Below are positions 1 to 64,000 of a DNA stretch of 64,000 bases, in pieces. Location of the stretch: positions 1,024,001 to 1,088,000 of the forward strand of contig OX638340.1 of assembly GCA_951812955.1 (NCBI GenBank). The letters run 5' to 3'. Within the stretch, counting starts at the first letter, position 1. Each line of letters begins with the position of its first letter. The notes under the pieces are model-generated. The model ran no database searches and was not told where the DNA came from. It saw only the letters and a list, made by a program, of their open reading frames with translations. Made by a program: the position numbers and the translations under genes. Origin of the DNA: an uncultured Gemmatimonadota bacterium. Lineage in GTDB: Bacteria; JAAXHH01.

Positions 1-60
1 TACCGCAACGTGAAGGTGGACGGCCACGTGGAGAAGGTGCTCGACGAAGTGTCCGGCTGA
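1..60 (+). CDS. 3' end of a CDS entering the window (partial, product unknown)
   Basis: Open frame from window edge ending ...EKVLDEVSG then TGA at 58-60; too short to assign. Confidence 0.3.
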   Translation, partial: YRNVKVDGHVEKVLDEVSG

Positions 61-94
61 AGCGCGCACGGCCCGGCGATCCGTCGCCCGACTG

Positions 95-961
95 TTAGAG
101 CATGAACCGTTTCAGGTGGGCCCGCGCGCGGACGAAACCCTCCTCTTCCAGATCCCACGAGCTATAATACCGGCCGTCCTCATGCTCGATGCTGAGTATG
201 CCGTCGTACCCGAAATCCTCGAGCCGTTTCATGATTTGCGCCCAGTCGGCCAGGCCCTCGCCGGGTATACAATACCGCCAGTAGCCTTCGCCGAAAGCGA
301 CCCGTGATTCGAAGGAAGGTTTGATTCTACCGTAAAGATAGAGCGCTTCCTCGTCGAACATGGTGTCCTTGGCGTGGACATGGTGTGCCCGGTGGCCGAA
401 TTCATTCAGGAAGCGCATCGGGTCCACACCCAGCCTGATCAGGTGCGAGGGATCGTAGTTGATCCCGAAGGCGGGCGATGGGCAGGCCTCGAACATGGCA
501 CGCAGCATCTCGGGCGTCGCGCCGATCCGCTCATGGTGGGTAGATCCACCGGGCCAGCCCTCTAAGGCGATGGTCGCCCCTCTGGATTCGGCAAAATCCG
601 CGATATCGGGCATGGTGCGCTTCCACTGTTCGAAAGTCGCATCGCGTCCCTGGGCGGGGTCCCCGGGTGCCGGCGCCACATAGAACATATTGGTCACGCC
701 ATGGTCCACCGCGCGCTGTATGGAATCCCTGGACTCGCCCAGCGCATGTTCCCGCTGTCCGGCGTCTTCACTCAACAGTTCCGTGCCGGCGACCAGGTCT
801 ACCTGGCCGATGGCCACGCCGTGTGTTTCGGCGGTCCGGACCTTGTCCCCGTCGATCCGGGAAATGTCGATCGTATCGAACCCCTTTTCGGCCATCCACG
901 CGCAGACCGACTCAAATGGCATTTCGTTCAATCGGCCCGTAGTGCGAATCCCCACTCTCAT
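95..961 (-). CDS. sugar phosphate isomerase/epimerase (xylose-isomerase-like TIM barrel)
   Basis: 288-aa ORF; TIM-barrel family pattern with conserved His/Glu/Asp metal ligands (HHVHAKD, SIEHED). Confidence 0.75.
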   Translation of the reverse strand: MRVGIRTTGRLNEMPFESVCAWMAEKGFDTIDISRIDGDKVRTAETHGVAIGQVDLVAGTELLSEDAGQREHALGESRDSIQRAVDHGVTNMFYVAPAPGDPAQGRDATFEQWKRTMPDIADFAESRGATIALEGWPGGSTHHERIGATPEMLRAMFEACPSPAFGINYDPSHLIRLGVDPMRFLNEFGHRAHHVHAKDTMFDEEALYLYGRIKPSFESRVAFGEGYWRYCIPGEGLADWAQIMKRLEDFGYDGILSIEHEDGRYYSSWDLEEEGFVRARAHLKRFML

Positions 962-1104
962 CGTGACTCTCCTTCAGATTTGAAAAAACGTCGTTGACAC
1001 AGTCGCCGGTCAATGTATATGAACCTGCATGGGGTCGCAAGGCAAAGCAGCCCTTTGAAACCGCAGACCATATGTGATTCGACTGGGACTGCAGAAAGGA
1101 CAAT

Positions 1105-1656
1105 TTGACCAGGAACACGCGACTGGCCACGGCCTCCCTGATGGCGGCGCTGACCGCGGTGAGCGCCTACGTAATCCTGCCCATTGGCCCGGTGCCGATC
1201 ACCATGCAGACCTGCTTCGTCCTGCTCTCCGGCGCGGTGCTCGGCAGCCGCTGGGGCGCCGGAAGCCAGATCGTCTACGTTTGTCTCGGCCTGGCGGGCA
1301 TCCCGGTATTCGCCGGCGGCATGAGCGGCCCCGGAGTCGTGATTTCGCCGACTTTCGGCTACATCGCAGGATTCGTGCTGGCCGCGTTTCTGACCGGAAA
1401 ATACCTGGAGCGTTTTTCCAGGAACAGCGTAACGCATCTCGCCGCGGGCATGCTGATCGGGCAGGCGGCCATCTGGGGATGCGGCCTGTTGTACCTCCAT
1501 GCCTATTTCAATCTGTACGCGGGCGTGGAGACCTCGTGGCGCGGCGCCATTGCCATGGGACTGCTTCCCTTCATCCCCTTCGACCTGGTCAAGCTCGTAC
1601 TCGCGTTGTCCGTCAGCCGCACGTTGTCCAGGTATACGCCTTGGGAAACTGCATGA
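1105..1656 (+). CDS. bioY: biotin transporter BioY (ECF-type S component)
   Basis: 183-aa polytopic membrane protein; N-terminal PIGPVPITMQTCFVLLSGAVLGSRWGA matches BioY signature region. Confidence 0.8.
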   Translation: MTRNTRLATASLMAALTAVSAYVILPIGPVPITMQTCFVLLSGAVLGSRWGAGSQIVYVCLGLAGIPVFAGGMSGPGVVISPTFGYIAGFVLAAFLTGKYLERFSRNSVTHLAAGMLIGQAAIWGCGLLYLHAYFNLYAGVETSWRGAIAMGLLPFIPFDLVKLVLALSVSRTLSRYTPWETA

Positions 1657-1779
1657 GGTCTTGAGACCGGCGACCGCTCCCCTGCGCGAAGCGGCGGCAG
1701 ACACCTCGCTGTTGACACGACAACGGCGGATCAGTATAGTCTTTACCTTCCGGGATCGCGCGACAGCGCCGGTCCCATC

Positions 1780-3534
1780 ATGTACACAACATCTTCAGGT
1801 AATCCCATGAAGGAATGGACACGATCGATCCGGGTTGCGTGTTCGCGCTTTCCGGCCTTATCCGCGCGCGGCCGTATAGCCGCCGTCTCGACATGTCTGC
1901 TCGGGTTCCTGCTCGGATTCCTGCCGGCCGGTACGCTGACCGGCGCCGTCCCAGTGGTCAATTCCATTGGAAAACCGATGCCGCCGGACGCGGCGCCCCT
2001 GGACCAGCAGGTGTTCCGCTACACGCTGGTCGAGCCTCTGACCTTCGACGTCAGTATCAACATTTACGAGGGCCAGGGAGCGCTTACGCTGTTCGAGCGC
2101 CTGGTCATGCTCGACAAGAACCTGGAGCTGGTCGGCGCGGCGGCTTCCTCGTGGGAGCAGTCGGCGGACGGGCTTCGCTGGACGTTCAAACTCCGTCCCG
2201 ATGGGAGATGGAGTGATGGACGCAGGGTCACGGCACACGACTACGAATACACCTACAAGCGGTTCCTCGATCCGGCCGTGGCAAGTCCCTACGCCTTCTT
2301 CTACTACGAAATCAAGGGCGCCCGCCCGTTCAACCAGGGCAGTGTTACCGATCCATCAACCGTGGGCGTGCGTGCCCTGGACGACCTCACGCTGGAGATC
2401 GAAACGGAGAAGCCCTGTCCCTATCTGCCCTTTATTGTGGCTTTCACCGGATCGGGACCGGTACCCCGGTGGCAGGTGGAAAAACACGGGGTACTTTGGA
2501 GCGAAGCCGGGAACCTGGTTTCCAATGCGAGCTACACCCTATCTGAATGGCAAAAGGGCAGGCAGGCCACGCTGACCCTCAATCCCTACTATACCGGTCC
2601 CCATAAGGGGTATCTCGAGAAAATCGTCCAGATATTCACCACGGGACACCCGGGTACCCCGCCGTACGAGAACGACGAAATCGACTATCTCAGGGTCCTG
2701 TTGACCGACCTGCCGTTTATTGAGAACCATCCAACCCTGAAATCCGAGCTTGTATACTACGCCTTTCCGGAAACGTGGTATCTTTTTTTCAAGACCCGCG
2801 AGCCGCCATTCGACGATGTACGGGTGCGGCGGGCGATCAGCCACGCCATCGACCGCGAGGCCTTGTGCACCGTCGTGCTGCGAAATACGGGCGTACCCGC
2901 ATACTCCATGTTGCCTCCCAGATTCCCAGGCAGCGCGGATTCGTCCATACAGGCAATCCAGGCTTACGACACCGAACGCGCCAAGGCCCTGCTTGCCGAA
3001 GCGGGCTATCCCGATGGAAAGGGGTTTCCGGTCATCGATTTCTGGATAGGCAAGACCAATCCCCAGATCAGTTACACCGCCCAGGCCGTGCAGGCGATGC
3101 TTGGAAATACCCTGGGGATGCGTATGCGGATGAGAGGTTCGGAGGACAAGGTGTACCGGGACAACATGTACAAGTGGAACATCCCCATGGGGCTTGGAGG
3201 ATTCAATGCGGACTATCCCGATCCGAACAACCTGCTCGGTATGGTATGGCGTTCGCAGCCGAGGGGATTCGGGCGGCAGGACTGGCGTAACGAGGGTTTC
3301 GACCAGCTGATCGACGCGGCGGCGGACGAGTTGGATCACAACAAGCGCATGAGCATGTACCAGGAAGCGGAACGGATCCTGGCGGAAGACGCCGGCGGCG
3401 CATTTCTGTACCATAACATGACGGTGGATCTGCGCAAACCCTATCTCAAAGGGCTCGAAGTCAACAAGTTCGGATACACGATGTTCTCCTGGATCGGCAT
3501 CATGCATACGAAAATGTACATCGCCCGGCATTAG
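1780..3534 (+). CDS. ABC transporter substrate-binding protein, family 5 (peptide/nickel/opine type)
   Basis: 584 aa; hydrophobic signal-like N-terminus, typical SBP_bac_5 core; true start may be the MKEW Met at 1807. Confidence 0.8.
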   Translation: MYTTSSGNPMKEWTRSIRVACSRFPALSARGRIAAVSTCLLGFLLGFLPAGTLTGAVPVVNSIGKPMPPDAAPLDQQVFRYTLVEPLTFDVSINIYEGQGALTLFERLVMLDKNLELVGAAASSWEQSADGLRWTFKLRPDGRWSDGRRVTAHDYEYTYKRFLDPAVASPYAFFYYEIKGARPFNQGSVTDPSTVGVRALDDLTLEIETEKPCPYLPFIVAFTGSGPVPRWQVEKHGVLWSEAGNLVSNASYTLSEWQKGRQATLTLNPYYTGPHKGYLEKIVQIFTTGHPGTPPYENDEIDYLRVLLTDLPFIENHPTLKSELVYYAFPETWYLFFKTREPPFDDVRVRRAISHAIDREALCTVVLRNTGVPAYSMLPPRFPGSADSSIQAIQAYDTERAKALLAEAGYPDGKGFPVIDFWIGKTNPQISYTAQAVQAMLGNTLGMRMRMRGSEDKVYRDNMYKWNIPMGLGGFNADYPDPNNLLGMVWRSQPRGFGRQDWRNEGFDQLIDAAADELDHNKRMSMYQEAERILAEDAGGAFLYHNMTVDLRKPYLKGLEVNKFGYTMFSWIGIMHTKMYIARH

Positions 3535-3569
3535 AATCGATTACCCGGAAGGAGCGCACGGAACTTGAT

Positions 3570-4436
3570 ATGCTCGGAAGGAGTGAACGGACCTTGAACG
3601 TGGAAGGGATCGTTACCGAAGACATCGTACGACAATACCGGGAAGACGGCGCGGTGTGCATCAGAAAGGCCTTCGATCCGCACTGGGTGTCCGTCGTGGA
3701 AGCCGGCGTGTCACGCAACGTGGCAGAGCCCAGCGACTATGCGGGCGTTCTGAAAGCGGGCGAGGAAGACAGGGGCGGGTTCTTCGACGACTACTGCAAC
3801 TGGCAGCGGATTCCCGAATACGGCGACTTCGTGTACGCGTCACCCGCGGGGGCCATGACGGCGCAGCTGATGGCATCGGGGAGCTCAGTATTCTATCACG
3901 AGCATCTGCTGATCAAGTGGCCCGGCACGCTCAAGCGGACGCCCTGGCACCACGACCAGCCCTATTACCCGGTGAACGGCCGGCAGAACGTATCCCTCTG
4001 GATGCCACTGGACCCGGTTTCGAAAGCGTCCTGCGTACAGTTCATCAGGGGTTCCCACAACTGGGACCGCTGGTTCGTCCCCCGCAAGTTCGCCAGCGAG
4101 ACCAATTACGCCCTCGCGGACGCCTCGGCGAAGCCGATGCTCGGTGACCGGCCCTTCGAGGACGTGCCGCCCATCGACGAACACCTGGAAGACTACGATA
4201 TCCTCGCGTGGGACATGGAACCCGGCGACGTCATCGCCTTTCACATGTGCACGCTGCACGGCGCGGCCGGCAACCAGTCCCTCTCCGATGCGCGGCGCGT
4301 CCTGGCCACGCGCTGGCTCGGTGACGACACCCGGTTTACCGACAGGCCCTGGGAGATTTCTCCTAAGGTGACGGGAGGTCTGGCCCCGGGAGATCCCATG
4401 GCCTGCGACCAGTTCCCGCTGGTCTGGTCAGCATAA
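3570..4436 (+). CDS. phytanoyl-CoA dioxygenase (PhyH) family Fe(II)/2-oxoglutarate oxygenase
   Basis: 288 aa; WHHDQPYYP and HMCTLHGAAGN give the His-x-Asp...His facial triad context typical of PhyH. Confidence 0.75.
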   Translation: MLGRSERTLNVEGIVTEDIVRQYREDGAVCIRKAFDPHWVSVVEAGVSRNVAEPSDYAGVLKAGEEDRGGFFDDYCNWQRIPEYGDFVYASPAGAMTAQLMASGSSVFYHEHLLIKWPGTLKRTPWHHDQPYYPVNGRQNVSLWMPLDPVSKASCVQFIRGSHNWDRWFVPRKFASETNYALADASAKPMLGDRPFEDVPPIDEHLEDYDILAWDMEPGDVIAFHMCTLHGAAGNQSLSDARRVLATRWLGDDTRFTDRPWEISPKVTGGLAPGDPMACDQFPLVWSA

Positions 4437-4449
4437 AGAAGGAACCCAC

Positions 4450-5283
4450 ATGAACCATCAGTTAACGACCGAGCAGATCGCGTCTTACAGGGAAAACGGC
4501 TTTCTGATCATAGAGGATTTCCTGAATGAATCCGAACTGGAGACCTGGCGGTCGGCAGTGGAGGAAGCGGTGGCGTTGCGGGACGAGAACCGGCTGCCGG
4601 AGGGATCCTACCACCTGGACAGGAAGGTAACGGCGGGGGATGAAGCCGTATTCCGGCAGCGGATCAACCTGTGGATGGATCATGCCGGCGTTCGCACGCT
4701 GATGCTGGACAGTAGGCTGGGCAGAATGGCGGCCGACCTGGAAGGCGTCGAAGGAATACGGATCTGGCACGACCAGGCCCTGATCAAGCTGCCGTGGGCG
4801 AATCCCACCACCTGGCATCAGGACAATACCAAGTGGTCCTTCGTGTCAGACCACTCCATCACGATCTGGGTCGCCCTCGACGAGGTAACCATCCAGAACG
4901 GCTGCATGTTTTTCATGCCCGGTTCCCAAAAGAAACGGCGCGACGATTACCCGGCGGCGGGGAATCACGTGGGCGCCATGTTCGAAGCTTATCCCGATCT
5001 CGGCGCGATGGAACCCGTGCCCGTCGTCATGCCGGCGGGGGGCTGTTCCTTTCACAACGGACTGATCGTGCACGCCGCCAATGCAAATATGACGCCCTAT
5101 CCGCGAAGGGCCTTTACCTGCGCCTACATGCCCGACCACAGCCGTTTCAACGGCATACCCAATGTCCTTCCCAAGCGGATCCTGAATACCATTCAAATTG
5201 GCGATCCGCTTGAAGATGGAGACCAGAACCCGCTGATCCACACCTACGACCCGAAACGCGAAGGCCTCACCGGCCCCGTGTGA
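4450..5283 (+). CDS. phytanoyl-CoA dioxygenase (PhyH) family protein (tandem paralog)
   Basis: 277 aa; WHQDNTKW ... CSFHNGLIVHAANAN; directly downstream of 3570-4436. Confidence 0.75.
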   Translation: MNHQLTTEQIASYRENGFLIIEDFLNESELETWRSAVEEAVALRDENRLPEGSYHLDRKVTAGDEAVFRQRINLWMDHAGVRTLMLDSRLGRMAADLEGVEGIRIWHDQALIKLPWANPTTWHQDNTKWSFVSDHSITIWVALDEVTIQNGCMFFMPGSQKKRRDDYPAAGNHVGAMFEAYPDLGAMEPVPVVMPAGGCSFHNGLIVHAANANMTPYPRRAFTCAYMPDHSRFNGIPNVLPKRILNTIQIGDPLEDGDQNPLIHTYDPKREGLTGPV

Positions 5284-5295
5284 GGAGGTACATCG

Positions 5296-8004
5296 ATGAA
5301 CCGGTTTACCGTCCTGCCACTGTTATGCCTGATTCTTCTCTGCGGAACGATCTCCGGCGTTTCAAAAGCGCAGGACTTCGAGTATTGGCCCGGCACCGAA
5401 TACGATGCTTCGGTACCCACCGCGGAGGAGATCCTGGGCTACCGGATCGGTGACCGCATCACGCCCCACGCGGGCCTGATGAAATACCTGGAAGCGCTCG
5501 AGTCGGCGATGCCCGACCAGGTGCATATTCTCGAATACGCACAGTCCTGGGAAAGGCGCAGACTCGTCTATGCTTTCGTGGGATCGGCGGAACACATCGG
5601 CGCACTGGCGGCCATCGGCGAAGGCATGGAACGGCTGGCGGACCCGAGAATAACGTCCCGCGCCAGCGCCGACAGCCTGATTGCCTCCATGCCGGTAATT
5701 GTGAATCTCAGCTACAGCGTGCACGGAAACGAGATCTCCCCTTCGGATGCGGCGCTGCTCACGGCCTACCACCTGCTGGCGGCCCGGAACGACCCTGTCG
5801 TCGACCGGATCCTCAAAGAGACGATCGTGATGATCGATCCGGTCCAGAATCCCGATGGGCGGGACCGGTTCGTCCATAATTTCGAGATCGCCGAAGGACT
5901 GGAGCCGAATGCCAGTCCGCTTGCGGCCGAGCACAACGAACCCTGGCCCGGGGGGCGGACCAACCATTACTACTTCGACCTGAACCGCGACTGGATTTCG
6001 TTGAACCATCCCGAGACCCTGGGGAGGGTGAAGGTTCTGCAGGAGTATTTCCCGCCGGTCTTCGTCGACCTCCACGAAATGGGATCCAATGCCACCTATT
6101 ACTTCGCGCCAGAGGCCATTCCCTACAATCCGCACCTGGCCAGGGACCAGCGGGAGAGTCTCCAGCTCTTCGGAAAAAACAACGCGAAGTGGTTCGACCA
6201 TTTCGGATTCTCGTACTTCACGAGGGAAGTGTTCGACGCCTTCTATCCGGGTTACGGCGCGAGTTGGCCGTCCTACTACGGCAGCGTGGCCATGACGTAT
6301 GAACAGGCGTCGGCCCGGGGACTCGTCGTCCGAAGAAGCGACGAGTCGGTCATGCATTTCCGGGACACGGTGCGGCATCACTTCGTCGCTTCCATCGCCA
6401 CCAGCGAAACGGCGGCGAGCAACCGGGAGCAGCTACTGGCGGACTTCTATGCCTACCGGCAGTCGGCGATTGAAGAAGGCCGCAGCGAAGATATCCGGTC
6501 CTACATCCTGCCGCGCAGGTTGGCCGGCAACACCTCGGGAGTGGACAAGCTGGCCTGGCTCATGGCTTATCACGGCGTGGAGGTCCAGCAGGCCGGTTCG
6601 GACTTCCGGGCGGGAGGGAAGAACTATCCCGCGGGCAGTTACGTCATATCTCTCGCCCAGCCCGCCAAGCGCCTGATTCGCACGCTCATGGATACGCACG
6701 TACCGATGAGCGAGGACTTTATCGCGGAACAGGAGCGGCGCAGGAGCAAGGGCTTAGGCGACCAGATATACGACGTGACCGCGTGGTCCTTTCCGCTGAT
6801 GTACAACGTCGAAACCGTGGCCGTGGACCGCCAGGTCGAGGGAAATCTCACCATGGTCGATCCCGCCCTGGTTCCGCCGGGATCGATCACGGGAGGCCGC
6901 GCGGAAGTAGCCTATCTGGTTCCCTGGGGCACCCAGGCCGCGGGTCGGCTGCTGGCCGCTTCGCTGAGGGCGGGACTCCGCGCATTCAGTACCGACCTGG
7001 CGTTCGCGCAGGGGGACCGGCGCTACCCGACCGGCACGCTGATCTTCAAGGTCAAGGACAACCCGGATCACATGCACGAAACGTTGGCGGAGATCGCCGT
7101 CTCATCCGGAGCGGAAGTCATCGCGACCGATACCGGGTGGGTGGATGAAGGGCCTAATTTCGGCAGCAACAACGTCGTGTATATGCGCAAGCCCCGCATC
7201 GCCCTGGCGTGGGACAGGCCGACCCGGGCCTACAACGCCGGCGCCACCCGTTTCGTCGTGGAACGCCAGATCGGGTACCCGGTGACGCCTATCCGGACGC
7301 GCCAGATTGCCACTGCCGACCTGAGGGACTTCGATGTACTGCTGCTGCCCGATCCCGGGTTCGGCGCCACTTATGAGGACGTACTCGGCGAACGGGGAAC
7401 CAGGCGGATAAGGGACTGGGTCCGTACCGGCGGCACGGTGGTTGGCCTGGGCAGCGGCGCCACGGCCTTCCTCGCGGGTGGTATGACCGGACTTCTTTCG
7501 ACGGCCAGAGAGGACCAGGCCAAAGAGGACGGCGAAGGCGACGGCGATACCGGTGACGGAGATGCTGCCGGCAGGATATTCCGTACGGAAGAAGAATACC
7601 TGAGGGCGTTGAAGTCCGATGACTCCGCGCCGCCGGCCACGCAGGGCGTCCTCCTCAAGGCCGGGCTCGATCCCGACCACTGGTTGGCCGCCGGCAGGGA
7701 CAGCACCGTGAACGCCCTGGTCAGCGGCAGCTCGATCTTTACTCCGCTCAAGCTGGACGAAGGAAATAACGTGGCCGTCTTTCTGGGTCCCGACGAAGTA
7801 CTCGCCAGTGGGTTCGCGTGGGAAGGCAGCACGAAACAGTTGGCCTACAAGCCTTTGCTCATGGAAGAACGACACGGCCGCGGCCTGGCCATCGGGTTTA
7901 CGGCCGACCCGAACTTCAGGGCGTACATGGACGGTCTGAACATCCTGTTCCTCAACGCGATATTTCGAGGCCCGGCCCATTCGGGAGCGGCCGTGACCGA
8001 GTAG
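5296..8004 (+). CDS. secreted M14-family zinc carboxypeptidase (large, multidomain)
   Basis: 902 aa; signal peptide MNRFTVLPLLCLILLCGTISGVSKA; SVHGNEISP Zn-binding HxxE motif region of peptidase M14; acidic G/D linker at aa ~735-760. Confidence 0.8.
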   Translation: MNRFTVLPLLCLILLCGTISGVSKAQDFEYWPGTEYDASVPTAEEILGYRIGDRITPHAGLMKYLEALESAMPDQVHILEYAQSWERRRLVYAFVGSAEHIGALAAIGEGMERLADPRITSRASADSLIASMPVIVNLSYSVHGNEISPSDAALLTAYHLLAARNDPVVDRILKETIVMIDPVQNPDGRDRFVHNFEIAEGLEPNASPLAAEHNEPWPGGRTNHYYFDLNRDWISLNHPETLGRVKVLQEYFPPVFVDLHEMGSNATYYFAPEAIPYNPHLARDQRESLQLFGKNNAKWFDHFGFSYFTREVFDAFYPGYGASWPSYYGSVAMTYEQASARGLVVRRSDESVMHFRDTVRHHFVASIATSETAASNREQLLADFYAYRQSAIEEGRSEDIRSYILPRRLAGNTSGVDKLAWLMAYHGVEVQQAGSDFRAGGKNYPAGSYVISLAQPAKRLIRTLMDTHVPMSEDFIAEQERRRSKGLGDQIYDVTAWSFPLMYNVETVAVDRQVEGNLTMVDPALVPPGSITGGRAEVAYLVPWGTQAAGRLLAASLRAGLRAFSTDLAFAQGDRRYPTGTLIFKVKDNPDHMHETLAEIAVSSGAEVIATDTGWVDEGPNFGSNNVVYMRKPRIALAWDRPTRAYNAGATRFVVERQIGYPVTPIRTRQIATADLRDFDVLLLPDPGFGATYEDVLGERGTRRIRDWVRTGGTVVGLGSGATAFLAGGMTGLLSTAREDQAKEDGEGDGDTGDGDAAGRIFRTEEEYLRALKSDDSAPPATQGVLLKAGLDPDHWLAAGRDSTVNALVSGSSIFTPLKLDEGNNVAVFLGPDEVLASGFAWEGSTKQLAYKPLLMEERHGRGLAIGFTADPNFRAYMDGLNILFLNAIFRGPAHSGAAVTE

Positions 8005-8125
8005 GCAAACCGAGCGCCCGAATCGACCTCGGTGAAGCCGGCGCATTATCGAAACGGCCGGGGAACAGATCCGCGACCCGGTGGCAGTCTGATAGAACAA
8101 CTCCCGAAGAAAGGCGGTCTGTGGC

Positions 8126-9133
8126 ATGTCCTCCATTCCCATGCGTAACACCCCGCCGGACCATGGTATCAGGGTGCCTTACGAAACCCATTCTGCATTT
8201 ATCGCGGAACTTTTCGCCGCGGCCGGCATGAGACGCGGTGAAGCCGGGTTGATGGCCAGGATCCTTGCCACGGCCGACAAACGCTGTGTGTACAGCCACG
8301 GCACACAGCAGGCGCTCGGGTATTTGCCGAAGCTTCGTGACGGCGAGGTGAATCCACGCCCAAACGTCACCGCGGTTCGCGAATCGGACACCGTCGTGGT
8401 CCTGGACGGAGACGGCGGCATGGGATACGGACCGTCCCACCGGGGTATGGAAACCGCCATCGAAAAAGCCCTGGCCCATGGCCTTGGCGCGGCCACCACG
8501 CGGAACCATTATCATTTCGGCGCGGCAGGGAACTACTCCCGCATGGCCCTGGAACATGGGTGCGTGGGATGGGCACTGTCCACCCACCGCGTCGCGCTCG
8601 ATCCTGACAGCGTGATCATGTCCGCAAGCGGCGGTTCGCCCATGAGCCTGGCCTTCCCGACGCGGAGCCAGCCTCCCCTGGTGCTCGACATGGCCGCGGT
8701 TTTCATGGGATACAAGGACGAACTGTTCCAGGAATTCTATGCCTTGTTCGCCAAGAGCCTGGGTCTCGCGGTCGCCTTGCAGGCGCTCGGGGGCATCCTG
8801 GCCGGCATCTGGAGGCCTGAATTCCAACCTCCCCGGACGAAATGGGAATCCAACCAGGGCGCTTTCCTGCTGGCCATGAAGATCGATCACTTCATGGATC
8901 TGGACGAGTTTGAGCGATCACTGGACGATTTCGTATCGAAGGCGAGGAACATGAGGCCGTTCCCTGGCATGCCATCGGCGGAACTGCCTGGTGGGATGGA
9001 GTGGCGGTGGGAAAAGGAAAATGATGAGACGGGGGTGCCGTTGAGCGACGAACACCGCGTGAGGCTGGAGGAGATCGCGGATACGTTCAACGTAGAGCCG
9101 CCCTACGAGTCGTTCGAATCCACGCGGTTCTGA
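8126..9133 (+). CDS. Ldh_2 family (malate/L-lactate/sulfolactate dehydrogenase type 2) oxidoreductase
   Basis: 335 aa; overall match to Ldh_2 fold family (HGTQQALGYLP, TRNHYHFGAAG). Confidence 0.7.
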   Translation: MSSIPMRNTPPDHGIRVPYETHSAFIAELFAAAGMRRGEAGLMARILATADKRCVYSHGTQQALGYLPKLRDGEVNPRPNVTAVRESDTVVVLDGDGGMGYGPSHRGMETAIEKALAHGLGAATTRNHYHFGAAGNYSRMALEHGCVGWALSTHRVALDPDSVIMSASGGSPMSLAFPTRSQPPLVLDMAAVFMGYKDELFQEFYALFAKSLGLAVALQALGGILAGIWRPEFQPPRTKWESNQGAFLLAMKIDHFMDLDEFERSLDDFVSKARNMRPFPGMPSAELPGGMEWRWEKENDETGVPLSDEHRVRLEEIADTFNVEPPYESFESTRF

Positions 9134-9187
9134 TACGGACTGCCTTTCCATTCCATACAGATTACCGGGGCGTTTAGCCGGCAGGGA

Positions 9188-9604
9188 TCAAGCGGTCGCC
9201 TCCTTGAACCAGGTTTCGTGCACGCGCAGCCATTCCAGTCCGTTCGGCATTGCATCATTGCGTCGGAATATCACGGTGCTGTGCCTGGAAGTGGTTTCTC
9301 CGCCTTCTTCCTGCCATTCTTCGTACTCCGCTATAACGAGTTCGTGATCTTCTGCCAGTATGCGGACGTTCTCGATCCAGATGCGTATACCCGGCCGGCC
9401 GGTGTGGGCTTCGTACAGGACTTTCAGCAGGGGTTCCCGCTCCACCTTTCCGCCATGCGGCATGACGATCACAAAGGCTCTAGCGAGCACGGTCCCCATT
9501 CGTTCGAACGCTTCGGTGGTCCTGGGGACACGACCGTTGAACCAGGATTCGAAACACTGGTGCAAGGCGTCGATTTCGTTTCGGCAGGAAGCGATCAGCT
9601 GCAT
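9188..9604 (-). CDS. SnoaL-like/NTF2-like (DUF4440-type) small protein
   Basis: 138 aa; alpha+beta cone-like small protein; AT-rich promoter region immediately upstream (9605-9697). Confidence 0.5.
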   Translation of the reverse strand: MQLIASCRNEIDALHQCFESWFNGRVPRTTEAFERMGTVLARAFVIVMPHGGKVEREPLLKVLYEAHTGRPGIRIWIENVRILAEDHELVIAEYEEWQEEGGETTSRHSTVIFRRNDAMPNGLEWLRVHETWFKEATA

Positions 9605-9697
9605 GGTTGATCCATTGTAAAGGCTATTAGGTTCGGGTGGTTAATTCTAGTTATCTTATTGAATTTATTGAAATAAGGTTTTATTCGATCGGAGGAT

Positions 9698-10240
9698 TCA
9701 CCGGCCTACCTTGAAGCCCACCATGGCGTAGACCGCGGTCGTGCTCACGCCCTTGTCCAGGTTGATGTATCTTCCCTCGATCCCCACGAACGCAATACCG
9801 AGCGAGGTCCCGACAAAAACGCCCGGCTGCGCGTAAAAGGTATTCGTCGTCCTGGTGATATCCGTCCTGGTATCATCCTCCAGGTTCATCGACTTCTCGG
9901 AATCCTGCGCCCGTCCCACTCCGATCATCGCGCGCACCAGAATGGGAGACGATACCAGCGTCACGCCCGCGTCCACCCCGTATAACAGCAGGGATTTCTC
10001 TCCGTCGTCCCCGGTTTTCGCAAGGTGATAGGTCGCTCTCGCACCGACGTGAACAGTTCTGATTCCGGTCGGCAGGCTAACGATTACACTGCCGCCCCCG
10101 CCTCTCTCGTATTTTTCCGTGGCCTGTCCGCCGTGAAAACCGAACTCGGCGCCCTGGGCGTGGGTCCGTTCCGGGGTGACGGCGGCCATGAGCCACATCA
10201 GGCAGACCGCGCGACAGATCAACTGCAAGAAAGTCATCAT
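9698..10240 (-). CDS. outer-membrane beta-barrel protein (OmpW/porin-like small OMP)
   Basis: 180 aa; signal peptide ending AQG; alternating amphipathic beta strands. Confidence 0.55.
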   Translation of the reverse strand: MMTFLQLICRAVCLMWLMAAVTPERTHAQGAEFGFHGGQATEKYERGGGGSVIVSLPTGIRTVHVGARATYHLAKTGDDGEKSLLLYGVDAGVTLVSSPILVRAMIGVGRAQDSEKSMNLEDDTRTDITRTTNTFYAQPGVFVGTSLGIAFVGIEGRYINLDKGVSTTAVYAMVGFKVGR

Positions 10241-10577
10241 TCGTTCCCGGGCAATCTCGAACTAGTCTTCGATGCCGCATCACGTTCCCGGACAATCCAG
10301 CCTGCGCCCTTCACTCCGCGTTACCATCTCGAGAGGATAGCAGGAGCTATGATACCCAAGTAATATGGTCCGCGTCCAATACTTTCCATTTATTCTCTCC
10401 CAGCCGCGACGCCAGGACGCTGAATTGAGCCTGCAAACCCCTACTGTTATCGTTTGTAATCGCGCATTCGTTTGACCCTCAATCTAAATTCCAGTATTTT
10501 GGGAACGAGACACGATCCCGGCATCGGTCTGCCTGAAGAGGCCACGATTACCATAGCAGTTTTCGGAACTCTTCACA

Positions 10578-12779
10578 TTGAATCCAACATCCAAATCGGT
10601 CATTCCCGCGCTCTCAGCCGGACTTACTTCGGGTCTGGGACTTCTGGTTGCCCAGGTTGCCTTCGGCAGCTTCATTTTCTCGGGGGCCCTGGCGCCCTAC
10701 GCTTCACAGGGCGTGGGCCTGGTGCTGTTCGGGAACTTCGCGGCGTGTCTGGTCATCGCTCTTTTGGGTGGTTTCCGCGGGGCTATCGCGGGGCTGTCGC
10801 CCGCGCTGGTCATCGGCATGGCCGTGATCGGCTCCTCCCTGGACGCCGAGGGTCACGCGCTGTTCGCGACCGCATCCGTCGCCCTGATATTCTGTGCGGC
10901 GACCACGGGCGTGTGCTGTCTCGCGGTCGGCCGGTTCCGGCTCGCCAACCTGTTGCGCTTTATACCGTATCCCGTGGCCGGGGGATTCGTGGCCGGAATT
11001 GGCGGGGCCGTGTGCCTGGCGGCCCTGTCCCTGATGGGCGCAGACCCGGATTGGCTGGCAATGCCCGCTCTGTTCGAACCCTCCGTTTTATGGAAGTGGG
11101 TGCCGGGAGTAGTCTTTGGCGTCTTGCTCTACCTCTCCATGAAGACCTGGCGCAACCCACTTATCCTTCCCATGGGTGTGTTACTGGCTGTAGGTGCATA
11201 TCATTTCGCACTCAACAACCTCGGCATTTCGGGAGAAGAGGCACGGACCGCGGGATTGCTACTTACGAGCACGGCGGAAGGCAGCCTGTGGCCGGCGTTA
11301 GGGCCTGCCGATCTGTCCAATGTCAACTGGGCTTCGCTGACCTCGCAGATCCCCAACATGCTGGCGCTGATGCTGGTGGCGTTTATAAGCATCATCATGA
11401 ATATCGCCGGACTCGAAATGGCGACGAACCAGGAACTGAACTGGGACCAGGAGTTCAGGGTGACGGGACTGGCAAGCGTGCTTGCGGGACTGGGCGGGGG
11501 GACCGTGGCGACGCTTGTCGTTCCCGCGTCGCTTCGAAGCAAGTTGTTCGGTGCGACAACCCGGATGACCGGGGTGGTCGCTGCACTCGTTATCGGCGTG
11601 GCCCTTGTACTGGGCGACGGCATGCTGGAGATCGTACCCGCGGCGCTCGTGGGCGGAATCCTGGTCTTCGCCGGCCTGGGCATGCTGGACGAAGGGCTTG
11701 TGAGAAGCCGAAGAAGGCTTCCGCGGATGGAGTATGGAATTGTTCTGGCGATGTTTGCGGTTGTCACGTCGCTCGGATTGATCGAGGGCGTAGCCGTCGG
11801 TATGCTGGCCACGCTGGTTTTCTTCGCCGTGCGGCTCAGCAGGGTTGACCCCATCGAATCAAGATTCACCGCGCAGGAACGAGAGAGCATAAAATCGAGA
11901 TCCATACCCGACCGGGCTATACTGCGCAGAGAAGGTGAGCGGATACAGGTATACAAGCTGCGTGGTTACATTTTCTTCGGCAGCGCCTACGCGCTCTCAG
12001 ATGAATTCAAGAACAGGTTAAGCGGCGATTCGAGACCGGTGTGCATCATGCTGGATTTCGCGGCCGTTTCAGGCCTCGACTTCTCGGCCGTGAACGCCAT
12101 GGGAAGGTTTCTGCAAGCGGCGAAAGCGTCCAGCGTACGTGTCGTGCTCAGCGCGTTGTCCGAGGGACTGAAAGACCGGTTCGAACGCAGCCTGCCGGCT
12201 TCGGTGTATGGCGAATTGCTGTGGGAACCCGACGCGGACCGCGGTCTCGAACGTTGCGAGGATATCCTGATCGAAACGTGGAACACCGAGTCCGGAGGGA
12301 CCGAAGAACGGCGAGAATCGCTGCTGAAACATTCCGCGGAAGAACTGGAACACTACCTCGATCGACAAATCGATTTCGAGAGCCTGACGGAATCACTGCA
12401 AGGGTGGCTGAACCCAAGCAAGTACGAAGCAGGCGAGGTCCTGGCCGGGCCGGGTGCTCCCACGGACCATCTGCAACTGATCCTTTCGGGCCGCGTATCC
12501 GGTTACGATACCAGGGCGACCCGCCTGTTCCAATGCGGGCCGGGTGACGCGATCTGGCCGAATGGCGCGCCGGGTCAGAAAGCACACCGCGTAGTGGCCA
12601 ATGTACACTGTCAAACGATGTTGCTATCGCCCGCGGTTCTTGGCCGGCTGGAGCAGAACGAACAGCAACTGGTACATGACCTTTACCGGTACTTGCTGGC
12701 CGGACGGCTTCGCAGCGAACGGGAAGCCGGAGCATCGTTTACGGATACTGACAGCAAGATGCAGGGAAAAGAACGATGA
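10578..12779 (+). CDS. SulP-family anion transporter fused to STAS and cyclic-nucleotide-binding domains
   Basis: 733 aa; many TM helices, STAS-like block (VYKLRGYIFFGSAYAL...CIMLDFAAVSGLDFSA), C-terminal cNMP-binding-like block (GEVLAGPGAPTDHLQLILSGRV); first codon in ORF is TTG so start uncertain. Confidence 0.7.
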   Translation: MNPTSKSVIPALSAGLTSGLGLLVAQVAFGSFIFSGALAPYASQGVGLVLFGNFAACLVIALLGGFRGAIAGLSPALVIGMAVIGSSLDAEGHALFATASVALIFCAATTGVCCLAVGRFRLANLLRFIPYPVAGGFVAGIGGAVCLAALSLMGADPDWLAMPALFEPSVLWKWVPGVVFGVLLYLSMKTWRNPLILPMGVLLAVGAYHFALNNLGISGEEARTAGLLLTSTAEGSLWPALGPADLSNVNWASLTSQIPNMLALMLVAFISIIMNIAGLEMATNQELNWDQEFRVTGLASVLAGLGGGTVATLVVPASLRSKLFGATTRMTGVVAALVIGVALVLGDGMLEIVPAALVGGILVFAGLGMLDEGLVRSRRRLPRMEYGIVLAMFAVVTSLGLIEGVAVGMLATLVFFAVRLSRVDPIESRFTAQERESIKSRSIPDRAILRREGERIQVYKLRGYIFFGSAYALSDEFKNRLSGDSRPVCIMLDFAAVSGLDFSAVNAMGRFLQAAKASSVRVVLSALSEGLKDRFERSLPASVYGELLWEPDADRGLERCEDILIETWNTESGGTEERRESLLKHSAEELEHYLDRQIDFESLTESLQGWLNPSKYEAGEVLAGPGAPTDHLQLILSGRVSGYDTRATRLFQCGPGDAIWPNGAPGQKAHRVVANVHCQTMLLSPAVLGRLEQNEQQLVHDLYRYLLAGRLRSEREAGASFTDTDSKMQGKER

Positions 12780-12885
12780 GCGGGTAATGCCGGCTGTCTT
12801 CTATACGTCCCATACCACATGGGTTCAGGAAATCAGTCTCCGCTATGAATTACACGGAGATTCTGACGAATCCGCCTTCGTGCAG

Positions 12886-13668
12886 CTAGAACCGATAGGC
12901 CGTCTCCAGCGGTTGCCCCTCCTCCAAGGCGCGTCGTGAAAAGTTCTCTTTTTCGCGCAACTCCCCGATCACGCGAATGACGTCCTCCAACGACTCACTG
13001 GGAAAGGCCATCACGCCGTTCACGTCCGCGGCGATAACGTCACCGGGGGCGACTTCGATTCCTCCGCAGACTATCGGCACGTTGGCGGCGACGGGGCGGA
13101 TCACCGAACCGGGACCATAGAGGCAGATTCCCCCCGCGTAAACAGGCAGGCCGATTTCCTCCATGCCCTCGATATCCCGGCAGCCGCCATCGGTCACCAG
13201 GCCCGCCATCCCCTTCTGACGACAGGCCAGCACGATCACGTCTCCGAACATGCTGAGCACCTCGCTGGTACCACTCGCCGTCACCCAGATCGATCCGGGC
13301 TCCGCTTCGTCCACCGGGCGAAAGACGAATGAACGAATGTCGTCCCGCGTGGTCGGGGTGTCGCTCTCCTCGTACTTCGTCGTCACGGCCGGCCCGGCGA
13401 TCGTACCCCTGGCGGGGATCATTGGTCGCACGCTTCGGGACATGGCCAGCCGCTCCCGGTCATGCCCCAGCCGGATCAACGCGTCCATGATCAGCGGCGT
13501 TGGTGCGTCTCTGAGCGCGCGGAAGGGATCACTGCTGGTACCGGTTTCCTGGTTCGTCTGAACCGCATGCGTTCTGGCGGGACTAGAGGCAAGGCTCGCG
13601 GCGGCCGTCGCGGCCATTCCGGATTTCAGGAACCCCCTGCGGGACAGGCTTCGATTGAATATCGTCAT
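12886..13668 (-). CDS. RraA/HMG-CoA-aldolase-like family protein with twin-arginine (Tat) signal peptide
   Basis: Start chosen at MTIFNRSLSRRGFLKSGMAATAAASLASS (SRRGFLK Tat motif); AGGAG RBS 8 nt upstream; RraA-like core (GDVIVLACRQKGMAGLVTDGGCRD). Confidence 0.7.
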   Translation of the reverse strand: MTIFNRSLSRRGFLKSGMAATAAASLASSPARTHAVQTNQETGTSSDPFRALRDAPTPLIMDALIRLGHDRERLAMSRSVRPMIPARGTIAGPAVTTKYEESDTPTTRDDIRSFVFRPVDEAEPGSIWVTASGTSEVLSMFGDVIVLACRQKGMAGLVTDGGCRDIEGMEEIGLPVYAGGICLYGPGSVIRPVAANVPIVCGGIEVAPGDVIAADVNGVMAFPSESLEDVIRVIGELREKENFSRRALEEGQPLETAYRF

Positions 13669-13757
13669 ATTGTGCTCCTGGAATGTGTGGATGAGGGTCG
13701 AAAACCAGCATCGTTCCTGCGCATACATCAACTCGGTTCCACGTTGCGATTAAACTG

Positions 13758-13786
13758 TTGATACCGTGGAAGACCACGTCTATTAT
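13758..13786 (+). promoter_or_regulatory. sigma70-like promoter (TTGATA-N17-TATTAT) for the larA-like gene
   Basis: TTGATA 13758-13763, 17-nt spacer, TATTAT 13781-13786 (TATAAT also at 13784-13789). Confidence 0.4.
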
Positions 13787-13816
13787 AATTGAACCTGCCG
13801 TCGGACCGGGCAGTTT

Positions 13817-13865
13817 ACCTGAAGTCTTTCGATCCTGGCAGATAACCTGAAGTCTTTCGATCCTG
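13817..13865 (+). repeat. 2 x 21-bp perfect direct repeat ACCTGAAGTCTTTCGATCCTG (7-bp spacer) in 5' leader of larA-like gene
   Basis: copies at 13817-13837 and 13845-13865. Confidence 0.9.
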
Positions 13866-13906
13866 TCCCCTTGTGCATCAAGTGGCCATCCCGAAAGTGG
13901 TTCGCG

Positions 13907-15463
13907 ATGAAATACCTGACCTATTCCGGTAACAACATCATCCACGCGGAACTGCCCGAAGAAGCGTCGGTCTTCTTCCCTCCGCCACCGCTCCCTGGAA
14001 TACCGAACAAGGATATACCGAACCGGGTCAGGGCGGCCTTCGAATCTCCCCTGGACATGCCGCCCCTGGAGGAACTGGTCGACGAGAAGAGCAGGATCCT
14101 CATCGCTTTCGACGACAATTGCCAGCCCTTTCCAGCTACCGCGCCGCCCGATATCCGCCAGCTCGCCATCGAGGCTCTGCTGGATATGCTCGACAGCTAC
14201 GGGGTGAAGCTGGAAAACATCGAGCTTATGTGTGCGGTCGCGCTGCATCGCAAGATGAAGGACTACGAATTGGCCGCCATGCTAGGCAAGCGCATCATGA
14301 AAACCTTCCACCCCCATCAACTGGTCAATTTCGACGCCGAGGACCCCGACGACATCGTCGTGCTGGGTACGACCGAAGAGGGAGAACCGGTGGAGACCAG
14401 CCGCAAGGTCATCGAAAGCGACCTGGTGATCTACGTGGACTCCATTCAGATTCCCCTGAACGGGGGACACAAATCCGTGGCCGTGGGTCTGGGAACGTAC
14501 AACAGCATCGCGCCGCACCACGCGCCCCAGATGACCTCTGAGAAGCCCCACGTCATGCAGCCCGAAGGTTCCGAAATGCACGGTTCAATCGAGCGCATTA
14601 GCCGCGTCATACTGAAACACACCCGCGTCATGGTCCTCGAGGCCGCCATGAACAACGCGTCCTATCCCCCGCTGATGCGCTATCTCAGCAAACCGGCGGA
14701 GCGTTGCAACCTGTTCGAGCGCGTGCTGAAGGCCACGACGCCGGCGTCCATGAAACTGTTGCCCGAATCGGTGCGATTCCAGGTATTCAAGGGCATTCAG
14801 AGCGCCTATCTTCCCGTCGAGATCAATGCCGGCTCAATCGACGCCGTCCACGAACCGACGCTGCAGACGCTGAAGGACCAGTTGCTGGTGACGACCGACC
14901 ACCAGCACGACACACTCGTATTCGGCCTGCCCGACCTCAGTCCCTACTCGGTCGGTGCGCGGATCAACCCGGTCCTGGTCCTGAGCGACGTCCTCGGATA
15001 CGTATTCAACTGGTTCTACAACAAGCCCTTCGTGAAGCCGGGAGGCGTGGTTATCATCATGAACCCGGTCTTCGAGTACTTCCATCCCGAGTACCACGTC
15101 GCCTACGAGAAGTTCTGGAACGAGGTGCTGCCCGAGACCCAGGATCCCTTCGAGATGCAATCGGCTTTCCAGGAGAAGTTCGCCCGGGATCCCCACATGA
15201 TCGACTGTTACCGGCACCGCTTCGCCCACCACGGCTTCCATCCCTTCACCGTGTGGTACTGGGCGACTTACCCGCTTAAATACCTGTCCAGGGTGATCCT
15301 GGCCGGCCCGAAAACAGACTTCGCCGCCAAGAGGCTGGGCGTTTCCTGGGCGCCGGACCTGGAGCACGCACTGGGTCAGGCCCGCGAAGTTACCGGCGGC
15401 GACGACGTGGTGGCCCTGACCATCCCGCCCTTCATGTACATGCAGGTGAATGACAAGGGTTAA
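13907..15463 (+). CDS. LarA-like (nickel-pincer-cofactor-dependent lactate racemase family, DUF2088) protein
   Basis: Start at MKYLTYSG; N-terminal region resembles LarA/DUF2088 topology; no larBCE nearby. Confidence 0.55.
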   Translation: MKYLTYSGNNIIHAELPEEASVFFPPPPLPGIPNKDIPNRVRAAFESPLDMPPLEELVDEKSRILIAFDDNCQPFPATAPPDIRQLAIEALLDMLDSYGVKLENIELMCAVALHRKMKDYELAAMLGKRIMKTFHPHQLVNFDAEDPDDIVVLGTTEEGEPVETSRKVIESDLVIYVDSIQIPLNGGHKSVAVGLGTYNSIAPHHAPQMTSEKPHVMQPEGSEMHGSIERISRVILKHTRVMVLEAAMNNASYPPLMRYLSKPAERCNLFERVLKATTPASMKLLPESVRFQVFKGIQSAYLPVEINAGSIDAVHEPTLQTLKDQLLVTTDHQHDTLVFGLPDLSPYSVGARINPVLVLSDVLGYVFNWFYNKPFVKPGGVVIIMNPVFEYFHPEYHVAYEKFWNEVLPETQDPFEMQSAFQEKFARDPHMIDCYRHRFAHHGFHPFTVWYWATYPLKYLSRVILAGPKTDFAAKRLGVSWAPDLEHALGQAREVTGGDDVVALTIPPFMYMQVNDKG

Positions 15464-15485
15464 TTAAGCGCGCTAATGACAAGGA

Positions 15486-16511
15486 TTAAGAGAGCGCGCC
15501 ACGGAGTTTCCCCACCAGGTCACGGGCCGGCGCAAAGGGCAGCGTAACGACCGCCCGGCGCAACGCGCTTTCGTAAATCCCCAGGATCACGCTGAAGTCG
15601 GACAGCGCCGAATCGATGTTCAACGGGTGGACGGCCGAGTCGTCTTCGATCCAGTCGATCATGGCTTCGGTCATCGCCGCCTGGCCGCGGATGTCTTCCT
15701 CGGCGTAGACATGTTCCCCGCTTTCGTATTTGTTGTCTATCCTGGATTCCCAACCGTGCATGGTCCAATGCACGTACCCCTTGTCCCCGTACACCGCAAT
15801 ACGCTTGTGGACGTTTACCGCTCCGGCGGCGATAACGCGAGGCGCGACGGCGCCGCAGCGCAGCAGGGCGCTCACGCCGTTGTCGTAGTTGATGACTCCG
15901 GTGCAATGGTCCGGCGCGTAGTGGTGCCTGGAGGTTTCGGCCAGTCCTTCCGGGCCCGATACCTGTCCGAAGACATCGACCGGCGTCGCGCCGGTGTTGA
16001 AAGCACCTACGGCCTGCAGCGCGTGCGTCCCCTGGTAGGCCAGGTTCATCCCCGCACTGGCCTCAATGAAGCGTAGATTCCCGATTGCGCCTTCCCGCAC
16101 CTTCCGCTGAAACAGGCTCCGTCGAGGGTGAAAGTGCAACTGGTGATTGACGGCTATTTTGACCCTGGCAGACCGCGCGAAGGCCTGCATCGCCAGGAAA
16201 TCCTCTCCCTGGATGGCAACGGGTTTCTCGACCAGCACGGCCGGTATCCCCGCCGACTCCGCCGCTTCGAAGATCTCCATGCGTACCGAGGGCGGCGTGT
16301 TAACATGGACCAGGTCCGGTTTCTCCCGCTCGAACATCTCGCGGTAGTCTGTGTACCTCGCGGACACATCGAACGCCGATCCGAAGGCATCGAGCTTATC
16401 CCGCTGACGGCTCGACACGGCGGCCAGGCTTCCGCGGCTTACGTGCCGGTAGGCCTCGGCCAGTCCACGAGCCCTCCCGCCGCTGACCCCGATGATTGCG
16501 CTTTTCATCAT
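15486..16511 (-). CDS. Gfo/Idh/MocA family NAD(P)-dependent oxidoreductase
   Basis: Start at MMKSAIIGVSGGRARGLA (Rossmann); ORF track extends to 16676 but that would overlap the adh gene and the repeat array. Confidence 0.8.
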   Translation of the reverse strand: MMKSAIIGVSGGRARGLAEAYRHVSRGSLAAVSSRQRDKLDAFGSAFDVSARYTDYREMFEREKPDLVHVNTPPSVRMEIFEAAESAGIPAVLVEKPVAIQGEDFLAMQAFARSARVKIAVNHQLHFHPRRSLFQRKVREGAIGNLRFIEASAGMNLAYQGTHALQAVGAFNTGATPVDVFGQVSGPEGLAETSRHHYAPDHCTGVINYDNGVSALLRCGAVAPRVIAAGAVNVHKRIAVYGDKGYVHWTMHGWESRIDNKYESGEHVYAEEDIRGQAAMTEAMIDWIEDDSAVHPLNIDSALSDFSVILGIYESALRRAVVTLPFAPARDLVGKLRGALS

Positions 16512-16542
16512 ATTGATATTTGCCTCGCCTGTTCGAAATGCT

Positions 16543-16625
16543 AGGCAATGCGAGACCGGTCCAGGTAATGCGGGACCCTTCCAGGTAATGCGAGACCTAC
16601 CTCGGTAATGCGGGACCCGTACCGT
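16543..16625. repeat. 4 x ~20-bp tandem direct repeat AGGYAATGCGRGACCnnnnCC between adh stop and Gfo/Idh/MocA start
   Basis: aggcaatgcgagaccggtcc / aggtaatgcgggacccttcc / aggtaatgcgagacctacctc / ggtaatgcgggacccgtaccgt. Confidence 0.85.
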
Positions 16626-16638
16626 ACCCGGCCGGCCG

Positions 16639-17658
16639 TCAGGTCCATGGCCGGATGACGACTTTCCCACATTCACCGGATACCTGCGTCTCCCATGCGC
16701 GCTGTATTTCGTCTATGGAAAATACGTGCGTAATGAGTCGATCCACTTTCTTCCTGTTTCGATCAATGATGCCCATGATATCGTGGGCACCCTTCATGTT
16801 GTAATGCCAGGAACCTTTCAGATCGATGCCCTTGCGAATCATGTCGTCGCTTACGACCAGCCGGGTGTCCGCACCGCTCTCACCGACGAAGGCGAGGCTC
16901 CCTCTCCTGCGAAGTGCATCGATGCAGAATCTGTGCGCGGTCGGAGAACCTGAACAGTCCACGGCCTTGTCGACGCCGGTGCCGCCGGTCAGCTCGCGTA
17001 TGCGTTCCGCCGCGTGTTCGTCCCGTGGACAGATGACGTGCGCGGCACCCAATTCCCTTGCCTTCGCCTTCCGGTAAGGATGGGATTCCACGGCGATGAC
17101 CTCGGCGCCCATGTGACTTGCGCAGATCACGCCGCCCAGGCCTACCGGTCCCATTCCGGTTATAAGGACGGTTTCACCGCCCCTCAACCGAAGACGGTCC
17201 AGTGCGCCGTAGGTCGGTCCCAGTCCGCAGCAGGCCATGGCCCCATGCTCATAGGACATGCCTTCGGGGATTGGCGTTAAAAGCCAGTCCTGTTTGAGCA
17301 TGTACTGGGCCAGGGTCGCCTTGCCTTCGTCGCTTCCCGTGAACGCTGCGAAATCCACGACGTTTTCACAATGTATGTAGTCTCCGGAACGACACAGCGC
17401 GCATCCGCCGCACGGATACTGCGGCATGACCGCGACCCGGTCTCCTGCCCTGACAAGACCGGGCTGCGCGACTTCGACCACCTCGCCCGCCGCTTCGTGA
17501 CCGAGAAAATCCGCCCTGTGGCCGGCCGCGAAACCCTTGTACTCGGTGCAGAGCGGCGCCGCGTGTATCTTGATCGGAACCCAGTCTTCCTTTGGTTTCG
17601 GTTCGTCGGCCTCGACGGTGCCTCCGTGGTTCTTTCCGAGGATTACGGCTCTCTTCAT
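16639..17658 (-). CDS. zinc-dependent alcohol dehydrogenase (MDR superfamily)
   Basis: Start at MKRAVILG; GHEAAGEVVEV, CGGCALCRSG structural-zinc motif, GxGxxG. Confidence 0.85.
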   Translation of the reverse strand: MKRAVILGKNHGGTVEADEPKPKEDWVPIKIHAAPLCTEYKGFAAGHRADFLGHEAAGEVVEVAQPGLVRAGDRVAVMPQYPCGGCALCRSGDYIHCENVVDFAAFTGSDEGKATLAQYMLKQDWLLTPIPEGMSYEHGAMACCGLGPTYGALDRLRLRGGETVLITGMGPVGLGGVICASHMGAEVIAVESHPYRKAKARELGAAHVICPRDEHAAERIRELTGGTGVDKAVDCSGSPTAHRFCIDALRRRGSLAFVGESGADTRLVVSDDMIRKGIDLKGSWHYNMKGAHDIMGIIDRNRKKVDRLITHVFSIDEIQRAWETQVSGECGKVVIRPWT

Positions 17659-17794
17659 CGGTAAACGTCCCCCCACGCGAAATCGGGTTACAAATCGTGG
17701 TCTGCGGCCGAACAGGTTGCGTGATGCGTAAGCCGCAATATAACGTCCGTCCGATCTTGACGCAACATACCGAAGACTGTTACTTGGTAAGTCA

Positions 17795-19042
17795 ATGAGC
17801 AGACTTTATCACAACGAATCCGGCCGTGTCATACCGGCGCTGTGCGAGGAACTTACGAGGTTCCGGCGTGCCCGCGTCATCCTGAACCTGCCGGCCACCG
17901 GTTCGGACGCGAACCTGTACGTGCTTGCCCGGCCCCATCGGACCGGCGACAACCCGCTGAACCTGTCCATCAACGGGATCCGTCAGGCTGCAATCCACGC
18001 TGGTGCGGATCTGCATTACAGATGGTATGAAGGGGTCGTAAAAGCCGGCGACCTGCGCGAAGGAGAGAACGTGGTGGCGTTATGGGCCGAGGACAGTGCG
18101 ATGACGGGTTGGTCGCTCGCGCTGGAACCCGGGGGCGCCTCATCCAGCAGTTTCCTTTCCGACGATGGGGGTACGGTCTGGCGCTCCGACCGGATGGGAT
18201 ATCTGAACGCGGTGCAGGGCAACTACTGCGTACGCATTCGCCTGATGGAAGGCCAAGACGATCCGCCTCCGGATATGGTGTGGGAGTCCCCCATTCATCC
18301 TAGGACACGGTCGCTCCACGAGCTGCTCCCGCGCCGTGCCGTTAACGCCACGGATCGGCTCACCCAGGTACGGGAACTGTCTTCCTGGCTGGCTTCGAGC
18401 TGGGAACATTCCGGGTCCCGTCGCGCGACGGTTTACGCGCCGTGGGACGCGGAGACCATACTCGCCTGGGGCGGCAGCCAGCGCGGTCACAACGACGAGC
18501 GTCCCATCGCCATGTGCGTACATTACGCGGTGGCCTTCGTCAGTGCCTGCCAGTCACTCGGCATCCCGGCGCGCTGCGCAGCGCTGACGGGCACGCCCAA
18601 CGGATATGACGGTCATTTCGTGGCGGAAGTCTGGTTCGAGGAACACCGGAAATGGGTGATGGTCGACCCGAACTGCGACGCGATCCTGTTCCGTAACGGG
18701 CAACCGCTGTCCATCGAGGAGATTCAGGAACTGGGAGGCGGACTGGAGCCTTACGTGGCATGGGGTGTCGGTACGCGGTACCAGCGGACTTTCTCCCATA
18801 TAAAAGACTTCATTCGCAACAATCTGACTAAAGGGGCGTGTTTCCGGAACAGAAGCGTCTGGCCGAGGACCGACTTCCTGTCCCGTCCCGAGTATACGCC
18901 TCCGGGCCACGGATCCGTCTCCTACTGTGAGACCGACCTGGTCTGGACGGAATCGGACGTGGAATCAGGCTTCGGAATGTTCAGGTATTTCGCGCAAAAC
19001 GACTACTTTGCCGCGCCACCCGACAGGACCGCCTATGCCTGA
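17795..19042 (+). CDS. transglutaminase-like cysteine protease superfamily protein
   Basis: 415 aa; Cys-His-Asp core MCVHYAVAFVSACQSLGIPARC ... DGHFVAEVWFEEHRKWVMVDPN. Confidence 0.65.
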   Translation: MSRLYHNESGRVIPALCEELTRFRRARVILNLPATGSDANLYVLARPHRTGDNPLNLSINGIRQAAIHAGADLHYRWYEGVVKAGDLREGENVVALWAEDSAMTGWSLALEPGGASSSSFLSDDGGTVWRSDRMGYLNAVQGNYCVRIRLMEGQDDPPPDMVWESPIHPRTRSLHELLPRRAVNATDRLTQVRELSSWLASSWEHSGSRRATVYAPWDAETILAWGGSQRGHNDERPIAMCVHYAVAFVSACQSLGIPARCAALTGTPNGYDGHFVAEVWFEEHRKWVMVDPNCDAILFRNGQPLSIEEIQELGGGLEPYVAWGVGTRYQRTFSHIKDFIRNNLTKGACFRNRSVWPRTDFLSRPEYTPPGHGSVSYCETDLVWTESDVESGFGMFRYFAQNDYFAAPPDRTAYA

Positions 19043-20048
19043 CGTGATCACGAGCGAAGAAGCGCTGATCGACCAGATGACGACCCCATCACGGCCGGTA
19101 GTCCAGGCGGTATCGGCACTGGATGGGGATGTGTTGATCCTGGGGGCCGGCGGTAAGATGGGGCCGACACTCGCGGAACTCCTCGTTAGGGCCGGCGCGC
19201 GGCGCGTGATCGGGATATCGCGGTTCAGCGACGCGAAGGTCAGGACATCCCTCGAGGAAGCGGGCGTGGAGACCATCCAGGCGGACCTGCTAAGCGAGCA
19301 AGACCTGGGCCGTCTCCCGGATGCGCCGTACGTCCTCTTACTAGCGGGATTCAAGTTCGGCGCCACGGGAAACTCGCCCATGACGTGGGCGATGAACACA
19401 TGGCTTCCCGGCCGTATCATGCAGCGGTATGCCGAATCCCGTGTAGTCTACGTCAGTTCCGGCAACGTATACGCCTATTCGCCGGTCATGGCAGGCGGTT
19501 CCGACGAGGAAGCCGAAATCGGGCCGGTGGGTGAATACGCCCAGTCCCGACTGGGTGGTGAACGCATTGCGGAGCACCTTAGCGTCGAGCAAGGCACTCC
19601 GCTGCTTATCGTGCGACTGTTTTACGCCACGGAGCTGCGCTACGGCATCATGCACGACCTGGGCCGGAAAATCCACGAAGACGTGCCGATCGACCTGGCC
19701 ATGGGTCATGTAAACCAGATCTGGCAGGGGGACGCGAACAGCTACCTTGCCCGCATGTTCCCGTTCTGCAGCAGTCCCGCCACGATCCTGAACCTGACGG
19801 GACCGGACATCCTCTCCGTTCGGTCGGTGTCCGAGATGCTTGGCCGTCGACTCGAAAGAAAGCCGCAGTTTACGGGCCACGAGAGCGAAACGGCGCTGCT
19901 TGGCGACGCCCGCAGACTTTTCGACAAGCTGGGCAAGCCTGAGATACCGGTGGAAAGGATCGCGGACTGGGTTGCCCACTGGCTCCGCACTGGTGGCCGA
20001 AGCCTGGATAAACCGACCGGCTACGAATCGCGCTCCGGACGTTTCTGA
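19035..20048 (+). CDS. NAD-dependent epimerase/dehydratase family protein
   Basis: Start MPDVITSEE overlaps upstream stop (ATGCCTGA); Rossmann LILGAGGKMG. Confidence 0.7.
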   Translation: MPDVITSEEALIDQMTTPSRPVVQAVSALDGDVLILGAGGKMGPTLAELLVRAGARRVIGISRFSDAKVRTSLEEAGVETIQADLLSEQDLGRLPDAPYVLLLAGFKFGATGNSPMTWAMNTWLPGRIMQRYAESRVVYVSSGNVYAYSPVMAGGSDEEAEIGPVGEYAQSRLGGERIAEHLSVEQGTPLLIVRLFYATELRYGIMHDLGRKIHEDVPIDLAMGHVNQIWQGDANSYLARMFPFCSSPATILNLTGPDILSVRSVSEMLGRRLERKPQFTGHESETALLGDARRLFDKLGKPEIPVERIADWVAHWLRTGGRSLDKPTGYESRSGRF

Positions 20049-20105
20049 GCGTGAGTGCCGTTTAACCAGGGAAGCGAATATGGGATCCGATTCCCCATAC
20101 CATAT

Positions 20106-20151
20106 GGATACTCGGCCGCGGACGCCTGGCCGCGGATGCTCGGCCGCGGGA
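20106..20151 (+). repeat. 3 x GGCCGCGG-core direct repeats at 14-bp spacing upstream of dapA-like gene, preceded by CCATATGG palindrome
   Basis: GGCCGCGG at 20114-20121, 20128-20135, 20142-20149; CCATATGG 20100-20107. Confidence 0.8.
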
Positions 20152-20184
20152 TGAATTGAAAACGTACGTTTCCGGAGATTACTC

Positions 20185-21246
20185 ATGCATGACGTTATGC
20201 CCCCGGCAGTCCGGGCTGCTTTGAAACAGGGCGTGGTTATCCCGGCCCATCCCCTGGCAGTCACGGCAGACAGAATGCTGGACGAGCGCCGCCAGCGTGC
20301 GCTCACGCGGTACTACCTCGCTGCCGGTGCCGGTGGCCTTGCCGTGGGCGTTCATACGACCCAGTTCGAGATCCGGGATCCGACGTACGGACTCTACGAT
20401 CCGGTGCTGGGGCTTACCGCGGAGATCATGGACCGGGAAGCACCGGCGGATTTCATCCGGATCGCCGGGATCTGTGGACGGACGGCGCAGGCGACCGGCG
20501 AGGCGGAAACGGCAAGATCCCTTGGCTACCATGCCGGCCTGCTCAGCCTGACCGCCATGGGCGGCGCCACGGACGACGAACTTATCGCGCACTGCCGGGC
20601 CGTGGCCGACGCCATACCCGTCATGGGGTTCTACCTGCAGCCGTCTGTCGGCGGCCTGGTGCTCCCCTTCCGTTTCTGGCGGCGATTCGTGGAACTGGAA
20701 GGGGTCGTGGCCATAAAGATCGCGGCGTTCAACCGGTATCACACGCTCGACGTGCTCAGGGCACTGGCGGAATCCGGCAGGCACGAGGAGATCGCGCTCT
20801 ACACCGGAAACGACGACAACATCGTGATGGATCTCCTGACGGAGCACGCATTCCAGTGCGGAGACGCGCGCCGGTCGGTACGGTTCAGGGGCGGGCTGCT
20901 TGGTCACTGGGCTGTATGGACCCGGGGAGCTGTGGAGTTGCTGCGGGCGTGTCAGGCCGTCTCGACATCCTGCGAGGCGGTACCCCAGAACCTGCTGACC
21001 CGATCGATCGAGGTCACGGACTGCAACGCGGCATTCTTCGATCCTGCCCATGGTTTTGCCGGGTGCATCCCCGGGATTCACGAGGTGCTGCGCAGGCAGG
21101 GACTGCTCGAAGGCAACTGGTGCTTAAATCCCGAAGAGACCCTTTCGCCCGGCCAGTACGAGGAGATAGACCGGGTTTACCGCGCTTATCCCCATCTGAA
21201 CGACGACGCGTTCGTCGCAGAACACCGGGACGACTGGCTCAGATGA
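20185..21246 (+). CDS. dihydrodipicolinate synthase/N-acetylneuraminate lyase-like class I aldolase family protein
   Basis: 353 aa; TIM-barrel DapA-like family pattern (VVIPAHPLAVTADRMLDERRQRALTRYY). Confidence 0.65.
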   Translation: MHDVMPPAVRAALKQGVVIPAHPLAVTADRMLDERRQRALTRYYLAAGAGGLAVGVHTTQFEIRDPTYGLYDPVLGLTAEIMDREAPADFIRIAGICGRTAQATGEAETARSLGYHAGLLSLTAMGGATDDELIAHCRAVADAIPVMGFYLQPSVGGLVLPFRFWRRFVELEGVVAIKIAAFNRYHTLDVLRALAESGRHEEIALYTGNDDNIVMDLLTEHAFQCGDARRSVRFRGGLLGHWAVWTRGAVELLRACQAVSTSCEAVPQNLLTRSIEVTDCNAAFFDPAHGFAGCIPGIHEVLRRQGLLEGNWCLNPEETLSPGQYEEIDRVYRAYPHLNDDAFVAEHRDDWLR

Positions 21247-21278
21247 ATGCACAGTAGAAAACCTCATCCGCATGACGG

Positions 21279-22427
21279 ATGCTTGAACCGCCGGAAACGG
21301 AGCAGAACATGAAGATAACCCGCATTGAAACCATTCCTGTCGAAGTGCCACTCAAGCAGGGCATGACCACGAAAACCGCTCACGGCGAACATATCGTCTC
21401 CCCTTACGTCATACTCAGGGTGCATACGGACGAGGGGCTGACCGGGTTGGGCGAAGCCACGGTCGCGCCGCGCTGGAGCGGAGAAACGTCCGCGTCCTGT
21501 ACAGCTGCGATCCGGGATCTGGTGGATCCCGCGCTGAAGGGGGAGGATCCGGCTGACGTGAACCGGCTTTGCGGAGTCATGGACGAGGTCGTCAAGCTGA
21601 ACCCCTTCACCAAGGCGGGCGTGGAGATGGCCCTTTGGGACCTGGCGGGCAAGCATGCGGGGAAGCCTCTCTATCAATTGCTGGGCGGAAAGGTCCGGCA
21701 AGAGATTCCAATGAAGATGGTGGTCGGCGCCTTTGACGTGCCGACTTCGGTTGCCCTGGCGGAGAAATTCCTGCAGTGGGGTGTGCAGTGTCTCAAGGTC
21801 AAAGTCGGGCTGGATCCCGGGGAGGATCTCGAACGCGTCCGCGCGGTCCGCGCGCTGGCCGGCCCCGACATCCGTATGAGCATCGACGCGAATTGCGGGT
21901 GGCCGCCGGCCGTTGCGCGACGCATGTTGCATCTCCTCGAGCCATTGGACATCCTGTTCGCAGAGCAGCCCATGGCACCGCAGTTCGACGATGAAGCGGC
22001 CCTGATCAGAACGGGCACGACCATCCCCATCATGGCCGACGAGAGCGTCTTCACCCCGCACGACGCCATGCAGACCGCACTGCGCCGATCGGCGGACATC
22101 ATCAGCGTATATCCGGGCAAGAACGGAGGGATCGGACAGACGCTGGGCATCTCGCACGTGGCCAGCGCGGCGGGACTGCGCTGTCACATGGGCAGCAATC
22201 TCGAGTTGGGGATCGCCACGGCGGCCATGCTCCACGTGGCGGCCAGCGTGGAACCCATCGACAGTGAGACCTATCCCGGCGACCTGCTCGGTCCGCTGTA
22301 CCACGAAGGCGATATGATCGAGACGCCGCTGGAACTCGGCCCCGTCCATGCGAGCGTACCCGAAGGACCCGGTCTCGGAGTCACCCTGGATGAAGCACAG
22401 ATCGAACGCTGGAAAGACGCGTCATGA
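21279..22427 (+). CDS. mandelate racemase/muconate lactonizing enzyme (enolase superfamily) protein
   Basis: 382 aa; MKITRIETIPV..., KVKVG, metal ligands D/E/D pattern (SIDANCGW, FAEQP, MADES). Confidence 0.8.
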   Translation: MLEPPETEQNMKITRIETIPVEVPLKQGMTTKTAHGEHIVSPYVILRVHTDEGLTGLGEATVAPRWSGETSASCTAAIRDLVDPALKGEDPADVNRLCGVMDEVVKLNPFTKAGVEMALWDLAGKHAGKPLYQLLGGKVRQEIPMKMVVGAFDVPTSVALAEKFLQWGVQCLKVKVGLDPGEDLERVRAVRALAGPDIRMSIDANCGWPPAVARRMLHLLEPLDILFAEQPMAPQFDDEAALIRTGTTIPIMADESVFTPHDAMQTALRRSADIISVYPGKNGGIGQTLGISHVASAAGLRCHMGSNLELGIATAAMLHVAASVEPIDSETYPGDLLGPLYHEGDMIETPLELGPVHASVPEGPGLGVTLDEAQIERWKDAS

Positions 22428-22441
22428 CCGGCTGTTCGAAC

Positions 22442-22513
22442 GGAATCCCACCCATGACCGGATCCGCATGCATGACCGGAATCCCACCTATGACCGGATC
22501 CACACGCATGACC
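22442..22513 (+). repeat. 4 x 18-bp tandem repeat (GGAATCCCACCCATGACC / GGATCCGCATGCATGACC / GGAATCCCACCTATGACC / GGATCCACACGCATGACC) between enolase-family gene and Gfo/Idh/MocA gene
   Basis: read directly; CATGACC core recurs 5 times from the stop codon of the upstream gene. Confidence 0.85.
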
Positions 22514-22589
22514 GTTACGCGCGGCACGATACACAGTTACGAGCATAGCGCCAACCTAGAAGCAGTACCAAACTACAGAAAGGACAGCC

Positions 22590-23648
22590 ATGGCTGACGA
22601 ACGGACCTACAAGGCTTGCGTGGTGGGCCTGAGCGGCATCGGGGCGGGGCAGCCCCCGGTCGACGGCGACCACGGAATGGGCCAAGAAATGCCTAACCGG
22701 CACGTACCGGCCTATGCCCTCCTGCCGTTTACGGAGGTGGTCGGTGTATGTGACCTGAAAGAAGACCTCCTGCAGGAAACCATGGATGATTGGTCGGGTA
22801 CCTTCCCGGGATTGCGGGGATTCGCGGACTACAGGGAGATGCTTGAAGCCTGCAAACCGGATATACTGAGCGTAGTAACATCGGACCACCGCCACGCGGA
22901 CATCGTCGTGGACGGAGTCGCGGCGGGCGTTCGGGGCATCTATTGCGAGAAACCGATTGCGACCTCACTTGCGGATGCCGACCGCATGATCGCCGCGGTG
23001 GAAAGCCGGAACGTGCCCATGAACATCAACCACACCCGCCGCTGGGGAGCGGTATACCGGGAAGTCAGGAAGCTGCTCGACGAAGGCGCGATCGGCGAGC
23101 TGAAACGCATCACGCTGAATTTCGGCGGCCCCCGGGCCATTCTTTTCCGCAACGGCACCCACATGATCGACATGGCCTGCTACCTCGCGGGATCGGAACC
23201 CGCGTGGGTTTTCGCCGAACTCGACGAAGGCTACGAGGACTACTGGCCCTACCAGGGCGATGGCGGAAGGAACGCGGACCTGGAGCCGGGCTGCTCCGGT
23301 TTCATCCATTTCAAGAACGGCGTGCGTGCATTTTACAACGGTTCCAAGGGAATGGAATGCCGTGGAGGTTACCAGCTGGACGGTACCGACGGATGGATGT
23401 TCGTTCACGAGGACTATTACGAGCTCGACACGGGTAAAGGTATCCAGACTGTCGCTCCCAAGGGTCCGACCCATTACTACTCCGTCGCGGCTATCCGGGA
23501 CCTCGTCCACGTCATGGAACACGGAGGTGAGACCATTTCACCTCCCCGCGCCGCCCGGAATACCCTGGAGATCATCCTGGGGTTTCTCGCATCACAGAAG
23601 CACGGCAACGTACGCATAGATTTCCCGCTGGACGAGAACACCGTATAG
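22590..23648 (+). CDS. Gfo/Idh/MocA family oxidoreductase
   Basis: 352 aa; N-terminal Rossmann CVVGLSGIGAG, EKP motif GIYCEKP. Confidence 0.8.
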   Translation: MADERTYKACVVGLSGIGAGQPPVDGDHGMGQEMPNRHVPAYALLPFTEVVGVCDLKEDLLQETMDDWSGTFPGLRGFADYREMLEACKPDILSVVTSDHRHADIVVDGVAAGVRGIYCEKPIATSLADADRMIAAVESRNVPMNINHTRRWGAVYREVRKLLDEGAIGELKRITLNFGGPRAILFRNGTHMIDMACYLAGSEPAWVFAELDEGYEDYWPYQGDGGRNADLEPGCSGFIHFKNGVRAFYNGSKGMECRGGYQLDGTDGWMFVHEDYYELDTGKGIQTVAPKGPTHYYSVAAIRDLVHVMEHGGETISPPRAARNTLEIILGFLASQKHGNVRIDFPLDENTV

Positions 23649-23671
23649 CCTTCCACGAGCGGTAACTTCCC

Positions 23672-25714
23672 ATGAGCGTTCGCATCGCCATCGACACGGG
23701 CGGCACGTTTACAGACCTTGTATTGTCCGACCCCGACACGGGCCGGCTGGTCTTTCACAAGGTGCCGAGTACGCCCGCCGATCCGAGCCGGGCACTGGTG
23801 GAAGGTGTCAAAGGGCTCGTCGACCGGGCCGGCGTCGGCACTGCCGAAATCCTGTTTCTGATTCACGGTACCACGGTGGCCACCAATACGATCCTTCAGC
23901 GGAAGGGGGCCCATACCGCCTTCATCACCACCGAAGGGTTCCGGGACGTGCTCCACATCCAGCGGCAGGACCGCCCCCACCTGTACAACATGCGCATCCG
24001 CCGGACCCCGGCCCTCGTACCCCGCTCACTGCGATATGAGCTGCCCGAACGGACCCTGCACGACGGGTCGGAAGCGGCGCCGATAGACCAAGATCGACTT
24101 GGCAGCCTCGTGGCGGCACTCAGGGAGGAAGGCATCGAAGCCGTCGGCGTCGGGTTTCTCCACAGTCACATCGATCCCGGTCACGAACAATCGGCAGGCG
24201 AAGTGCTGCGGCGGGCACTGCCCGAAACCACAGTCTGCCTCTCCTCCGACATGAGTCGTGAAGAAGGCGAATACGAACGGTTCAGTACTTGCGTCATGAA
24301 CGCCTACGTGCAGCCCATCATGACGAACTACCTGAAGAAGGTGGACGATGCCCTTTCCAAGGCATCCATCGAGGCGCCGCTGTATGTCATGAAATCCAAT
24401 GGCGGGGTCACCTCGGCCCGGGACGCAGCGGATCACTGCGTGCATACGATTCTTTCAGGTCCGGCCGGGGGTGTCGTGGCCGGCGAGGAAATCGGAAGGC
24501 GGCTCGACCGGCCAAACGTCATCACCGCCGACATGGGGGGAACAAGTTTCGACGTGGCGATGATATATGAACGCAACATAGCTTTCGCGAAGAACGCGGA
24601 GATCGACGGCCTGGCCCTCAAAGCCCCCATGATGGACATCCATACGATTGGCGCAGGCGGTGGCAGCATCGCATGGATCGATTCGGGCGGCGCCCTGAGG
24701 GTGGGCCCGCAATCGGCAGGGGCGGAGCCGGGTCCCGCCTGCTACGGCGCCGGCGGTTCCGAACCCACCGTGACAGACGCGAACCTGGTGCTGGGCCGGC
24801 TCTCCACGGACAGTCTGCTGGGCGGCGCGCTGTCGCTGGATTCCGAAACCGCGCGTCGGGTGATCGACGAGAAAATCGCGGCCAGTCTGCAATGCACGGT
24901 GGAGGAGGCCGCCGAAGGGATCATCCGGGTGATCAACGCCTCCATGACGGCGGCCATCCGGAAGCTCACCGTGGAACGGGGGTACGATCCCCGCCTCTTT
25001 ACGCTGGTTCCCTTCGGCGGCGCAGGACCGCTCCATGGTACCGCTCTTGCCCGGGAACTGGGCATACGCGACGTGGTGGTACCGCTCGCGCCCGGGGTCG
25101 CTTCGGCCGAGGGCCTCGTTTTTTCGAACCTGCGTTCGGACCGGATCCAGACCCACGTAGAACTGCTGGATCGACTCGGGGCTTCGGAATTCGAGAAGAT
25201 GCTGGAAGAACTGACCGTACAGGCGGAAGGGGATCTGTCTACTTCGTCGGCTACAGGCCATCCGGTCATCAGCCGGCGCGCGGGCCTGCGATACGCAGGT
25301 CAGGGGTACGATATTCCCATCGACCTGCCCGAGGGCGCCGCCGACCTCGCCTTGCTCGAATCGGCCTTTCACCTCGAGCACGAGCGCCAGTACGGATTCG
25401 CGCGGCGTGATCAACGGGTTCAACTCGTCAACCTGTGGGTGTCTGCGGAACTGGTGATTTCGGGCAGCCGGCGTGATACCGCCGAACGAGCCGTGCCGGA
25501 TCGACCCAAACCACCTACCATGCGGCCCGTGTATCTTTCAGGCAACTGGATCGAAACAGCCGTGTTTGACCGTACCGCACTGCGCAGCGGCCAACAGATC
25601 GACGGACCGGCCATCATCGAACAGCTTGATTCCACGACACTGATCTGGCCCGGTGAGCACGCAGGAATCGATGCCTGGGATCAGATCGTCATTGCCGGAC
25701 TGGAAAACCCATGA
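23672..25714 (+). CDS. hyuA: hydantoinase/oxoprolinase A subunit family (HyuA-like) ATP-dependent hydrolase/carboxylase component
   Basis: 680 aa; MSVRIAIDTGGTFTDLVL N-terminus characteristic of hydantoinase A. Confidence 0.85.
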   Translation: MSVRIAIDTGGTFTDLVLSDPDTGRLVFHKVPSTPADPSRALVEGVKGLVDRAGVGTAEILFLIHGTTVATNTILQRKGAHTAFITTEGFRDVLHIQRQDRPHLYNMRIRRTPALVPRSLRYELPERTLHDGSEAAPIDQDRLGSLVAALREEGIEAVGVGFLHSHIDPGHEQSAGEVLRRALPETTVCLSSDMSREEGEYERFSTCVMNAYVQPIMTNYLKKVDDALSKASIEAPLYVMKSNGGVTSARDAADHCVHTILSGPAGGVVAGEEIGRRLDRPNVITADMGGTSFDVAMIYERNIAFAKNAEIDGLALKAPMMDIHTIGAGGGSIAWIDSGGALRVGPQSAGAEPGPACYGAGGSEPTVTDANLVLGRLSTDSLLGGALSLDSETARRVIDEKIAASLQCTVEEAAEGIIRVINASMTAAIRKLTVERGYDPRLFTLVPFGGAGPLHGTALARELGIRDVVVPLAPGVASAEGLVFSNLRSDRIQTHVELLDRLGASEFEKMLEELTVQAEGDLSTSSATGHPVISRRAGLRYAGQGYDIPIDLPEGAADLALLESAFHLEHERQYGFARRDQRVQLVNLWVSAELVISGSRRDTAERAVPDRPKPPTMRPVYLSGNWIETAVFDRTALRSGQQIDGPAIIEQLDSTTLIWPGEHAGIDAWDQIVIAGLENP

Positions 25715-27390
25715 AGACCGACCCCATCACCCTGGAACTGATGCGCAACCGGTGGACCGGCATCGCGGAGGAAATGTGCGCCGCGCTGATCCGCACCAGT
25801 TACTCCACCAATATCAAGGACCGGCGCGACTGTTCCGCGGCCATCGTGCAGCCCACGGGGGAGATCCTGGCCCAGGCCGAGTCGGGCGTCCCCTTACACC
25901 TGGGCGTGATGCCAGGCGTGGTGAAGTCCATCCTGGAAGTCTATCCCGTGTCGGCCATGAAGCCTGGAGACGTCTACATCACGAACCTGCCGTATCCCGA
26001 AGGACCGGGCCATCTGCCGGATGTTTCCCTGGTATCCGCCATATTCTATGAAAACCGCGCGGTCGCACTGGCGGCATCCACCGCCCATCACGTGGACATG
26101 GGCGGGTTCGCACCGGGCAGCATGCCCTTCGGCGTGACGGAAATCTACCAGGAGGGCCTGCAGATCCCCCCGCTCCCCATTTTCAAGGGCGGACAGCTTG
26201 ACGAAGATATCTACAAGTTGATCAACCAGAACGTGCGGACGCAGTACGAGGTGCGGGGCGACCTGATGGCCCAGTACGCCTGCGCACAGATCGGCCAGCA
26301 GAGGGTAAGCGAACTCATGTCCAGGGAGTCGCCCGAAGAAGTAATCCACTACATGGACGAGATCCAGGACTACGCGGAACGACGGATGCGGGCGGGGATA
26401 GGGACCCTGCCCGACGGCGAGTACACCTTCGAGGACTACCTGGACGACGACGGCGTCACCGATACGCCAGTGAAGATCGCGGTCGCCCTGACCGTCTCGG
26501 GCGACGAACTGCGCGCGGACTTTTCGGGTTGCAGCGACCAGGTTCTGGGTCCGCTGAACGCGCGGCTGCCGGCGGCCGCTTCCTGCATAAGCTACGTGTG
26601 CAAGGCGGTGATCGATCCGGACCTGCCCGCGTGTGCCGGGGCGTACCGGCCCCTGGACATCTTCGCCCCCGAGGGATCCATCCTGCAGGCTACCTATCCG
26701 GCGGCCATCGGGAACGCCAACATCCTGACGGACCAGCGGGTCGTGGACGTGCTGATGGGCGCGCTGTACCAGGCCGCGCCCGACCGCGTATGCGCGGCCT
26801 GCAGCGGGGAGATGAACCTGGTAAATATCGGCGGAATCGATCCTGCTTCCGGGGAGTACTACAACTACGTGGAAACCTACGCCGGTGGGCAGGGCGCCAT
26901 GTTCGACATCGACGGAGAGGACGGCGTGCACACGCACCTCACCAACACACGGAACGCGCCGGTCGAAATCATGGAACGTACCTACCCGCTGCGGGTCGAG
27001 CGGTACGGCCTGATCCCGGATACGGAGGGGCCCGGCCGCCAGCGCGGAGGCTGCGGGATGATGCGGGAGCTGAAGTGCCTGGGTGAACGCACCATCATCA
27101 CCCTGGGTTCAGACCGCCGGAAGTTCACGCCCTGGGGGCTCGAAGGCGGCGGCAATGCGTCGGGCGCCCACTGTTACGTGATCGACAACGAAGGGCAGGT
27201 CAGGGAGATCCCTACCAAGGCCCATACCGAGCTTTACAGGGACGACGTCCTGCGGATCGAAACCCCCGGCGGCGGTGGCTGGGGAGACCCGGCCGAACGG
27301 GTCCGGGAGAAAGTGGAAGAGGATGTGCGAAACGAGCTCATTGGCCCGGAACGGGCGAGCGGACACTACAGATGGGGGAAGGATCAGTAA
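25711..27390 (+). CDS. hyuB: hydantoinase B/oxoprolinase family (HyuB-like)
   Basis: 559 aa; ATGA overlap with hyuA; MKTDPITLELMRNRW...IRTSYSTNIKDRRDCS characteristic. Confidence 0.85.
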   Translation: MKTDPITLELMRNRWTGIAEEMCAALIRTSYSTNIKDRRDCSAAIVQPTGEILAQAESGVPLHLGVMPGVVKSILEVYPVSAMKPGDVYITNLPYPEGPGHLPDVSLVSAIFYENRAVALAASTAHHVDMGGFAPGSMPFGVTEIYQEGLQIPPLPIFKGGQLDEDIYKLINQNVRTQYEVRGDLMAQYACAQIGQQRVSELMSRESPEEVIHYMDEIQDYAERRMRAGIGTLPDGEYTFEDYLDDDGVTDTPVKIAVALTVSGDELRADFSGCSDQVLGPLNARLPAAASCISYVCKAVIDPDLPACAGAYRPLDIFAPEGSILQATYPAAIGNANILTDQRVVDVLMGALYQAAPDRVCAACSGEMNLVNIGGIDPASGEYYNYVETYAGGQGAMFDIDGEDGVHTHLTNTRNAPVEIMERTYPLRVERYGLIPDTEGPGRQRGGCGMMRELKCLGERTIITLGSDRRKFTPWGLEGGGNASGAHCYVIDNEGQVREIPTKAHTELYRDDVLRIETPGGGGWGDPAERVREKVEEDVRNELIGPERASGHYRWGKDQ

Positions 27391-27465
27391 CCAGACGGAC
27401 GGTTCGAAACTGAAAGTATGGACCTCGATGAAACCGTCGTTTAGGCGGGACGGCACGGGACGGCC

Positions 27466-28845
27466 ATGGTTAATGGAACCATACCAAAACGTATAGCCAT
27501 TATCGGCGGTGGGATATCCGGGCTGGGCGCAGCGTGGGCGTTGAATCAACATCCAGACCGGTTCGATTTCCGTATTTACGAAGCCCGGGAGCAGGTGGGC
27601 GGAAACGCAATCACCGCCGACATGCCGCAGGATGACGGCGGTTCCATTCCCTTCGACATTTCCGTCACCGCACTGATCCCATCGGTCTATCACCACATCC
27701 TGTTGTTGATGCGGAAGTTCGGCATCGAACTGCTCGATACCCGGTTCAACTACAGCGTGAAATACCATGGGCAGGTATACGCCCACGATTTCGACTCCGC
27801 CATCAGAAGGCAGCTGCAACCGGAGATTGTCCGGTTTCAACGGCTCCTGAAGCGTCTTCACCGGCTCGGCTGGCTGACCCATTCCCGGTCGAGGCTCGTC
27901 AACGCGCTCAATCCCTTAAATTACGTCAGCATGGGGACCGTGCTCAACCTGGGCGGTTTTTCAGGGGACTTCAGGTTCAAGATCCTGAAGCCCATGTTCG
28001 TCAATTTCCTGATGGCGACGAACGTGTTCGATATGCCCGCGTCGCTTTTTGCGCGGTACCTGGAGTTCTTCGATATCGAATCTGCGACGCCCATGCAGAC
28101 GTGGGACCAGGGCACGCGTCGTATCTACGAGCACCTTTCAGCCGGTTTCCGGGACAGGATATACCTCGGCCGGCCCGTACGAAAAGTGTACCGACGGCCG
28201 AACTGTGTCGTGATCGAGGATCCGGACGGAGTAGAGGAGACGTTCGACGAGGTGATCTTCGCCTGCAACGCGAACCAGACGCTGATGCTGCTCGACCGGC
28301 CCACGTTTCTGGAGCGGTACATTCTGTCGTCGATCCGTTATGAAAGCGAACTCCACAACCACACGGTCGTGCATTCGGACGCCTCCGTCCTGCCGGAGAA
28401 CGAAGTGAAACCGCTGGAGACGCGGAGCAATCATATTGAACAGTACGGGGCCAGGCCGGACAACTATGAAATAACCTACATCATGCACAACCAGCAGCCA
28501 TGGGCCAACCGGTCCGACAAACCCTGCCTGGTGACCTATAACCCGGTCACGCCCATCGACGAACGGAAGATCGTCAAGAAGTGGTGGTTCCAGCACATCG
28601 TGCATGATGTGCGCCATGTCGCCTGGCTCATCCATCTGTTCCGTTTCATCCAGGGCAGACGGCGGACCTGGCACTGCGGTGCCCATACCCTGATGAACAG
28701 CCAGGAAACCTGCTTTGTAACGGGACTCGCCGCGGCCTCGCAGATCGGCGCTGAATATCCCTTCAAAGACCCCCTGGCCAGGCGCATGTTCAATTATTAC
28801 GGAAGAATTCTGCACGGCTGGCGTTTCCGGAAGGCGAGAGGTTGA
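27466..28845 (+). CDS. NAD(P)/FAD-dependent oxidoreductase (amine-oxidase-like; resembles the FAD proteins encoded next to cyclopropane-fatty-acid synthase genes)
   Basis: 459 aa; dinucleotide-binding RIAIIGGGISGLGAAW...YEAREQVGGN. Confidence 0.65.
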   Translation: MVNGTIPKRIAIIGGGISGLGAAWALNQHPDRFDFRIYEAREQVGGNAITADMPQDDGGSIPFDISVTALIPSVYHHILLLMRKFGIELLDTRFNYSVKYHGQVYAHDFDSAIRRQLQPEIVRFQRLLKRLHRLGWLTHSRSRLVNALNPLNYVSMGTVLNLGGFSGDFRFKILKPMFVNFLMATNVFDMPASLFARYLEFFDIESATPMQTWDQGTRRIYEHLSAGFRDRIYLGRPVRKVYRRPNCVVIEDPDGVEETFDEVIFACNANQTLMLLDRPTFLERYILSSIRYESELHNHTVVHSDASVLPENEVKPLETRSNHIEQYGARPDNYEITYIMHNQQPWANRSDKPCLVTYNPVTPIDERKIVKKWWFQHIVHDVRHVAWLIHLFRFIQGRRRTWHCGAHTLMNSQETCFVTGLAAASQIGAEYPFKDPLARRMFNYYGRILHGWRFRKARG

Positions 28846-29090
28846 AAACCGCACCGGGTGACAGGGCTTCTACTGTCCAGTCAACATGCACCGAACGACG
28901 GAAATCCCGCGCGTATCTGCGCCGCCGCATTCCCCGCTACACCTGTTCGGGCCAAATCCTGCTTGTCGCGTTAATGCCTTGTAGTTATCATACTTACAGT
29001 GTGGAACACTATAGCGTTTCTTGACCCCTGCGGCCCTTCGATACCCGGACGAATTCACCGGCGCCGAGGAGGATCACGGAAGGACTGGAT

Positions 29091-30167
29091 TTGCATACCT
29101 CCGAAACGATCGCAACCCCCATGGCCGACGCAGATACCGTACACCGTACCGGGCACGCTCCGGGTGGCCTACCCCCCTTCCCGGAAGGCTGGTACCTGGT
29201 AACCACGCGCGAAACCCTGTTGCGGGAAAAACTGATCGAGAAGATGTGGATGGGGGAGAACATCGTCGCATGGTGTGACGAGGAAGGCCGTATCTGCGTG
29301 GCCGACGCGGTTTGTCCGCACCTGGGTTCCGACCTGGGACCGCAGGTCGGCGGCAAGATTCACGGTGGCCGCCTGGTCTGTCCGTTCCACGGGTTCGAGT
29401 TCGATGCGACGGGTCAATGCGTCGCGACGCCCAACGCCCCGGCGCCGAAAGCCGCGAAACTGACCGTGTATGAAACCCGTGAGATCTCCGGCCTGGTCTT
29501 CGCGTGGTACGGAATCGACGGCCGTCCCGCGCACTGGCACCTGCCGGACGATCCTCCGACCGGTAACGAGTGGGGCGAACTGGGATTCAGAACCCTGCGT
29601 TTTCGCAGCCATCCACAGGAAACGGCGGAGAACTCCGTGGATATCGGACACCTGCGCTACGTACACGGCTATGACAATGTGGACCCGGTCGGCCCGGTGA
29701 CGGTGGACGGAGCCTACCTGAGGAGCTGTTTCAACTTCAAGCGCGTCCGCAGCATTATGGGCTTGAAGGACCTCACCTATGAAGTATCGGCCGTCGCCCA
29801 TATCCACGGTCTGGGATACTCCTATGTCGAAGTCCACGAAAAAACGATCGATATGCACTTGAGACTGTGGGTACTGCCCACGCCGATCGATGGCAGCCTG
29901 ATCGATCTCGTACTGGCGGGCCAATTGCAGGGAATCCGCAGACCCCGGCGTTTCATCTCGGGCCTGGGGTTCCTCCCCATGGCGTTGCGCAACCGCTTGA
30001 TGAAGCAAATCATGCTTTCACAGCAAAAACGGGACGTACTGCAGGACGTGGTGATCTGGGAACGAAAGCAGTTTCGCACGCCGCCCCGGCTGTGCAAGGC
30101 CGATGGGCCCATTGGCCTTTACCGGCGCTATTGCCTGCAGTTCTATCCTGAACAACCGAAAGCCTGA
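29091..30167 (+). CDS. Rieske [2Fe-2S] non-heme-iron oxygenase (KshA/Neverland/PaO-like)
   Basis: Rieske CPHLGSDL...CPFHGFEF and mononuclear iron motif ENSVDIGHLRYVH (Ex3Dx2Hx4H); alternative start MADAD at 29121. Confidence 0.8.
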   Translation: MHTSETIATPMADADTVHRTGHAPGGLPPFPEGWYLVTTRETLLREKLIEKMWMGENIVAWCDEEGRICVADAVCPHLGSDLGPQVGGKIHGGRLVCPFHGFEFDATGQCVATPNAPAPKAAKLTVYETREISGLVFAWYGIDGRPAHWHLPDDPPTGNEWGELGFRTLRFRSHPQETAENSVDIGHLRYVHGYDNVDPVGPVTVDGAYLRSCFNFKRVRSIMGLKDLTYEVSAVAHIHGLGYSYVEVHEKTIDMHLRLWVLPTPIDGSLIDLVLAGQLQGIRRPRRFISGLGFLPMALRNRLMKQIMLSQQKRDVLQDVVIWERKQFRTPPRLCKADGPIGLYRRYCLQFYPEQPKA

Positions 30168-30255
30168 CCAATGCGACCCTTATCGGAGACAGGTAGAAGG
30201 TGGTCCGGTCCTGGAGGAGACCGCTCAAGCCTGCTGATATCTGCCGCTCTATAAG

Positions 30256-31050
30256 CTATCCGCCGTCCTCCAGCTCAGCCAGAGTCTCCAGCACCCCCTG
30301 CTGGATGAACTCCTCGTAGGCGTCCCGTGTCGGTAGTTCGGCCGCCTTCGACAGCATTTTCGTGGCCCGCGCCCGGCCGTCCTCGCGATCAAGATATGGA
30401 AGCCTGAGCGCATATTCAAACAGCACGACCTTCGAGTCCGGAGCTAGCTCCAGAGCCCGCTCGTAATGGATGACGGCGTTTTTCCGATTCCCCTTGTACA
30501 AGAACCGTGCAACGCGCCCGGCACGTGCGATGTCGGCGTGCCAGCCCCCTAAGGCCATATGCGCCTCTGCGAAGTCGGGGGAGATGGTGAGCGCGGTCTC
30601 GAGCAAATCGCGTGCCCTGCCCGCCAGACCTCGGCGAAATGCAGTTAGTTTACCGATACTCTGTGCATATCGGCCAACAGCGTGCGCGGATTGGAAATAT
30701 GCTTCGGAATTGGTCGAATCGATGCGCACTGCTTCTTCCCCGTACTCTATCGCGCGTTCCAAAATACCGTTCCGGTCCTCCTCAGTCGCCACATGGTGGC
30801 CGTACACCGCGAGCGATTGCGCCGCAAGGGCGTAGCCTTCGGATGTACCGACGGCTGACGCGAGATCCGCCGCCTCGAGAAAACGGCCTTCCTCGAAATC
30901 GGTCCTTGCTTCATCGATCGACTGCGCGTTCGCGCCAGCCGGGTCGGCCAGGCTGGCCGCAATAATCACGAATCCCGCAACTGCCACGAAACGGACAACT
31001 GCCGCGAATCCCGCAACGACTGCGAAACGGTAAAACTGGGTAAGGGTCAT
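30256..31050 (-). CDS. membrane-anchored tetratricopeptide-like repeat protein
   Basis: 264 aa; N-terminal hydrophobic segment then Ala-rich helical repeats. Confidence 0.5.
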   Translation of the reverse strand: MTLTQFYRFAVVAGFAAVVRFVAVAGFVIIAASLADPAGANAQSIDEARTDFEEGRFLEAADLASAVGTSEGYALAAQSLAVYGHHVATEEDRNGILERAIEYGEEAVRIDSTNSEAYFQSAHAVGRYAQSIGKLTAFRRGLAGRARDLLETALTISPDFAEAHMALGGWHADIARAGRVARFLYKGNRKNAVIHYERALELAPDSKVVLFEYALRLPYLDREDGRARATKMLSKAAELPTRDAYEEFIQQGVLETLAELEDGG

Positions 31051-31208
31051 CTGATATCCCCAGTTCTATTCAGCGGACGGGTACTCGCATCTCGGCTCGA
31101 CGCTTTAGTGTCTTTCAGCGATCAGTCATGCGAATCCACACCATATGGACAAACGCGGTGCTGCCCGACGGCATCGGCTATGGACCGATTCGACTAGGTC
31201 AACGGGGT

Positions 31209-32252
31209 CTAAAGAGGTTTACGAGCCAGGAAACAGTACAGCGGCGTGAAGATACCCGACCTGCCGCCCTCGACATAAGCGTCAGCAGTTCGATCCAGGA
31301 GTCGGACCACTTCCGAATACCCCTTCGGAATCAGACTTAGCGCTTCGGCCATCTTCGATCCTGCGATCACGGCCTTGCGACCCCAAGGGAGCCTGTTCAG
31401 TGCGTTCCCCAAAGTCCCATGCCGACTCTCCATTGGCCGATACCAAGGCGTGGAGGGTTCATTCCGGACGTCTCGGTCCATCCCTTCGATGACGTGGAAT
31501 CCCGCCGCTTCAAGCCCGTGATTCACTTCCCTGAACGTCGCAATGTCGTTCAGCGCAATGCCGCGCATGAGGTCCTGCTCAATGGCCCGGTGCCGGTTGT
31601 CTTTCGGATCGAATTTCTCGGTCAGACACATTTCCTGACCCCAAAACAGGGCTCCTGGTTTGAGTACGCGGAAGATCTCCGCGAAAGCGCGTTCCTTGTC
31701 TGGCGCGTGGCACGTTGACTCGATGGCATAGGCTCGGTCAAACGTCTCGTCCTCAATGCCGCCCATATCCATGAAGCTACACGTCTCGTAATCGACCATG
31801 TGGCCGAGTCCCGCTTCAGCGTTCAACCGCTTTGCCTTATCCAATTGGAGTTCGTTGATGTTGATTCCGACAACCCGGACGCCGGCCTCCCGGACGACGC
31901 GACGCATCGGACCGCCGATTCCACAACCAACGTCGGCCACCGTCATACCCTGCTCCAACTCCAGCTTCGAGATCATCAACCGCTGATGCCGGATTATGGA
32001 TTCCTCCAGGCTTTCATCGGGCTTTAGTGGCGCGAAGTGGAGGGATTCGCTCCAACCCCACACCATTAACCCGCTGCAAAGATCATAGTACTCTTTCACT
32101 GTTTCTGTGTGGTCGTACTCATACGCGCCATCGGCCCCCGGGACCGCCCGGGCTGCCCGGGCGGTCCAGCCTTCAAGGCGCTGCGCGCGACTCTTGACGT
32201 CCGATCCCCGGCTCGCATCTTTCAGTTCTCTGGATAGTTTGCCCATCGCCAT
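31209..32252 (-). CDS. sterol 24-C-methyltransferase-like (SMT/ERG6 family) SAM-dependent methyltransferase
   Basis: 347 aa; SMT signature blocks MVWGWSESLHF (cf. YEYGWGSSFHF), VADVGCGIGGP, YAIESTCHAP (cf. YAIEATCHAP), C-terminal FTPLYCFLARKP (cf. FTPMMLFVARKP). Confidence 0.8.
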   Translation of the reverse strand: MAMGKLSRELKDASRGSDVKSRAQRLEGWTARAARAVPGADGAYEYDHTETVKEYYDLCSGLMVWGWSESLHFAPLKPDESLEESIIRHQRLMISKLELEQGMTVADVGCGIGGPMRRVVREAGVRVVGININELQLDKAKRLNAEAGLGHMVDYETCSFMDMGGIEDETFDRAYAIESTCHAPDKERAFAEIFRVLKPGALFWGQEMCLTEKFDPKDNRHRAIEQDLMRGIALNDIATFREVNHGLEAAGFHVIEGMDRDVRNEPSTPWYRPMESRHGTLGNALNRLPWGRKAVIAGSKMAEALSLIPKGYSEVVRLLDRTADAYVEGGRSGIFTPLYCFLARKPL

Positions 32253-32288
32253 TTCGTGGTATTCCCCTGGTTTTTCGTCTACAAGGCT

Positions 32289-34319
32289 TCAGACTTGCAG
32301 TTCGTGTCTTTGCTCGGAGATGACGAACTGCAGCTTCTTGGTCGGTTTCATAGACGGAAACGGATTGAACCGCAGCTTATAGTTTGCAGGCGACACATCG
32401 ATCTTGAAGTAGTGCGCCAGCATCAGCACGTTGACAGCCAATTGCAGTTCCATCCAACGGGTGCCGAGACACATGTGCGTGCCCAGCCCGTACGGAGCGT
32501 ACCCGGGGCTGCGATGCTCATTGCGCGACGGCAAGTAGCGGTCGATGTCGAAGGAGTGCGGGTCGGGGAAGATGTCACTCATGTAATGCGAGGCGGTCGG
32601 CGCGATGTGGATCCGTTCCCTCATGGGCAGTTCGTATCCCTCAAACACACACGTATTCATCACGTGTCGAACAGACATGGGAACGATCGGGTACATGCGC
32701 ATACACTCCATGAGGAAGCGGTGCGTGACGTCAATCGCGGATGGAGTGAAGGCCTCGATGTCCGGAACGCCGTTCCCGAATACGTCATCGGCTTCATTTC
32801 GGATTTTCTCGTAGAGTGCAGGCTGCGACGCCATGGCATAGACTACCAGACTGAACGTGTCACCAAGGTACACGCTGGCGATCAACGCCGCAGAAAAGGC
32901 AAACCGCAGGTTGGCCTCCGGGAGGAATTGCGGGTCGCTCGCGTGCAGGCTAAGGTAATCGTCCACCAGGTCCCGCGGTTTTCCGGCCCGTTGGGCGGGG
33001 GTGTGGCCCTCCTCGACTCTTTTCATCAGTGTATCAAGGGATTTCGCCCGGCGTTTCATGCCCGGGGTGTTCAGCGTGAACTCGGGCAGCATCCTGGCGA
33101 TATGCACGCTGAGCGCCCGTTCCTTGTACTGCATCAGATCGTCCATCAGGTCCTGCGTGTCGATGCCGATAAACAGGGGCGAGAGTTGGGCGTTTATCAT
33201 CTGCCGGCACATGGACGTAGCAGAATAGGAATCGCCGACATTCAAGCTTGCCATGTATTTCCAGGCATGATGGTAGAGCTTGTCCAGCTGCCCCGCAAGT
33301 CTCCCGCGTGAATACGCTGGAGACAAAGACTTGCGCAGGCGGAAATGGTCGGCGCCGTCCAGGGAAGGCAAGAGGCCGGAAGCGCCGTAGACTTTCTCGA
33401 AGTCTCTGAAATAGTCCTTGGCACTCAGGTACATGCGCCCGTGCTTATGCACCCAGCGGTTTGCCTCGGGTCCGACCAGGAAGACCATGGGCCGGGTGAA
33501 AGGAGGGCGGATCTCAAACACCGGACCGTAGTCCTGCGCAAGGTCCGCAAAGAGCGCGTGGAGGTTGCCGTCTCGAACATGCGGTTGCATCATCAGCTTG
33601 CGTAACGGTACCCTCGGAATCTTCTTTGTAAAACCGGGACGTCGAAGCGTCGGGCCGGCGAGTTTGTGGGAGACTGCTTCGGCGATGGACCGGCCGATCA
33701 CGTCCATCTTGCAGATCAACTCGATGCGTTGCTCCGTCTCGTCATCGAGTTGGAACATGAATCGAAACACATCGCACGTATTGACGAGGCAAATTACGAT
33801 AACGTCTCTCGGGTCGGGGATCTCGTTCATGAAGATCGCCCGGCTGATCCGCGTTCTGATGAACTGACTTGCAGTACTCGAATCGACATCGTTGTTCAAT
33901 TCCATCTTCCAGTCAGTACGGGCCAGCGTCCAGAACTCGCCATCGTGGTGTTCCAGGATCTTCATTTCTACCAGGCGATCCAGAACCGAATCTATAATGG
34001 TCTCCGCTCGGGGGGCCAGCCGTTCGATCCAGTACTGTGTATTGTGCTGATTTGGCTCATTTACGATTTCTTCCAGAATGAAATCGATGGTGGAATTGCC
34101 CGTTGGTGTCTGGTCGAGGACGAACAGAGACCCCGGGTCCGTGTCGATGCGAGATCTGATTGAAAGCTCCGCAAGTGCGGCACCGATTACGGCGCAGTTC
34201 AAATCCCAGCCAGGCACCTGGTGGAAGTAGCCAGTCTCCTCATTGAGGAGCATCAGGATGAGTTCCTGGGTCAAAGTAAGTGATTGGGGCTTCACGTCCT
34301 TTGCAGTATCAGCCATTAG
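32289..34319 (-). CDS. cytochrome P450 with N-terminal GPP34/GOLPH3-like domain
   Basis: Start MADTAKD (4-bp overlap with RND stop); N-terminal ~230 aa LTLTQELILMLLNEETG... resembles GPP34; C-terminal P450 with EXXR (ECMRMYP) and heme loop YGLGTHMCLGTRW. Confidence 0.75.
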   Translation of the reverse strand, partial: LMADTAKDVKPQSLTLTQELILMLLNEETGYFHQVPGWDLNCAVIGAALAELSIRSRIDTDPGSLFVLDQTPTGNSTIDFILEEIVNEPNQHNTQYWIERLAPRAETIIDSVLDRLVEMKILEHHDGEFWTLARTDWKMELNNDVDSSTASQFIRTRISRAIFMNEIPDPRDVIVICLVNTCDVFRFMFQLDDETEQRIELICKMDVIGRSIAEAVSHKLAGPTLRRPGFTKKIPRVPLRKLMMQPHVRDGNLHALFADLAQDYGPVFEIRPPFTRPMVFLVGPEANRWVHKHGRMYLSAKDYFRDFEKVYGASGLLPSLDGADHFRLRKSLSPAYSRGRLAGQLDKLYHHAWKYMASLNVGDSYSATSMCRQMINAQLSPLFIGIDTQDLMDDLMQYKERALSVHIARMLPEFTLNTPGMKRRAKSLDTLMKRVEEGHTPAQRAGKPRDLVDDYLSLHASDPQFLPEANLRFAFSAALIASVYLGDTFSLVVYAMASQPALYEKIRNEADDVFGNGVPDIEAFTPSAIDVTHRFLMECMRMYPIVPMSVRHVMNTCVFEGYELPMRERIHIAPTASHYMSDIFPDPHSFDIDRYLPSRNEHRSPGYAPYGLGTHMCLGTRWMELQLAVNVLMLAHYFKIDVSPANYKLRFNPFPSMKPTKKLQFVISEQRHELQV

Positions 34320-37300
34320 TGGCCTCCCTTCATCAGACGCAGATGAATGGTAGAAAGAGCGGGAACGACCATCATGAGTATGGCCGTGACGACGAGGATA
34401 CCGCAACCAAGCGATGCGGCAAAGGGAACCAGGAACTGAGCATGAATAGCGCGTTCCAGAATCAAGGGGGTGAAGCCGAGAAACGTAGTCAGAGAAGTAA
34501 GCATAATCGGACGAAAACGTCCCTTTGCGCCCTCTATGATCGCAGTTCGCGCCGGAGCGCCTTCCCTGAGTTTCTGATCGATGAAAACGATCATGACCAG
34601 TGAATCGTTCACAACCACGCCGCTCAGGCCGAATATACCCATGAAGGAGATTGCGCTCAGGGCTACTCCAAGGGCCCAGTGACCAAGGATCACTCCGATG
34701 AACCCGAACGGGATCACCGCCATGATGATGAACGGTTTGGTATAGGATCGTAAGGGGATGGCGAGCAGCACGAAGATCATGATCAGAGCGATCGCAAATC
34801 CGCGATACAGTGCATCCAGGGAATCGAGTTGTTGTTGTTGCTCACCTCCGAACGTGTAGGTCAGGTCCGGGTACACGGCGGTCAATTCCGCGAGGATTGA
34901 ATCCGCCAGGATGCTATTGGCCTGGTCACCGGAGATCACCGCGGCATCCACGTCCGCAGTGACCGTGACGACACGCTGACCATCCTTCCGCCGAATGGCC
35001 GGCGGCGACACGCCCGTGTTCAGCGCGGCCACACTGACGATCGGGACCTCGGCACCGGCCGGCGTACGGATCAGGTACCTTTCGATATCGGTGATGGAAC
35101 TTCGTTCATCGGCGGGCAGGCGCACGTAGACCCGAACCTCTTCACGGCCGCGCTGCACCCGGACGGCATCCGCACCGAAAAACGCGGCGCGCGTCTGTCC
35201 GGCCAACGCTTCCAGCGTGAGACCCAAAGTCCGCGCTTCCGGCCGGAGTTCAAGCTGTATTTCCGGGATACCCGGGGTGTGATCCGAACGGACATCGTAG
35301 ACGCCTGTCACTCCACGGAGACCATCGACCACCGAGTCCGCAATCCGGGCGAGTCGCACCGGATCCGGATGCGACAGCACGGCCTCGACCGGGTTGCCCA
35401 GGTCGAAGACCTCTCCGCTGAAGGTGACACCGCGCACGTAGGGCAGCACACCCACTTCCTCTCGCCATGCCTGCACAACCTCTCCGGTAGTGATCTGCCT
35501 TTGCTCCGCGCTCAGGAGTTTGAACTCGATGGTTGCAATGTTGGCCTGAGGATTAAGGGTGGGGGCTGGATTAAGCCCACCCTCGAGCCTCGAGCCCTGT
35601 CCGACGGTCACCATTACGCCGGTCAGCAGTGGTGGCGCATCCTCGGGGCGGCCGCGCGAAAGCCGATCGACGACCCGGTAACCTGCGGCCTCCAGTTCCT
35701 GTGCCACCTCGTATGTCCTTGGAGCGGTCGTCCCGTCGGGCATCTCCAGGATGACCGTCGCAAAATCCCCCTCCACGTCAGCAGCCAACGTGGTAGGTAC
35801 GATCCCCGCCGGTACCAGCGAGATACTAAGTACGAGTATTCCAACGGCCCCCCCCAGCGTGACCGCGGGCTGATCCGTCGCGAACCGTAACGCTCGGTCC
35901 AGGGGACCCTGCACGAACCGGTTCAGCGACTCGTTCACACGTCCCTGGATCCGCGCGAAGAACCGGTCGAAAGCACTTGTCGGCGTCCATTCCGGACCGT
36001 GCAAACGGGACAGGTGGTTGGGTAGTACCAGCAGTGATTCGATCAGGGAAACAAACAGTATGGCGATAAGGATGATCGGCAGTGCCCGCCATACGTCACC
36101 GACGCCTCCGGGTATGAACAGCAGCGGGACGAAAGCCACCACCGAAGTAAGGACCGCGAAGGTCAACGGCACTTTTATCCGTCGTACTCCGCGTATCGCA
36201 GCCACGACACCGGGCGTTCCCCGACTGCGTTCATATTGAATGTGCTCGGCTACGACGATGGCGTCATCGACGACAATCCCTATGGCGAGGACGAAAGAGA
36301 ACAGGCTGATGGTGTTAATAGCTACGTCGAGTACCATCATGACGGCCAATGTGCCTATACCCGAAACGGCGAGGCCGACGGCGACCCACAATGCAAGCCG
36401 GATTTCCAGAAACAGGCTGAGTGCGATCAACACCAGCAACAGACCCAGGATGCCATTCTTGACGAGAATATCGGCACGTTCCTCATAGGCTTGGGATTCG
36501 TCATTCCACATGGTGATGTGCACACCGTTCGGCAGAGCCGGGATCACCTCGTTTGCCATATGTTCCCGGACAGTCGTGGCGACGTCCATCACTTGTTCGC
36601 CGTTGGCTCGGTACACCTCGACGAATACAGCGGGATGGTTCTGATGCCGAACAATCAGGTCGGATTCCTGAAAACCATCGCGAACCCTGGCGATATCGCC
36701 AAGGCGCAAGGCAGTGCCGTCACTTCTGCTAAGCAGGATGATCTCTTCGAAATCCTGCTGGTCGTAGTTCTGGCCGAGGGTACGAACCCGCACCTGGGAT
36801 TCCCGGGTATCGATACTGCCGGCAGAAAGGTTCAGGGAACTGCGACGAATGGTATTGGCGACATCGGCGAGTGTCAGTCCAAGGGCTCTCAGCCGATGAA
36901 GCGGCACCTCGATGGAGATCTCGTATTTCCGAACACCACTGACCTCGACCTGGGACACGGACGGAAGCGCCGTGAGTCCATCCTCGATCTGATATGCCGT
37001 TTCCTTCAGCGAGCGTTCGGACACGTCGCCGTAGACGATGAACCGTATCATGCTCATACGGTTGTCCATCTCACGGAAACTGGGACGATCGGCACCGGCC
37101 GGGAAAGACTGGATGCGATTGACCGCGGACTCGATATCGTTGAGCGCCTGGACCATGTCCGTACCGAAATCCATTTGAATCCGCACGGATGCTATACCCG
37201 GGGCCGCTACAGACTTGACCGCCTTCACGTCATCCAACCCGCTGACCTGGTCCTCGATCTTGACGACGATCGACTCCTCGACCTCCTCCGGCGTGGCGCC

Positions 37301-37489
37301 GGGATAGGCCATCGACACTTCGATATGGTAGAAGGGAGTAGTGGGCCACGCTTCCCGATCGATGCCGGACAGCGAAATCAGCCCTGCGGCGACGATGGCC
37401 ATCATCAACAGATTGGCGGCCACGCTGTTGCCCGTCATGTAAGCGATCGGACCGGAAGGTTCGTTATGATTTCCGTTGTCCATACTCAT
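34316..37489 (-). CDS. RND-family efflux transporter permease (AcrB/HpnN-like, HAE)
   Basis: 1057 aa; 12-TM RND topology with two large periplasmic loops; ATGA overlap with upstream MFP gene. Confidence 0.85.
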   Translation of the reverse strand: MSMDNGNHNEPSGPIAYMTGNSVAANLLMMAIVAAGLISLSGIDREAWPTTPFYHIEVSMAYPGATPEEVEESIVVKIEDQVSGLDDVKAVKSVAAPGIASVRIQMDFGTDMVQALNDIESAVNRIQSFPAGADRPSFREMDNRMSMIRFIVYGDVSERSLKETAYQIEDGLTALPSVSQVEVSGVRKYEISIEVPLHRLRALGLTLADVANTIRRSSLNLSAGSIDTRESQVRVRTLGQNYDQQDFEEIILLSRSDGTALRLGDIARVRDGFQESDLIVRHQNHPAVFVEVYRANGEQVMDVATTVREHMANEVIPALPNGVHITMWNDESQAYEERADILVKNGILGLLLVLIALSLFLEIRLALWVAVGLAVSGIGTLAVMMVLDVAINTISLFSFVLAIGIVVDDAIVVAEHIQYERSRGTPGVVAAIRGVRRIKVPLTFAVLTSVVAFVPLLFIPGGVGDVWRALPIILIAILFVSLIESLLVLPNHLSRLHGPEWTPTSAFDRFFARIQGRVNESLNRFVQGPLDRALRFATDQPAVTLGGAVGILVLSISLVPAGIVPTTLAADVEGDFATVILEMPDGTTAPRTYEVAQELEAAGYRVVDRLSRGRPEDAPPLLTGVMVTVGQGSRLEGGLNPAPTLNPQANIATIEFKLLSAEQRQITTGEVVQAWREEVGVLPYVRGVTFSGEVFDLGNPVEAVLSHPDPVRLARIADSVVDGLRGVTGVYDVRSDHTPGIPEIQLELRPEARTLGLTLEALAGQTRAAFFGADAVRVQRGREEVRVYVRLPADERSSITDIERYLIRTPAGAEVPIVSVAALNTGVSPPAIRRKDGQRVVTVTADVDAAVISGDQANSILADSILAELTAVYPDLTYTFGGEQQQQLDSLDALYRGFAIALIMIFVLLAIPLRSYTKPFIIMAVIPFGFIGVILGHWALGVALSAISFMGIFGLSGVVVNDSLVMIVFIDQKLREGAPARTAIIEGAKGRFRPIMLTSLTTFLGFTPLILERAIHAQFLVPFAASLGCGILVVTAILMMVVPALSTIHLRLMKGGH

Positions 37490-38703
37490 GGGGTCTGGCC
37501 GACTTCCGTCTGGACGCGCATGCCTTCGGTGGTGAACCGGATCCCGCCGGTGACAACGGCCTGACCGCTTTCGAGGTCACCCGTCACATAGGCTACGTCG
37601 CCGGTTCGTTGCAGTACCTGTACCGGAACGATATGCACCACGCCGCCGTCCCGCACGATCCAGACCTCGTTGCCGGACTGCAGCGCCGCTCGCGGAACCA
37701 GGAAGTAATCATCCCGTTCAAGGCCGTCTATTTTCACTTCGACGTATTTGCCTACCAGCAGGGGAGGACTACTGCCGCCGATAGGAATCGTGCCGTCCGT
37801 GGGGCGTCCCGCTCGAAACGGATCCGGTACGCGCACAATGATGTCGATGGTACGCGTTTGCCGGTCAAGGGACGTCTCGCCGCGGTCCACATAACCTCTC
37901 CAGGCATAGGATCCTTCACCGAATCGGGCGACGACCTGCGCAGCGACTCTCCGGTTCCCGTCACCCGCCGAAAGCGACCACAACCCCGGAATCAGCGCTG
38001 CATCGGAATCGGACAGAGGCACCACGATTTCCACCGCATCTGAGGCGAAAACCCTCGCGACGGATTGACCGGCGGCGACGATCCGCCCCACGTCCACGGT
38101 TTCTTCCTGCACGTATCCGTCGAATGGCGCCGTAACTTCGGTTCTCCCCAGGGCGAGATTGGCGTCGGCAAGCCTGGCTTCGTCGCGATCCAGTGCGGCC
38201 TGGGCCGCTTTCAGTTGCGGTTCTCTAAGGGCAAGCGGGTTCGCGCCGTTTGGCGATGATACGTCCTCCTGACGGGAGGAATAAAGCGCGTGCTGCGCGC
38301 GGGCAATCGAAGCCCGTTCCTGCTCTTTGAGGAACGCCACCCGGCTGGCGGCGACGTTGGCCTCCGCTTCACGCACCCGGTGCCGGTAATCGATGTCTTC
38401 CAGCCGGAATAGCGTTTGGCCTGCGGTTATCCGTCCACCGCTCTGGAATCCCTGTTCAACCCAGACGACTTTGCCGCCGACCTGAGGAACGATATCTACT
38501 TCCGCGTCTGGCCGGACGGTACCGGATCCAAATACCGGTACGGGGCCAGACCCGGTGGCGACCGGGCCGGTCTGCACGAACGGAGTCTGGGGAGGCTGTT
38601 CCGTACGTGTCGGTTCGGGGGCCAGTGAAATCAACAGGGCGGCCAATGCCACGGAGACTCCGAGAACGCCTACTGTGACTAGAAGACTGGTAAGACGGGA
38701 CAT
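37486..38703 (-). CDS. RND efflux periplasmic adaptor (membrane fusion protein)
   Basis: 405 aa; N-terminal TM anchor, coiled-coil/lipoyl/beta-barrel MFP pattern. Confidence 0.8.
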   Translation of the reverse strand: MSRLTSLLVTVGVLGVSVALAALLISLAPEPTRTEQPPQTPFVQTGPVATGSGPVPVFGSGTVRPDAEVDIVPQVGGKVVWVEQGFQSGGRITAGQTLFRLEDIDYRHRVREAEANVAASRVAFLKEQERASIARAQHALYSSRQEDVSSPNGANPLALREPQLKAAQAALDRDEARLADANLALGRTEVTAPFDGYVQEETVDVGRIVAAGQSVARVFASDAVEIVVPLSDSDAALIPGLWSLSAGDGNRRVAAQVVARFGEGSYAWRGYVDRGETSLDRQTRTIDIIVRVPDPFRAGRPTDGTIPIGGSSPPLLVGKYVEVKIDGLERDDYFLVPRAALQSGNEVWIVRDGGVVHIVPVQVLQRTGDVAYVTGDLESGQAVVTGGIRFTTEGMRVQTEVGQTP

Positions 38704-38709
38704 GCGAAT

Positions 38710-40230
38710 TCACTCCGTTGGAAGGCGAGAGGAAGAGCGCCGACCTTGCTGATGCTGAAGGAGGCCCTCCCGGTCGGCTGCGGTCCAGGTACCGCCCAGC
38801 GCGCGATGGAGTGCCAGACGTGCGTAGCCCAGATCGCGCAATGCTGCCGAGTGTATCGATTGCGTGGCCAACCGGGACTGTTCAGCTGCCAGGAACGCTT
38901 CGTATTCCCCCACACCATACAGGTATTTTCGCTCCAGTAACGCGGATTGAGCCCGAGTTTCTTCGGTGAGGGAAACCAGCAGCGCGTGGCGCCTGCGGCT
39001 GGCTTCCAATGCCGTCAGGGCAATTTCAACCTCGTTAACCGCGGTTACCACGGCACGGCCGTATGCGGCCGCGGCCTCGTTCAACCTGGCCTCTGCCAGC
39101 GCGATGTTGCTTCGAATCCGGGAGCCCTGGAAAACGGGACCGAGCAGATTCGCAGTGAGGTTTCGGAACCATTGATCCGGATCGAACCATTCGCTTGAAT
39201 CCGTGCTCTGAAGTCCGATCGCGCCCTGCAGAGACAGCCTCGGAAGCAGGTCCGCCCGTCGCGCGCCCACCGAGAACCGTGCCGCCTCCACGCGCTGCAT
39301 GGCCGCAAGGACGTCGGGACGTTGGACCATGAGATCGGCAGGAATGCCGGCGGGAACGGGATCGAGTACGGGAGATGGAGCGGGCGCATCGGAGAGCAAG
39401 TGCGCCAGGTCGGCCCGGAAGCCACCCATGAGTATCCACAGCCGACCCTCGGCGTCCGCCCGCAGGGCTTCGATCCGCGGCAATTCCGCCTGGGCCTCAC
39501 GCAGACTTCGACGGGCGGCGTGCAGGCCGACCAGGTCGGCTAACCCGCTTTCATACCGGGACCCGGCCAGTGATTCCTGTTGTTCCAGGATCGCCACGAT
39601 TTCAAAGGCGAACCGCTGCTGCTGGCGCAGATTCACGATTTCCAGGTAGGTCCGTACGGTCTCCGCCAGCACGCCCAGGTTTGCACTCAGATAGTCCGCC
39701 TCCGTAGCCACCAACTCGGCAGCCGCGGCGCGCGTGTCGTTGCGGTTGCGGCCCCAGAAATCCAGCTCGTAGGCGAATTCAACGCTCAGGGCATAGGTCG
39801 TCAGTCCGAGCCTGTCCGGGATATCCACTCCGGCCGCGCCGAGTACGTCAGGATCCAGACCGACCTCTTCCAGTTGCGCTCCTATGCCGGCATTCGTCGG
39901 ACCGTCGGATTCGCTCACGTTCACCGTCGGCCGCAGCAACGGAAACACCGCCGACCCGGCTATGCCTTTCCGCATCCTGGCCTGATGAACTCTGGCGACC
40001 GCTCCGGCCAGGTCGAAATTAGAAGAAAGCACTTCTTCGATTACCCGGTCGAGGACCGGATCTTCGAATGACTTCCACCACTCCAGGGGTCGGTATACGC
40101 CGGAATCCTCGCTGGCAGTAAATGCGCCGGGTGTTTCCGGCACCGATTCGAGCACCGGTAGATTCCGGTTCGGAGCAAGGGAACATGCCGAGAGGAAAAG
40201 GAAAGCAAACAACGGTATTAATCGTCCCAT
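38710..40230 (-). CDS. outer-membrane efflux protein (TolC/NodT-family lipoprotein)
   Basis: 506 aa; lipobox LFLSACS; duplicated OEP repeats. Confidence 0.8.
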   Translation of the reverse strand: MGRLIPLFAFLFLSACSLAPNRNLPVLESVPETPGAFTASEDSGVYRPLEWWKSFEDPVLDRVIEEVLSSNFDLAGAVARVHQARMRKGIAGSAVFPLLRPTVNVSESDGPTNAGIGAQLEEVGLDPDVLGAAGVDIPDRLGLTTYALSVEFAYELDFWGRNRNDTRAAAAELVATEADYLSANLGVLAETVRTYLEIVNLRQQQRFAFEIVAILEQQESLAGSRYESGLADLVGLHAARRSLREAQAELPRIEALRADAEGRLWILMGGFRADLAHLLSDAPAPSPVLDPVPAGIPADLMVQRPDVLAAMQRVEAARFSVGARRADLLPRLSLQGAIGLQSTDSSEWFDPDQWFRNLTANLLGPVFQGSRIRSNIALAEARLNEAAAAYGRAVVTAVNEVEIALTALEASRRRHALLVSLTEETRAQSALLERKYLYGVGEYEAFLAAEQSRLATQSIHSAALRDLGYARLALHRALGGTWTAADREGLLQHQQGRRSSSRLPTE

Positions 40231-40457
40231 GATACAACTCCAGGATCGGTGCCGTATTCACCTGCCCCGTCCCTTTGAATCCCATCATCCGGTGGAGAAC
40301 GGGTCTCGTGGAAATCAGGGAACGTATGTCAGATTCCTATATATTACATTATGTTACATTCTTAAAAGGGTCAAGTTTCAAATGGCGTACACCAGGGGCT
40401 TGTATTACCGCCAGCGCCGTCGGAGAAACGGGTCTGAATGACAAGGACAGACGGGTA

Positions 40458-40486
40458 TTGACAAATGCATGCGCAACCGCTAACAT
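40458..40486 (+). promoter_or_regulatory. sigma70-like promoter TTGACA-N17-TAACAT for ECF ATPase operon
   Basis: TTGACA 40458-40463, 17-nt spacer, TAACAT 40481-40486; overlaps annotated ATG 40465. Confidence 0.4.
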
Positions 40487-42234
40487 CCCCGCGGTCTCCA
40501 TCCACTGCCGGAGAGAGTAAAACCCTCCATGCATCAAGTCCATTGAATCAGCCGATCCTCTCGCTCAGCGACCTCGCGTTCACCTACCGCGGCGCCTCGA
40601 AACCGGCGCTCGACCAGATCAGCTACGTTCATCGACGCGGCGAGTTTTCCGTCATCGTCGGCGAGACCGGCGCGGGCAAATCCACCCTGTGCCGATGCCT
40701 CAACGGACTTATCCCGTCCTTCATAAAAGGCAGGCTAGACGGCAGCCTGCAGGTAGCCGGCGGACCGGAGTCCGGCCATCCCCAGGTCTACGAACTGGCC
40801 CGGATAGTCGGCCTGGTCTTCCAGGACTTCGAGGCGCAGCTGTTCTCCACCAACGTGGAGCTGGAAACGGCTTTCGTCCTCGAGAACTTCGCCGTGAACC
40901 GCGACCGGATGCGGACCCGCGTCGAACAGGCCCTGCGCCGGGTGGGTCTGGCGGGCTTCGAACAACGGGATCCCTCCAGCCTGTCGGGCGGCGAGAAACA
41001 GCGGCTGGCCATCGCGTCGGTTCTCGCGGGCAGCCCAGCGCTGGTCGTTATGGATGAACCGACGACCGACCTGGATCCGGTGGGCAAAAGAGACATCTTC
41101 CGGCTTGCCCAGGTTCTGCGGAATGAAATCGAGGGGATCATACTGGTCGAGCACGAGACCGAGCACGTCCTGAGCGCGGACAGGATCCTGCTGATGCACG
41201 AAGGGCGCGTCGTCCTCGAGGGACCGCCCGGCGAGATCCTGGCTGATCCCCGGCGCGTGGAACGGCATGGCGTCCGTCCGCTCCAGACCACCGTGCTCCT
41301 GTCCATGCTGGGCCTTGAAACCGATGCTTTGACCATCCCGGACGCAGTATCCCGTATCAATACGGCCGGGTGGCGCGTCAAGGACGACGCCCAGGAGAGC
41401 CTGAATCGCGCTCGGCAACGAGTAACGGGCGAGCCGGTCGTTCAAATCGAGAACCTTGTTTTCAAATACGGGGAATCACCGCCGGCCGTGGACGGCGTAT
41501 CATTGGAAATCAGGGCGGGTGAATTCGTTGCGCTGGTCGGACAGAACGGTTGCGGTAAGACGACGCTCGCCAAACATCTCAACGGACTCCACGGTCCTAC
41601 GGCCGGCGAGGTCGTGGTCCTGGGCAAATCCACCACCGATTGGACCTTGCCCGAGCTGGGACGCCGCGTGGGCTACGTATTCCAGAATCCCGATCACCAG
41701 ATTTTCGCCAACACCGTGCGGGATGAAGTCGCCTTTGGCGCTCGTAACTACGGATTTTCGGAAGAGACGGTCAGGGTGAAGGTGGACACGGCCCTGGCAG
41801 AAACCGGCCTGTCCGGCCGCGATCTCGAAGACCCTTTCAACCTGACCCGGGGTGAACGGCAGCAACTTGCCGTGGCTTCGGTGCTGGTCACGGATCCCGA
41901 GATCCTGGTCCTGGATGAACCGACGACCGGGCTGGACTACCACGGGCAGGACGCCATTCTTAACCTGATACGGCGGCTCAATGAATCCGGCAGGACCGTG
42001 GTCATCATCACCCATTCCATGTGGGTCGTCGCCGAGTATGCCGACCGCTGCGTCATCATGTCGGGCGGCCGCGTCGTCCAGGATGGAGACGTCCGGTCGT
42101 GTTTCAGAAATCCCGAACTGCTCGAATCGCTTTACCTGGAAGCGCCCGAGGCCGTGCGCCTCGGGTATGAATTCGGACTCGTGGCACGCTCCGCCAGGGA
42201 GATCGCGGACTGCCTCGAGCGCCCGGATGGTTAA
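40465..42234 (+). CDS. ECF transporter fused ATPase (EcfA1-EcfA2, two ABC domains)
   Basis: 589 aa; two Walker A (GETGAGKST, GQNGCGKTT), two LSGGE signature motifs; annotated ATG overlaps a promoter-like element, real start may be TTG at 40546. Confidence 0.8.
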   Translation: MHAQPLTSPRSPSTAGESKTLHASSPLNQPILSLSDLAFTYRGASKPALDQISYVHRRGEFSVIVGETGAGKSTLCRCLNGLIPSFIKGRLDGSLQVAGGPESGHPQVYELARIVGLVFQDFEAQLFSTNVELETAFVLENFAVNRDRMRTRVEQALRRVGLAGFEQRDPSSLSGGEKQRLAIASVLAGSPALVVMDEPTTDLDPVGKRDIFRLAQVLRNEIEGIILVEHETEHVLSADRILLMHEGRVVLEGPPGEILADPRRVERHGVRPLQTTVLLSMLGLETDALTIPDAVSRINTAGWRVKDDAQESLNRARQRVTGEPVVQIENLVFKYGESPPAVDGVSLEIRAGEFVALVGQNGCGKTTLAKHLNGLHGPTAGEVVVLGKSTTDWTLPELGRRVGYVFQNPDHQIFANTVRDEVAFGARNYGFSEETVRVKVDTALAETGLSGRDLEDPFNLTRGERQQLAVASVLVTDPEILVLDEPTTGLDYHGQDAILNLIRRLNESGRTVVIITHSMWVVAEYADRCVIMSGGRVVQDGDVRSCFRNPELLESLYLEAPEAVRLGYEFGLVARSAREIADCLERPDG

Positions 42235-42329
42235 GCGCTGACCGAAAAGGACTGCGGCAGGCCAGTCGGAACGGCTGTCGAACCACGGCGGATCGTTCGG
42301 ATCGCCGTTCTGGATCAATCGGACCGCAT

Positions 42330-43085
42330 ATGGTACTGTACATACCTTCGGATACCCTGTTGCACCGGCTCCATCCCTCGACCAAAATCGTGGGCCTGGC
42401 GCTGTTGCTGATCCTCACGGTGGCGTTCCAGTCGCCCTGGTACCAGTTGGCTATCCTGTCCGGTGTGCTGTTTCTGGCATGGGCGTCCGGTGCGTTCAGA
42501 AACCTCCGGCGGATTCTTCCGCTCATGATCACCGTGCTGGTATTCAGCGTCGTCTCCTGGTCGCTGTTCAGACGCGTCGGAGAACCGTTCTGGGCCTTTG
42601 GTCCGTTTACCCTCTCCGTGGAGTCCATCCGGTTCGGGTTCGCCATGGGGCTGCGACTCGAGGCCATGCTCGTCTCCGGCATGATCTTCGTATCCTGCAC
42701 GAAAGTGGAGGAGTTCGCCTACGGCTTAAGGTCCATCGGGCTGCCTTTCGCCGTGAGTTTCGCGCTGTCTCTTGCATTTCGGCTCGTCCCCCTGTTTTTT
42801 ACCCGTATAGGCACGGTCGTCCAGGCCCAGCAGGCAAGGGGACTCGATCTCAAGAGCGGAAACGTACTGCAGCGGGCCCGCAAGTACGTGCCGCTGCTGG
42901 TGCCGATTTTCGTCTATGCGATCCGGGATACCGACCTGCTGTCCATGGCGCTCGAATCAAGGGGCTTCGGGATGCGGGGCAAGAGAACGGAATTCCTTTC
43001 TTTTCCCTTCCTCTGGCGCGATTATGCCATATTGGGCACACTGCTGATCCTGAACCTTGCGGGCTGGCTGATTCAAGTTCCGTGA
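42330..43085 (+). CDS. ecfT: ECF transporter transmembrane component EcfT (CbiQ family)
   Basis: 251 aa polytopic; conserved EcfT C-terminal ARxxR-type region (AQQARGLD). Confidence 0.75.
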   Translation: MVLYIPSDTLLHRLHPSTKIVGLALLLILTVAFQSPWYQLAILSGVLFLAWASGAFRNLRRILPLMITVLVFSVVSWSLFRRVGEPFWAFGPFTLSVESIRFGFAMGLRLEAMLVSGMIFVSCTKVEEFAYGLRSIGLPFAVSFALSLAFRLVPLFFTRIGTVVQAQQARGLDLKSGNVLQRARKYVPLLVPIFVYAIRDTDLLSMALESRGFGMRGKRTEFLSFPFLWRDYAILGTLLILNLAGWLIQVP

Positions 43086-43121
43086 GCGATCCATCGCGAG
43101 AAGCTACCGGAAAGGAAAACG

Positions 43122-44240
43122 ATGGACAGACGATACAGGGCAGGGGTTATCGGGCGCACCGGCAAGGGTAATTACGGCCATGGCCTGGATACGGTCTACC
43201 TCGGCATGGAACACGTAGACATCATCGCCGTGGCCGACGACGATCCGGATGGCCTGCGGGACGCGGGCCGTCGGCTGGGCGTGCAGAACCTGTACACCGA
43301 CTACAGGGAGATGCTGCGAAACGAGTGGTTCGACATCGTCAGCATCTGTCCCCGATGGCTCGACCAACACGCCGCAATGACCCTGGCCGTCGCGGAAGCG
43401 GGCGCGAGCATCTTCCTCGAAAAGCCCATCGCCCGAACGCTGTCCGAAGCTGACGCCATGATAGAAGCCTGCGAGAAGGCGGGTGTGGTGATGGGCATCG
43501 CCCACCAGGGCCGCATGCACGCGGCCGCGTGGCGTGCCCGGCAATTACTCGCCGAAGGCGCAATCGGAGACATTCTCCACGTACGGATGAATGGCAAGGA
43601 GGACCATCGCGGTGGCGGGGAGGACCTCATGGTGCTGGGTACCCACCTTTTCGACATGCTCCGGTTTCTCCTGGGCAGAAACCCCGCCTGGGTGCAGGCG
43701 GCGGTAACCGTGGACGGCGGCCGTTCCGCGACCCTGGAGGACGCCGGGGAGGGTCCGGAAGAACTGGGACTGATCGCGGGAGACGCCATCCACGCGATGT
43801 ACGGTTTCGGGCACGGTGTGACGGCCACTTTCGAAACGCGCCGCAACCAATCGAGCCATCCTCAACGGTACGGCATGTGGGTTTTCGGGTCGGAGGGCAT
43901 CATGACCGTCCACGAGTCCTCCCAGCAGATCCGGATTTATGAATCCCCGGTCTGGCATCCGGATGAAGGCGCGGCCATTCGCGACGTCACCGCGGAAACT
44001 CTCGAACTCGCGCCTTCTGCGCAGCCCTCCATGGGCGCGCTCCAGGCGGCGGCCAATGTCGCCATCGTCCGCGACGTGTTCGAGGCGGTACGGGATGGAC
44101 GCAGGCCGGTAAACAGCGGTTATGACGGGCGCTGGGCACTGGAAATGATACACGGCGTCTACGCCGCCCACCTGACGGGAAGCCGAATCGCCCTGCCGCT
44201 GGAAAACCGGGACCACCCGCTGTTGCCGAACCTCATCTAG
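43122..44240 (+). CDS. Gfo/Idh/MocA family oxidoreductase
   Basis: 372 aa; Rossmann YRAGVIGRTGKGNYG, EKP. Confidence 0.8.
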   Translation: MDRRYRAGVIGRTGKGNYGHGLDTVYLGMEHVDIIAVADDDPDGLRDAGRRLGVQNLYTDYREMLRNEWFDIVSICPRWLDQHAAMTLAVAEAGASIFLEKPIARTLSEADAMIEACEKAGVVMGIAHQGRMHAAAWRARQLLAEGAIGDILHVRMNGKEDHRGGGEDLMVLGTHLFDMLRFLLGRNPAWVQAAVTVDGGRSATLEDAGEGPEELGLIAGDAIHAMYGFGHGVTATFETRRNQSSHPQRYGMWVFGSEGIMTVHESSQQIRIYESPVWHPDEGAAIRDVTAETLELAPSAQPSMGALQAAANVAIVRDVFEAVRDGRRPVNSGYDGRWALEMIHGVYAAHLTGSRIALPLENRDHPLLPNLI

Positions 44241-44264
44241 GCAGGCCTCCGTGCAGGATTCACC

Positions 44265-45461
44265 ATGAAGATCACCCGTATCCGAATCACGCCGGTCAAG
44301 ACACCCGGTCCGGAATCACGCCCTTTCGTCATCCATTCCATCAATCCGATCTACCATTACCCCGACCTCAAATACGACGCACCGCCGGAAACCAGGCCGA
44401 AGCAGCCAGACGGCCCCGGATCGCTCGTCATCGAAATCGAAACGGACGAGGGCGTGACCGGCGTCTCGCAGAAGGGCTATGGCCTGCCCGGCGTATATTC
44501 CGTCCTGGAAAATGTCCTCGCTCCCCTGCTGATCGGAGAGGACCCCATGCGCACGGACTGGCTGTGGGAAAAAATGCACCGGTACTGCATATCCCAGGCG
44601 CGGGAAGGGATTACCAGCAGCGCCATCAGCGCCGTCGATACAGCCCTTTGGGACCTGAAGGGGCGGTATCTGAACCAGCCGGTATACAACCTGCTCGGAG
44701 GGAAGACGAAAGACCGCCTGCGCGCTTACGCGAGCCGGCTGTACGTATACGCCAGCGACCGGGGCGACCCGGACCTGGGACTCCTGAGGGAAGAGGCGTC
44801 GATGTACGTTGAACAGGGCTTTACGGCCGTGAAACAACGGTTCGGATTCAATCAGGACGACGGCGTGGAAGGCATGCGCAAGAACCGGCGCGTAGTCGAG
44901 GCACTTCGCGAAACAATCGGGGCGGACGTCGAACAGATGGTGGACTGCTGCCGTTCCTTCACTGCCGATTACGCGATCAGGATGATCCGCATGGTAGAGG
45001 AATTCGACCTCGCCTGGGTGGAAGAACCGGTCCATCCCCACGACTGGCCCGGTTACGTGAAGGTACGGCAGGCCGTGTCCATGCCGATATCGGGAGGAGA
45101 AAACGAGTTCGGCAAGCACGCCTTCGCACGGTGGCTCGAGATGGGTTGCGCCGACATCTGGCAGCCCGACACGGACCGTTGCGCGGGCATAACGGAGGTA
45201 CAGAAAATAGTCCATCTTGCCGCGGCGAACGATATCCCGGTCATCGCGCACGGCGGGTGGATGGCCAACTTCCACCTCGCCATGGCCAACATGAACATGC
45301 CCATGATCGAGTATTTCCCGGACCACAACCTGGATCCGGAAACGCAGATTCTCACCGGACAACCCCGTCCCGAGGACGGATACATCACGCTATCCGATGC
45401 GCCGGGCCTGGGATTGGAACTGAACAGGGACGCGCTGAATCGATTTACCTGGAACGGGTGA
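44265..45461 (+). CDS. enolase-superfamily sugar-acid dehydratase (mandelate racemase subgroup, L-rhamnonate dehydratase-like)
   Basis: 398 aa; MKITRIRITPV, metal ligand blocks (VDCCRSF, VEEPVHP, ISGGENE). Confidence 0.8.
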   Translation: MKITRIRITPVKTPGPESRPFVIHSINPIYHYPDLKYDAPPETRPKQPDGPGSLVIEIETDEGVTGVSQKGYGLPGVYSVLENVLAPLLIGEDPMRTDWLWEKMHRYCISQAREGITSSAISAVDTALWDLKGRYLNQPVYNLLGGKTKDRLRAYASRLYVYASDRGDPDLGLLREEASMYVEQGFTAVKQRFGFNQDDGVEGMRKNRRVVEALRETIGADVEQMVDCCRSFTADYAIRMIRMVEEFDLAWVEEPVHPHDWPGYVKVRQAVSMPISGGENEFGKHAFARWLEMGCADIWQPDTDRCAGITEVQKIVHLAAANDIPVIAHGGWMANFHLAMANMNMPMIEYFPDHNLDPETQILTGQPRPEDGYITLSDAPGLGLELNRDALNRFTWNG

Positions 45462-47128
45462 TGGATGGGATCGGTATCACAGAAGGGATCAGCATGACTG
45501 AGCATCCGAGACAAAGTCCACTCGCTTCGGACGGTCTATCCGGTGCATCCTGCCGCGACGCGCTGGGCCGCATCGGCCTGCCGGAGTCGGTATCGTCGCT
45601 CGCGAATCGCACGTGGGACGTGATCGTGGTGGGCGCCGGTCACAACGGCCTGACCTGCGCGGCCTACCTGGCCCGCGCGGGCAAGCGGGTGCTGGTCCTG
45701 GAAGCGCGCGAACGTGTGGGAGGCGCCTGCACGCTCGAGGAAACCTGGCCGGGATACCGCATGTCACCCTGCGCCTACCTCGCAGGCCTGCTGCACCCGC
45801 TGGTGATCGACGAACTTGAACTCGCCCGGTATGGCTATCGCTGGACGCCGGCGGCGGCGGGCATGTTCGTCCCCTTCGAGGATGGATCGAGCGTCCAATT
45901 GTGGGAGGACGACGAACGCTGCCGGGAAGAGATCCGCCGCCTTTCGCCACGCGACGTGGAAGGCTTCGAAGCCATGTACGCGCCGATGAAACGCATACGC
46001 GAGGCCCTGCGTCCGCCTGGAAAAGACGATATATGGATCGGGCGCGCGCCGACCCGGGAGCAGATCGAAACGCGTCTTCGAGGTGACCGGGAAGCGATCG
46101 ATCTGCTCTTTGAATGGTCCATGGTCGAGTACGTCGAGCGGTACCTCGAAGACGAAAGGCTGCGCATGGCGTTGATCGGCCAGGGTGTGATCGGGACGAA
46201 CGCCAGCCCCTTCGAACCAGGAACCGCATCGGTACACGTTTTTCACTCCACGGGAACCATGGGAGGCATGCCTGGCATGTGGGGGTACGTGGAAGGCGGC
46301 ATGGGCATGGTGTCGTTTATATTGTGCGACATTGCCCGGGACGCGGGGGCCGTGGTTGCCGCGGGCGTGCCCGTCGGCCGCATTCTGCCGGGTGAGGGGG
46401 TGGAATTGGAGGGCGGCGAACGCCTCCGCGCGCCCGCCGTCGTGTCGAACGCCGATCCCAGGGTGACGTCGTGCCTTCTGGGAGACCAGGCCGATGTGAC
46501 CTGGAAGGCCCGTGTGGAATCCATACCCCAGACCGGTGCGACCGTCAAGATCAACTTGGGCCTGAGCGAGTTGCCGGACTTTACCAGCAGGCCTGGCACG
46601 GACGAAGATCATCACCGCGGGCAGGTAAATATCCCCTTGACTGCGCAACAGTGGCATGCGAATCACGCTTTGGCGGGGGAGGGTCGGCTGCCCCCGCGCC
46701 TATGGGAAGAACTGTACTTTCACACCGCCCACGACGGCAGCGTGGCGCCACCCGGCCGTCAAACCATGAGCATATTCGCCCAGTTCGTTCCTTACGAATT
46801 CGCGGTGGGCGACTGGGATACCCGGCGGGACGAAGTGGGCAGGCTGGCGCTGGACTCGCTCGGTCGCTTCTGCAGCAACATTCCCGACGCCGTACTGTAC
46901 ATGGACGTCATGGGTCCGCCGGACATCGAGAAGAAGGTGGGGCTGACCGGAGGCCATATCTTCCAGGGCGAGATACTTCCTGCCTACATGTGGGAAAGAC
47001 GGCTCGAGCCCCGAACCCCTATGCCCGGGGTCTATCTCTGTGGGGCGTGCACCCATCCGGGGGGCAGCGTAATCGCCATCAACGGACGAAACGCCGCGAT
47101 GGAAGTGCTGGGGATGTACGAAGGTTAG
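45461..47128 (+). CDS. NAD(P)/FAD-dependent oxidoreductase (phytoene-desaturase/COG1233 family)
   Basis: Start MDGIGITEG overlapping upstream stop (TGATG); DVIVVGAGHNGLTCAAYLARAGKRVLVLEARERVGG. Confidence 0.7.
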   Translation: MDGIGITEGISMTEHPRQSPLASDGLSGASCRDALGRIGLPESVSSLANRTWDVIVVGAGHNGLTCAAYLARAGKRVLVLEARERVGGACTLEETWPGYRMSPCAYLAGLLHPLVIDELELARYGYRWTPAAAGMFVPFEDGSSVQLWEDDERCREEIRRLSPRDVEGFEAMYAPMKRIREALRPPGKDDIWIGRAPTREQIETRLRGDREAIDLLFEWSMVEYVERYLEDERLRMALIGQGVIGTNASPFEPGTASVHVFHSTGTMGGMPGMWGYVEGGMGMVSFILCDIARDAGAVVAAGVPVGRILPGEGVELEGGERLRAPAVVSNADPRVTSCLLGDQADVTWKARVESIPQTGATVKINLGLSELPDFTSRPGTDEDHHRGQVNIPLTAQQWHANHALAGEGRLPPRLWEELYFHTAHDGSVAPPGRQTMSIFAQFVPYEFAVGDWDTRRDEVGRLALDSLGRFCSNIPDAVLYMDVMGPPDIEKKVGLTGGHIFQGEILPAYMWERRLEPRTPMPGVYLCGACTHPGGSVIAINGRNAAMEVLGMYEG

Positions 47129-47156
47129 GTAACGGGATCAGTAGGCCTGGGCGTAA

Positions 47157-48584
47157 TCAGTAGGCCTGGGCGTAGGCGACCATGCGCTCCGAAGGACCAC
47201 CGCAATACGCGCAGGCACCCGTAACGGCATCCCAGTGCATGGGGACGCACCGGATCGTGTTCCGGGTCTCCTCTTTAATCGCGGCTTCGCAAGCCGGATC
47301 GCCGCACCAGTGGGCATGGATGAATCCGCCGTCGCCGTTCGCGGCTGTCACAAATGAATCGCGTTCCTGGATCTCCTGGGAACGTGATTCGCGGAAAGTC
47401 AGGGCGCGCTGGAACATGTCCCGCTGCACCGTCTGCAGCAAGTCTCCGACCCGGCCTCCCAGAGACTCGAGGGGTACAAACTCCTTCTCGCCCGTGTCCC
47501 TGCGTACGACTACGGCCTGGCCGGACGCGATATCACGCGGACCGAGTTCCACGCGCAGCGGAACGCCCTTCGTTTCCCACTCGGTGAACTTCCAGCCCAG
47601 GCCGAACTGCTCGCGGTCGTCGACCTTCACCCGCACGCCTTCCAGCGTTTCGAGCAGCCGGTCGACGGCTTCCCGGACGACGGCCTGCTCCTCGTCGGAT
47701 TTCGCGATGGGAATGACCACGACCTGGTGAGGCGCCAGGCGGGGCGGCAGCACCAGCCCCCTGTCGTCGCCATGGGCCATGATGATCGCGCCGACGGTCC
47801 GGGTGCTCATCCCCCAACTCGTCTGGTACACGTACTCTCGCGAACCGTCCCGCGTCTGAAAATCGATATTGAAGGCGCGGGAGAAGTTCTGCCCCAGGTT
47901 GTGCGACGTGCCCATCTGAAGGGCCTTGCCATCCTTCATCATGCCTTCGATGGCGTAGGTCTGCAGCGCGCCTGGGAATTTCTCGGCGTCTGTTTTCGGA
48001 CCGTATAGCACCGGAATCGCCATGTAGTCTTCGGCGAAGGTGCGGTATATGTCCAGGATGCGCAGGGTTTCCTCTTCTGCCTCTTCCGCCGTGGCGTGTG
48101 CCGTGTGTCCTTCCTGCCAGAGGAATTCCGTCGTGCGCAGGAAGGCCCTGGGACGGAGTTCCCACCGGAAGACGTTGGCCCACTGGTTGATGAGCAGGGG
48201 CAGGTCGCGATAGGACTGGATCCACCTGGCGTACATGTCCGCTATGATGGTCTCTGAAGTCGGGCGGACCATGAGGTTTTCTTCGAGCTTCTTGCCCCCG
48301 CCGTGCGTAACCACGGCGCATTCGGGAGAAAACCCCTCCACGTGTTCGGCTTCTTTCTGGAAGAAACTGTCGGGGATCAACAGAGGGAAATAGGCGTTCA
48401 CGTGACCGGTGTCCTTGAACATCCGGTCCAGTTCCGCCACCATGTTTTCCCAAAGTGCGAATCCGTATGGCCGGATGACCATGCAGCCGCGGGTCGGCGC
48501 GTTGTCGGCCAGTTCGGCTTTCGCGATCACTTCATTGTACCAGGCTGAGAAATCGTCCGCCTGCGCGGTCAACTTTTTTGCCAT
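47157..48584 (-). CDS. proS: proline--tRNA ligase (archaeal/eukaryote-like class II ProRS with C-terminal zinc-binding domain)
   Basis: 475 aa; class II aaRS motifs, C-terminal HWCGDPACE...CAYCG. Confidence 0.9.
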   Translation of the reverse strand: MAKKLTAQADDFSAWYNEVIAKAELADNAPTRGCMVIRPYGFALWENMVAELDRMFKDTGHVNAYFPLLIPDSFFQKEAEHVEGFSPECAVVTHGGGKKLEENLMVRPTSETIIADMYARWIQSYRDLPLLINQWANVFRWELRPRAFLRTTEFLWQEGHTAHATAEEAEEETLRILDIYRTFAEDYMAIPVLYGPKTDAEKFPGALQTYAIEGMMKDGKALQMGTSHNLGQNFSRAFNIDFQTRDGSREYVYQTSWGMSTRTVGAIIMAHGDDRGLVLPPRLAPHQVVVIPIAKSDEEQAVVREAVDRLLETLEGVRVKVDDREQFGLGWKFTEWETKGVPLRVELGPRDIASGQAVVVRRDTGEKEFVPLESLGGRVGDLLQTVQRDMFQRALTFRESRSQEIQERDSFVTAANGDGGFIHAHWCGDPACEAAIKEETRNTIRCVPMHWDAVTGACAYCGGPSERMVAYAQAY

Positions 48585-48692
48585 TTTTCCGCTCCGGTAT
48601 CCTTGAGCTGTCTTACGTTACACGCTGTAACCCGCACCGCGCCGCACCACCACCTATAACCCGGTTCGTCACGATCCGCCGGGACGGCAAGT

Positions 48693-49103
48693 CTACCCCG
48701 ATTCCACCTTTTCGTCCGAGGTCATCGCGAGATAGAACCGCCCGATCTCCACTTCGAAATTCCGGCCGTCCGCATCCTGCATTTCATATTCGCCTTCCAT
48801 GGTGCCCCACTCCGTGTCCAGGGGGCAAAGGCTCTGGTATTCGTGGCTTTCCCCCGGTTCGAACTCGGGCTGCAACCCCACAACGCCCGGGCCTCTGATT
48901 TCGCTGCGTTTTCCGTCGGCATTGATGATGACCCAGTGACGGTTGATCAGTTTCACCCACTGCTCGCTGCCATTGGTGATGACGATACGGTACGCGAACA
49001 CATACTGGTCCCGCCCGGGATCGGAATGGTCGGGAAGGTAGCCAGGATAAACCTGGACACGTATACCATGGGTGATCGTGTCGGAATCCAGTGGTGTCGC
49101 CAT
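48693..49103 (-). CDS. apaG: ApaG domain protein
   Basis: Start MATPLDS; ApaG pattern GIRVQVYPGYLPDHSDPGRDQYVFAYRIVITN. Confidence 0.7.
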   Translation of the reverse strand: MATPLDSDTITHGIRVQVYPGYLPDHSDPGRDQYVFAYRIVITNGSEQWVKLINRHWVIINADGKRSEIRGPGVVGLQPEFEPGESHEYQSLCPLDTEWGTMEGEYEMQDADGRNFEVEIGRFYLAMTSDEKVESG

Positions 49104-49297
49104 CGAACCGCTCCGCGGAAATGACCTTGAAAATCGAAGATGCATAAGATAAATACCGGGGGATGAAACGACAAATAAAATCCGACTCGGAAATCGATCC
49201 CGGCTTCAGAGGCCGTGCCAAAAACACCTTGACACTACAGGGTCGTATCTCTATTCTGTCCACGGCATAAAACAGTATCACGCGGGGAAGAATCGGA

Positions 49298-50419
49298 ATG
49301 GTCAATCAAGGCCTGGAAGGCGTCGTAGCCGCACAGTCGGCCATCTGTTTTATCGATGGCCAGCAGGGCAGAATGCTCTACCGGGGCCACGACATTCACG
49401 ACCTGGCCACCCATTCGAGTTTCGAGGAAACCGCCTACCTGCTGTGGCACGGCATCCTGCCCGGTCCAGGCCGGTTGGCGGAACTCGAAGAGCAGCTTCT
49501 AACCGGTAGAACCCTGCCTTTCGAAGTCATGGAACTGCTGCGGGCGATTCCGCGGGACACGGCGCCCATGGACGTGCTCCGTTCCGCGGTCTCGTTCCTT
49601 GCCGCGTACGACCCGGACGTGGCGAACCATTCCCGCGAAGCGAACCTGCGCAAAGCCGTCCGCCTGACCGCCCAACTCGCATCCATAACCACGGCCTGGC
49701 ACCGGATCTCGAACGACGAACCTCCTGTGGATCCGAATCCCGGTCTCGGCCACGCGGCGAATTTCCTTTACATGCTGAGCGGTGCGGAACCGGAACCCGA
49801 GCATGCGAGGGCCTTTGACGTCGCCATGATACTGCACGCCGACCATGAGTTGAACGCGTCCACCTTCTCCGCCCGGGTAACCGCGGCCACGCTTTCGGAC
49901 ATGCATTCTGCGGTCACGTCGGCCATCGGCACGCTCAAGGGCCCACTGCACGGAGGCGCCAACAAGGACGTGATGGATATGCTTTACGAGATCCGGGAGA
50001 TCTCCCGTGCCGAGGATTACGTCAGAGAGAAACTGGCCGCGAGAGAAAAAATCCCCGGTTTCGGTCACCGTGTCTACAAGACGGAAGATCCCCGGGCGAC
50101 GCACCTGCGACGACTTTCCAAGGACCTGGGCAGGAGTGCGGGCGACCTGAAGTGGTTTGAAATGTCCCGTGTGATCGAGAAAACGATGATGGAAGTGAAG
50201 GGCATTGCCTGCAACGTGGACTTCTATTCCGGTTCGGTATACACCACCATGGGCATTCCGGCTCGGTTGTTCACGCCCGTTTTCGCCTGCGGCCGCATCA
50301 CCGGTTGGACCGCCCATCTCCTCGAACAGTACGCCGATAACCGGATCATCCGTCCCGTGGGAGAGTACACGGGGCCGACCGAAGCCCGGTATATACCCAT
50401 GGATGGGCGCCCCGCCTGA
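49298..50419 (+). CDS. citrate synthase / 2-methylcitrate synthase family
   Basis: 373 aa; catalytic His/Asp blocks (GPLHGGAN, GFGHRVYK, D in NVDFYSG). Confidence 0.85.
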   Translation: MVNQGLEGVVAAQSAICFIDGQQGRMLYRGHDIHDLATHSSFEETAYLLWHGILPGPGRLAELEEQLLTGRTLPFEVMELLRAIPRDTAPMDVLRSAVSFLAAYDPDVANHSREANLRKAVRLTAQLASITTAWHRISNDEPPVDPNPGLGHAANFLYMLSGAEPEPEHARAFDVAMILHADHELNASTFSARVTAATLSDMHSAVTSAIGTLKGPLHGGANKDVMDMLYEIREISRAEDYVREKLAAREKIPGFGHRVYKTEDPRATHLRRLSKDLGRSAGDLKWFEMSRVIEKTMMEVKGIACNVDFYSGSVYTTMGIPARLFTPVFACGRITGWTAHLLEQYADNRIIRPVGEYTGPTEARYIPMDGRPA

Positions 50420-50450
50420 GAAGCGGAACGCCCGATCGGTGACATGTCAT

Positions 50451-51038
50451 ATGATACAGGCTTTCCGCGCGCTGGTCTTCGCGACAACCGTCAGTGTATT
50501 TGCATTGCCGGCGTCCGGCCAGTTCAATTTCAACCTGGGCGGCGAAATAGCCCGCCCCACGTCGGGTCTTGCCAAACTGGTCGAAGAAGACTATGGTTAC
50601 GGCGCCCATGCCGCCCTGACTTACTGGTTGAGTTATCGAGTCCAGTTCGTCTGCTCGGGCGGCTACATCACATACGGTAGCGAAGCGTTCGCCTCCCGCA
50701 CCGAAGTGGAGGACCTGGTAGACCGGAATCTGGACGAAATAGTCGACCGGATCGAAGGCAATTACTCCAGCATACCGGTGACCACCGGGCTGCGATTCTA
50801 CCCTCTGGAACGACTCTTCGTGCAGGGCTCTGCCGGCGTGGTGTACAAGAGAACGCGGCAGAAAGGCGACGCAGCCACGAATTCGGAAGAGGGCTTCGTC
50901 ACTGAAAGAGAACTCATCGTGTCGCCGGGGGTCGGGCTGCTGATCGGCCGTTTCAGCCTGCAGGCGCAGTACAACGTGTCCAAGGACGACTGGAAGTGGT
51001 TGAGCCTGGGGGTGTCGATGATCTTCGGGAAGCTGTAA
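50451..51038 (+). CDS. outer-membrane beta-barrel protein (small OMP)
   Basis: Start MIQAFRALVFATTVSVFALPASGQ signal peptide; ORF-track start 50205 would overlap citrate synthase. Confidence 0.55.
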   Translation: MIQAFRALVFATTVSVFALPASGQFNFNLGGEIARPTSGLAKLVEEDYGYGAHAALTYWLSYRVQFVCSGGYITYGSEAFASRTEVEDLVDRNLDEIVDRIEGNYSSIPVTTGLRFYPLERLFVQGSAGVVYKRTRQKGDAATNSEEGFVTERELIVSPGVGLLIGRFSLQAQYNVSKDDWKWLSLGVSMIFGKL

Positions 51039-51146
51039 GGCTTCTGCTGTAAAATGCTTTCAGAATGTCGTCCTTGGAAGAAAACTCTAAACTACGCATT
51101 TGCAGACATCCGATTTTAACAGGCCCCTCCATTTACGGTAATTGCT

Positions 51147-53255
51147 ATGCCAGTCAATAGCGAGCCATCCTTCAACGAAGCACTGGCACGTGTCCTCCGG
51201 TCGAAGAATCCTCGCTGGCGGGACACGCTTGCCGCAGAACAACACCAAACGCTAAAGGGTGGCGGTAGACCTGACGTAATACTGCGGAATCCGCGCGGTT
51301 CGGTGGTTGTCGTCGAGACCGAGTACGTTCCAGCCCGTACGGTTGAGACGGAAGCCAATGATCGCATCGGTCGAGAACTCAGTGATTCAGGCGTGGCTAT
51401 TGAGCAGTGTGTCGCCGTCCGAGTACCTGATTACTTAAAAACGGTCCCTCAGCACGATCTCGACACCCGTACGGCGGTGGCGACCTACGAATTCTGCCTC
51501 TTCAGCGAAACGGACAATGCCGAGGATCCTTTGCGCTGGCCTGCGGATGGTTGGATCACAGGCGCGATCAACGATCTCGCGCTCCTGATCGAAACCGCGT
51601 CGATTTCAGAACGGATCGTCGCCCAAAGCCTGGACATTCTGGAAGATGGGATAAGCGAAACTGCCGTCCAGTTGCGCGAAGCCACTAAGGACAGACCAAA
51701 CGTAAGTTCCCGCATTGCGAAAACGCTCCTGCAAGAAGACGGCGTGCAGACTTCCCGAATGGCTATGGCCATCATCGCAAATGCGCTCACTTTTCAGAGC
51801 ATGCTCGCCGGGGTCTTTCACGTAAAGACGATCGACGATCTACGCCGGAACGGAGTCATCCCAAAGTCGGCGGTCCTGCGAGAATGGAAGCGCATCCTTC
51901 GAATAAACTACTGGCCCATATTCCACATTGCGAGCGAGGTCCTCAGTCCGATTCCGGATGGCATCTCCGCTCGTTTGCTGGAAAAGTTGTCGAATGTGTC
52001 GAGCGAGTTAGAAGCACACGGCATCACCCAGTCACACGACATCTATGGGCGAATGTTCCAGCGGATGATCAGCGACAGGAAGTTCCTCGCGACGTTTTAC
52101 ACCTTGCCCACGTCGGCGACGTTGCTCGCGGAGTTGGCAGTTGAGATGATAGACGTTGAGTGGAGCGATCCTGATGAGGTGACGAAGCTTCGCACCGCAG
52201 ACTTTGCATGCGGTACGGGTACGTTGATCACGGCGCTCTATCAGGCAATGCTGGGTCGCCATCGACGTGCTGGCGGCAACGATGAGGCGATTCACAAGAG
52301 CATGATGGAGACTTCTATCTTCGCGGCCGATATCATGCCGGCGGCTACCCATCTGACCACTTCGATGTTGTCCAGTACCCATCCAACAACCCCTTTCGAG
52401 CAGACCCGTGTCCATCTCTTGCCCTACGGCCAGCAGGAGGACGACGTAGGGGCCATTACCTTCGCGCTGGGCGCGCTTGACCTGATACGAGCGCAGCACG
52501 GTACCGGACTATTCGAGAACACGGGGATCATGGTACAAAGCGGTACAGAAAGCACGCAGGACGTCATTAGAGAAGCAGGTAGATTGACGGACACATTCCT
52601 GCTTCAGCACCACTCGATGGACGTGGTTATCATGAATCCGCCCTTTACTCGCCCGACCAACCACGAAGCGACCGATGTCCCTGTACCTTCTTTTGCCGGC
52701 ATGGGAAATAATGAGGCAGAGCAGGCAGCCATGTCCCAACTTCTGAGAGATATCCGGAGGGAAATTGACGATCCCGCCGGTCACGGAAACGCCGGACTCG
52801 CGTCCAATTTCCTTGACCTCGCTGACGCCAAGATCCGTCCCGGCGGCTTGCTTGCGCTCGTGATGCCACTCAGCCTTCTTCAAGGCAACGCGTGGAAGGC
52901 AAGCCGCGACCTACTGCAGGCAAAGTATGAGAGCGCAGTGGTCGTCAGCCTAGCATCCGTAGTTCGAGACAGTGCGGTATCATTCTCGGCCGATACCGGA
53001 ATGGGAGAGGTGTTGTTGATCGCACGACGCAGAACCGTACCAGACAGTCCAGAGCACACGAAAACTGAAGAGACAGTCGATACGGTTACCTATTCGCGCT
53101 GCGAAAGCCGCCGGCATCGGGAACCGAGGCAACAGGGATCGCATCGGCGATTCGTGACGCGATCCAGCAGGGCACCTCGCGAATCGCCATTGGAAACGCC
53201 CGTTACGGTATTCTCACACGAGGTACCTGGGACGAGGGCCACTGCGCGTCAGTGA
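51147..53255 (+). CDS. Type IIG-like restriction-modification enzyme, N-terminal nuclease-like region + N6-adenine methyltransferase domain (apparently frameshifted; continues in 53252-54103)
   Basis: Motif I DFACGTGT, motif IV MNPPF (MmeI-like NPPF); last ~55 aa are Arg-rich wrong-frame read-through; the -1 frame from ~53069 reads as good protein into the next ORF. Confidence 0.6.
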   Translation: MPVNSEPSFNEALARVLRSKNPRWRDTLAAEQHQTLKGGGRPDVILRNPRGSVVVVETEYVPARTVETEANDRIGRELSDSGVAIEQCVAVRVPDYLKTVPQHDLDTRTAVATYEFCLFSETDNAEDPLRWPADGWITGAINDLALLIETASISERIVAQSLDILEDGISETAVQLREATKDRPNVSSRIAKTLLQEDGVQTSRMAMAIIANALTFQSMLAGVFHVKTIDDLRRNGVIPKSAVLREWKRILRINYWPIFHIASEVLSPIPDGISARLLEKLSNVSSELEAHGITQSHDIYGRMFQRMISDRKFLATFYTLPTSATLLAELAVEMIDVEWSDPDEVTKLRTADFACGTGTLITALYQAMLGRHRRAGGNDEAIHKSMMETSIFAADIMPAATHLTTSMLSSTHPTTPFEQTRVHLLPYGQQEDDVGAITFALGALDLIRAQHGTGLFENTGIMVQSGTESTQDVIREAGRLTDTFLLQHHSMDVVIMNPPFTRPTNHEATDVPVPSFAGMGNNEAEQAAMSQLLRDIRREIDDPAGHGNAGLASNFLDLADAKIRPGGLLALVMPLSLLQGNAWKASRDLLQAKYESAVVVSLASVVRDSAVSFSADTGMGEVLLIARRRTVPDSPEHTKTEETVDTVTYSRCESRRHREPRQQGSHRRFVTRSSRAPRESPLETPVTVFSHEVPGTRATARQ

Positions 53256-54103
53256 TAAATGCTGAACTCGTAGATACCGTGAGAAACCTGCAAGATAGCA
53301 AACTGAAATTGCCTCGAATGGCTCAAGCGTATTCGGTTCCAACAACGATGCTGGGCGAGTTGGGAAAACGGGGCTTGGTTCACCGAGATATCAATGGGAT
53401 TGAAAGAAAATCCGTTCAAGATCAACAGGAATCAAAACGGTATTTTCGCGGTCCGTTCGATATCGTACATACGACAGACGAACCGACCTTTCCGGTTCTC
53501 TGGGGACATGCCACTGACCGCGAACGTTGCATCGTGGTTCAGCCTGACAGTGCAGGAATAATTCGCGAAGACTGTGAAGACGGCGCGCACGATGCCTGGA
53601 GAACGGCGACCAGGCTCCACTTCAGTCTCGACTTTCGCCTCAACTCACAATGCCTCGCCGCGTGCCTTACTCCAACCGAAACACTGGGAGGAAGAGCATG
53701 GCCCAATTTCCAGATGGACAGCCGTAGGAATGAGACTGTTACCGCGCTGTGGGCTAACACAACGCTGGGACTGATACTGTTCTGGTGGGCAGGTACCGTT
53801 CAGCAAGCAGGACGAGCCAACCTTACCATCAGCAGGTTGCCCGAACTGCTCACGCTGGATGCGCGTACGCTGACAGACGCGCAGCACAAGCAGGTAGATC
53901 TGATCTTCAAAGAGTTTGAGAAACGCCCACTGTTGCCAGGAAACGAGGCGTATCGGGACGCGAGCCGACAGGCGCTGGATGAGGCCGTGCTCATTGGCCT
54001 CATTGGACTGCCTGAATCAATTCTCGATCCTCTCGCGGTGCTTCGCCGGCAGTGGTGCAGTGAGCCGACCGTGCATGGTGGGAAAAGTACGCGACCCAAT
54101 TGA
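53252..54103 (+). CDS. C-terminal (target-recognition-like) part of the frameshifted methyltransferase gene
   Basis: 283-aa ORF beginning with GTG; same frame is open upstream to 53069 (RDSRYGYLFALRKPPASGTEATGIASAIRD...). Confidence 0.5.
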   Translation: MINAELVDTVRNLQDSKLKLPRMAQAYSVPTTMLGELGKRGLVHRDINGIERKSVQDQQESKRYFRGPFDIVHTTDEPTFPVLWGHATDRERCIVVQPDSAGIIREDCEDGAHDAWRTATRLHFSLDFRLNSQCLAACLTPTETLGGRAWPNFQMDSRRNETVTALWANTTLGLILFWWAGTVQQAGRANLTISRLPELLTLDARTLTDAQHKQVDLIFKEFEKRPLLPGNEAYRDASRQALDEAVLIGLIGLPESILDPLAVLRRQWCSEPTVHGGKSTRPN

Positions 54104-54167
54104 ATAGTTTTACGATAGTACTCAAACCCCAAAATGCAGTTGGCTTCCATATAGCACCGCATTCTAA

Positions 54168-56870
54168 TTGATCATGAATTGCGATGGTAATATGAGTTCA
54201 TCTAAAATCAGACCTGCTGAAAAACCGCTCGCAATGTTTGTAAGTAGTGTGATGGATGATGACCTTCAACCATATCGAGATACAGCAGAATCCCTGATCA
54301 ATTCCAGGTTCCTCACGTCTTGGGTTTTCGAATACACCCCCGCGAGTTCTGAATCATTAGACGAGTCCTATTTACGACACGTAAGAAATGCGGATTTCGT
54401 AATATGGATAGGTGGTGAAAAAACATCGAATCCTGTGAAGCGGGAGGTAAATGAAGCAATCATTCATCAAAAACGCCTGTTGGTTTTTCTACTACCTGCT
54501 AACACTAGAAATGCTGGTACTGAGGAGATAATTGAGACTATCAGTTCAAACAAAGGTCCAAAGTGGTGTAAACTGGACGATCGAAATATCGAAACATTTG
54601 AGGAAGCACTTGACTATACGATACAGGACGAATTTGCTCGGGCGATTAGAAATGATCATAGTTGGCAACGAATCGGCACATTGGAACGACTAAACCGCGA
54701 CTCTCGAGCAAGGTCTTTGTCCAGATTCATGGCATCCGGCCTTTCACGAAATCAAGCAAATCGTATGTTTAAGAAGGTTTCCGATCTTCCTGTCTTAGCA
54801 TCGCCTGAGTTACCGAAAGAAGGCGAGGTGAGTTTACTTGTTGGGACGCTGGGATCCGGAAAGTCATTCACGGCTGAAAAAGTGTATCAGGAGGTCCTTG
54901 ATCAATCTAGATCTCCGTTGGCTCCTGTACCTTTCTACATAACTGCACGTCATGTTAGAAATGGTTTGGATTCTTACATCAAACAACTCAATCCTGAGTT
55001 AGGTGACGTCACTTCAATTGGCGCCTCCATAGTAATTGATCAAATTGACGATCTTCCCAATTCCGATTCACGCCGACTGTATGAAGAAGCGCTTGCTCTC
55101 ACGTTATCGTGGCCCAAGACGAGGGTTCTACTCGTTAGTCGTCCTCAGCCGTGGAGCCGAGACTGTGTTGCTACTACACATGTAAGGGAGATGTCGTTAG
55201 AGGAAGTTGAAACTGTGGTAGAACTCGTGTCGGATTCAATTCGTTCCCAGCTTCTTTGGATAATGCCTCATGCTTTACGTCGATCCGTTCAACGCCCTCT
55301 TTTCGCGATCCTGCTTGCCAAGTATCTCGAATCTAATGAAGATCAAGTTCCAATTTCTATGGCTAAGTTACTCGACCGGATGGTACGCGAAGCTGTCGAG
55401 AACGCTGGCACTGAAAGCAATCAGTCGATAGAAAAGATGCTGAGGTCTTTGGCTGTAAAACTGACAGACGGCCATGCCGATGTGAAACTGACGGATCTTA
55501 CTATACCAATATCCGATAGAAACAGACTCTTAAATACACATTTGGTATATGAGGAATCTGAACGTCTGGATTTTGCCTTGCCTATCTTGCGGCAATGGTT
55601 CGCATTTGATGCCATATGTCAAAAAGAAGTAGATATCGTAGAATTATCACTTGATGCGGGACGACTCGATAAGTGGGAAGATGTATTAACCACTGCAGTT
55701 GAACTCGCCACTAATCAGATTGATGACATAGTAGAACCCATTGTCGTCAATAACCCATCTGTAGCGTCAGTCATTCTCGACAGTGCATTCGGCCATCTGT
55801 GGTATAGTAGTCCTGATTCTGATCTATCTGCCGACACGTTCGGGAAACATATTCGAAGGGCAATGACGGCATTTGCCAAAGGCATAGGCCCTCTAAGTGG
55901 GCTAATTGCTCCTGTGAATGAACAAGGAGAAGTAAAACCGCTCGGTGTAGCCAAATTGAACGAAGGCTATTACAAGACGAGTTGGTATGAGGGATCATCT
56001 GACATAGAAAACGTAGTCGGGGTTTCTTCGGAAGATGATTTGGCGATTTCTGATTGGCCCCACATTTTCTCGCGAACAAGGATAGACTCACCTGCGTGGG
56101 CTTGGCTGGATGTCAAGCACCAGTTGAGGGAGCGTTTGGAAAAACTACTAAATTGTTACGGTTTTCCTATTCGAAATACCTTCTTCTTGCATGAATCAGC
56201 TTGGGAATTAGCATCCTCGGCATTGAACCGACATTCGCAGTTAGAACCCCAAGTCTCTAGTGATGAAATGAATGACGTGCTCCGATGGATCCAGAAAAGA
56301 CCTTCGACCATGCTTCGACAATTTAGTCCAGAGACCGTAGTGTTAGCAGCAACGTACCTACAAGGACTCATTGACAAAAACAGGCCACTCCGAGCACCGT
56401 GGCCTGGGCCTGATCAGGCTTTGTCTAGTAGTAAGTGGGTGTGGGAACTGTATTCTCCTGAGAGGCTTCGCAAAAGGCTTCAACGCGTCTTAAGTGCATC
56501 TTTAGAAATGTATCAGGAAATCGTATCCAAATGGTTTATCACTATGTCCAACAGATTCGAGTTATTTTCACTAAATCCAGTACGTCTTGTTGGTTACTTA
56601 TACGTGCCTGAAGGAAAAACTTCCGACTTGAGAAGTGAACCATCCGTAACGTTCTATTTTGAACCGATTCGGGGACATGTGTCGTCAAGTGTGGATATCT
56701 TTCTCGGTTCAATTCCGTTAGCAGAATTAGAGTCAACTGTACTTAAAGTCAATCCAAATGCTATCACAATATGTACGTCTATGGTTGTCAGTATTTTCGG
56801 CAGACGTCCAGCAACTGATCAGGCTTACGATTGGCTGAAAGACGGTTTACGTTCCGCCAAGTGGGACTAA
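54168..56870 (+). CDS. DUF4062-like N-terminal domain + P-loop (STAND/NACHT-like) NTPase + long C-terminal domain; candidate antiphage sensor
   Basis: 900 aa; markedly AT-richer than flanks; N-term MFVSSVMDDDL...ADFVIWIGGEK (DUF4062-like); Walker A GTLGSGKS, Walker B IVIDQIDD. Confidence 0.6.
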   Translation: MIMNCDGNMSSSKIRPAEKPLAMFVSSVMDDDLQPYRDTAESLINSRFLTSWVFEYTPASSESLDESYLRHVRNADFVIWIGGEKTSNPVKREVNEAIIHQKRLLVFLLPANTRNAGTEEIIETISSNKGPKWCKLDDRNIETFEEALDYTIQDEFARAIRNDHSWQRIGTLERLNRDSRARSLSRFMASGLSRNQANRMFKKVSDLPVLASPELPKEGEVSLLVGTLGSGKSFTAEKVYQEVLDQSRSPLAPVPFYITARHVRNGLDSYIKQLNPELGDVTSIGASIVIDQIDDLPNSDSRRLYEEALALTLSWPKTRVLLVSRPQPWSRDCVATTHVREMSLEEVETVVELVSDSIRSQLLWIMPHALRRSVQRPLFAILLAKYLESNEDQVPISMAKLLDRMVREAVENAGTESNQSIEKMLRSLAVKLTDGHADVKLTDLTIPISDRNRLLNTHLVYEESERLDFALPILRQWFAFDAICQKEVDIVELSLDAGRLDKWEDVLTTAVELATNQIDDIVEPIVVNNPSVASVILDSAFGHLWYSSPDSDLSADTFGKHIRRAMTAFAKGIGPLSGLIAPVNEQGEVKPLGVAKLNEGYYKTSWYEGSSDIENVVGVSSEDDLAISDWPHIFSRTRIDSPAWAWLDVKHQLRERLEKLLNCYGFPIRNTFFLHESAWELASSALNRHSQLEPQVSSDEMNDVLRWIQKRPSTMLRQFSPETVVLAATYLQGLIDKNRPLRAPWPGPDQALSSSKWVWELYSPERLRKRLQRVLSASLEMYQEIVSKWFITMSNRFELFSLNPVRLVGYLYVPEGKTSDLRSEPSVTFYFEPIRGHVSSSVDIFLGSIPLAELESTVLKVNPNAITICTSMVVSIFGRRPATDQAYDWLKDGLRSAKWD

Positions 56871-56898
56871 TTCATTCAGTTTCAGATACCTTTGATTC

Positions 56899-57900
56899 AT
56901 GGCTTACGAATCCCGTATGACCGAATTCAGGAAAGCGAGAGACCGCGGTGCCAAATACCTGCTTCGCCAGGTACACGCGGACGGCAGTTTCGGCAATCCC
57001 GTTCTCGGCGTAACCGAATACTACAAGGCGCCGGCCGCGTTTCTCGTGTGTGGACTGTCCCATGCCGCGAATCGACAGCTAAACTGGATCAGGCACAACG
57101 GCTTCCTGCCGAACGGTGATTTCGGTCCAAGACCCGCCAGCGAACGCAACAGTTACTATTACACCTACCACAATGCCTGGGTGATCAAGGCGGCCCACCG
57201 CATGGGCGCTTTCGACCTCGCCCGGCGCGGCATGGACTTCCTCCTCGGATTCCGCGACCCGGCCAGCGGCGGTTTCTACTCCCACCCGATGGCGCGCGAC
57301 GATACGACCGAGCAGGACCTGTGGGTCGTGAGCGGCATAGGCTGGTGCGCCGTTTACACCGGAAAGCTGGACGTGGCCAGGGGCATCGGCCGCTGGATGC
57401 GTCGCCTGATGGAGGATCAGCCCGATTACCCCAGTGCGTTGTGGACGGTCTACAGCCGCGACCGCGGACTGATCACCGAGGTGCTGGACGGCGACGATTT
57501 CAGGTACGTGCTGACTCGGGACGAGTCGCGCGACCAATCCTTCTACCACCCAGGCATCGCGGCTGGCTTCCTGTGCCGCCTCTACATGGCCACGGGCGAG
57601 GAGGAATGGCTGGATCTCGCGAGGGAGTACATGCGGTTCTGCGAAAACGTGGGGGACTATCACTTCAAGTTGCTGCGCGCGGGCAAGGTCGGTTGGGCTG
57701 GCGCGATGCTCTACACGCTCACGGGGGAAGTAAAGTACCGCGACATGGCGGTCAGGGTAGGAAACAACCTGGTCCAGGCCCAGTTGGCAAACGGCGCATG
57801 GGCCTGGCCGGAGATGGGGCTGACCGGACCGCACAACGACATCACGGCCGAAATGGTCGTATGGCTCGACGAGATCCACCAGGCGGTTGGCGACGGCTAG
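56899..57900 (+). CDS. prenyltransferase/squalene-oxidase-repeat (alpha/alpha-toroid) protein
   Basis: 333 aa; repeated DGSFG / SGGFY / NGAWAW motifs. Confidence 0.45.
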   Translation: MAYESRMTEFRKARDRGAKYLLRQVHADGSFGNPVLGVTEYYKAPAAFLVCGLSHAANRQLNWIRHNGFLPNGDFGPRPASERNSYYYTYHNAWVIKAAHRMGAFDLARRGMDFLLGFRDPASGGFYSHPMARDDTTEQDLWVVSGIGWCAVYTGKLDVARGIGRWMRRLMEDQPDYPSALWTVYSRDRGLITEVLDGDDFRYVLTRDESRDQSFYHPGIAAGFLCRLYMATGEEEWLDLAREYMRFCENVGDYHFKLLRAGKVGWAGAMLYTLTGEVKYRDMAVRVGNNLVQAQLANGAWAWPEMGLTGPHNDITAEMVVWLDEIHQAVGDG

Positions 57901-58661
57901 GCCGCGTTACCTGGATGCTCCCGAACGACCACGGCCCTGGCGTGCCGGTCCTCCACCGATAAACGGCGGGCAACGCCCGCCCTGAGCAGCGCGATATCCC
58001 CCGGTTCGAGCGAAAAGTCCCGTCCATCCAGTGCTAGTCGCACGACCCCGTTCAGTACCATCCAGTGCTCTTGCCGGTCCGTTGCGGTATCTCCAAGGTT
58101 ATTCAACTCATCGTATCCCTGCAACCGCCATTCGGAGATGGGACACCTCGGACCGGGATCTGAAATGGGGCCGGTATTCATGTTGCCGGGAACGACGAAT
58201 CCGGGCACGGTTGGCTCGGGCGGGCCATATTCTTCTACGGTCAGGTGAAGCGGTCGCTGTGCTCTTTCCAGCCGCGTCACGATGGCGTTGTTCTCGTAGG
58301 GCGTGAACATCTGGAACTGGTGCACGCACCCCATGGGCGTATAGACCAGGGTATTGGGCGTGATTTCGTATCGGACGCCGTCCAGCCGGACCTCCCCGTA
58401 GCCCGTTGTGAACAGCCAGATTTCGTCGTTGTCGTGGTAGTGGGGCTCGACACCGGTCCCGGCTCCGCCGTCCGGAAAGTGCCGGTAGCAGTTCAGGGCG
58501 GTCCATTCCGGGAACACGCCCTGTTCCCAGTAAGTCTGGTTCGAGTTGAGCGAACGTATCATGTATCGGGGGGCGTCTATGACCATGCTGCCTCGACTTT
58601 CGACGGGTTGAAGCCACCAAACTTCCGAATGTCTGCGATTCATCAGGCGATCAGGCGACAT
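57897..58661 (-). CDS. cupin-domain protein (bicupin-like)
   Basis: EPHYHDNDEIWLFTTGYGEV cupin metal motif; start may be internal Met (58586). Confidence 0.6.
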   Translation of the reverse strand: MSPDRLMNRRHSEVWWLQPVESRGSMVIDAPRYMIRSLNSNQTYWEQGVFPEWTALNCYRHFPDGGAGTGVEPHYHDNDEIWLFTTGYGEVRLDGVRYEITPNTLVYTPMGCVHQFQMFTPYENNAIVTRLERAQRPLHLTVEEYGPPEPTVPGFVVPGNMNTGPISDPGPRCPISEWRLQGYDELNNLGDTATDRQEHWMVLNGVVRLALDGRDFSLEPGDIALLRAGVARRLSVEDRHARAVVVREHPGNAA

Positions 58662-58900
58662 CGCCTGTCTGCTCGAGATCGTAACCAGACTAATGAAGAC
58701 TGCGCCTTGAATTTACCGGTTCAATCTGTGTAAATTACGCCCCATCGTCTGACATATGGCAAGCACAACTTCGCTGATTCAGCGAATGGGTGCTGAAGGG
58801 AATCCGTTTAGCCAGTCCGGACTCACCTTAAAAAAAGTAACTTCAATCACTTGTCTGCCCGCTGCCTTGAATACCGGGCAGCCAACCTGCGAGCGCACCC

Positions 58901-60427
58901 ATGACAGCCGACAATCCAATTGAACGGATGGAAGCGCGAATCCGGGAGGCTGGCGACCTTGCCGCCGCATTCGCCCGCGACCCGCACCGCCCCGCCTACC
59001 ACTTCACGCCACCAGCGGCGTGGATGAACGATATCAACGGAGCCCTGTTCTGGAAGGGGAGGTACCACATCTTCTACCAGTATAATCCGCACGGCGCGTA
59101 CTGGCATCTCATCCAGTGGGGCCATGCCTCCAGCGCCGATCTCGTGCACTGGGTCCACCATCCGGTGGCGTTGACCCCGGATGCGGATGGACCGGACCGG
59201 AAGGGCTGCTACAGCGGGGGCGCACTGGTCAGCCGTGAAGGTGTTCCGGTCCTGATCTACTATGGCAACCCCGATGGCCTCTGCATTGCCCGCAGCAACG
59301 ACGACCTGCTGATCGAGTGGACGAAAGACCCGGACAATCCAGTCATTCCCCAACCCGCCGAAGGGAGTGCCGACTTCGGCCGTTACACCATCCACGACCC
59401 CTGCGGGTGGCTGGCAGACGACCAGTATTACGCCGCCGTCAACAAGAGCGACCCGCAAGACCAGGGGGACGCGGCATACCTTTTCAAGTCACCTGACCTG
59501 CGCACATGGGAGTACGTGGATTTGTTCTATCGGTCGCGGCGGGAGTGGACCGAAGGGGGCGAAGACTGCGCCGTGCCGGATTTCTTCCCGCTCGGTGACC
59601 GTCACATGCTGCTCTTCTGCAGCCATCTGCAGGGAAGCCAGTATTACATCGGCCAGGTCCGGGACGAACGGTTTTATCCCGAGATACACGGGCGCATGAG
59701 CTGGGAGGGGGGTCATCTCGGCGGACCGCGGACCCTGCTCGACGCAACCGGCAGGCGCATCTTCTTCGACTGGGTCCGCGAACTGCGCGGAAACGAGCGT
59801 GAGCGCGCCTCGGGATGGTCAGGCGTAATGACTGTTCCACGGATGTTGTCGCTGGATTCTGGCGGCCGGCTGCAAATCGATCCAGTCCCGGAGCTGGAAG
59901 TGTTGCGGATGGATGCCCACCGGCTTGAATCCATGGACGTGGCCGCCGATTCCGAAACGGCGGTCGAGGGAATCGGCGGCGACTGCCTGGAATTGGCCGT
60001 TGAGATTGATCCGTTGAAAGCGCGGGAAGTAGGGCTGAAAGTGCGGCGCTCCCCTGGGGGCGAGGAGGAAACCGCGGTCTCATTTAACTCAGATGCCGCC
60101 GTGCTTCGGGTCGAAGTCGGCCGGTCGTCGCTCGACCGCGAAATACGTTACACGCGATACCGCCGACACCAGCCGCATCTTTCGGAGCGCGAGCGGTATG
60201 TCACCGCCCAGGAAGGGCCGTTCGAGTTGGCGCCGGGTGAACCACTGACGCTGCGCATCTTCCTCGACCGTTCGATCCTCGAGGTCTTTGCCAACCGAAG
60301 GCAATGCATTACTCAGCGCATCTATCCGACGCGGGCCGACAGCACAGGCATCAGCCTGTTTGCACGCGGTGGCGCGGCCAGATTAAGGTCACTGCAGGCC
60401 TGGACCCTCGCCCCGATACACATATGA
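58901..60427 (+). CDS. glycoside hydrolase family 32 (beta-fructofuranosidase/levanase-like)
   Basis: 508 aa; WMNDINGALFWKGRYHIFYQYNP (WMNDPNG block), RDP, EC motifs. Confidence 0.85.
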   Translation: MTADNPIERMEARIREAGDLAAAFARDPHRPAYHFTPPAAWMNDINGALFWKGRYHIFYQYNPHGAYWHLIQWGHASSADLVHWVHHPVALTPDADGPDRKGCYSGGALVSREGVPVLIYYGNPDGLCIARSNDDLLIEWTKDPDNPVIPQPAEGSADFGRYTIHDPCGWLADDQYYAAVNKSDPQDQGDAAYLFKSPDLRTWEYVDLFYRSRREWTEGGEDCAVPDFFPLGDRHMLLFCSHLQGSQYYIGQVRDERFYPEIHGRMSWEGGHLGGPRTLLDATGRRIFFDWVRELRGNERERASGWSGVMTVPRMLSLDSGGRLQIDPVPELEVLRMDAHRLESMDVAADSETAVEGIGGDCLELAVEIDPLKAREVGLKVRRSPGGEEETAVSFNSDAAVLRVEVGRSSLDREIRYTRYRRHQPHLSERERYVTAQEGPFELAPGEPLTLRIFLDRSILEVFANRRQCITQRIYPTRADSTGISLFARGGAARLRSLQAWTLAPIHI

Positions 60428-60614
60428 CCTCTGCCGCCCCCAGCACACCCAGGCACCGCCCACAGGGCATGAAATCTCAATTGACAAAAACTCCTGCGAA
60501 CGACTACTTGTTCAGGCTTAAATCCACTTGTTTATTGACCCTTTGGGCGTGTCGAAACCCGTCGGCCCACTGGACGTGTAGTTTGGCACCGGATCCTCGT
60601 TCAAGGAAACACCT

Positions 60615-61385
60615 ATGTCCATATCGGATGCATTCAGACTGGATGGCAGAACCGCTCTCGTAACCGGCTGTCGCAGAGGGATCGGAAGGGGACTTGCAGA
60701 GGGGCTGGCCGAAGCCGGCGCGGATATCGTGGGCGTGAGCGCGTCGATGGAGCCGTCCGGAAGCGAAATAGAAGGAGCGGTCACGGCCCTTGGCCGGAAG
60801 TTTACCGGGTATAGCGCGGACCTCAACGACCGGGACGCGCTGTATGATTTCATTCGCAAGGTCAAGCGCGATTTTCCGGCCATCGACATCCTCGTCAACA
60901 ACGCCGGCCTCACGCTGAGGGCGCCGGCCGCGGAGCATTCCGACGAGTACTGGGACACGGTCATGAATGTGAACCTGCATGCGCCGTTCATTCTCAGCCG
61001 GGAAATCGGCCGGGACATGGTAGCCCGCGGCAAAGGCAAGATCGTGTTTACCGCTTCCGTGCTTTCCTTCCAGGGCGGCATCACCGTGCCCAGTTACGCG
61101 GCCTCCAAGGGGGCGATCGGCCAACTGGCCATGGCATTGTCCAACGAATGGGCCTCGAAGGGTGTCAACGTCAACGCCATCGCGCCCGGTTATATCGCAA
61201 CGGACCTCACGTCGGCCCTGCAGACCGACCCGGAGCGGTCCCGGTCCATTTCCGAACGGATCCCTGCGGGCCGCTGGGGCACGCCGGAAGACCTGAAGGG
61301 CGCCGTGGTATACCTGTGCTCGGACGCGTCCAACTACGTCAATGGGACGATCCTGACTGTAGACGGCGGCTGGATGGGCCGCTGA
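60615..61385 (+). CDS. SDR-family oxidoreductase (2-deoxy-D-gluconate 3-dehydrogenase KduD-like)
   Basis: 256 aa; TGCRRGIGRG, NNAG, YxxxK (YAASKGA); AAGGAAA RBS. Confidence 0.85.
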   Translation: MSISDAFRLDGRTALVTGCRRGIGRGLAEGLAEAGADIVGVSASMEPSGSEIEGAVTALGRKFTGYSADLNDRDALYDFIRKVKRDFPAIDILVNNAGLTLRAPAAEHSDEYWDTVMNVNLHAPFILSREIGRDMVARGKGKIVFTASVLSFQGGITVPSYAASKGAIGQLAMALSNEWASKGVNVNAIAPGYIATDLTSALQTDPERSRSISERIPAGRWGTPEDLKGAVVYLCSDASNYVNGTILTVDGGWMGR

Positions 61386-61506
61386 CCTCCCGTCAAAGCC
61401 GATGAATCGGCCGGCGTTTATGATGCCCGCCGGGTCGACGCCCCGGATGCTTCGAAACTACGCCACGTCCAACGACGACAGGACGACAGAAGGACGATAG
61501 GTTCAG

Positions 61507-62337
61507 ATGGGCCAATGCGTATTCTGTAACCAGCCAGCCGGATTTCTCAGGAAACAGCACAGCGCGTGCAGGGATCGCCACGAATCCGGCAAAAGAGAAA
61601 TCGTCGCGCTGGTCAGCGAAATCGGCACACCGGAACGTGATCTGGCCCGGCTGGAGACGCAGGTCGGAGAAATCGCCGCGGGGTGTTTCGTGGACAACTT
61701 CATGCTGCGCGATCTCGTGGTCAGAGGTTGGGAAAGCGCCGTGGATGTCGCCTTCGAAGACCACGTGATATCGGAGGAAGAAGAACGGCTGCTCGCGGAG
61801 TTGAAGCGCCACTTCGGGCTCTCCGACGAGGTGGTGGACCGGAATGGCGCCCTGAGCAGAATGAGGAAAGGAAAGGTAATCCGGGAACTGCTGGAGGGCA
61901 ACTTCCCGGACCAGTTCGCCACCTCTGGTCCCCTGCCCTTCAATCTGCAAAAGACGGAACAACTCGCCTGGGTGTTCGAGGGCGTCAAATACCACGAGCA
62001 CAAGAAACGCACCGAATATGTCGGCGGTTCCAGCGGGGTGAGCTTCCGCGTCGCGAAAGGCGTCTATTACCGTACGGGAGCGTTCAAGGGGCGCCGGGTC
62101 GAGACCATGGAGCAGGTCCACGTGGATTCCGGCCTCCTCGGCATGACCAGCAAGCATCTCTACTTCGTCGGCGAGCATAAGCGATTCAGGATCCGGTTCG
62201 ACAAGATCATCTCGTTCGAACCGCTGGAAGACGGGATCAGCGTGCAGCGTGACGCCATGACCGCGACGCCGCAGACTTTCATAACCGGTGATGGCTGGTT
62301 TACGTACAACCTCGTCGCGAACCTGGCGCAGATGTAA
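61507..62337 (+). CDS. hypothetical protein with N-terminal CxxC...C...H cluster
   Basis: 276 aa; MGQCVFCNQPAGFLRKQHSACRDRH; no family recognised. Confidence 0.4.
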   Translation: MGQCVFCNQPAGFLRKQHSACRDRHESGKREIVALVSEIGTPERDLARLETQVGEIAAGCFVDNFMLRDLVVRGWESAVDVAFEDHVISEEEERLLAELKRHFGLSDEVVDRNGALSRMRKGKVIRELLEGNFPDQFATSGPLPFNLQKTEQLAWVFEGVKYHEHKKRTEYVGGSSGVSFRVAKGVYYRTGAFKGRRVETMEQVHVDSGLLGMTSKHLYFVGEHKRFRIRFDKIISFEPLEDGISVQRDAMTATPQTFITGDGWFTYNLVANLAQM

Positions 62338-62369
62338 CCTGCGCCGGCAAATTTCTGAGAAGACCGTTT

Positions 62370-63218
62370 ATGGCGTCGCCTTACGCACATCTGTTGACCG
62401 ATAACGAAAAGTGGCATTTCGACCTTCAGGGATACCTTCACCTGCGCGGCGTGATCGCGCCGGAGCGCCTGGGCCGTATCCTGGAGGTGGTCGATCACTG
62501 GCTGTCCGCCGACGAATACGAGATCCCCGCGCCGGTTTTAAGGCATCGACAGGAGCCCTACAAGACACACCTGGACCACATCCAGTACGGGCACAGGCTG
62601 TTCCAGGAACTGAACGCCGATCCGGAGATCATCCGCGTGGTCGCGGGACTGACCATGGGCATGCCACGGCTGTTTCACTGCAACTTCACGAAAATGGACC
62701 GCGCCGCGCCGGGCGACGCGGACGTTCAGGCCTATCACAGGGATGACAGCGGCTTCAAGTTCCCCCCGGGCTTCAGGAATCCCCACAACGATTACCAGGC
62801 GGCGGGCGGGGAGATCTACTGCAGCCACCTGGCCACGTGGATCGCGCTGGCGGATGTACCGGCGGGCACCGGGTTCAGCCTGGTGCCGGGCAGCCACAAG
62901 TCGGCCTTCGGCACGCCGGACGCACTGAAAGTCGGCGACTATCTGCCCGTATCGATCACCGTGCCCATGGACGCGGGCGACGTCCTCATTTTCTCGACCC
63001 ACTTGTTGCACGATGCCGCGGCCTGGACCCAGGACTATCCCAGGATGAACATCTTCCAGCGCTATCAGTTCAGCGCCTATTTCAACGAAAGCGGCAAAGG
63101 CGGACTGCCCATCGACGAATACCGGGATCAGATCACCGAAGAGGAGTACGAACTGGAATCGCTCAGCAAAGACGAAAAGGCCGCCGTAACCCGGATGCGG
63201 CGTCACTTCGGACTGTAG
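62370..63218 (+). CDS. phytanoyl-CoA dioxygenase (PhyH) family protein (third paralog in window)
   Basis: 282 aa; YHRDDSGF... HxD, distal LLHDAA His. Confidence 0.7.
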   Translation: MASPYAHLLTDNEKWHFDLQGYLHLRGVIAPERLGRILEVVDHWLSADEYEIPAPVLRHRQEPYKTHLDHIQYGHRLFQELNADPEIIRVVAGLTMGMPRLFHCNFTKMDRAAPGDADVQAYHRDDSGFKFPPGFRNPHNDYQAAGGEIYCSHLATWIALADVPAGTGFSLVPGSHKSAFGTPDALKVGDYLPVSITVPMDAGDVLIFSTHLLHDAAAWTQDYPRMNIFQRYQFSAYFNESGKGGLPIDEYRDQITEEEYELESLSKDEKAAVTRMRRHFGL

Positions 63219-63238
63219 TCAACCCACAGGAGACGGCC

Positions 63239-63802
63239 ATGGCGTGGATACGCACCATTGACGAATCGGAAGCGGAAGGTCAACTGGAAAGAATATACCA
63301 AGGATCGATGCGATCCTGGGGAGGCGTGGACAACATCATCAAGGTCCACAGCCTGAACGTGCAGGCGCTGAGAGCGCTTATGACCTTCTACAAGGGCCTC
63401 ATGCACGGGGACTGCGACCTCACGCTGGGGCAGCGGGAGATGATCGCGACGACCGTCTCGGTTCTGAACGAGTGCGAGTACTGAATCCGCCATCATGGGG
63501 AGGGGCTCCTCAGAGAGATCGACGACAGGGAACTGGTGGATGCGATCAAGAGAGACTACCGCGAAGCGAACCTGGACGACGGCGACCGCGCCATGCTGGA
63601 CTACGTCCGGAAACTCACCCTGGCGCCCGCTTCCACTTCCGAATCGGATATCGAGCAGTTGAGGCAGGCGGGTTTCGGAGACAAGGCGATCCTGGAGATC
63701 AACCAGATCACGGGTTTCTTCGCCTGGTGCAACCGGACGGTGGACGGCCTGGGCGTGGAACTTGAGGCATTCTGGGACGAACCGAACGCGACGAATGTTT
63801 GA
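63239..63802 (+). CDS. AhpD-like/carboxymuconolactone-decarboxylase-family peroxidase-related protein with in-frame UGA (candidate selenocysteine) in the CxxC motif
   Basis: Two same-frame ORFs (63239-63484, 63536-63802) separated only by TGA 63482-63484; read-through gives ...VLNECEY-U-IRHHGEG... i.e. C-x-x-U-x-x-H-H at the AhpD CxxC...H position. Confidence 0.55.
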
Positions 63803-63812
63803 CGGATGTGTA

Positions 63813-63842
63813 GCTGCGTGGAAACCTGGAAAGTCACGCAGC
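63813..63842 (+). terminator. GC-rich hairpin (GCTGCGTG-N14-CACGCAGC) followed by T-run, possible terminator
   Basis: 8-bp perfect inverted repeat 11 nt after the AhpD-like stop; ATCGATTTT 7 nt downstream. Confidence 0.3.
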
Positions 63843-63883
63843 CGCAATCGATTTTGAATGTAGATCAGCGATTTCGGGGAATA

Positions 63884-64000
63884 ATGAGTACTTTCGAAGT
63901 CATACCGACCGGACGCGCGCTAGGCGCGGAAGTTATAGGCTTGGATCTGCGCCGCGAATTGGACGAGTATACCGTTGGCAGGCTTCGTGCGGCATTCCTC
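63884..64000 (+). CDS. TauD/TfdA-family 2-oxoglutarate dioxygenase (5' fragment, runs off window)
   Basis: MSTFEVIPTGRALGAEVIGLDLRRELDEYTVGRLRAAFL typical TauD N-terminus. Confidence 0.45.
   Translation, partial: MSTFEVIPTGRALGAEVIGLDLRRELDEYTVGRLRAAFL

What the first reader, a model, noticed from the sequence alone, without database searches (positions are those of the whole stretch)
22419..22513. 4 x 18-bp tandem repeat beginning at the stop codon of the enolase-family gene
The units GGAATCCCACCCATGACC, GGATCCGCATGCATGACC, GGAATCCCACCTATGACC and GGATCCACACGCATGACC alternate as an A/B pair. The CATGACC core recurs 5 times starting at TCATGACCGG, which contains the TGA stop. The array is only 75 nt upstream of the next Gfo/Idh/MocA gene. 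This is a possible multi-site operator or a phase-variable or structured spacer. It also creates a spurious His/Asp-rich 66-aa ORF (22348-22548).
Basis: seen in the sequence. Interest (0 to 1): 0.5.

Follow-up and report, generated by a model that had tools for sequence, protein, structure and literature searches.

The report
Strain-variable tandem repeat between two operon genes
The 4 x 18-bp repeat is real, but it is most likely an ordinary, lineage-specific minisatellite that grew by tandem duplication in a dispensable spacer between two co-transcribed genes, not a conserved operator, switch or RNA structure.

Summary
The array is real. It has four 18-nt units in an A-B-A-B pattern at 22442-22513. 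TRF scores it 127; the best of 100 dinucleotide shuffles scored 66. It lies in the 162-nt spacer between a mandelate-racemase/enolase-family gene (stop at 22425-22427) and a Gfo/Idh/MocA gene (start at 22590). Both belong to a syntenic operon of an uncultured Gemmatimonadota/"Latescibacterota" clade.

In 23 related strains or species the same spacer is 27-162 nt long, and only the ribosome-binding site next to the start codon is conserved. The two nearest lineages (about 95% nucleotide identity, eight contigs) carry one A-B pair. Relatives about 10% or more diverged lack the unit. The window's two A-B copies differ at 3 of 36 positions, about the neutral divergence between strains, so the duplication is old and stable.

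I found no RNA structure, Rfam match, promoter, terminator or copy of the unit elsewhere.

The best explanation is near-neutral spacer growth by duplications that began at the upstream gene's stop-codon context. Every indel of 21 nt or more between the window and its nearest relative is of this kind, and this sub-clade is rich in such arrays.

A minor reading remains open: a 57-codon ORF bridges the spacer from ATGA to ATGGCTGA, which resembles MIRU-type translational coupling. It is broken in the nearest relatives.

The parts
21309..22427 (+). Upstream gene: mandelate racemase/muconate-lactonizing (enolase-superfamily) enzyme, 372 aa, stop TGA at 22425-22427
   Evidence: Pfam MR_MLE_N and MR_MLE_C. 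The homologues are 370-372 aa and align from residue 11 of the longer ORF.
22423..22431 (+). CATGACCGG at the stop codon. This native gene-end sequence is the motif the repeat units carry. It holds both the TGA stop and an overlapping ATG (ATGA).
   Evidence: family D2: 22423, 22453, 22471. The same GCGTCATGA(C/T) gene end is present in relatives that have no array (L006, L014, L016, L022, L026, L027).
22432..22440 (+). CTGTTCGAA, the pre-array spacer sequence. It is older than the array: CTGTTCGAAC is also present in L006, which has no repeat.
22442..22477 (+). First A-B pair of 18-nt units (A1 22442-22459, B2 22460-22477)
22478..22513 (+). Second A-B pair (A3 22478-22495, B4 22496-22513). 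It differs from the first pair at 3 of 36 positions. One A-B pair's worth of sequence (a 35-nt gap) is missing in the 2-unit relatives.
   Evidence: MAFFT places a 35-nt gap in L001 at 22463.
22511..22544 (+). Older, decayed 22-nt tandem duplication in the spacer tail (ACCGTTACGCGC / ACAGTTACGAGC)
   Evidence: the repeat finder family D3.
22576..22589 (+). CAGAAAGGACAGCC, the ribosome-binding region of the downstream gene. It is the only part of the spacer conserved across the clade.
   Evidence: Spacers of 22 relatives.
22590..23648 (+). Downstream gene: Gfo/Idh/MocA oxidoreductase, 352 aa
   Evidence: Pfam GFO_IDH_MocA and its C3 domain. Synteny holds in all relatives.
22424..22597 (+). 57-codon ORF bridging the whole spacer. 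Its ATG overlaps the upstream stop (ATGA) and its TGA lies in ATGGCTGA at the downstream start. All five ATGs of the array are in this frame. It is probably fortuitous.
   Evidence: The ORF is open in the window, L014, L020, L022 and L026. It is broken in the nearest relatives L015 and L029, whose 127-nt spacer is not a multiple of 3.
16543..16620 (-). Sister case in the same gene cluster: 4 x 20-nt units in the spacer between the zinc alcohol dehydrogenase (ADH) gene and the first Gfo/Idh/MocA gene (GFO1). It shows the same 4 (window) / 2 (L001) / 0 (L006, L007) pattern.

Best explanation
The array is a lineage-specific intercistronic minisatellite (a VNTR). It grew by successive tandem duplications in a spacer that tolerates almost any sequence upstream of the downstream gene's ribosome-binding site.

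The units carry the upstream gene's own stop-codon context (CATGACCGG). This suggests the first duplication spanned the gene end: the upstream copy kept the intact stop, and the downstream copy became non-coding. An 18-nt unit then diverged into the A-B pair seen in all three close lineages. In the window's lineage the 36-nt pair is present twice, giving A-B-A-B. Whether that reflects a gain here or a loss in the sister lineages cannot be decided.

The mechanism (replication slippage or unequal exchange between short repeats) is inferred. The array is transcribed as part of the operon mRNA and most likely has no sequence-specific function. Its only expected effect is to lengthen the distance between the two genes.

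Shown here: the array's reality, its copy-number difference between lineages, its absence in more distant relatives, its neutral-like divergence, and the lack of structure, promoter, terminator or dispersed copies.

Inferred: the duplication mechanism, co-transcription and neutrality.
For: 1. **The spacer is hypervariable.** The orthologous spacer is 27-162 nt in 23 strains or species with identical gene order. Only CAGAAAGGAC-N4-ATG is shared.
2. **Copy number differs between lineages.** The window has 4 units. There are 2 units in L001-L005/L029 and in L013/L015/L035. These are two lineages that differ from the window by 3-4% of nucleotides in the MR_MLE gene and 4.7% over 16 kb. No unit is present in relatives 10-13% diverged.
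3. **Tandem duplication is the dominant large indel.** All four indels of 21 nt or more in 16 kb of window-versus-L001 alignment are copy differences of tandem duplications at intergenic spacers: 26, 40, 21 and 35 nt. Three of them start at or include a stop codon.
4. **Other species have different tandem duplications in the same spacer.** L017 has 17 x 2, L020 has 19 x 2, and L028 has two kinds.
5. **Divergence looks neutral.** The two A-B copies differ at 3 of 36 positions (8%). Third-codon-position divergence between the window and L029 is 8.8-9.4%.
6. **The unit is not dispersed.** It is found only at this locus in the held sequence. It has no match in the plasmid or phage collections.
7. 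**No functional signal.** No RNA structure signal, no Rfam family, and no promoter or terminator in the spacer.
8. **The sub-clade is rich in such arrays.** There are 19 arrays in 106 kb of orthologous loci and 6 in the 64-kb window. There are none in 144 kb from more distant relatives and none in 100 kb of E. coli K-12.
Against: - Neutrality is inferred from non-conservation, not measured.
- Both arrays of this gene cluster show the same 4-versus-2 difference between the window and L001. Both are preceded on the + strand by CTGTTCGAA, which occurs 4 times in the window against 0.6 expected. This coincidence is unexplained.
- In the window the array sits in an ORF that exactly bridges the two genes, which a neutral model treats as chance.
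- Arrays in three co-directional spacers of this operon all have 17-18-nt units carrying ATGA. This hints at a selective filter or a shared mechanism.
- Within-population copy number in the window's own strain could not be examined.
- The rest of the genome could not be searched for the unit.
Confidence: 0.75

Rival explanations
1. MIRU-like translational-coupling spacer. Ribosomes terminating at the upstream TGA would reinitiate at the overlapping ATG (ATGA, 22424). They would translate the 57-codon bridging ORF through the array and terminate at the TGA in ATGGCTGA, delivering them to the downstream start. The 18-nt unit and the 36-nt duplication are multiples of 3, so the array could expand without breaking this relay.
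For: The bridging ORF runs exactly from ATGA to 8 nt past the downstream ATG in the window. The same is true in L014, L020 and L022, and L026 has a similar ORF. A gene caller called the L014 version as a 31-aa gene.

The next spacer of the operon (GFO2-HydA) carries 17-nt units in 7 relatives. Each unit is a 6-codon mini-ORF whose TGA overlaps the next ATG, and the chain ends on the HydA start.

MIRUs are described as carrying an ORF coupled at -4 nt to the adjacent gene (PMC12548453).
Against: - The two nearest relatives break the relay. Their spacer is 127 nt, and their ATGA ORF ends 41 nt before the start.
- Eleven of 23 relatives have no ATGA, and several have 27-nt spacers with no ORF at all.
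- Differences from L020 in the shared tail fall 5, 5 and 3 on codon positions 1, 2 and 3 (by eye), so the peptide is not under selection.
- My rough estimate of an open frame arising by chance is 5-15%.
- The sister array at 16543 has 20-nt units and no overlapping ATG.
- Chains of open mini-ORFs follow almost automatically when an ATGA-containing, G+C-rich unit is repeated.
Confidence: 0.1
2. Multi-site operator. A transcription factor would bind the four direct repeats and regulate the Gfo/Idh/MocA-hydantoinase genes.
For: There are four regularly spaced direct repeats upstream of a gene. They contain short palindromes (GGATCC, GCATGC, CGGATCCG).
Against: - The repeats are absent from orthologous spacers of all but the two closest lineages, while gene order is fully conserved.
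- No promoter-like site occurs in 20000-24000.
- The unit is not found upstream of any other gene in the held sequence.
- The 18-nt spacing is off the helical repeat.
- No regulator gene lies adjacent.
Confidence: 0.04
3. Phase-variable (contingency) locus. Frequent gain and loss of units would switch expression of the downstream gene.
For: Copy number does differ between closely related lineages, 4 versus 2.
Against: - The units are long (18 nt) and imperfect. Period-18 identity is 78% and period-36 identity is 92%.
- The copies have accumulated about 8% divergence, equal to neutral inter-strain divergence.
- Five L001-type contigs (L001-L005, from different samples) all carry the same 2-unit allele, and so do three L015-type contigs.
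- The array is not inside a promoter or a coding frame.
Confidence: 0.04
4. Structured or protein-binding RNA element in the operon mRNA. Candidates are a processing site, an attenuator, or a CsrA-type GGA-motif cluster acting on the downstream RBS.
For: Each unit contains a GGA motif (CCGGAAUCC or CCGGAUCC), and the RBS is AAGGA.
Against: Folding energy is indistinguishable from shuffles on both strands. There is no Rfam match at E <= 1. The element is not conserved in relatives.
Confidence: 0.03
5. Assembly artefact. The extra 36 nt would be a spurious duplication created by the assembler.
For: Tandem repeats are a known source of assembly error (title of PMC6868369, listed). Only this one sequence shows 4 units.
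Against: The two 36-nt copies differ at 3 positions, which a spurious duplication would not produce. The whole array (72 nt) is shorter than a typical read. A second, unrelated array in the same window shows the same doubling with diverged copies.
Confidence: 0.02

Closest known systems
Bacterial minisatellites / VNTR loci (the markers used in MLVA typing)
   Same: Head-to-tail units of 10-100 bp lie in an intergenic spacer. The flanks are conserved and copy number differs between strains. Minisatellites are listed among the small variable segments of bacterial genomes in PMC2884548.
   Different: Nothing differs in kind. This one lies in an uncultured Gemmatimonadota/Latescibacterota lineage, and its units are already well diverged, so it is a slow VNTR.
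Mycobacterial interspersed repetitive units (MIRUs)
   Same: Both are tandem units in intercistronic spacers of operons, with copy number varying between strains. Both carry an ORF that overlaps the neighbouring gene's start or stop with -4 spacing (PMC12548453). The window's array lies in such an ORF.
   Different: MIRUs are longer, about 46-101 bp (my own knowledge of Supply et al. 1997 and 2000). They form a dispersed, apparently mobile family at about 40 loci. Here the unit is 18 nt, derives from the local gene end, is found at one locus only, and its ORF is broken in the nearest relatives.
Simple-sequence contingency loci (phase variation in Neisseria and Haemophilus)
   Same: Repeats lie near a gene start, and their number can change.
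   Different: From my own knowledge, those repeats have 1-9-nt units, are near-perfect, sit inside promoters or reading frames, and switch at high rates. This array has imperfect 18-nt units, lies in an intercistronic spacer without a promoter signal, and is stable over about 5% genome divergence.
Iterons / direct-repeat operator arrays
   Same: Both are arrays of 17-22-bp direct repeats.
   Different: From my own knowledge, iterons sit at plasmid or phage origins next to their rep gene and are conserved with it. Here the locus is a chromosomal metabolic operon, there is no rep gene, and the repeats are not conserved.
Small dispersed repeats of cyanobacteria and REP/BIME (palindromic units) of enterobacteria
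   Same: Both are short (about 20-37 bp) intergenic units, sometimes tandem (cited in PMC2884548).
   Different: Those are dispersed multi-copy families, often palindromic. This unit is single-locus and has no significant dyad symmetry.

Membership tests
Minisatellite / VNTR | Head-to-tail repetition of a 10-100-bp unit beyond chance | tested here: met
   TRF gives period 18 x 3.9 and period 36 x 2.1, score 127. The best score in 100 shuffles was 66.
Minisatellite / VNTR | Copy number differs between strains at the orthologous locus, with conserved flanks | tested here: met
   There are 4 units in the window, 2 in L001-L005/L029 and 2 in L013/L015/L035. The flanks align at about 95%.
MIRU-like intercistronic repeat | Located between co-directional genes of an operon | tested here: met
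   The MR_MLE and Gfo/Idh/MocA genes are on the same strand. Synteny is conserved, relatives have spacers as short as 27 nt, and there is no terminator.
MIRU-like intercistronic repeat | Dispersed family: related units at many loci of the genome | tested here: not met
   With up to 3 mismatches the unit occurs only at this locus in the window and in about 0.4 Mb of related loci. Arrays in other spacers derive from their own junction sequences. The caveat is that the complete genome could not be scanned.
MIRU-like intercistronic repeat | Internal ORF overlapping the stop and start codons of the flanking genes | tested here: inconclusive
   The feature is present in the window (22424-22597) and in 4 relatives. 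It is broken in the two nearest relatives and absent from short-spacer species.
Phase-variable simple-sequence repeat | Short (1-9 nt), near-perfect units | tested here: not met
   The units are 18 nt. Identity is 78% at period 18 and 92% at period 36.
Phase-variable simple-sequence repeat | Copy-number heterogeneity within a population | not testable with these tools
   No reads are available. Indirectly, five contigs of one lineage (L001-L005, from different samples) all carry the same 2-unit allele, and three of the other 2-unit lineage do as well. The 8% divergence between copies also argues for slow turnover.
Operator / transcription-factor site array | Motif conserved in orthologous regulatory regions | tested here: not met
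   The motif is absent from relatives 10% or more diverged, although the operon structure is identical.
Operator / transcription-factor site array | Association with a promoter, and the motif shared by other regulon members | tested here: not met
   No sigma-70-like site occurs in 20000-24000 (other promoter types are not covered). No other copy of the unit was found.
Operator / transcription-factor site array | Specific protein binding | not testable with these tools
   This needs EMSA or DAP-seq.
Structured cis-regulatory RNA | Stable or conserved secondary structure, or a match to a known family | tested here: not met
   z-scores are -1.05 and -0.17. There are no Rfam matches at E <= 1.

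The most novel reading that the evidence does not exclude
In this Gemmatimonadota/Latescibacterota sub-clade, tandem arrays of 17-18-nt ATGA-carrying units accumulate at gene junctions of operons. They would survive because they preserve a relay of overlapping or in-frame mini-ORFs that keeps the downstream gene translationally coupled. This would be an independently evolved, locally generated analogue of mycobacterial MIRUs. The window's 4 x 18 array would be one working example: ATGA at the upstream stop, five in-frame ATGs, and termination on the downstream start.
Probability: 0.1. Interest if true: 0.5.

Novelty: new member of a known kind. Interest (0 to 1): 0.2.

Why it matters
The array on its own matters little. 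It is a usable strain marker (VNTR) for an uncultured, apparently sponge- or coral-associated lineage. It is also a caution for annotators, because it creates spurious small ORFs.

The wider pattern is mildly interesting. One sub-clade has filled several spacers of a conserved operon with different minisatellites, whereas its slightly more distant relatives keep 27-41-nt spacers in the spacer studied and have no arrays in the 13-kb loci compared. This points either to a lineage-specific slippage or duplication tendency (a repair or replication difference) or to a selective filter linked to translational coupling. Both could be tested on the complete chromosomes now available for this clade.

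Tried and rejected
**RNA and transcription signals**
- RNA folding of 22400-22600 on both strands gave no signal.
- An Rfam E-value scan of 22000-23000 gave nothing.
- A promoter and terminator scan of 20000-24000 found nothing in the spacer.

**Looking for the unit elsewhere**
- An exact-protein look-up of the window's long ORF (382 aa) found nothing on record. The real gene is 372 aa, and the window's strain is not in the collection.
- A search for the units with up to 3 mismatches in all held sequence found only the orthologous locus, plus two chance 3-mismatch hits.
- blastn of the array against plasmids and phages gave no match.
- A metagenome scan with the right-flank pattern gave one contig, which carries the 2-unit allele.

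**Shared-motif ideas**
- ATGA-N13-14-ATGA arrays elsewhere in the window: the 4 non-array matches equal the chance expectation. One of them, at 36483, resembles unit A but lies inside a large coding gene with no extended similarity, so I treat it as chance.
- GAATCCCA occurs 8 times against 2.8 expected. The contexts are unrelated coding sequence.
- CTGTTCGAA lies to the left of both arrays. The other two copies are in coding sequence with no shared context. This remains unexplained and is probably coincidence.
- The idea that arrays in different spacers form one dispersed family was rejected. Each unit reproduces its own junction's native stop or start context, which is also present in array-free relatives.

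**Other**
- Polarity of the 2-versus-4 difference is not resolvable. L015 and L029 are slightly closer to each other than to the window, so a gain in the window's lineage and a loss in their common ancestor are equally parsimonious.
- CRISPR was rejected because the units are contiguous and there are no spacers.
Full report
**1. The observation**

The four 18-nt units are GGAATCCCACCCATGACC (22442-22459), GGATCCGCATGCATGACC (22460-22477), GGAATCCCACCTATGACC (22478-22495) and GGATCCACACGCATGACC (22496-22513).

Tandem Repeats Finder reports the array as period 18 x 3.9 copies (78% matches, score 85). It reports it better as period 36 x 2.1 copies (92% matches, score 127). In 100 dinucleotide-preserving shuffles of the window the best TRF score was 66 and none reached 70, so the array is not chance.

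Minor corrections follow.
- ATGACC occurs five times, but the full CATGACC occurs only four times, because one copy reads TATGACC.
- The copy at the stop codon (CATGACCGG, 22423-22431) is 30 nt from the next copy, not 18.
- The array ends 76 nt before the next start codon.

The 66-aa ORF at 22348-22548 exists. It starts inside the upstream gene in another frame.

**2. Surroundings**

The upstream gene is an MR_MLE (enolase-superfamily) enzyme and the downstream gene is a Gfo/Idh/MocA oxidoreductase. All close homologues of the former are 370-372 aa, so its start is at 21309.

The two genes lie in a co-directional run: DHDPS-like, MR_MLE, Gfo/Idh/MocA, hydantoinase A, hydantoinase B. Upstream are LarN-like, Gfo/Idh/MocA, zinc alcohol dehydrogenase (ADH), transglutaminase-like and epimerase genes.

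No sigma-70-like promoter and no intrinsic-terminator-like site lies in the 162-nt spacer. In some relatives the same two genes are only 27 nt apart. Co-transcription is therefore the reasonable inference.

**3. Relatives**

The window's own strain is not in the protein collection, but a graded series of relatives is. I fetched the orthologous locus from 34 contigs. These represent 22 further strains or species, all with the same gene order.

The public records name them uncultured Gemmatimonadota/Gemmatimonadetes or "Candidatus Latescibacterota" MAGs. Several isolate names (APA_bin, IRC1_bin, SB0665_bin, Plut_) suggest sponge or coral hosts. That reading of the names comes from my own knowledge.

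The spacer between the two genes behaves as follows.
- It is 162 nt with four units in the window.
- It is 127 nt with two units (one A-B pair) in two close lineages: L001-L005/L029 and L013/L015/L035. These differ from the window by 3-4% of nucleotides in the MR_MLE gene, and L001 differs by 4.7% over 16 kb.
- It is 27-114 nt, without this unit, in every relative that is 10% or more diverged in that gene.
- The only segment shared by all is the ribosome-binding region CAGAAAGGACAGCC-ATG.

Several species have filled the same spacer with different tandem duplications. L017 has 17 nt x 2, L020 has 19 nt x 2, and L028/L011 has two kinds. L018 and L025 carry a 9-bp hairpin instead.

The array is therefore young, confined to one small lineage, and not a conserved element.

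**4. Age and stability**

The two A-B copies in the window differ at 3 of 36 positions (8%). Third-codon-position divergence between the window and L029 is 9.4% in the upstream gene and 8.8% in the downstream gene. The non-repeat tail of the spacer differs by about 7%.

So the doubled state is roughly as old as the split from the 2-unit lineages, and the array evolves at about the neutral rate. Five L001-type contigs (L001-L005, from different samples) carry the identical 2-unit allele, and so do three L015-type contigs.

This is the behaviour of a slow VNTR, not of a hypermutable contingency locus. L015 and L029 are marginally closer to each other than to the window. Hence a gain in the window's lineage and a loss in their common ancestor cannot be told apart.

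The diverged copies also argue against an assembly artefact.

**5. Origin**

The motif carried by every unit, CATGACCGG, is the native 3' end of the upstream gene (GCG TCA TGA CC). Nearly the same gene end (GCGTCATGAC or GCGTCATGAT) is present in relatives that have no array, such as L006, L014, L016, L022, L026 and L027.

The simplest history is that a duplication spanned the stop codon. The upstream copy kept an intact gene. Further duplications followed (18 nt, then 36 nt). The spacer tail holds an older, decayed 22-nt duplication (family D3).

The same process is visible all around the locus. In 16 kb of alignment between the window and L001 there are only four indels of 21 nt or more. All four are copy differences of tandem duplications in spacers, and three of them touch a stop codon:

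| Position | Indel | Which sequence has the extra copy |
|---|---|---|
| 15460 | 26 nt | window |
| 16537 | 40 nt | window |
| 21259 | 21 nt | L001 |
| 22463 | 35 nt | window |

The array at 16543-16620 (20 nt x 4, spacer between the ADH gene and the first Gfo/Idh/MocA gene) repeats the story exactly. It has 4 units in the window, 2 in L001 and none in L006 or L007.

With short ancestral spacers of 23-41 nt, almost any tolerated duplication of 17 nt or more must include a gene boundary. That is enough to explain why units carry stop or start contexts.

**6. Tests of the functional readings**

- **RNA structure.** Minimum free energies of 22400-22600 are within about 1 sd of shuffles on both strands (z = -1.05 and -0.17). 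No Rfam family matches at E <= 1.
- **Operator.** There is no conservation, no promoter signal and no neighbouring regulator. No second copy of the unit occurs in the window or in about 0.4 Mb of related loci. Plasmid and phage collections give no match.
- **Phase variation.** See section 4.

**7. The bridging ORF**

An ATG overlaps the upstream stop (ATGA, 22424). From it, a 57-codon ORF runs through the array with all five ATGs in frame. It ends at the TGA of ATGGCTGA, 8 nt into the downstream gene.

This is the architecture described for MIRUs, whose internal ORF is coupled to the adjacent gene at -4 nt (PMC12548453). The same bridge exists in L014 (called as a 31-aa gene), L020, L022 and L026.

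The evidence against it being functional is as follows.
- The nearest relatives L015 and L029 break it. Their spacer is 127 nt and their ORF ends 41 nt short.
- Eleven of the 23 lineages have no ATGA at all.
- Substitutions in the shared tail fall evenly on the three codon positions.
- I estimate that chance alone gives such a bridge in roughly 5-15% of spacers of this composition.

I keep this reading as a 10% rival.

**8. The wider pattern (noticed, partly followed)**

At TRF score 60 or more, array density is as follows:

| Sequence set | Arrays | Length |
|---|---|---|
| Window | 6 | 64 kb |
| Orthologous 13-kb loci of the nine nearest species | 19 | 106 kb |
| More distant relatives | 0 | 144 kb |
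| E. coli K-12 | 0 | 100 kb |

Arrays recur in every spacer of the operon. In the three co-directional spacers the units are 17-18 nt in most arrays and carry ATGA.
- DHDPS-like to MR_MLE: GGATGA(A/G)CGTGCCGGC(C/A)G, 2-10 copies in L016, L018, L019 and L020.
- MR_MLE to Gfo/Idh/MocA: the present array.
- Gfo/Idh/MocA to hydantoinase A: CCATGA(G/A)CGATAACC(A/T)G, 1-6 copies in seven relatives. Each unit is a 6-codon mini-ORF whose TGA overlaps the next ATG.

Each unit reproduces its own junction's native sequence, so these are local products and not one mobile family. Whether the shared length and ATGA reflect a selective filter or a common mechanism is open.

**9. Comparison with known kinds, and verdict**

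The array meets both defining features of a bacterial minisatellite/VNTR: tandem units beyond chance, and copy number that differs between strains with conserved flanks.

It resembles MIRUs in position and, in this one strain, in ORF architecture. It fails the dispersed-family criterion in the sequence I could search, and the ORF criterion is inconclusive. It does not meet the criteria of simple-sequence contingency loci, operator arrays or structured RNAs that could be tested.

It is a new member of a known kind. I score interest at 0.2. The locus itself is ordinary, and the clade-level abundance of junction-seeded minisatellites is a modest curiosity worth a genome-wide look.

Noticed in passing
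window 16543-16620 (relatives: L001 5250-5295): A second array of 4 x 20 nt (A/B alternation, period 40) lies in the spacer between the zinc alcohol dehydrogenase (ADH) gene and the first Gfo/Idh/MocA gene (GFO1), both on the minus strand. It has 4 units in the window, 2 in L001 and none in L006 or L007, which parallels the finding exactly.
   Followed up: yes
window 23649-23671; L001 12312-12331; L014 2556-2669; L016 8274-8328; L017 8317-8388; L018 8277-8331; L019 8209-8229; L020 8281-8339: The spacer before hydantoinase A carries a 17-nt unit, CCATGA(G/A)CGATAACC(A/T)G, in 1-6 copies depending on the species. Each unit is a 6-codon mini-ORF (M-S/N-D-N/S-x-P) whose TGA overlaps the next ATG, and the last one overlaps the real start codon. 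This forms a MIRU-like chain. The window keeps one decayed unit, with ACG in place of ATG.
   Followed up: partly
L016 5770-5960; L018 5840-5960; L020 5912-5985; L019 5948-5990; L029/L001 9917-9952; window 21246-21262 (single copy): The spacer before the MR_MLE gene holds 2-10 units of about 18 nt, each starting with the upstream gene's stop context (GGATGA...). L001 and L029 have a 17-nt unit twice where the window has it once.
   Followed up: partly
window 15449-15499; L017 161-265; L018 170-234; L019 271-374; L020 247-295; L033 179-258: The convergent spacer between the LarN-like gene and GFO1 is also a repeat hotspot. The window has a 26-nt duplication that includes the LarN stop codon, which is single-copy in L001. 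Relatives have G+C-rich arrays of 18-33-nt units with 2-5 copies.
   Followed up: partly
window 30969-31038 (gene 30256-31050, minus strand); L001 18781-19650: In-frame 18-nt repeats encode the hydrophobic N-terminal segment (FAVVAGFAAVVR/FVAVAGFVIIAA) of a TPR-like protein. L001 has one more 18-nt unit (6 residues), so this is a coding VNTR.
   Followed up: partly
window 47137-47174 and 13809-13865: A perfect 19-nt x 2 duplication lies in a convergent spacer. A 28-nt x 2 duplication lies in the divergent spacer upstream of the LarN-like gene, and L001 also has it.
   Followed up: no
window 626, 11070, 16529, 22432 (all + strand): CTGTTCGAA occurs 4 times against 0.6 expected. Two of the copies lie immediately to the left of the two 4-unit arrays. 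The other two are in coding sequence with no shared context. This is unexplained and possibly coincidence.
   Followed up: partly
window plus loci L015-L034: Spacer minisatellites are confined to a sub-clade. At TRF score 60 or more there are 19 arrays in 106 kb of the nine nearest species, none in 144 kb of more distant relatives with the same operon, and none in 100 kb of E. coli K-12.
   Followed up: partly
L018 and L025, about 7130-7165: In these two species the MR_MLE-to-Gfo/Idh/MocA spacer carries a perfect 9-bp stem-loop (GTTCCGCGC-CGAT-GCGCGGAAC) instead of repeats.
   Followed up: no
window 13871-27390: A strictly syntenic 10-gene cluster is conserved across more than 20 species of the clade: LarN-like, 2 x Gfo/Idh/MocA, zinc alcohol dehydrogenase, transglutaminase-like, epimerase, DHDPS-like, MR_MLE and hydantoinase A/B. 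Its substrate is unknown. The same clade is labelled Gemmatimonadota in some records and Latescibacterota in others.
   Followed up: no

Follow-up and report, generated by a model that had tools for sequence, protein, structure and literature searches.

A KshA-fold Rieske oxygenase and an amine-oxidase-like flavoenzyme encoded in a probable sterol-tailoring and export module of sponge and coral bacteria

The two genes considered here lie on the plus strand of a 64-kb stretch of DNA from an uncultured Gemmatimonadota bacterium, analysed in its entirety and referred to below as the window. The first (positions 27466..28845) encodes an FAD flavoenzyme of 459 aa with an amine-oxidase fold like that of LkcE, PAI and UfaD, as indicated by Pfam and PDB matches. 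The second (29091..30167) encodes a Rieske [2Fe-2S], non-heme-iron oxygenase with the fold of KshA, identified through Pfam, sequence motifs, an AF2 model and Foldseek. Both ORFs are real and agree with an earlier description made from the letters alone (the sequence-only reading). Counted from a TTG codon at 29091, the Rieske ORF comprises 358 aa; from an in-frame ATG at 29121, it comprises 348 aa. The TTG start is plausible because the sequence GGAAGGA lies about 5 nt upstream, no Shine-Dalgarno sequence precedes the ATG at 29121, and the closest homologue of the protein is also 358 aa long. Residue numbers given below count from the ATG. The two genes are separated by 245-275 bp, depending on the start used, and are probably not co-transcribed in this window. 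Promoter and terminator scans around them performed no better than chance.

The Rieske cluster and the iron motifs are intact, as had been noticed initially. The [2Fe-2S] ligands are found in the arrangement C65-P-H67 ... C87-P-F-H90 (CxH ... CxxH) and the iron motif reads E170-NSV-D174-IG-H177-LRYV-H182. Residue D309, within QDVVIW, aligns with the C-terminal Asp of KshA, in the region of the third iron ligand; judged by motif, H177, H182 and D309 form the 2-His-1-carboxylate triad of the mononuclear iron. In an alignment of 97 homologues, drawn from a 50%-cluster library and reaching down to 29% identity, C65, H67, C87, H90 and D174 do not vary, and at least 90% of the sequences retain E170, H177, H182 and D309. 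This alignment yielded an AF2 model with a pLDDT of 93, which replaced an unusable model (pLDDT 54) obtained from a shallower input of 22 close homologues. The top Foldseek matches of the model are KshA5 and KshA (TM 0.78-0.83, rmsd 2.6-3.4 Å), the best one reaching a TM of 0.83 and an rmsd of 2.6-2.9 Å over about 340 columns at 22% identity. Pfam reported a Rieske domain (58 bits) and KshA_C (80.3 bits; cut-off 23.3), with no report of a PaO domain, and the best PDB sequence matches are likewise KshA. KshA is the oxygenase of 3-ketosteroid 9-alpha-hydroxylase; its structures (PDB 2ZYL, 4QCK, 4QDC/4QDD/4QDF) and the window protein have in common the alpha-only oxygenase fold, the KshA_C domain, the CxH...CxxH cluster, the ExxxDxxHxxxxH iron motif and a C-terminal QD(V)xIW...DGP...(R)RY/W..QFY helix carrying the Asp ligand. 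Sequence matches between them fall mainly in residues 15-182, plus a short C-terminal stretch.

The sequence-only reading had likened the protein to enzymes acting on steroid or sterol nuclei, KshA and SdmA among them. Assignment to the KshA class stood up on all three counts (KshA_C domain, PDB matches, fold), while the likeness to SdmA did not. SdmA, the sterol C-4 methyl oxidase or 4-beta-methylsterol monooxygenase of Methylococcus, is also of Rieske type and works in bacterial sterol biosynthesis. Yet the SdmA model NCBIfam NF052579 gave only 32 bits with the window protein, over residues 24-104 and against a cut-off of 600, versus 408 bits over the full length for a true homologue found in Binatia next to the gene set described below (the module). 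The catalytic domain of SdmA is VanA_C, that of the window protein KshA_C, and the two proteins align over the 85-residue Rieske domain only, at 24% identity. Twenty distant relatives of the Rieske protein, taken from the 150 closest cluster representatives, all bear generic names and none that of a characterised protein; the label is 'Rieske 2Fe-2S domain-containing protein'. By sequence comparison, the protein appears to represent a separate, uncharacterised clade of KshA-fold oxygenases.

The FAD protein matches Pfam Amino_oxidase with 54.7 bits (cut-off 19.8), in addition to NAD_binding_8. An N-terminal GGGISG dinucleotide motif (the GxGxxG of the FAD fold; stretch IAIIGGGISGLGAAW) and a two-domain architecture place it in the flavin amine-oxidase/phytoene-desaturase superfamily. 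Among PDB entries, LkcE aligns over the full length (E 6e-26, residues 8-437 against 12-427) and PAI (2b9w) with an E value of 2e-10. The two-domain flavin amine-oxidase fold is common to UfaD, the FAD gene of CFA operons, PAI (2B9W) and LkcE (6F7L), and the UfaD/PAI/LkcE group acts at allylic or alpha positions of hydrophobic chains, either lipid or polyketide. The best 120 homologues of the window protein are at least 79% identical to it and span Gemmatimonadota, Chloroflexota and Acidimicrobiia. The proposed resemblance to oxidoreductases encoded beside cfa was upheld: the protein is about 28% identical, over 86% of its length, to the products of plasmid FAD genes (E 1e-24 to 2e-29), and the one plasmid neighbourhood inspected (H8) is an SDR-FAD-DUF1365-CFA-synthase operon. 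The plasmid genes are annotated as FAD-dependent oxidoreductase. As sequences go, the similarity to the CFA-operon gene appears to reflect homology and is too distant for inferring the same reaction; homology to UfaD is deduced from the type of operon, not from the UfaD sequence. UfaD introduces a double bond into the product of the lipid methylase UfaM (PMC7380195), and the window gene is similarly encoded with a SAM-dependent lipid C-methyltransferase, but one of sterol-methyltransferase (SMT) rather than CFA type; no DUF1365 (UfaO) or CFA-synthase gene was found near it. An analogy with the BfaA/BfaB pair (10-methylstearate) was dropped because BfaA, a MurB-like 'FAD-linked oxidoreductase', belongs to a different family. 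A flavoprotein of a non-canonical kind also serves as bacterial sterol C-24 reductase (PMC12004948).

As had been noted from the sequence, a minus-strand operon containing SMT, P450 and RND genes is adjacent, with a single TPR gene between the Rieske gene and the SMT gene. The operon begins with an outer-membrane factor, OMF (38710..40230; Pfam OEP, in two matched stretches), followed by a membrane-fusion or periplasmic adaptor protein, MFP (37486..38703; HlyD_3), whose gene overlaps by 4 bp that of an AcrB-type RND inner-membrane transporter (34316..37489; ACR_tran, 533 bits). The RND stop codon in turn overlaps the ATG (TAATG) of a 675-aa protein (32289..34316) in which Pfam recognises a GPP34 (GOLPH3-like) domain fused to a cytochrome P450; the Shine-Dalgarno sequence AAGGGAGG precedes this ATG. 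The P450 part contains the heme-ligand motif YGLGTHMCLG. Its best PDB matches are CYP51 and other eukaryote-like P450s, at E 1e-15 only, and its origin as a CYP51 paralogue was rejected, with 24% identity to true CYP51 confined to the C-terminal 178 residues. The alignments thus point to a P450 close to no characterised sterol P450. A 645-aa Rieske protein (P0268) considered as a possible GPP34-Rieske fusion showed no GPP34 similarity and occurs in an unrelated context. The last gene of the operon encodes a TPR-repeat protein (30256..31050; Pfam TPR families), a lineage-specific accessory present in 13 of 80 loci. Its candidacy as an analogue of BstC was discarded: PDB searches returned only generic TPR matches and no BstC similarity was detectable. 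The homologue in locus L001 is labelled RMD1-3.

The methyltransferase (31209..32252, minus strand) is a divergent member of the sterol-methyltransferase family, with a Sterol_MT_C domain (56.7 bits; cut-off 21.7) and SAM-methyltransferase domains. Its Region II is intact (DVGCGIGGP, for DxGxGxxGP). Region I reads LMVWGWSESLHF as opposed to the canonical FYE[FY]GWGxSFHF, and this deviation is kept in the module-type SMTs across loci. The Region I segment 84-GWGxxFHF-91 is reported to be shared by every SMT that is active on desmosterol or 24-methylenecholesterol (bioRxiv 10.64898/2025.12.19.695621). The corresponding segment is GWSESLHF in the window and GW[GNSDA][EQ]SLHF in module-type SMTs across phyla, whereas canonical SMTs at the same loci have GWGQSFHF (or GWGRSFHF, GWGQSWHF). 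Since the module SMT lacks F89 of the motif, and the window enzyme G86 as well, its substrate may be something other than a standard Delta-24 sterol.

Conservation of this gene neighbourhood was analysed at 54 species-level (GTDB) loci flanked on either side by at least 8 kb of sequence, counting partners within 10 kb of the Rieske gene. The partners are GPP34-P450 (49 loci), RND (41), SMT (33) and FAD (27); at least three of these four are present in 37 of the 54 loci. MFP was found in 23/54 and OMF in 16/54. The module genes occur in 34 distinct arrangements over about ten phyla, and every named source is a sponge or coral MAG. In an Acidobacteria locus with completely different flanks the order is Rieske | FAD, GPP34-P450, SMT, RND. 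The Chloroflexota and Acidimicrobiia loci keep the enzymes and have an RND transporter of MMPL/Patched/sterol-sensing type in place of the AcrB type, a replacement also seen in L088; a 51%-identical Rieske homologue adjoins GPP34-P450 and an MMPL gene. The FAD gene is a variable member of the module yet tightly linked to the Rieske gene, which it adjoins wherever it is present (median gap 154 bp). Its co-occurrence with the SMT gene was not significant (20/7 vs 13/14, p = 0.09). The sequence-only reading had made itself answerable to synteny in relatives, and co-travel across about ten phyla settles that point decisively in its favour. Thus, the FAD and Rieske genes are likely to be part of a horizontally shared sterol-tailoring and export module of sponge and coral bacteria, with a probable core of KshA-fold Rieske oxygenase, GPP34-P450 fusion and RND-superfamily transporter, usually accompanied by the flavoenzyme and the divergent SMT homologue.

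This distribution bears on a different account of the GPP34-P450 protein. Proteins of the same architecture and the same restricted habitat (GPP34_L, GPP34 + P450) have been described exclusively from sponge symbionts and read as phagocytosis modulators, with a proposed role in evasion (PMC11706023). On this account, the protein would act on the host as an effector, binding PI4P and preventing maturation of the phagosome. The Rieske and FAD genes would be neighbours with no functional tie to it, and the window's FAD gene, which starts 75 bp past hydantoinase B on the same strand, would form part of the upstream hydantoinase operon. We regard this as most improbable. Hydantoinase genes stand beside the module in only 6/80 loci, all from close relatives, and are no part of it, whereas the FAD gene adjoins the Rieske gene in unrelated flank contexts. 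No signal peptide is evident at the start of the fusion protein, whose translation is coupled to that of the RND gene; moreover, a heme P450 in need of cytoplasmic redox partners would make an unlikely secreted effector. The flanks of the fusion genes were not considered in the earlier work, which reports only P450 genes near short GPP34 genes and does not describe a linkage of GPP34-P450 to Rieske, FAD, SMT, RND or sterol genes (PMC11706023).

The likeness of the Rieske enzyme to KshA, whose own substrate is a steroid, raises the possibility that the module serves sterol catabolism or scavenging, with a KshA-like oxygenase, a flavin dehydrogenase and a side-chain P450 initiating degradation of host sterols. 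KshA, KstD and CYP125 are enzymes of actinobacterial sterol degradation, and the oxidative steps that open the 9,10-seco pathway have a counterpart in the trio of P450, Rieske oxygenase and flavoenzyme. The hosts are rich in sterols, and the structure that best matches the Rieske enzyme is KshA. The two are only 22% identical, however, and the flavoenzyme is of amine-oxidase and not KstD type. None of the KshB, Hsa, FadD/FadE, thiolase or Mce genes shows conservation around the module, where the partners are anabolic or concerned with export (SMT, sdmAB, CYP51, exporter). A search for a partner reductase, suggested by the sequence-only reading, came out negative: the 64-kb window contains no KshB-like gene, and across the 80 loci the neighbourhood up to 10 kb from the module, small ORFs included, contains no conserved reductase or ferredoxin gene. 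The window gene thus differs from kshA in having no KshB-type reductase nearby and in its biosynthetic and export partners. The protein was not taken for KshA proper, and catabolism appears very unlikely.

A pointer to a substrate of the module comes from loci where it is joined to genes of sterol synthesis. Such junctions occur in only 6/80 loci, distributed over three phyla: L021, L023, L024/L091 and L036 (Binatia), L078 (Nitrospirales) and L068 (Opitutales). The genes joined are sdmA, sdmB and/or a canonical SMT, true sdmA homologues lying at most a few kb from the module in all three groups; the Nitrospirales locus also has CYP51 and ERG24. In Binatia L091, sdmB (301 bits), sdmA (408 bits) and the canonical SMT gene are contiguous with the module. 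The order in L078 is CYP51-ERG24-sdmA-sdmB-cSMT | FAD-OMP-Rieske-mSMT | GPP34-P450, its CYP51 matching that of Methylococcus with an E value of 5e-105. This order fits the numbering of genes in the published 'Nitrospira MAG' sterol cluster, whose genes 271-273 were left unassigned (PMC10070321). In Nitrospirales, the module is a physical part of a sterol cluster of the kind described from sponge symbionts. Those clusters share hosts and phyla with the module and contain SMT homologues (Brown et al. 2023, PMC10070321; Kelly et al. 2022, PMC9531527), and the module-bearing taxa match the carriers of ERG24-CYP51-OSC clusters in Ircinia symbionts (PMC9531527). Assignments in the two papers are limited to OSC, CYP51, ERG24, sdmAB and SMT; the text and supplements of PMC10070321 make no mention of Rieske, P450, GPP34 or amine oxidase. 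An RND-superfamily transporter encoded with sterol-modifying genes has precedents in BstABC and HpnN; in Methylococcus, the RND transporter BstA is encoded with sdmAB (PMC10942540). BstA and HpnN are MMPL-type RND proteins, as are the Chloroflexota and Acidimicrobiia variants, while the window pump is an AcrB-type tripartite system. Because the module is joined to the bacterial sterol-synthesis cluster in some genomes, it probably modifies and exports sterols. The shared lipid-tailoring pathway proposed from the sequence alone is thereby corroborated, the Rieske and FAD genes travelling with SMT, P450 and RND over about ten phyla and meeting sterol genes at six loci.

The same enzymes could in principle modify a toxic host or microbial metabolite, e.g., a sponge terpenoid or alkaloid, which the P450, Rieske oxygenase, flavin oxidase and methyltransferase would alter and the AcrB-type pump expel. 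Several observations are consistent with detoxification of such a non-sterol compound. The window pump has all three parts of an AcrB/MFP/OMF efflux system, the module occurs only in host habitats that are rich in chemistry, the SMT departs from the motif of sterol-active SMTs, and no OSC, CYP51, ERG24 or sdmAB gene is present within the 64-kb window. In addition, more distant Rieske relatives adjoin unrelated efflux pumps (AcrB or MatE exporters) with the other module enzymes absent. Against this, the methyltransferase has a Sterol_MT_C domain, the nearest fold to the Rieske enzyme is that of a steroid hydroxylase, the Chloroflexota and Acidimicrobiia loci have lipid transporters of MMPL/Patched/sterol-sensing type and, in three phyla, the module is fused to CYP51-ERG24-sdmAB-SMT clusters. 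We therefore hold detoxification to be unlikely.

Returning to sterol tailoring and export, the substrate of the module is very probably a sterol, and we infer the exact reactions as follows. The sterols would originate from the symbiont's own OSC pathway or be taken from the host. With electrons supplied by a generic reductase or ferredoxin encoded elsewhere, the Rieske enzyme would hydroxylate or desaturate the nucleus or the side chain of the sterol, using O2 at its 2-His-1-Asp iron. The flavoenzyme would abstract a hydride at an allylic carbon and so bring about C=C desaturation or isomerisation, in the manner of its relatives UfaD, PAI and the CrtI-type enzymes, which act in this way on lipid chains; the side chain that the SMT has alkylated is a plausible target, where, for example, a conjugated diene could be formed. 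The P450, held at the membrane via the GPP34 domain, would carry out further oxidation, and the RND system would transport the product to the outer membrane or out of the cell, by means of AcrB/MFP/OMF in diderms and an MMPL/Patched-type pump in Chloroflexota and Acidimicrobiia.

A more far-reaching view, to which we give a rather low probability, is that the module constitutes the missing bacterial machinery for the non-canonical sterols of sponges. If so, the divergent SMT would alkylate a position or double bond unused by canonical SMTs, for instance once the flavoenzyme has moved a double bond of the side chain or added one there; unsaturation or hydroxyl groups would be placed in the nucleus or side chain by the Rieske and P450 enzymes, and the host would receive the products through the pump. 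On this view, symbionts would be responsible for some of the sterol and sterane biomarker chemistry regarded as 'sponge-specific', and the GPP34-P450 proteins would be sterol enzymes, not phagocytosis effectors.

Sterol synthesis by sponge symbionts bears on the debate over the 24-isopropyl- and 26-methyl-sterane 'sponge biomarkers'. To our knowledge, the bacterial sterol enzymes assigned so far reach only C-4/C-14 demethylation and C-24 alkylation. To these the module adds four conserved candidate enzymes, as yet unassigned, and a transporter, which co-travel over about ten phyla and attach to the sterol cluster. It may also explain why some SMT homologues from sponge metagenomes are inactive on standard substrates; judging by gene numbering, a module-type SMT may be among the inactive enzymes of Brown et al. 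Its genomic context provides a testable alternative to the phagocytosis-evasion reading of GPP34-P450 proteins, and its genes offer clonable targets for the missing steps of sterol desaturation, isomerisation, hydroxylation and transport.

The two open reading frames from which the sequence-only reading started were found where it had placed them. The FAD gene (27466-28845, + strand) encodes a 459-residue protein that carries the FAD motif GGGISG and matches Pfam Amino_oxidase and NAD_binding_8. The Rieske gene (29091-30167, +) encodes 358 residues, matching Pfam Rieske and KshA_C, from a TTG codon that follows a Shine-Dalgarno sequence, GGAAGGA, at a distance of about 5 nt; the alternative start, an in-frame ATG at 29121, would yield a 348-residue product. 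A compact operon on the minus strand, convergent with the Rieske gene, encodes an outer-membrane factor (OMF; 38710-40230), a membrane-fusion protein (MFP; 37486-38703), an AcrB-type RND transporter (34316-37489), a GPP34-P450 fusion (32289-34316), a sterol methyltransferase (SMT) homologue (31209-32252) and a TPR protein (30256-31050). The mechanically called 705-aa ORF for the fusion (32289-34406, -) is too long. The real start is the ATG at 34316, which is preceded by the Shine-Dalgarno sequence AAGGGAGG and overlaps the stop codon of the RND gene (TAATG), and the protein thus has 675 residues. This overlap implies that pump and enzyme are translationally coupled. The P450 domain contains the heme-ligand, ExxR and I-helix motifs; its similarity to CYP51, CYP120 and P450s of plants or animals is no more than remote (E 1e-15). 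GPP34-P450 fusions have been presented as phagocytosis effectors (PMC11706023) with the neighbours of the fusion genes left out of consideration; the apparent coupling to the RND gene, together with the lack of an evident signal peptide, argues against such a role here.

The Rieske protein carries both motifs that had been read from the sequence: numbered from the ATG start, these are C65-P-H67...C87-P-F-H90 and E170-x3-D174-x2-H177-x4-H182. D309, within QDVVIW, corresponds in the alignment to the iron-ligand region at the C-terminal end of KshA. Among 97 homologues reaching down to 29% identity, no substitution occurs at the four cluster ligands or at D174, and 90% or more of the sequences retain E170, H177, H182 and D309. 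The protein scores 80 bits against Pfam KshA_C (cut-off 23). In the PDB its sequence comes closest to three KshA enzymes (E 1e-22 to 1e-19), followed by SxtT/GxtA, DdmC and NdmA, and a profile search added the KshA C-terminal helix to the match. AlphaFold2 gave a poor model from 22 close homologues; the 97-sequence alignment, used instead, yielded a confident one (pLDDT 93, pTM 0.91). A Foldseek search of the PDB placed KshA5, KshA1 and Mycobacterium tuberculosis KshA on top, the predicted fold matching KshA with TM 0.78-0.83 and rmsd 2.6-3.4 Å over about 340 columns at 22% identity; SxtT/GxtA ranked below (TM about 0.7). Identification as SdmA was rejected: the NCBIfam SdmA model reaches 32 bits, over the Rieske domain only, and a true SdmA homologue aligns by BLASTP over just 85 residues. 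The family is a large one: a representative library of 1.8 billion proteins contains 394 of its clusters at E <= 1e-30. Since the 20 entries looked up among the 150 nearest representatives bear only generic names, the clade appears uncharacterised.

Over its whole length the FAD protein can be aligned with two enzymes, the flavin amine oxidase LkcE (E 6e-26) and the fatty-acid isomerase PAI of Propionibacterium acnes (E 2e-10). It is strongly conserved: its 120 best database matches are 79-97% identical, even though they come from Gemmatimonadota, Chloroflexota and Acidimicrobiia. Plasmid-borne matches, annotated 'FAD-dependent oxidoreductase', show about 28% identity over 86% of the length, and in the one plasmid neighbourhood inspected the gene belongs to an SDR-FAD-DUF1365-CFA-synthase-DUF2878-chalcone-isomerase-like-DUF3833 operon. 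The earlier remark that the protein resembles oxidoreductases encoded beside cfa therefore holds, as distant homology. Operons containing UfaD are of the SDR-FAD-DUF1365-CFA-synthase type, and UfaD desaturates what the lipid methylase UfaM has produced (PMC7380195).

Homologues 62-96% identical to the Rieske protein occur at no fewer than 575 places in GTDB species genomes. The best 80 derive without exception from MAGs, belonging to Gemmatimonadota, Latescibacterota, Binatia, several Acidobacteriota orders, Nitrospirales, Rhodothermales, Opitutales and Alpha- and Gammaproteobacteria. Those of the 80 whose names reveal a source all come from sponges or corals (Aplysina, Ircinia, Rhopaloeides, Coscinoderma, Porites lutea, Ca. 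Palauibacter). The locus of Gemmatimonadetes APA_bin_41, 96% identical, is collinear with the window. Partners were counted by tblastn of the window proteins at 54 loci flanked by 8 kb or more on each side, within 10 kb of the Rieske gene: the GPP34-P450 gene was present at 49, the RND pump at 41, the module-type SMT at 33 and the FAD gene at 27, followed by MFP (23), OMF (16), TPR (8) and hydantoinase genes (6). Three or all four of the main partners accompany the Rieske gene at 37 of the 54 loci and none at only 4, bearing out in relatives the proposed association of the Rieske and FAD genes with the SMT/P450/RND set. The hydantoinase genes found ahead of FAD in the window recur only in the six closest relatives and hence fall outside this module. 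The FAD gene, where present, directly adjoins the Rieske gene (median gap 154 bp), and the 54 loci display 34 distinct gene orders or orientations. Clustering of all ORFs at module loci, small ones included, revealed neither a further conserved family nor a conserved reductase or ferredoxin nearby.

On contigs from Chloroflexota and Acidimicrobiia the enzyme set recurs as Rieske, FAD and GPP34-P450, sometimes joined by SMT. There, and at locus L088, the enzymes are kept and the AcrB-type pump is replaced by an RND protein of about 800 residues of the MMPL/Patched/sterol-sensing type (L085 15810-18287; L086 12725-15211; L088 5328-7727). A homologue 51% identical to the Rieske protein is still accompanied by a GPP34-P450 and an MMPL gene; for homologues at 48% and 41% an efflux pump is the sole remaining neighbour, and others at 41% and 34% have an unrelated gene context. 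Among such distant loci (L094 10001-15516; L095 3537-6076; L090 8862-12155), Rieske relatives were seen beside an AcrB pump (48%) or a MatE exporter (41%), and a Pseudomonadales MAG (34%) has three tandem paralogues with a small stand-alone Rieske protein about 2 kb downstream. High identity across phyla, shuffled gene order, unrelated flanks and the slightly lower G+C of the window over 28-38 kb are consistent with horizontal spread of the module within the host-associated community.

In the SMT homologue of the window, which bears a Sterol_MT_C domain, the SAM-binding motif is intact; the sterol-binding Region I is LMVWGWSESLHF, whereas the canonical form is FYE[FY]GWGxSFHF. All SMTs that act on desmosterol or 24-methylenecholesterol reportedly share the GWGxxFHF motif (bioRxiv 10.64898/2025.12.19.695621). 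Because module SMTs lack its F89, and the window copy G86 as well, they may need a different acceptor, speculatively the product of the neighbouring enzymes. Beside the module in Binatia and Nitrospirales, Region I is either canonical (GWGQSFHF, GWGRSFHF or GWGQSWHF) or module-type (GW[GS]ESLHF). With a mutual identity of only 40-45%, the two clearly represent separate subfamilies as judged by sequence. Canonical genes, up to three in tandem, lie next to the module-type gene at these loci (L023 16931-20364; L024, identical with L091, 16814-19098; L078 5972-7003 and 11032-12066).

No gene for OSC, CYP51, ERG24 or SdmAB lies within the 64-kb window. On the Binatia chromosome L091, the module, in the order Rieske, GPP34-P450, FAD, leads straight into genes for a 3-beta-HSD-type SDR matching the NCBIfam SdmB model over its full length (301 bits), a Rieske/VanA_C protein matching the SdmA model over its full length (408 bits), two SMTs, the first canonical (Region I FYEFGWGQSWHF) and the second module-type, and a second GPP34-P450. 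The module likewise has homologues of sdmA and/or sdmB beside it at three further Binatia loci, the Nitrospirales locus L078 and an Opitutales locus (L068). At L078, CYP51-ERG4/ERG24-sdmA-sdmB-canonical SMT is followed by FAD-OMP-Rieske-module SMT and then by GPP34-P450, the CYP51 matching that of Methylococcus with E 5e-105. The OMP gene (9016-9930, +), placed between FAD and Rieske, encodes an outer-membrane beta-barrel protein (OMP_b-brl) that may serve the lipid product as an outer-membrane component peculiar to this lineage. In 'Nitrospira sp., coral reef', genes 2682229274-279 were assigned as SMT, sdmB, sdmA, ERG24, CYP51 and SMO/OSC and 2682229270 as a second SMT, 35.6% identical to ERG6; genes 271-273 received no assignment (Brown et al. 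2023, PMC10070321). From gene order and numbering, we infer that L078 corresponds to this cluster. ERG24-CYP51-OSC clusters were also found in Ircinia symbionts (Kelly et al., PMC9531527), in classes that coincide with those bearing the module.

These junctions, like the Sterol_MT_C domain, make it unlikely that the module serves non-sterol detoxification and efflux, a role with which the tripartite pump, the pump linkage of distant Rieske relatives and the atypical SMT would agree. Sterol catabolism, to which the resemblance to KshA might point, appears highly improbable, as no catabolic gene set was found around the module and the partners are anabolic.

Elsewhere in the window, 51147-56870 (+) contains three ORFs of 702, 283 and 900 aa, for which hardly any family matches were obtained (DUF4062 in the 900-aa ORF, weak PADLOC methyltransferase matches in the 702-aa ORF). 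G+C drops there to 0.45, against about 0.60 elsewhere in the window; the region probably represents an island gained by horizontal transfer and may be related to restriction or defence. A GFO/MocA oxidoreductase and enolase-superfamily (MR_MLE) pair occurs twice (21279-23648 and 43122-47128, both +), the second copy being followed by an amine-oxidase-type FAD gene, within ORF 45131-47128, unrelated to the module. Three PhyH-family (phytanoyl-CoA dioxygenase-like) genes (3570-5283 and 62370-63218, +) are accompanied by many sugar/acid oxidoreductase and hydantoinase/caprolactamase-like genes, which fits a symbiont with broad oxidative small-molecule metabolism.

Beyond the cofactor sites, folds, linkage and junction with sterol genes demonstrated here, a route of sterol tailoring can be proposed. 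The Rieske enzyme would draw electrons from a generic reductase encoded elsewhere and hydroxylate or desaturate a sterol; KshA hydroxylates steroids, and Neverland-type Rieske enzymes catalyse C-7 desaturation. By analogy with UfaD, PAI and CrtI-type relatives, the flavoenzyme would desaturate or isomerise an allylic C-C bond, plausibly in a side chain alkylated by an SMT. The GGR-type C-24 reductase is a precedent for a non-canonical flavoprotein in place of a eukaryotic sterol enzyme (PMC12004948). GPP34-P450 would perform another oxidation, at the membrane, and the RND system may move the product outward, a role proposed for BstA and demonstrated for HpnN (PMC10942540). The protein families, the bacterial sterol clusters of sponge symbionts and the GPP34-P450 architecture are already known. 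In the literature searched, we found no recognition of the KshA-fold Rieske oxygenase, UfaD-like flavoenzyme, GPP34-P450, divergent SMT and RND transporter as one conserved unit attached to sterol biosynthesis. The module yields directly testable enzyme candidates for a contested biomarker question.

Follow-up and report, generated by a model that had tools for sequence, protein, structure and literature searches.

The closest described relatives of the gene studied here are the canonical bacterial 24-SMTs (Brown et al. 2023, PMC10070321), yeast ERG6, and plant SMT1/SMT2, all members of the sterol methyltransferase (SMT) family. The Region I signature Y81-E-Y-G-W-G-x-x-F89-H-F (yeast numbering) is conserved across all functional SMTs assayed by Brown & Welander, and its aromatic residues Y81 and F89 are credited with stabilising the cation formed during C-24 methylation (PMC6997595). 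The Brown & Welander 2025 preprint places residue 249 in the modelled side-chain pocket, and glycine at this position is necessary for propylation in 24-isopropyl-forming SMTs (Brown & Welander 2025); the preprint also cites H90, D125, G129, P133, and E195 as essential in yeast ERG6. The 4-SMTs (STRM-1; nematodes, dinoflagellates, and haptophytes) belong to the same family; their substrates are restricted to 3-ketosteroids, 3-beta-hydroxysterols are not methylated, and the Region I aromatics are gone (PMC6997595, PMC9136925). Two further systems come from sponge symbionts. ERG24-CYP51-LSS clusters are sponge enriched, under purifying selection, and horizontally transferred across ~10 phyla, including Gemmatimonadota, and ERG6 is enriched as well (Kelly et al. 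2022, PMC9531527). The GPP34-P450 fusion GPP34_L, known solely from bacteria associated with sponges, has been proposed to be a secreted PI4P-binding effector blocking phagosome maturation (Microbiome 2025, PMC11706023); the main text of that paper makes no mention of sterols, methyltransferases, efflux, or lipids.

The window (the whole 64-kb stretch of DNA that was analysed) carries an SMT homologue, SMT-B, among genes for putative oxidising enzymes and an efflux pump (see the table). The SMT family is known; the SMT-B variant and its cassette appear to be undescribed. With slightly better than even confidence, we take SMT-B to be a sterol-type C-methyltransferase with a non-canonical substrate, acting within a mobile tailoring-and-export module.

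Table. Genes of the SMT-B locus, in order of position in the window
Feature	Coordinates	Strand	Evidence
FAD-dependent amine-oxidase-fold protein (LkcE-like)	27466..28845	+	Amino_oxidase and NAD_binding_8 domains
KshA-like Rieske non-heme-iron oxygenase	29091..30167	+	Rieske and KshA_C domains
TPR-repeat protein, hydrophobic N-terminus, probable envelope protein	30256..31050	-	TPR families (Pfam)
SMT-B, SAM-dependent C-methyltransferase of the sterol methyltransferase family	31209..32252	-	347 aa; PF08498; residue analysis
GPP34-cytochrome P450 fusion ("GPP34_L"), 675 aa from ATG at 34316	32289..34316	-	Pfam GPP34 and p450
RND (AcrB-type) inner-membrane transporter	34316..37489	-	PF00873, E = 1.4e-159
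Membrane-fusion (periplasmic adaptor) protein of the pump	37486..38703	-	HlyD_3; overlaps the RND gene by 4 nt
Outer-membrane efflux protein (OEP/TolC-like), first gene of the putative minus-strand operon	38710..40230	-	PF02321, E = 3.3e-37

The open reading frame of SMT-B runs exactly between the positions given in the table, with an ATG start and the stop codon within the interval, and its GC content varies with codon position as in a coding gene. Compared with close relatives, its dN/dS is 0.17 to 0.28, and SMT-B is under purifying selection. The gene is real, and the observation made in the sequence-only reading is confirmed. All four motif strings quoted in that reading occur in the translation: VWGWSESLHF (residues 64 to 73), the SAM motif VADVGCGIGGP (residues 105 to 115), Region II YAIESTCHAP (residues 175 to 184), and the C-terminal tail FTPLYCFLARKP (residues 335 to 346). 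The family architecture is present, with a class I SAM methyltransferase domain (Methyltransf_11, 66.5 bits, residues 107 to 203; CMAS also matched) followed by a C-terminal Sterol_MT_C domain (PF08498, 56.7 bits against a cut-off of 21.7, E = 2.6e-15, residues 289 to 346). The latter sets SMT-B apart from generic methyltransferases, the assignment that the same reading had named as contrary to its proposal. SMT-B is homologous over its full length to ERG6 (~35% identity, E = 2e-65) and shares 44% identity with a canonical bacterial SMT.

The catalytic machinery of SMT-B follows the family pattern. The motif D125-x-G-x-G-x-x-G-P133, together with E195, H90, G217, and W286 (yeast numbering), was found in SMT-B, where the SAM-binding and catalytic residues are D107, G109, G111, G114, P115, E178, H72, G200, and W270. 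The essential yeast residues H90, D125, G129, P133, and E195 are therefore kept, and the canonical bacterial enzymes (for instance, the A-type SMT at L053:8112-9143) share both these residues and the domain architecture with SMT-B. Within the clade, H90, D125, G127, G129, P133, E195, G217, and W286 are 100% conserved (71 sequences). Region I, in contrast, is altered relative to the yeast and plant enzymes; it reads M63-V-W-G-W-S-E-S-L-H-F73 rather than the Y81-E-Y-G-W-G-x-x-F-H-F of Erg6p, with M63, W65, S68, L71, and I232 of SMT-B corresponding to yeast positions 81, 83, 86, 89, and 249. An earlier statement that all diagnostic SMT blocks are present consequently holds for the SAM motif, Region II, and the C-terminal tail, whereas the aromatic block of canonical enzymes is not intact in Region I.

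These pocket changes are a property of the whole clade. Y81M and F89L occur in 71 of 71 sequences, Ile at residue 249 in 70 of 71, and Y83W in 60 of 71; M81 and L89 were likewise found in 59 of 59 metagenome copies with identity down to 57%, and across the ~130 sequences the four positions are replaced almost invariantly (Y81M, F89L, 249 Ile, and Y83W/F). In a set of ~100 family representatives, almost every sequence outside the clade keeps Y81 and F89. Despite Y81M/F89L, the clade retains W85, H90, and W or F at position 83, and the glycine of propylating SMTs is absent, its position being occupied by I232. A-type SMTs keep Y/F81, F89, and G, D, or N at 249 and are active on desmosterol, whereas the B-type enzymes carry M81, L89, and I249, and their tested members are inactive. 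SMT-B belongs to a separate, compact paralogue clade and is probably not a canonical ERG6-type enzyme, and M81/L89/I249 offers a sequence signature for sorting metagenomic "ERG6" matches. A catalytically dead or regulatory lipid-binding homologue would agree with the negative assays described below, but every SAM-binding and catalytic residue is invariant in ~130 sequences from many phyla and dN/dS is ~0.2, which is unexpected for a protein without SAM binding or catalysis; we consider this explanation extremely improbable.

At least two clade members are listed with "No activity" on desmosterol and 24-methylenecholesterol in the Brown & Welander 2025 preprint (Supplementary Figure 1): the coral-reef Nitrospira protein "2 of 2" (gene 2682229270, corresponding to locus L032) and the A. 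aerophoba protein JGIcombinedJ30088_10000835 "2 of 2" (gene JGIcombinedJ30088_100008359). Most canonical bacterial and sponge SMTs were active under the same assay conditions (Brown & Welander). The assayed proteins were matched to the clade by a 70,077-bp contig, gene order, the "L" start residue, and ERG6 identities; the JGIcombinedJ30088_10000835 contig itself was not recovered in the JGI metagenome scan. The assays may nevertheless conceal a canonical 24-C-methyltransferase, which would, as ERG6 does, add a methyl group to C-24 of a delta-24 sterol; the negative results would then reflect an expression or assay problem or a preference for lanosterol, cycloartenol, or zymosterol. Family membership is clear, the catalytic and SAM residues are intact, and sterol pathways adjoin SMT-B in some genomes; according to the preprint, only two substrates were offered, and the "No activity" entries, obtained in E. 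coli lysates, could stem from badly expressed or misfolded protein instead of substrate choice. However, activity was lacking in at least two independent clade members where most canonical SMTs worked, the cation-stabilising aromatics Y81 and F89 are invariantly lost, residue 249 belongs to the side-chain pocket as modelled in the preprint, and in Nitrospirota a canonical active SMT already adjoins SMT-B, so that a second identical activity would be redundant. Because the tested clade members are inactive and Y81 and F89 are lost, we regard canonical 24-C-methylation by SMT-B as unlikely; the original label "24-C-methyltransferase (ERG6/SMT) homolog" stands for family membership, as judged from PF08498 and the similarity to ERG6, and probably fails for the activity.

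Directly upstream of SMT-B, across a gap of 36 nt, lies the GPP34-P450 gene, which has exactly the architecture and habitat restriction of GPP34_L. Pfam places GPP34 at the N terminus (1.9e-28, 100.3 bits) and p450 at the C terminus (6.4e-37, 127.8 bits), and the translation shows the heme-thiolate motif YGLGTHMCLG and an ExxR motif (ECMR). The ATG of this gene overlaps the stop codon of the RND gene (TAATG), to which it is translationally coupled, and a GGAGG Shine-Dalgarno sequence lies upstream; the orthologue in L081 also has 675 aa, and the TTG at 34406, to which the listed frame extends, is unlikely to be the true start. Compared with Vps74/GOLPH3, the GPP34 domain (E = 0.26) is too divergent for placing the PI4P-binding residues. 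The minus-strand genes, headed by the OEP gene, probably form an operon, as their arrangement suggests; in a promoter and terminator scan, sites were no more numerous than expected by chance. In contrast to the published account of GPP34_L, translation of the window gene is tied to that of an RND pump gene, and the next gene downstream encodes an SMT homologue, an arrangement that favours a membrane-targeted lipid-tailoring P450 and suggests a lipid-metabolic role as an alternative to the phagosome-effector role. Two separately published hallmarks of sponge symbiosis, ERG6 enrichment and the GPP34-P450 fusion, are thereby joined in one module. Polycyclic-lipid genes are also coupled to an RND-superfamily transporter in the HpnN (hopanoid) and BstA (sterol) systems, whereas the pump of the window is a tripartite AcrB-type transporter. 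On the other side of SMT-B, the TPR protein has a 71% identical orthologue in L081 annotated PF21033 (RMD1-3-like); a PDB search with it returned designed or consensus TPR proteins only, and a sterol-transport protein was not found.

The two plus-strand genes encode further candidate tailoring enzymes. The Rieske protein has the KshA-type domain pair (PF00355, 58.2 bits; PF19298, 80.3 bits), the cluster ligands CPH...CPFH, and the iron motif E-x3-D-x2-H-x4-H, and its closest solved relatives are 3-ketosteroid 9-alpha-hydroxylases (KshA; PDB, E = 1e-22). The flavoprotein matches LkcE (6e-26) and 2b9w (2e-10) in the PDB, the latter presumably acting on a fatty acid; the partner enzymes as a group are only distantly similar to characterised ones (E = 1e-16 to 1e-26). 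Steroid catabolism, suggested by the KshA-like gene, was considered and rejected because neither the window nor the recurrent flanks have beta-oxidation, Hsa, or KstD genes alongside the cassette. The same gene bears on another possibility, namely that SMT-B methylates the steroid nucleus in the manner of STRM-1, with the flavoprotein or Rieske enzyme supplying or processing a 3-keto intermediate and SMT-B methylating an enolisable ring carbon. The 4-SMTs are SMT-family enzymes that take 3-ketosteroids only and have lost the Region I aromatics, and they provide a precedent for a remodelled Region I that changes substrate and regiochemistry and scores as inactive on ordinary sterols; a conserved partner of SMT-B is nearest to a 3-ketosteroid 9-alpha-hydroxylase. 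These enzymes are eukaryotic whereas SMT-B is bacterial, and the likeness is drawn from published descriptions of 4-SMTs. SMT-B, moreover, has kept W85 and H90 and is aromatic at position 83, and no reason is known to us for 4-methyl or 4-methylene sterols to be general to all cassette-carrying host sponges. Methylation of the steroid nucleus or of a 3-oxo steroid is accordingly doubtful in our view.

The gene neighbourhood recurs among relatives. GPP34-P450 adjoins SMT-B in 74 of 80 loci and the KshA-like Rieske gene is found in 66; the LkcE-like flavoprotein (75 to 96% identity) and the RND transporter (70 to 95% identity) are each present in 37 of the 80, and the TPR gene is kept in 18. In Chloroflexota and Nitrospirota, versions of the cassette carry MMPL/HAE3 transporters with sub-threshold matches to HpnN, BstA, and the sterol-sensing domain. 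More divergent SMT-B subclades are often unlinked to the cassette. The recurrent combination of SMT-B, GPP34-P450, Rieske enzyme, flavoprotein, and pump is the context that matters most for SMT-B, one that the sequence-only reading missed, and it defines the genes for co-expression; it separates SMT-B from A-type SMTs, which are linked to OSC, CYP51, and ERG24, although the two types have a habitat in common and sometimes share one gene cluster. An apparent SMT and KshA_C fusion, P0060, was rejected as a read-through from a truncated Rieske gene into a complete SMT and provides no Rosetta-stone evidence.

Sterol synthesis genes are associated with the cassette in only some of the genomes. Searches of the window by tblastn for OSC (in bacteria often fused to squalene monooxygenase), CYP51, ERG24, sdmA, and sdmB gave weak paralogue matches only, and Pfam scans of nearly all large ORFs likewise found no oxidosqualene cyclase there, which bears out the earlier observation that the window lacks this enzyme. 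None of the three core genes of the ERG24-CYP51-LSS clusters is present, and the SMT-B cassette is a separate module that only sometimes adjoins them. For the lineage of the window, contigs of 3,813,436, 3,917,282, and 3,912,450 bp are absent among the matches listed in two OSC-centred lists (best 120). Elsewhere the association is direct: in L053 the cassette abuts sdmB/sdmA/ERG24/CYP51/SQMO-OSC and a canonical SMT, an OSC motif is present in L035, L043, L045, and L053, cassette and sterol cluster share one 384-kb contig in L081/L082, and SMT-B and OSC matches lie on contigs of equal length in at least 7 cases. Nitrospirota and some other genomes thus have a full sterol pathway adjoining the cassette or close to it. 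Since the window has no sterol genes and its lineage is absent among the OSC matches listed, the sterol link appears indirect for this genome, and, as no cyclase was found for it, the sterol may come from the host or community.

The same absences would fit a non-sterol substrate, such as a squalene-like triterpene, hopanoid, carotenoid, or polyprenyl or fatty-acyl chain, which the oxygenases would tailor before its export. Botryococcus enzymes of the SMT family methylate squalene and botryococcene, clade members are inactive on the assayed sterols, and the solved relatives of the flavoprotein act on a polyketide (LkcE) and, presumably, a fatty acid (2b9w). Against this stand the repeated placement of the cassette next to or near complete sterol pathways, the KshA-like Rieske partner, the alternative transporters with similarity to sterol-sensing-domain, HpnN-like, and BstA-like proteins, and the retained Sterol_MT_C domain, and we hold a non-sterol substrate to be quite unlikely.

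Under the favoured reading, that of a sterol-type methyltransferase with a non-canonical substrate, SMT-B would be an active SAM-dependent C-methyltransferase with a rebuilt pocket, whose substrate would be some sterol-type polycyclic lipid that is neither desmosterol nor 24-methylenecholesterol. It may differ from canonical enzymes in using another side-chain olefin, another nucleus state, or another carbon. The membrane-targeted GPP34-P450, the KshA-like Rieske enzyme, and the LkcE-like flavoenzyme would oxidise, desaturate, or isomerise the lipid, SMT-B would methylate the lipid handled by the cassette oxygenases, and the RND transporter (elsewhere MMPL/HAE3) would move the product to the envelope or out of the cell. 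A co-located de novo sterol pathway may feed the module in some genomes, with host or community sterol as a possible source here; we infer the sterol-type substrate, step order, export, and sterol source from these associations. The scheme offers a candidate reason for the published inactivity: the assays may have supplied an unsuitable substrate or lacked partner enzymes.

The oldest chemical evidence put forward for animals consists of side-chain-alkylated steranes (24-isopropylcholestane and 26-methylstigmastane), and the debate about them now turns on which organisms and enzymes make the precursor sterols. It is conceivable, though we give it little credence, that clade B is the "missing" unconventional sponge sterol alkylase, for example, a C-26 methyltransferase, or that it acts on a P450- or Rieske-modified sterol. 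As a C-26 enzyme, it could convert (epi)codisterol-type delta-25 sterols, reportedly made by the adjacent canonical SMT of Nitrospirota, into aplysterol- or 26-methylstigmastane-type side chains. If so, the tailoring of host or self-made sterols, and their export, would be the work of bacteria of many phyla and not of the sponge, and GPP34-P450 would be a membrane-anchored oxygenase of a lipid pathway instead of a phagocytosis-evasion effector.

The distribution of the clade bears on how the module may spread. Close relatives of SMT-B occur in 525 GTDB species-representative genomes, and the earlier remark that SMTs are rare in bacteria fails in the sponge-symbiont habitat. Sponge or coral symbiont MAGs labelled as at least nine phyla (the labels being the submitters' own) contain the clade at 72 to 92% identity, and 64 of the 65 JGI metagenome matches belong to projects on the sponges A. 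aerophoba, P. ficiformis, or S. foetidus. The module is specific to sponge or coral symbionts, and SMT-B is probably the commonest SMT homologue of sponge microbiomes, strongly constrained and neither a redundant nor a dead copy. SMT-B identity between phyla is about that within phyla, and dS between the window SMT-B and a copy in a 6.4-Mb genome is 0.23; these values suggest that the cassette spreads horizontally between phyla, and the bacterial, apparently operon-borne and mobile SMT-B differs in this from yeast ERG6 and plant SMT1/SMT2. Loci near-identical to the window are L001 and L002 (Gemmatimonadetes APA_bin_41).

The sterol methyltransferase homologue of the window (SMT-B; B-type denotes it and its paralogue clade, A-type the canonical bacterial SMTs) lies exactly where the sequence-only reading had placed it, and all four motifs quoted there are found in its translation. 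The proposed kinship with ERG6/SMT is borne out: a class I SAM-methyltransferase domain is followed by Sterol_MT_C (PF08498), which scores 56.7 bits in Pfam where the cutoff is 21.7. The protein is, however, not of the canonical type. That bacteria possess SMTs is not new; SMT-B is a distinct variant with a rebuilt pocket. NCBIfam offers no model specific to SMT-B, only generic methyltransferase models matching far below their cutoffs, and a PDB search returned generic small-molecule methyltransferases as top matches and no true SMT structure. More than 2,500 relatives are present in a large protein collection; PF08498 occurs in every one of the best 120, whose identities span 73 to 100%. The SMT family as a whole is small, with 245 representatives at E ≤ 1e-30 in an exhaustive search of 1.84 billion cluster representatives. 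Among these, the B-type clade comprises two or three full-length sequences; after an identity gap come the canonical SMTs of bacteria and eukaryotes, at ≤43%.

Features of the window (positions within the 64,000-nt stretch)
Feature	Position	Strand	Remark
PhyH family gene	3570-4436		phytanoyl-CoA dioxygenase
PhyH family gene	4450-5283		phytanoyl-CoA dioxygenase
Hydantoinase/oxoprolinase A + B pair	23672-27390		directly upstream of cassette
LkcE-like FAD protein	27466-28845		converging on minus-strand genes
KshA-like Rieske oxygenase	29091-30167		converging on minus-strand genes
TPR protein	30256-31050	minus	after SMT-B
SMT-B	31209-32252	minus	ATG start, 347 aa
GPP34-P450	32289-34316	minus
AcrB-type RND pump	34316-37489	minus
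Membrane-fusion protein	37486-38703	minus
OEP	38710-40230	minus
CrtO/CrtI-family FAD protein	45131-47128		665 aa
Four consecutive ORFs	51147-57900	plus	702, 283, 900, 333 aa
PhyH family gene	62370-63218		phytanoyl-CoA dioxygenase

Two SMT genes are present in several Nitrospirota loci. In Nitrospira sp. bin75 from A. aerophoba (locus L053), the order is sdmB-like, sdmA-like Rieske, ERG24, CYP51-like P450, fused squalene-monooxygenase/oxidosqualene-cyclase (SQMO-OSC), A-type SMT, B-type SMT, and GPP34-P450. SMT-B is 44% identical to the A-type; identities to yeast ERG6 are ~35% for SMT-B and 39 to 43% for A-types, values that serve as a lead only. When 71 B-type and nine A-type sequences were aligned to ERG6 (whose numbering is used), the SAM-binding and catalytic residues H90, D125, G127, G129, P133, E195, G217, and W286, together with G333/G352/P359, were kept in all 71 B-types. 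Y81 is replaced by Met and F89 by Leu in 71/71, residue 249 is Ile in 70/71, and Y83 is Trp in 60/71, whereas all nine A-types retain Y/F81, F89, and G/D/N at 249. The B-type signature recurs in 59/59 additional metagenomic copies, with identity down to 57%; among family-wide representatives, it is limited to those sharing 49% identity or more with SMT-B plus one transitional sequence. The 341-residue protein P0304 (42% identical to the window SMT) has T81/L89/I249, transitional between the canonical and B-type signatures. Three divergent B-types (L134, L137, and L139; SMT at about 10001-11029; 57 to 58% identity) have Gln instead of His90, described as essential in yeast ERG6, and retain M81/L89/I249 and an adjoining GPP34-P450. 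The dN/dS of SMT-B against close relatives is 0.17 to 0.28. SMT-B is therefore not decaying: it is an enzyme under constraint, with a pocket that has been specifically rebuilt. That it is a dead enzyme is very improbable.

Methylation of desmosterol and 24-methylenecholesterol has been shown for many bacterial SMTs, some of which add three carbons (Brown et al. 2023, PMC10070321). The contig “Nitrospira sp., coral reef” of that study is 70,077 bp long, as is our L032 contig, and its gene order (SMT 2682229270, three genes, SMT 2682229274, then sdmB, sdmA, ERG24, CYP51, SMO-OSC) agrees with L032 provided that the B-type gene is 2682229270. The alignment row of 2682229270 begins with “L” (Brown and Welander 2025 preprint), like the TTG-initiated L032 ORF, and the published ERG6 identities (coral-reef SMTs, 35.63% and 38.81%; A. 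aerophoba cluster, 35.16% and 42.36%) agree with our B- and A-type values. 2682229270, “A. aerophoba JGIcombinedJ30088_10000835 2 of 2”, and “Chromatiales 2 of 2” are listed under “No activity” (Supplementary Figure 1 of the preprint). According to the preprint, G84-W-G-x-x-F89-H-F is kept in all functional SMTs, residues 249 and 81 line the docked side-chain site, and inactive SMTs may require other substrates, as the authors themselves say; no statement was found there that the inactive proteins belong to a single clade sharing one signature. We regard as unlikely a canonical 24-SMT that was inactive in the published work through assay failure or preference for an early intermediate. We favor, with moderate confidence, an active C-methyltransferase whose substrate is a sterol-type lipid, though neither of the two standard ones, and which operates in an oxidative tailoring-and-export module; methylation would be one act of this module on the lipid. 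Sterol C4-methyltransferases, in which a remodelled Region I accompanies changed substrate and regiochemistry, provide a precedent; they accept only 3-oxo steroids (PMC6997595, PMC9136925). Methylation of a steroid ring or a 3-oxo steroid by SMT-B itself is quite improbable. It is equally doubtful that SMT-B is one of the missing unconventional sterol alkylases of sponges, such as a C-26 methyltransferase whose substrates would be codisterol-type products of the neighboring A-type SMT. SMT-B and its cassette make a question on sterane biomarkers directly testable.

The window operon consists of five head-to-tail genes, from OEP through membrane-fusion protein, RND, and GPP34-P450 to SMT-B; the RND stop and P450 start overlap as TAATG, preceded by a GGAGG Shine-Dalgarno site, and 36 nt separate the P450 stop from the SMT-B start. 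Of the best 80 species-level loci, 74 carry GPP34-P450 at most 10 kb from SMT-B; 66 have the Rieske gene in this range, 37 the flavoprotein, and 37 the RND pump. Gene order varies by lineage. More divergent B subclades are accompanied by a divergent GPP34-P450 paralogue and an RND pump or are unlinked. In loci without an AcrB-type pump, MMPL/HAE3 transporters recur in its place, with sterol-sensing-domain matches and subthreshold matches to HpnN and BstA models. A nonsterol lipid as substrate of SMT-B is rather improbable. No published link of GPP34 with sterols was found in the literature searched. A published study describes the GPP34-P450 fusion as occurring exclusively in sponge symbionts and proposes a role for it as a secreted PI4P-binding effector blocking phagosome maturation (PMC11706023); the main text of that article mentions no sterols, methyltransferases, efflux, or lipids, and its flank analysis covered the short GPP34 form only. 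The conserved context of SMT-B appears undescribed, and an “inactive” SMT and GPP34-P450 as neighbors in one mobile cassette are unreported as far as we searched. An outer-membrane beta-barrel gene (PF13505) lies between the flavoprotein and Rieske genes in L044 (7985-8899) and ten other loci, about half labeled Nitrospirales/Nitrospira and one Nitrospinota, a further hint of envelope-directed function. The 477-residue P0060, seemingly a KshA_C and Sterol_MT_C fusion, is a Rieske-gene tail that runs on into a complete SMT and is probably an artifact of gene calling or of a frameshift.

An OSC catalytic motif lies ≤10 kb from SMT-B in four Nitrospirota loci, one 384-kb contig carries the cassette ~20 kb from an sdmA-ERG24-CYP51-SQMO/OSC cluster, and same-sized contigs are common to the SMT-B and OSC searches in seven cases among the matches listed. 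The window itself contains no OSC, as the sequence-only reading had stated, nor SQMO, ERG24, sdmB, a CYP51 orthologue, an A-type SMT, or other isoprenoid genes. For the window genome and its two nearest relatives, no OSC was seen among the best 120 matches of two OSC-centered searches or among large OSC clusters, which is suggestive of a genome without cyclase. ERG24-CYP51-LSS clusters occur in 115/537 sponge MAGs, Gemmatimonadetes included (Kelly et al. 2022, PMC9531527); the OSC absence being suggestive only, the sterol could be self-made or host derived. The CrtO/CrtI-family protein, 13 kb from SMT-B, scores 161 bits with the NCBIfam beta-carotene ketolase model, far short of the cutoff, and is possibly a carotenoid or other isoprenoid desaturase.

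With each GTDB species represented by a single genome, 525 genomes were found to encode close relatives of SMT-B; the best 80 are 72 to 92% identical, all MAGs, and labeled Gemmatimonadota, Latescibacterota, Chloroflexota/Dehalococcoidia, Nitrospirota, Nitrospinota, Actinomycetota, Rhodothermales, Binatia, and Thermodesulfobacteriota. Many of their bin names are those of sponge and coral microbiome studies. A search of JGI metagenomes (241 million records) gave 65 matches, of which 64 came from Aplysina aerophoba, Petrosia ficiformis, or Sarcotragus foetidus projects. SMT-B identity is about the same between labeled phyla (median 72 to 83%, maximum 94 to 98%) and within them (76 to 89%), a comparison whose precision is limited by the MAG submitters' own labels, and clusters at ≥80% identity combine five labeled phyla. 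SMT-B of the window (3.8-Mb genome) and of L003 (OZ247580.1, a 6.4-Mb chromosome labeled Latescibacterota) differ by a dS of 0.23, and L003 lacks the Rieske and flavoprotein genes near SMT-B; it looks as if part of the cassette was transferred recently. The fused SQMO-OSC (L053:4360-8022, L082:10001-13390, matches P0144-P0465) is 70 to 100% identical across bins labeled Nitrospira, Acidimicrobiia, Alpha- and Gammaproteobacteria, and Rhodospirillales, and appears to have spread horizontally among sponge symbionts, as has the cassette.

The hydantoinase/oxoprolinase pair is 82 to 97% identical in the closest relatives (L001, L006, L007, L029, L071, L076, and L079) and marks a vertically inherited flank of the window lineage. 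The four consecutive ORFs have no Pfam match, the sole hit being a weak PADLOC DNA-methyltransferase match of the first; GC is 0.45 at 54 to 56 kb versus about 0.60 elsewhere in the window. They are probably an acquired island and possibly a defense or restriction-modification-like system. Three PhyH family genes are also present.
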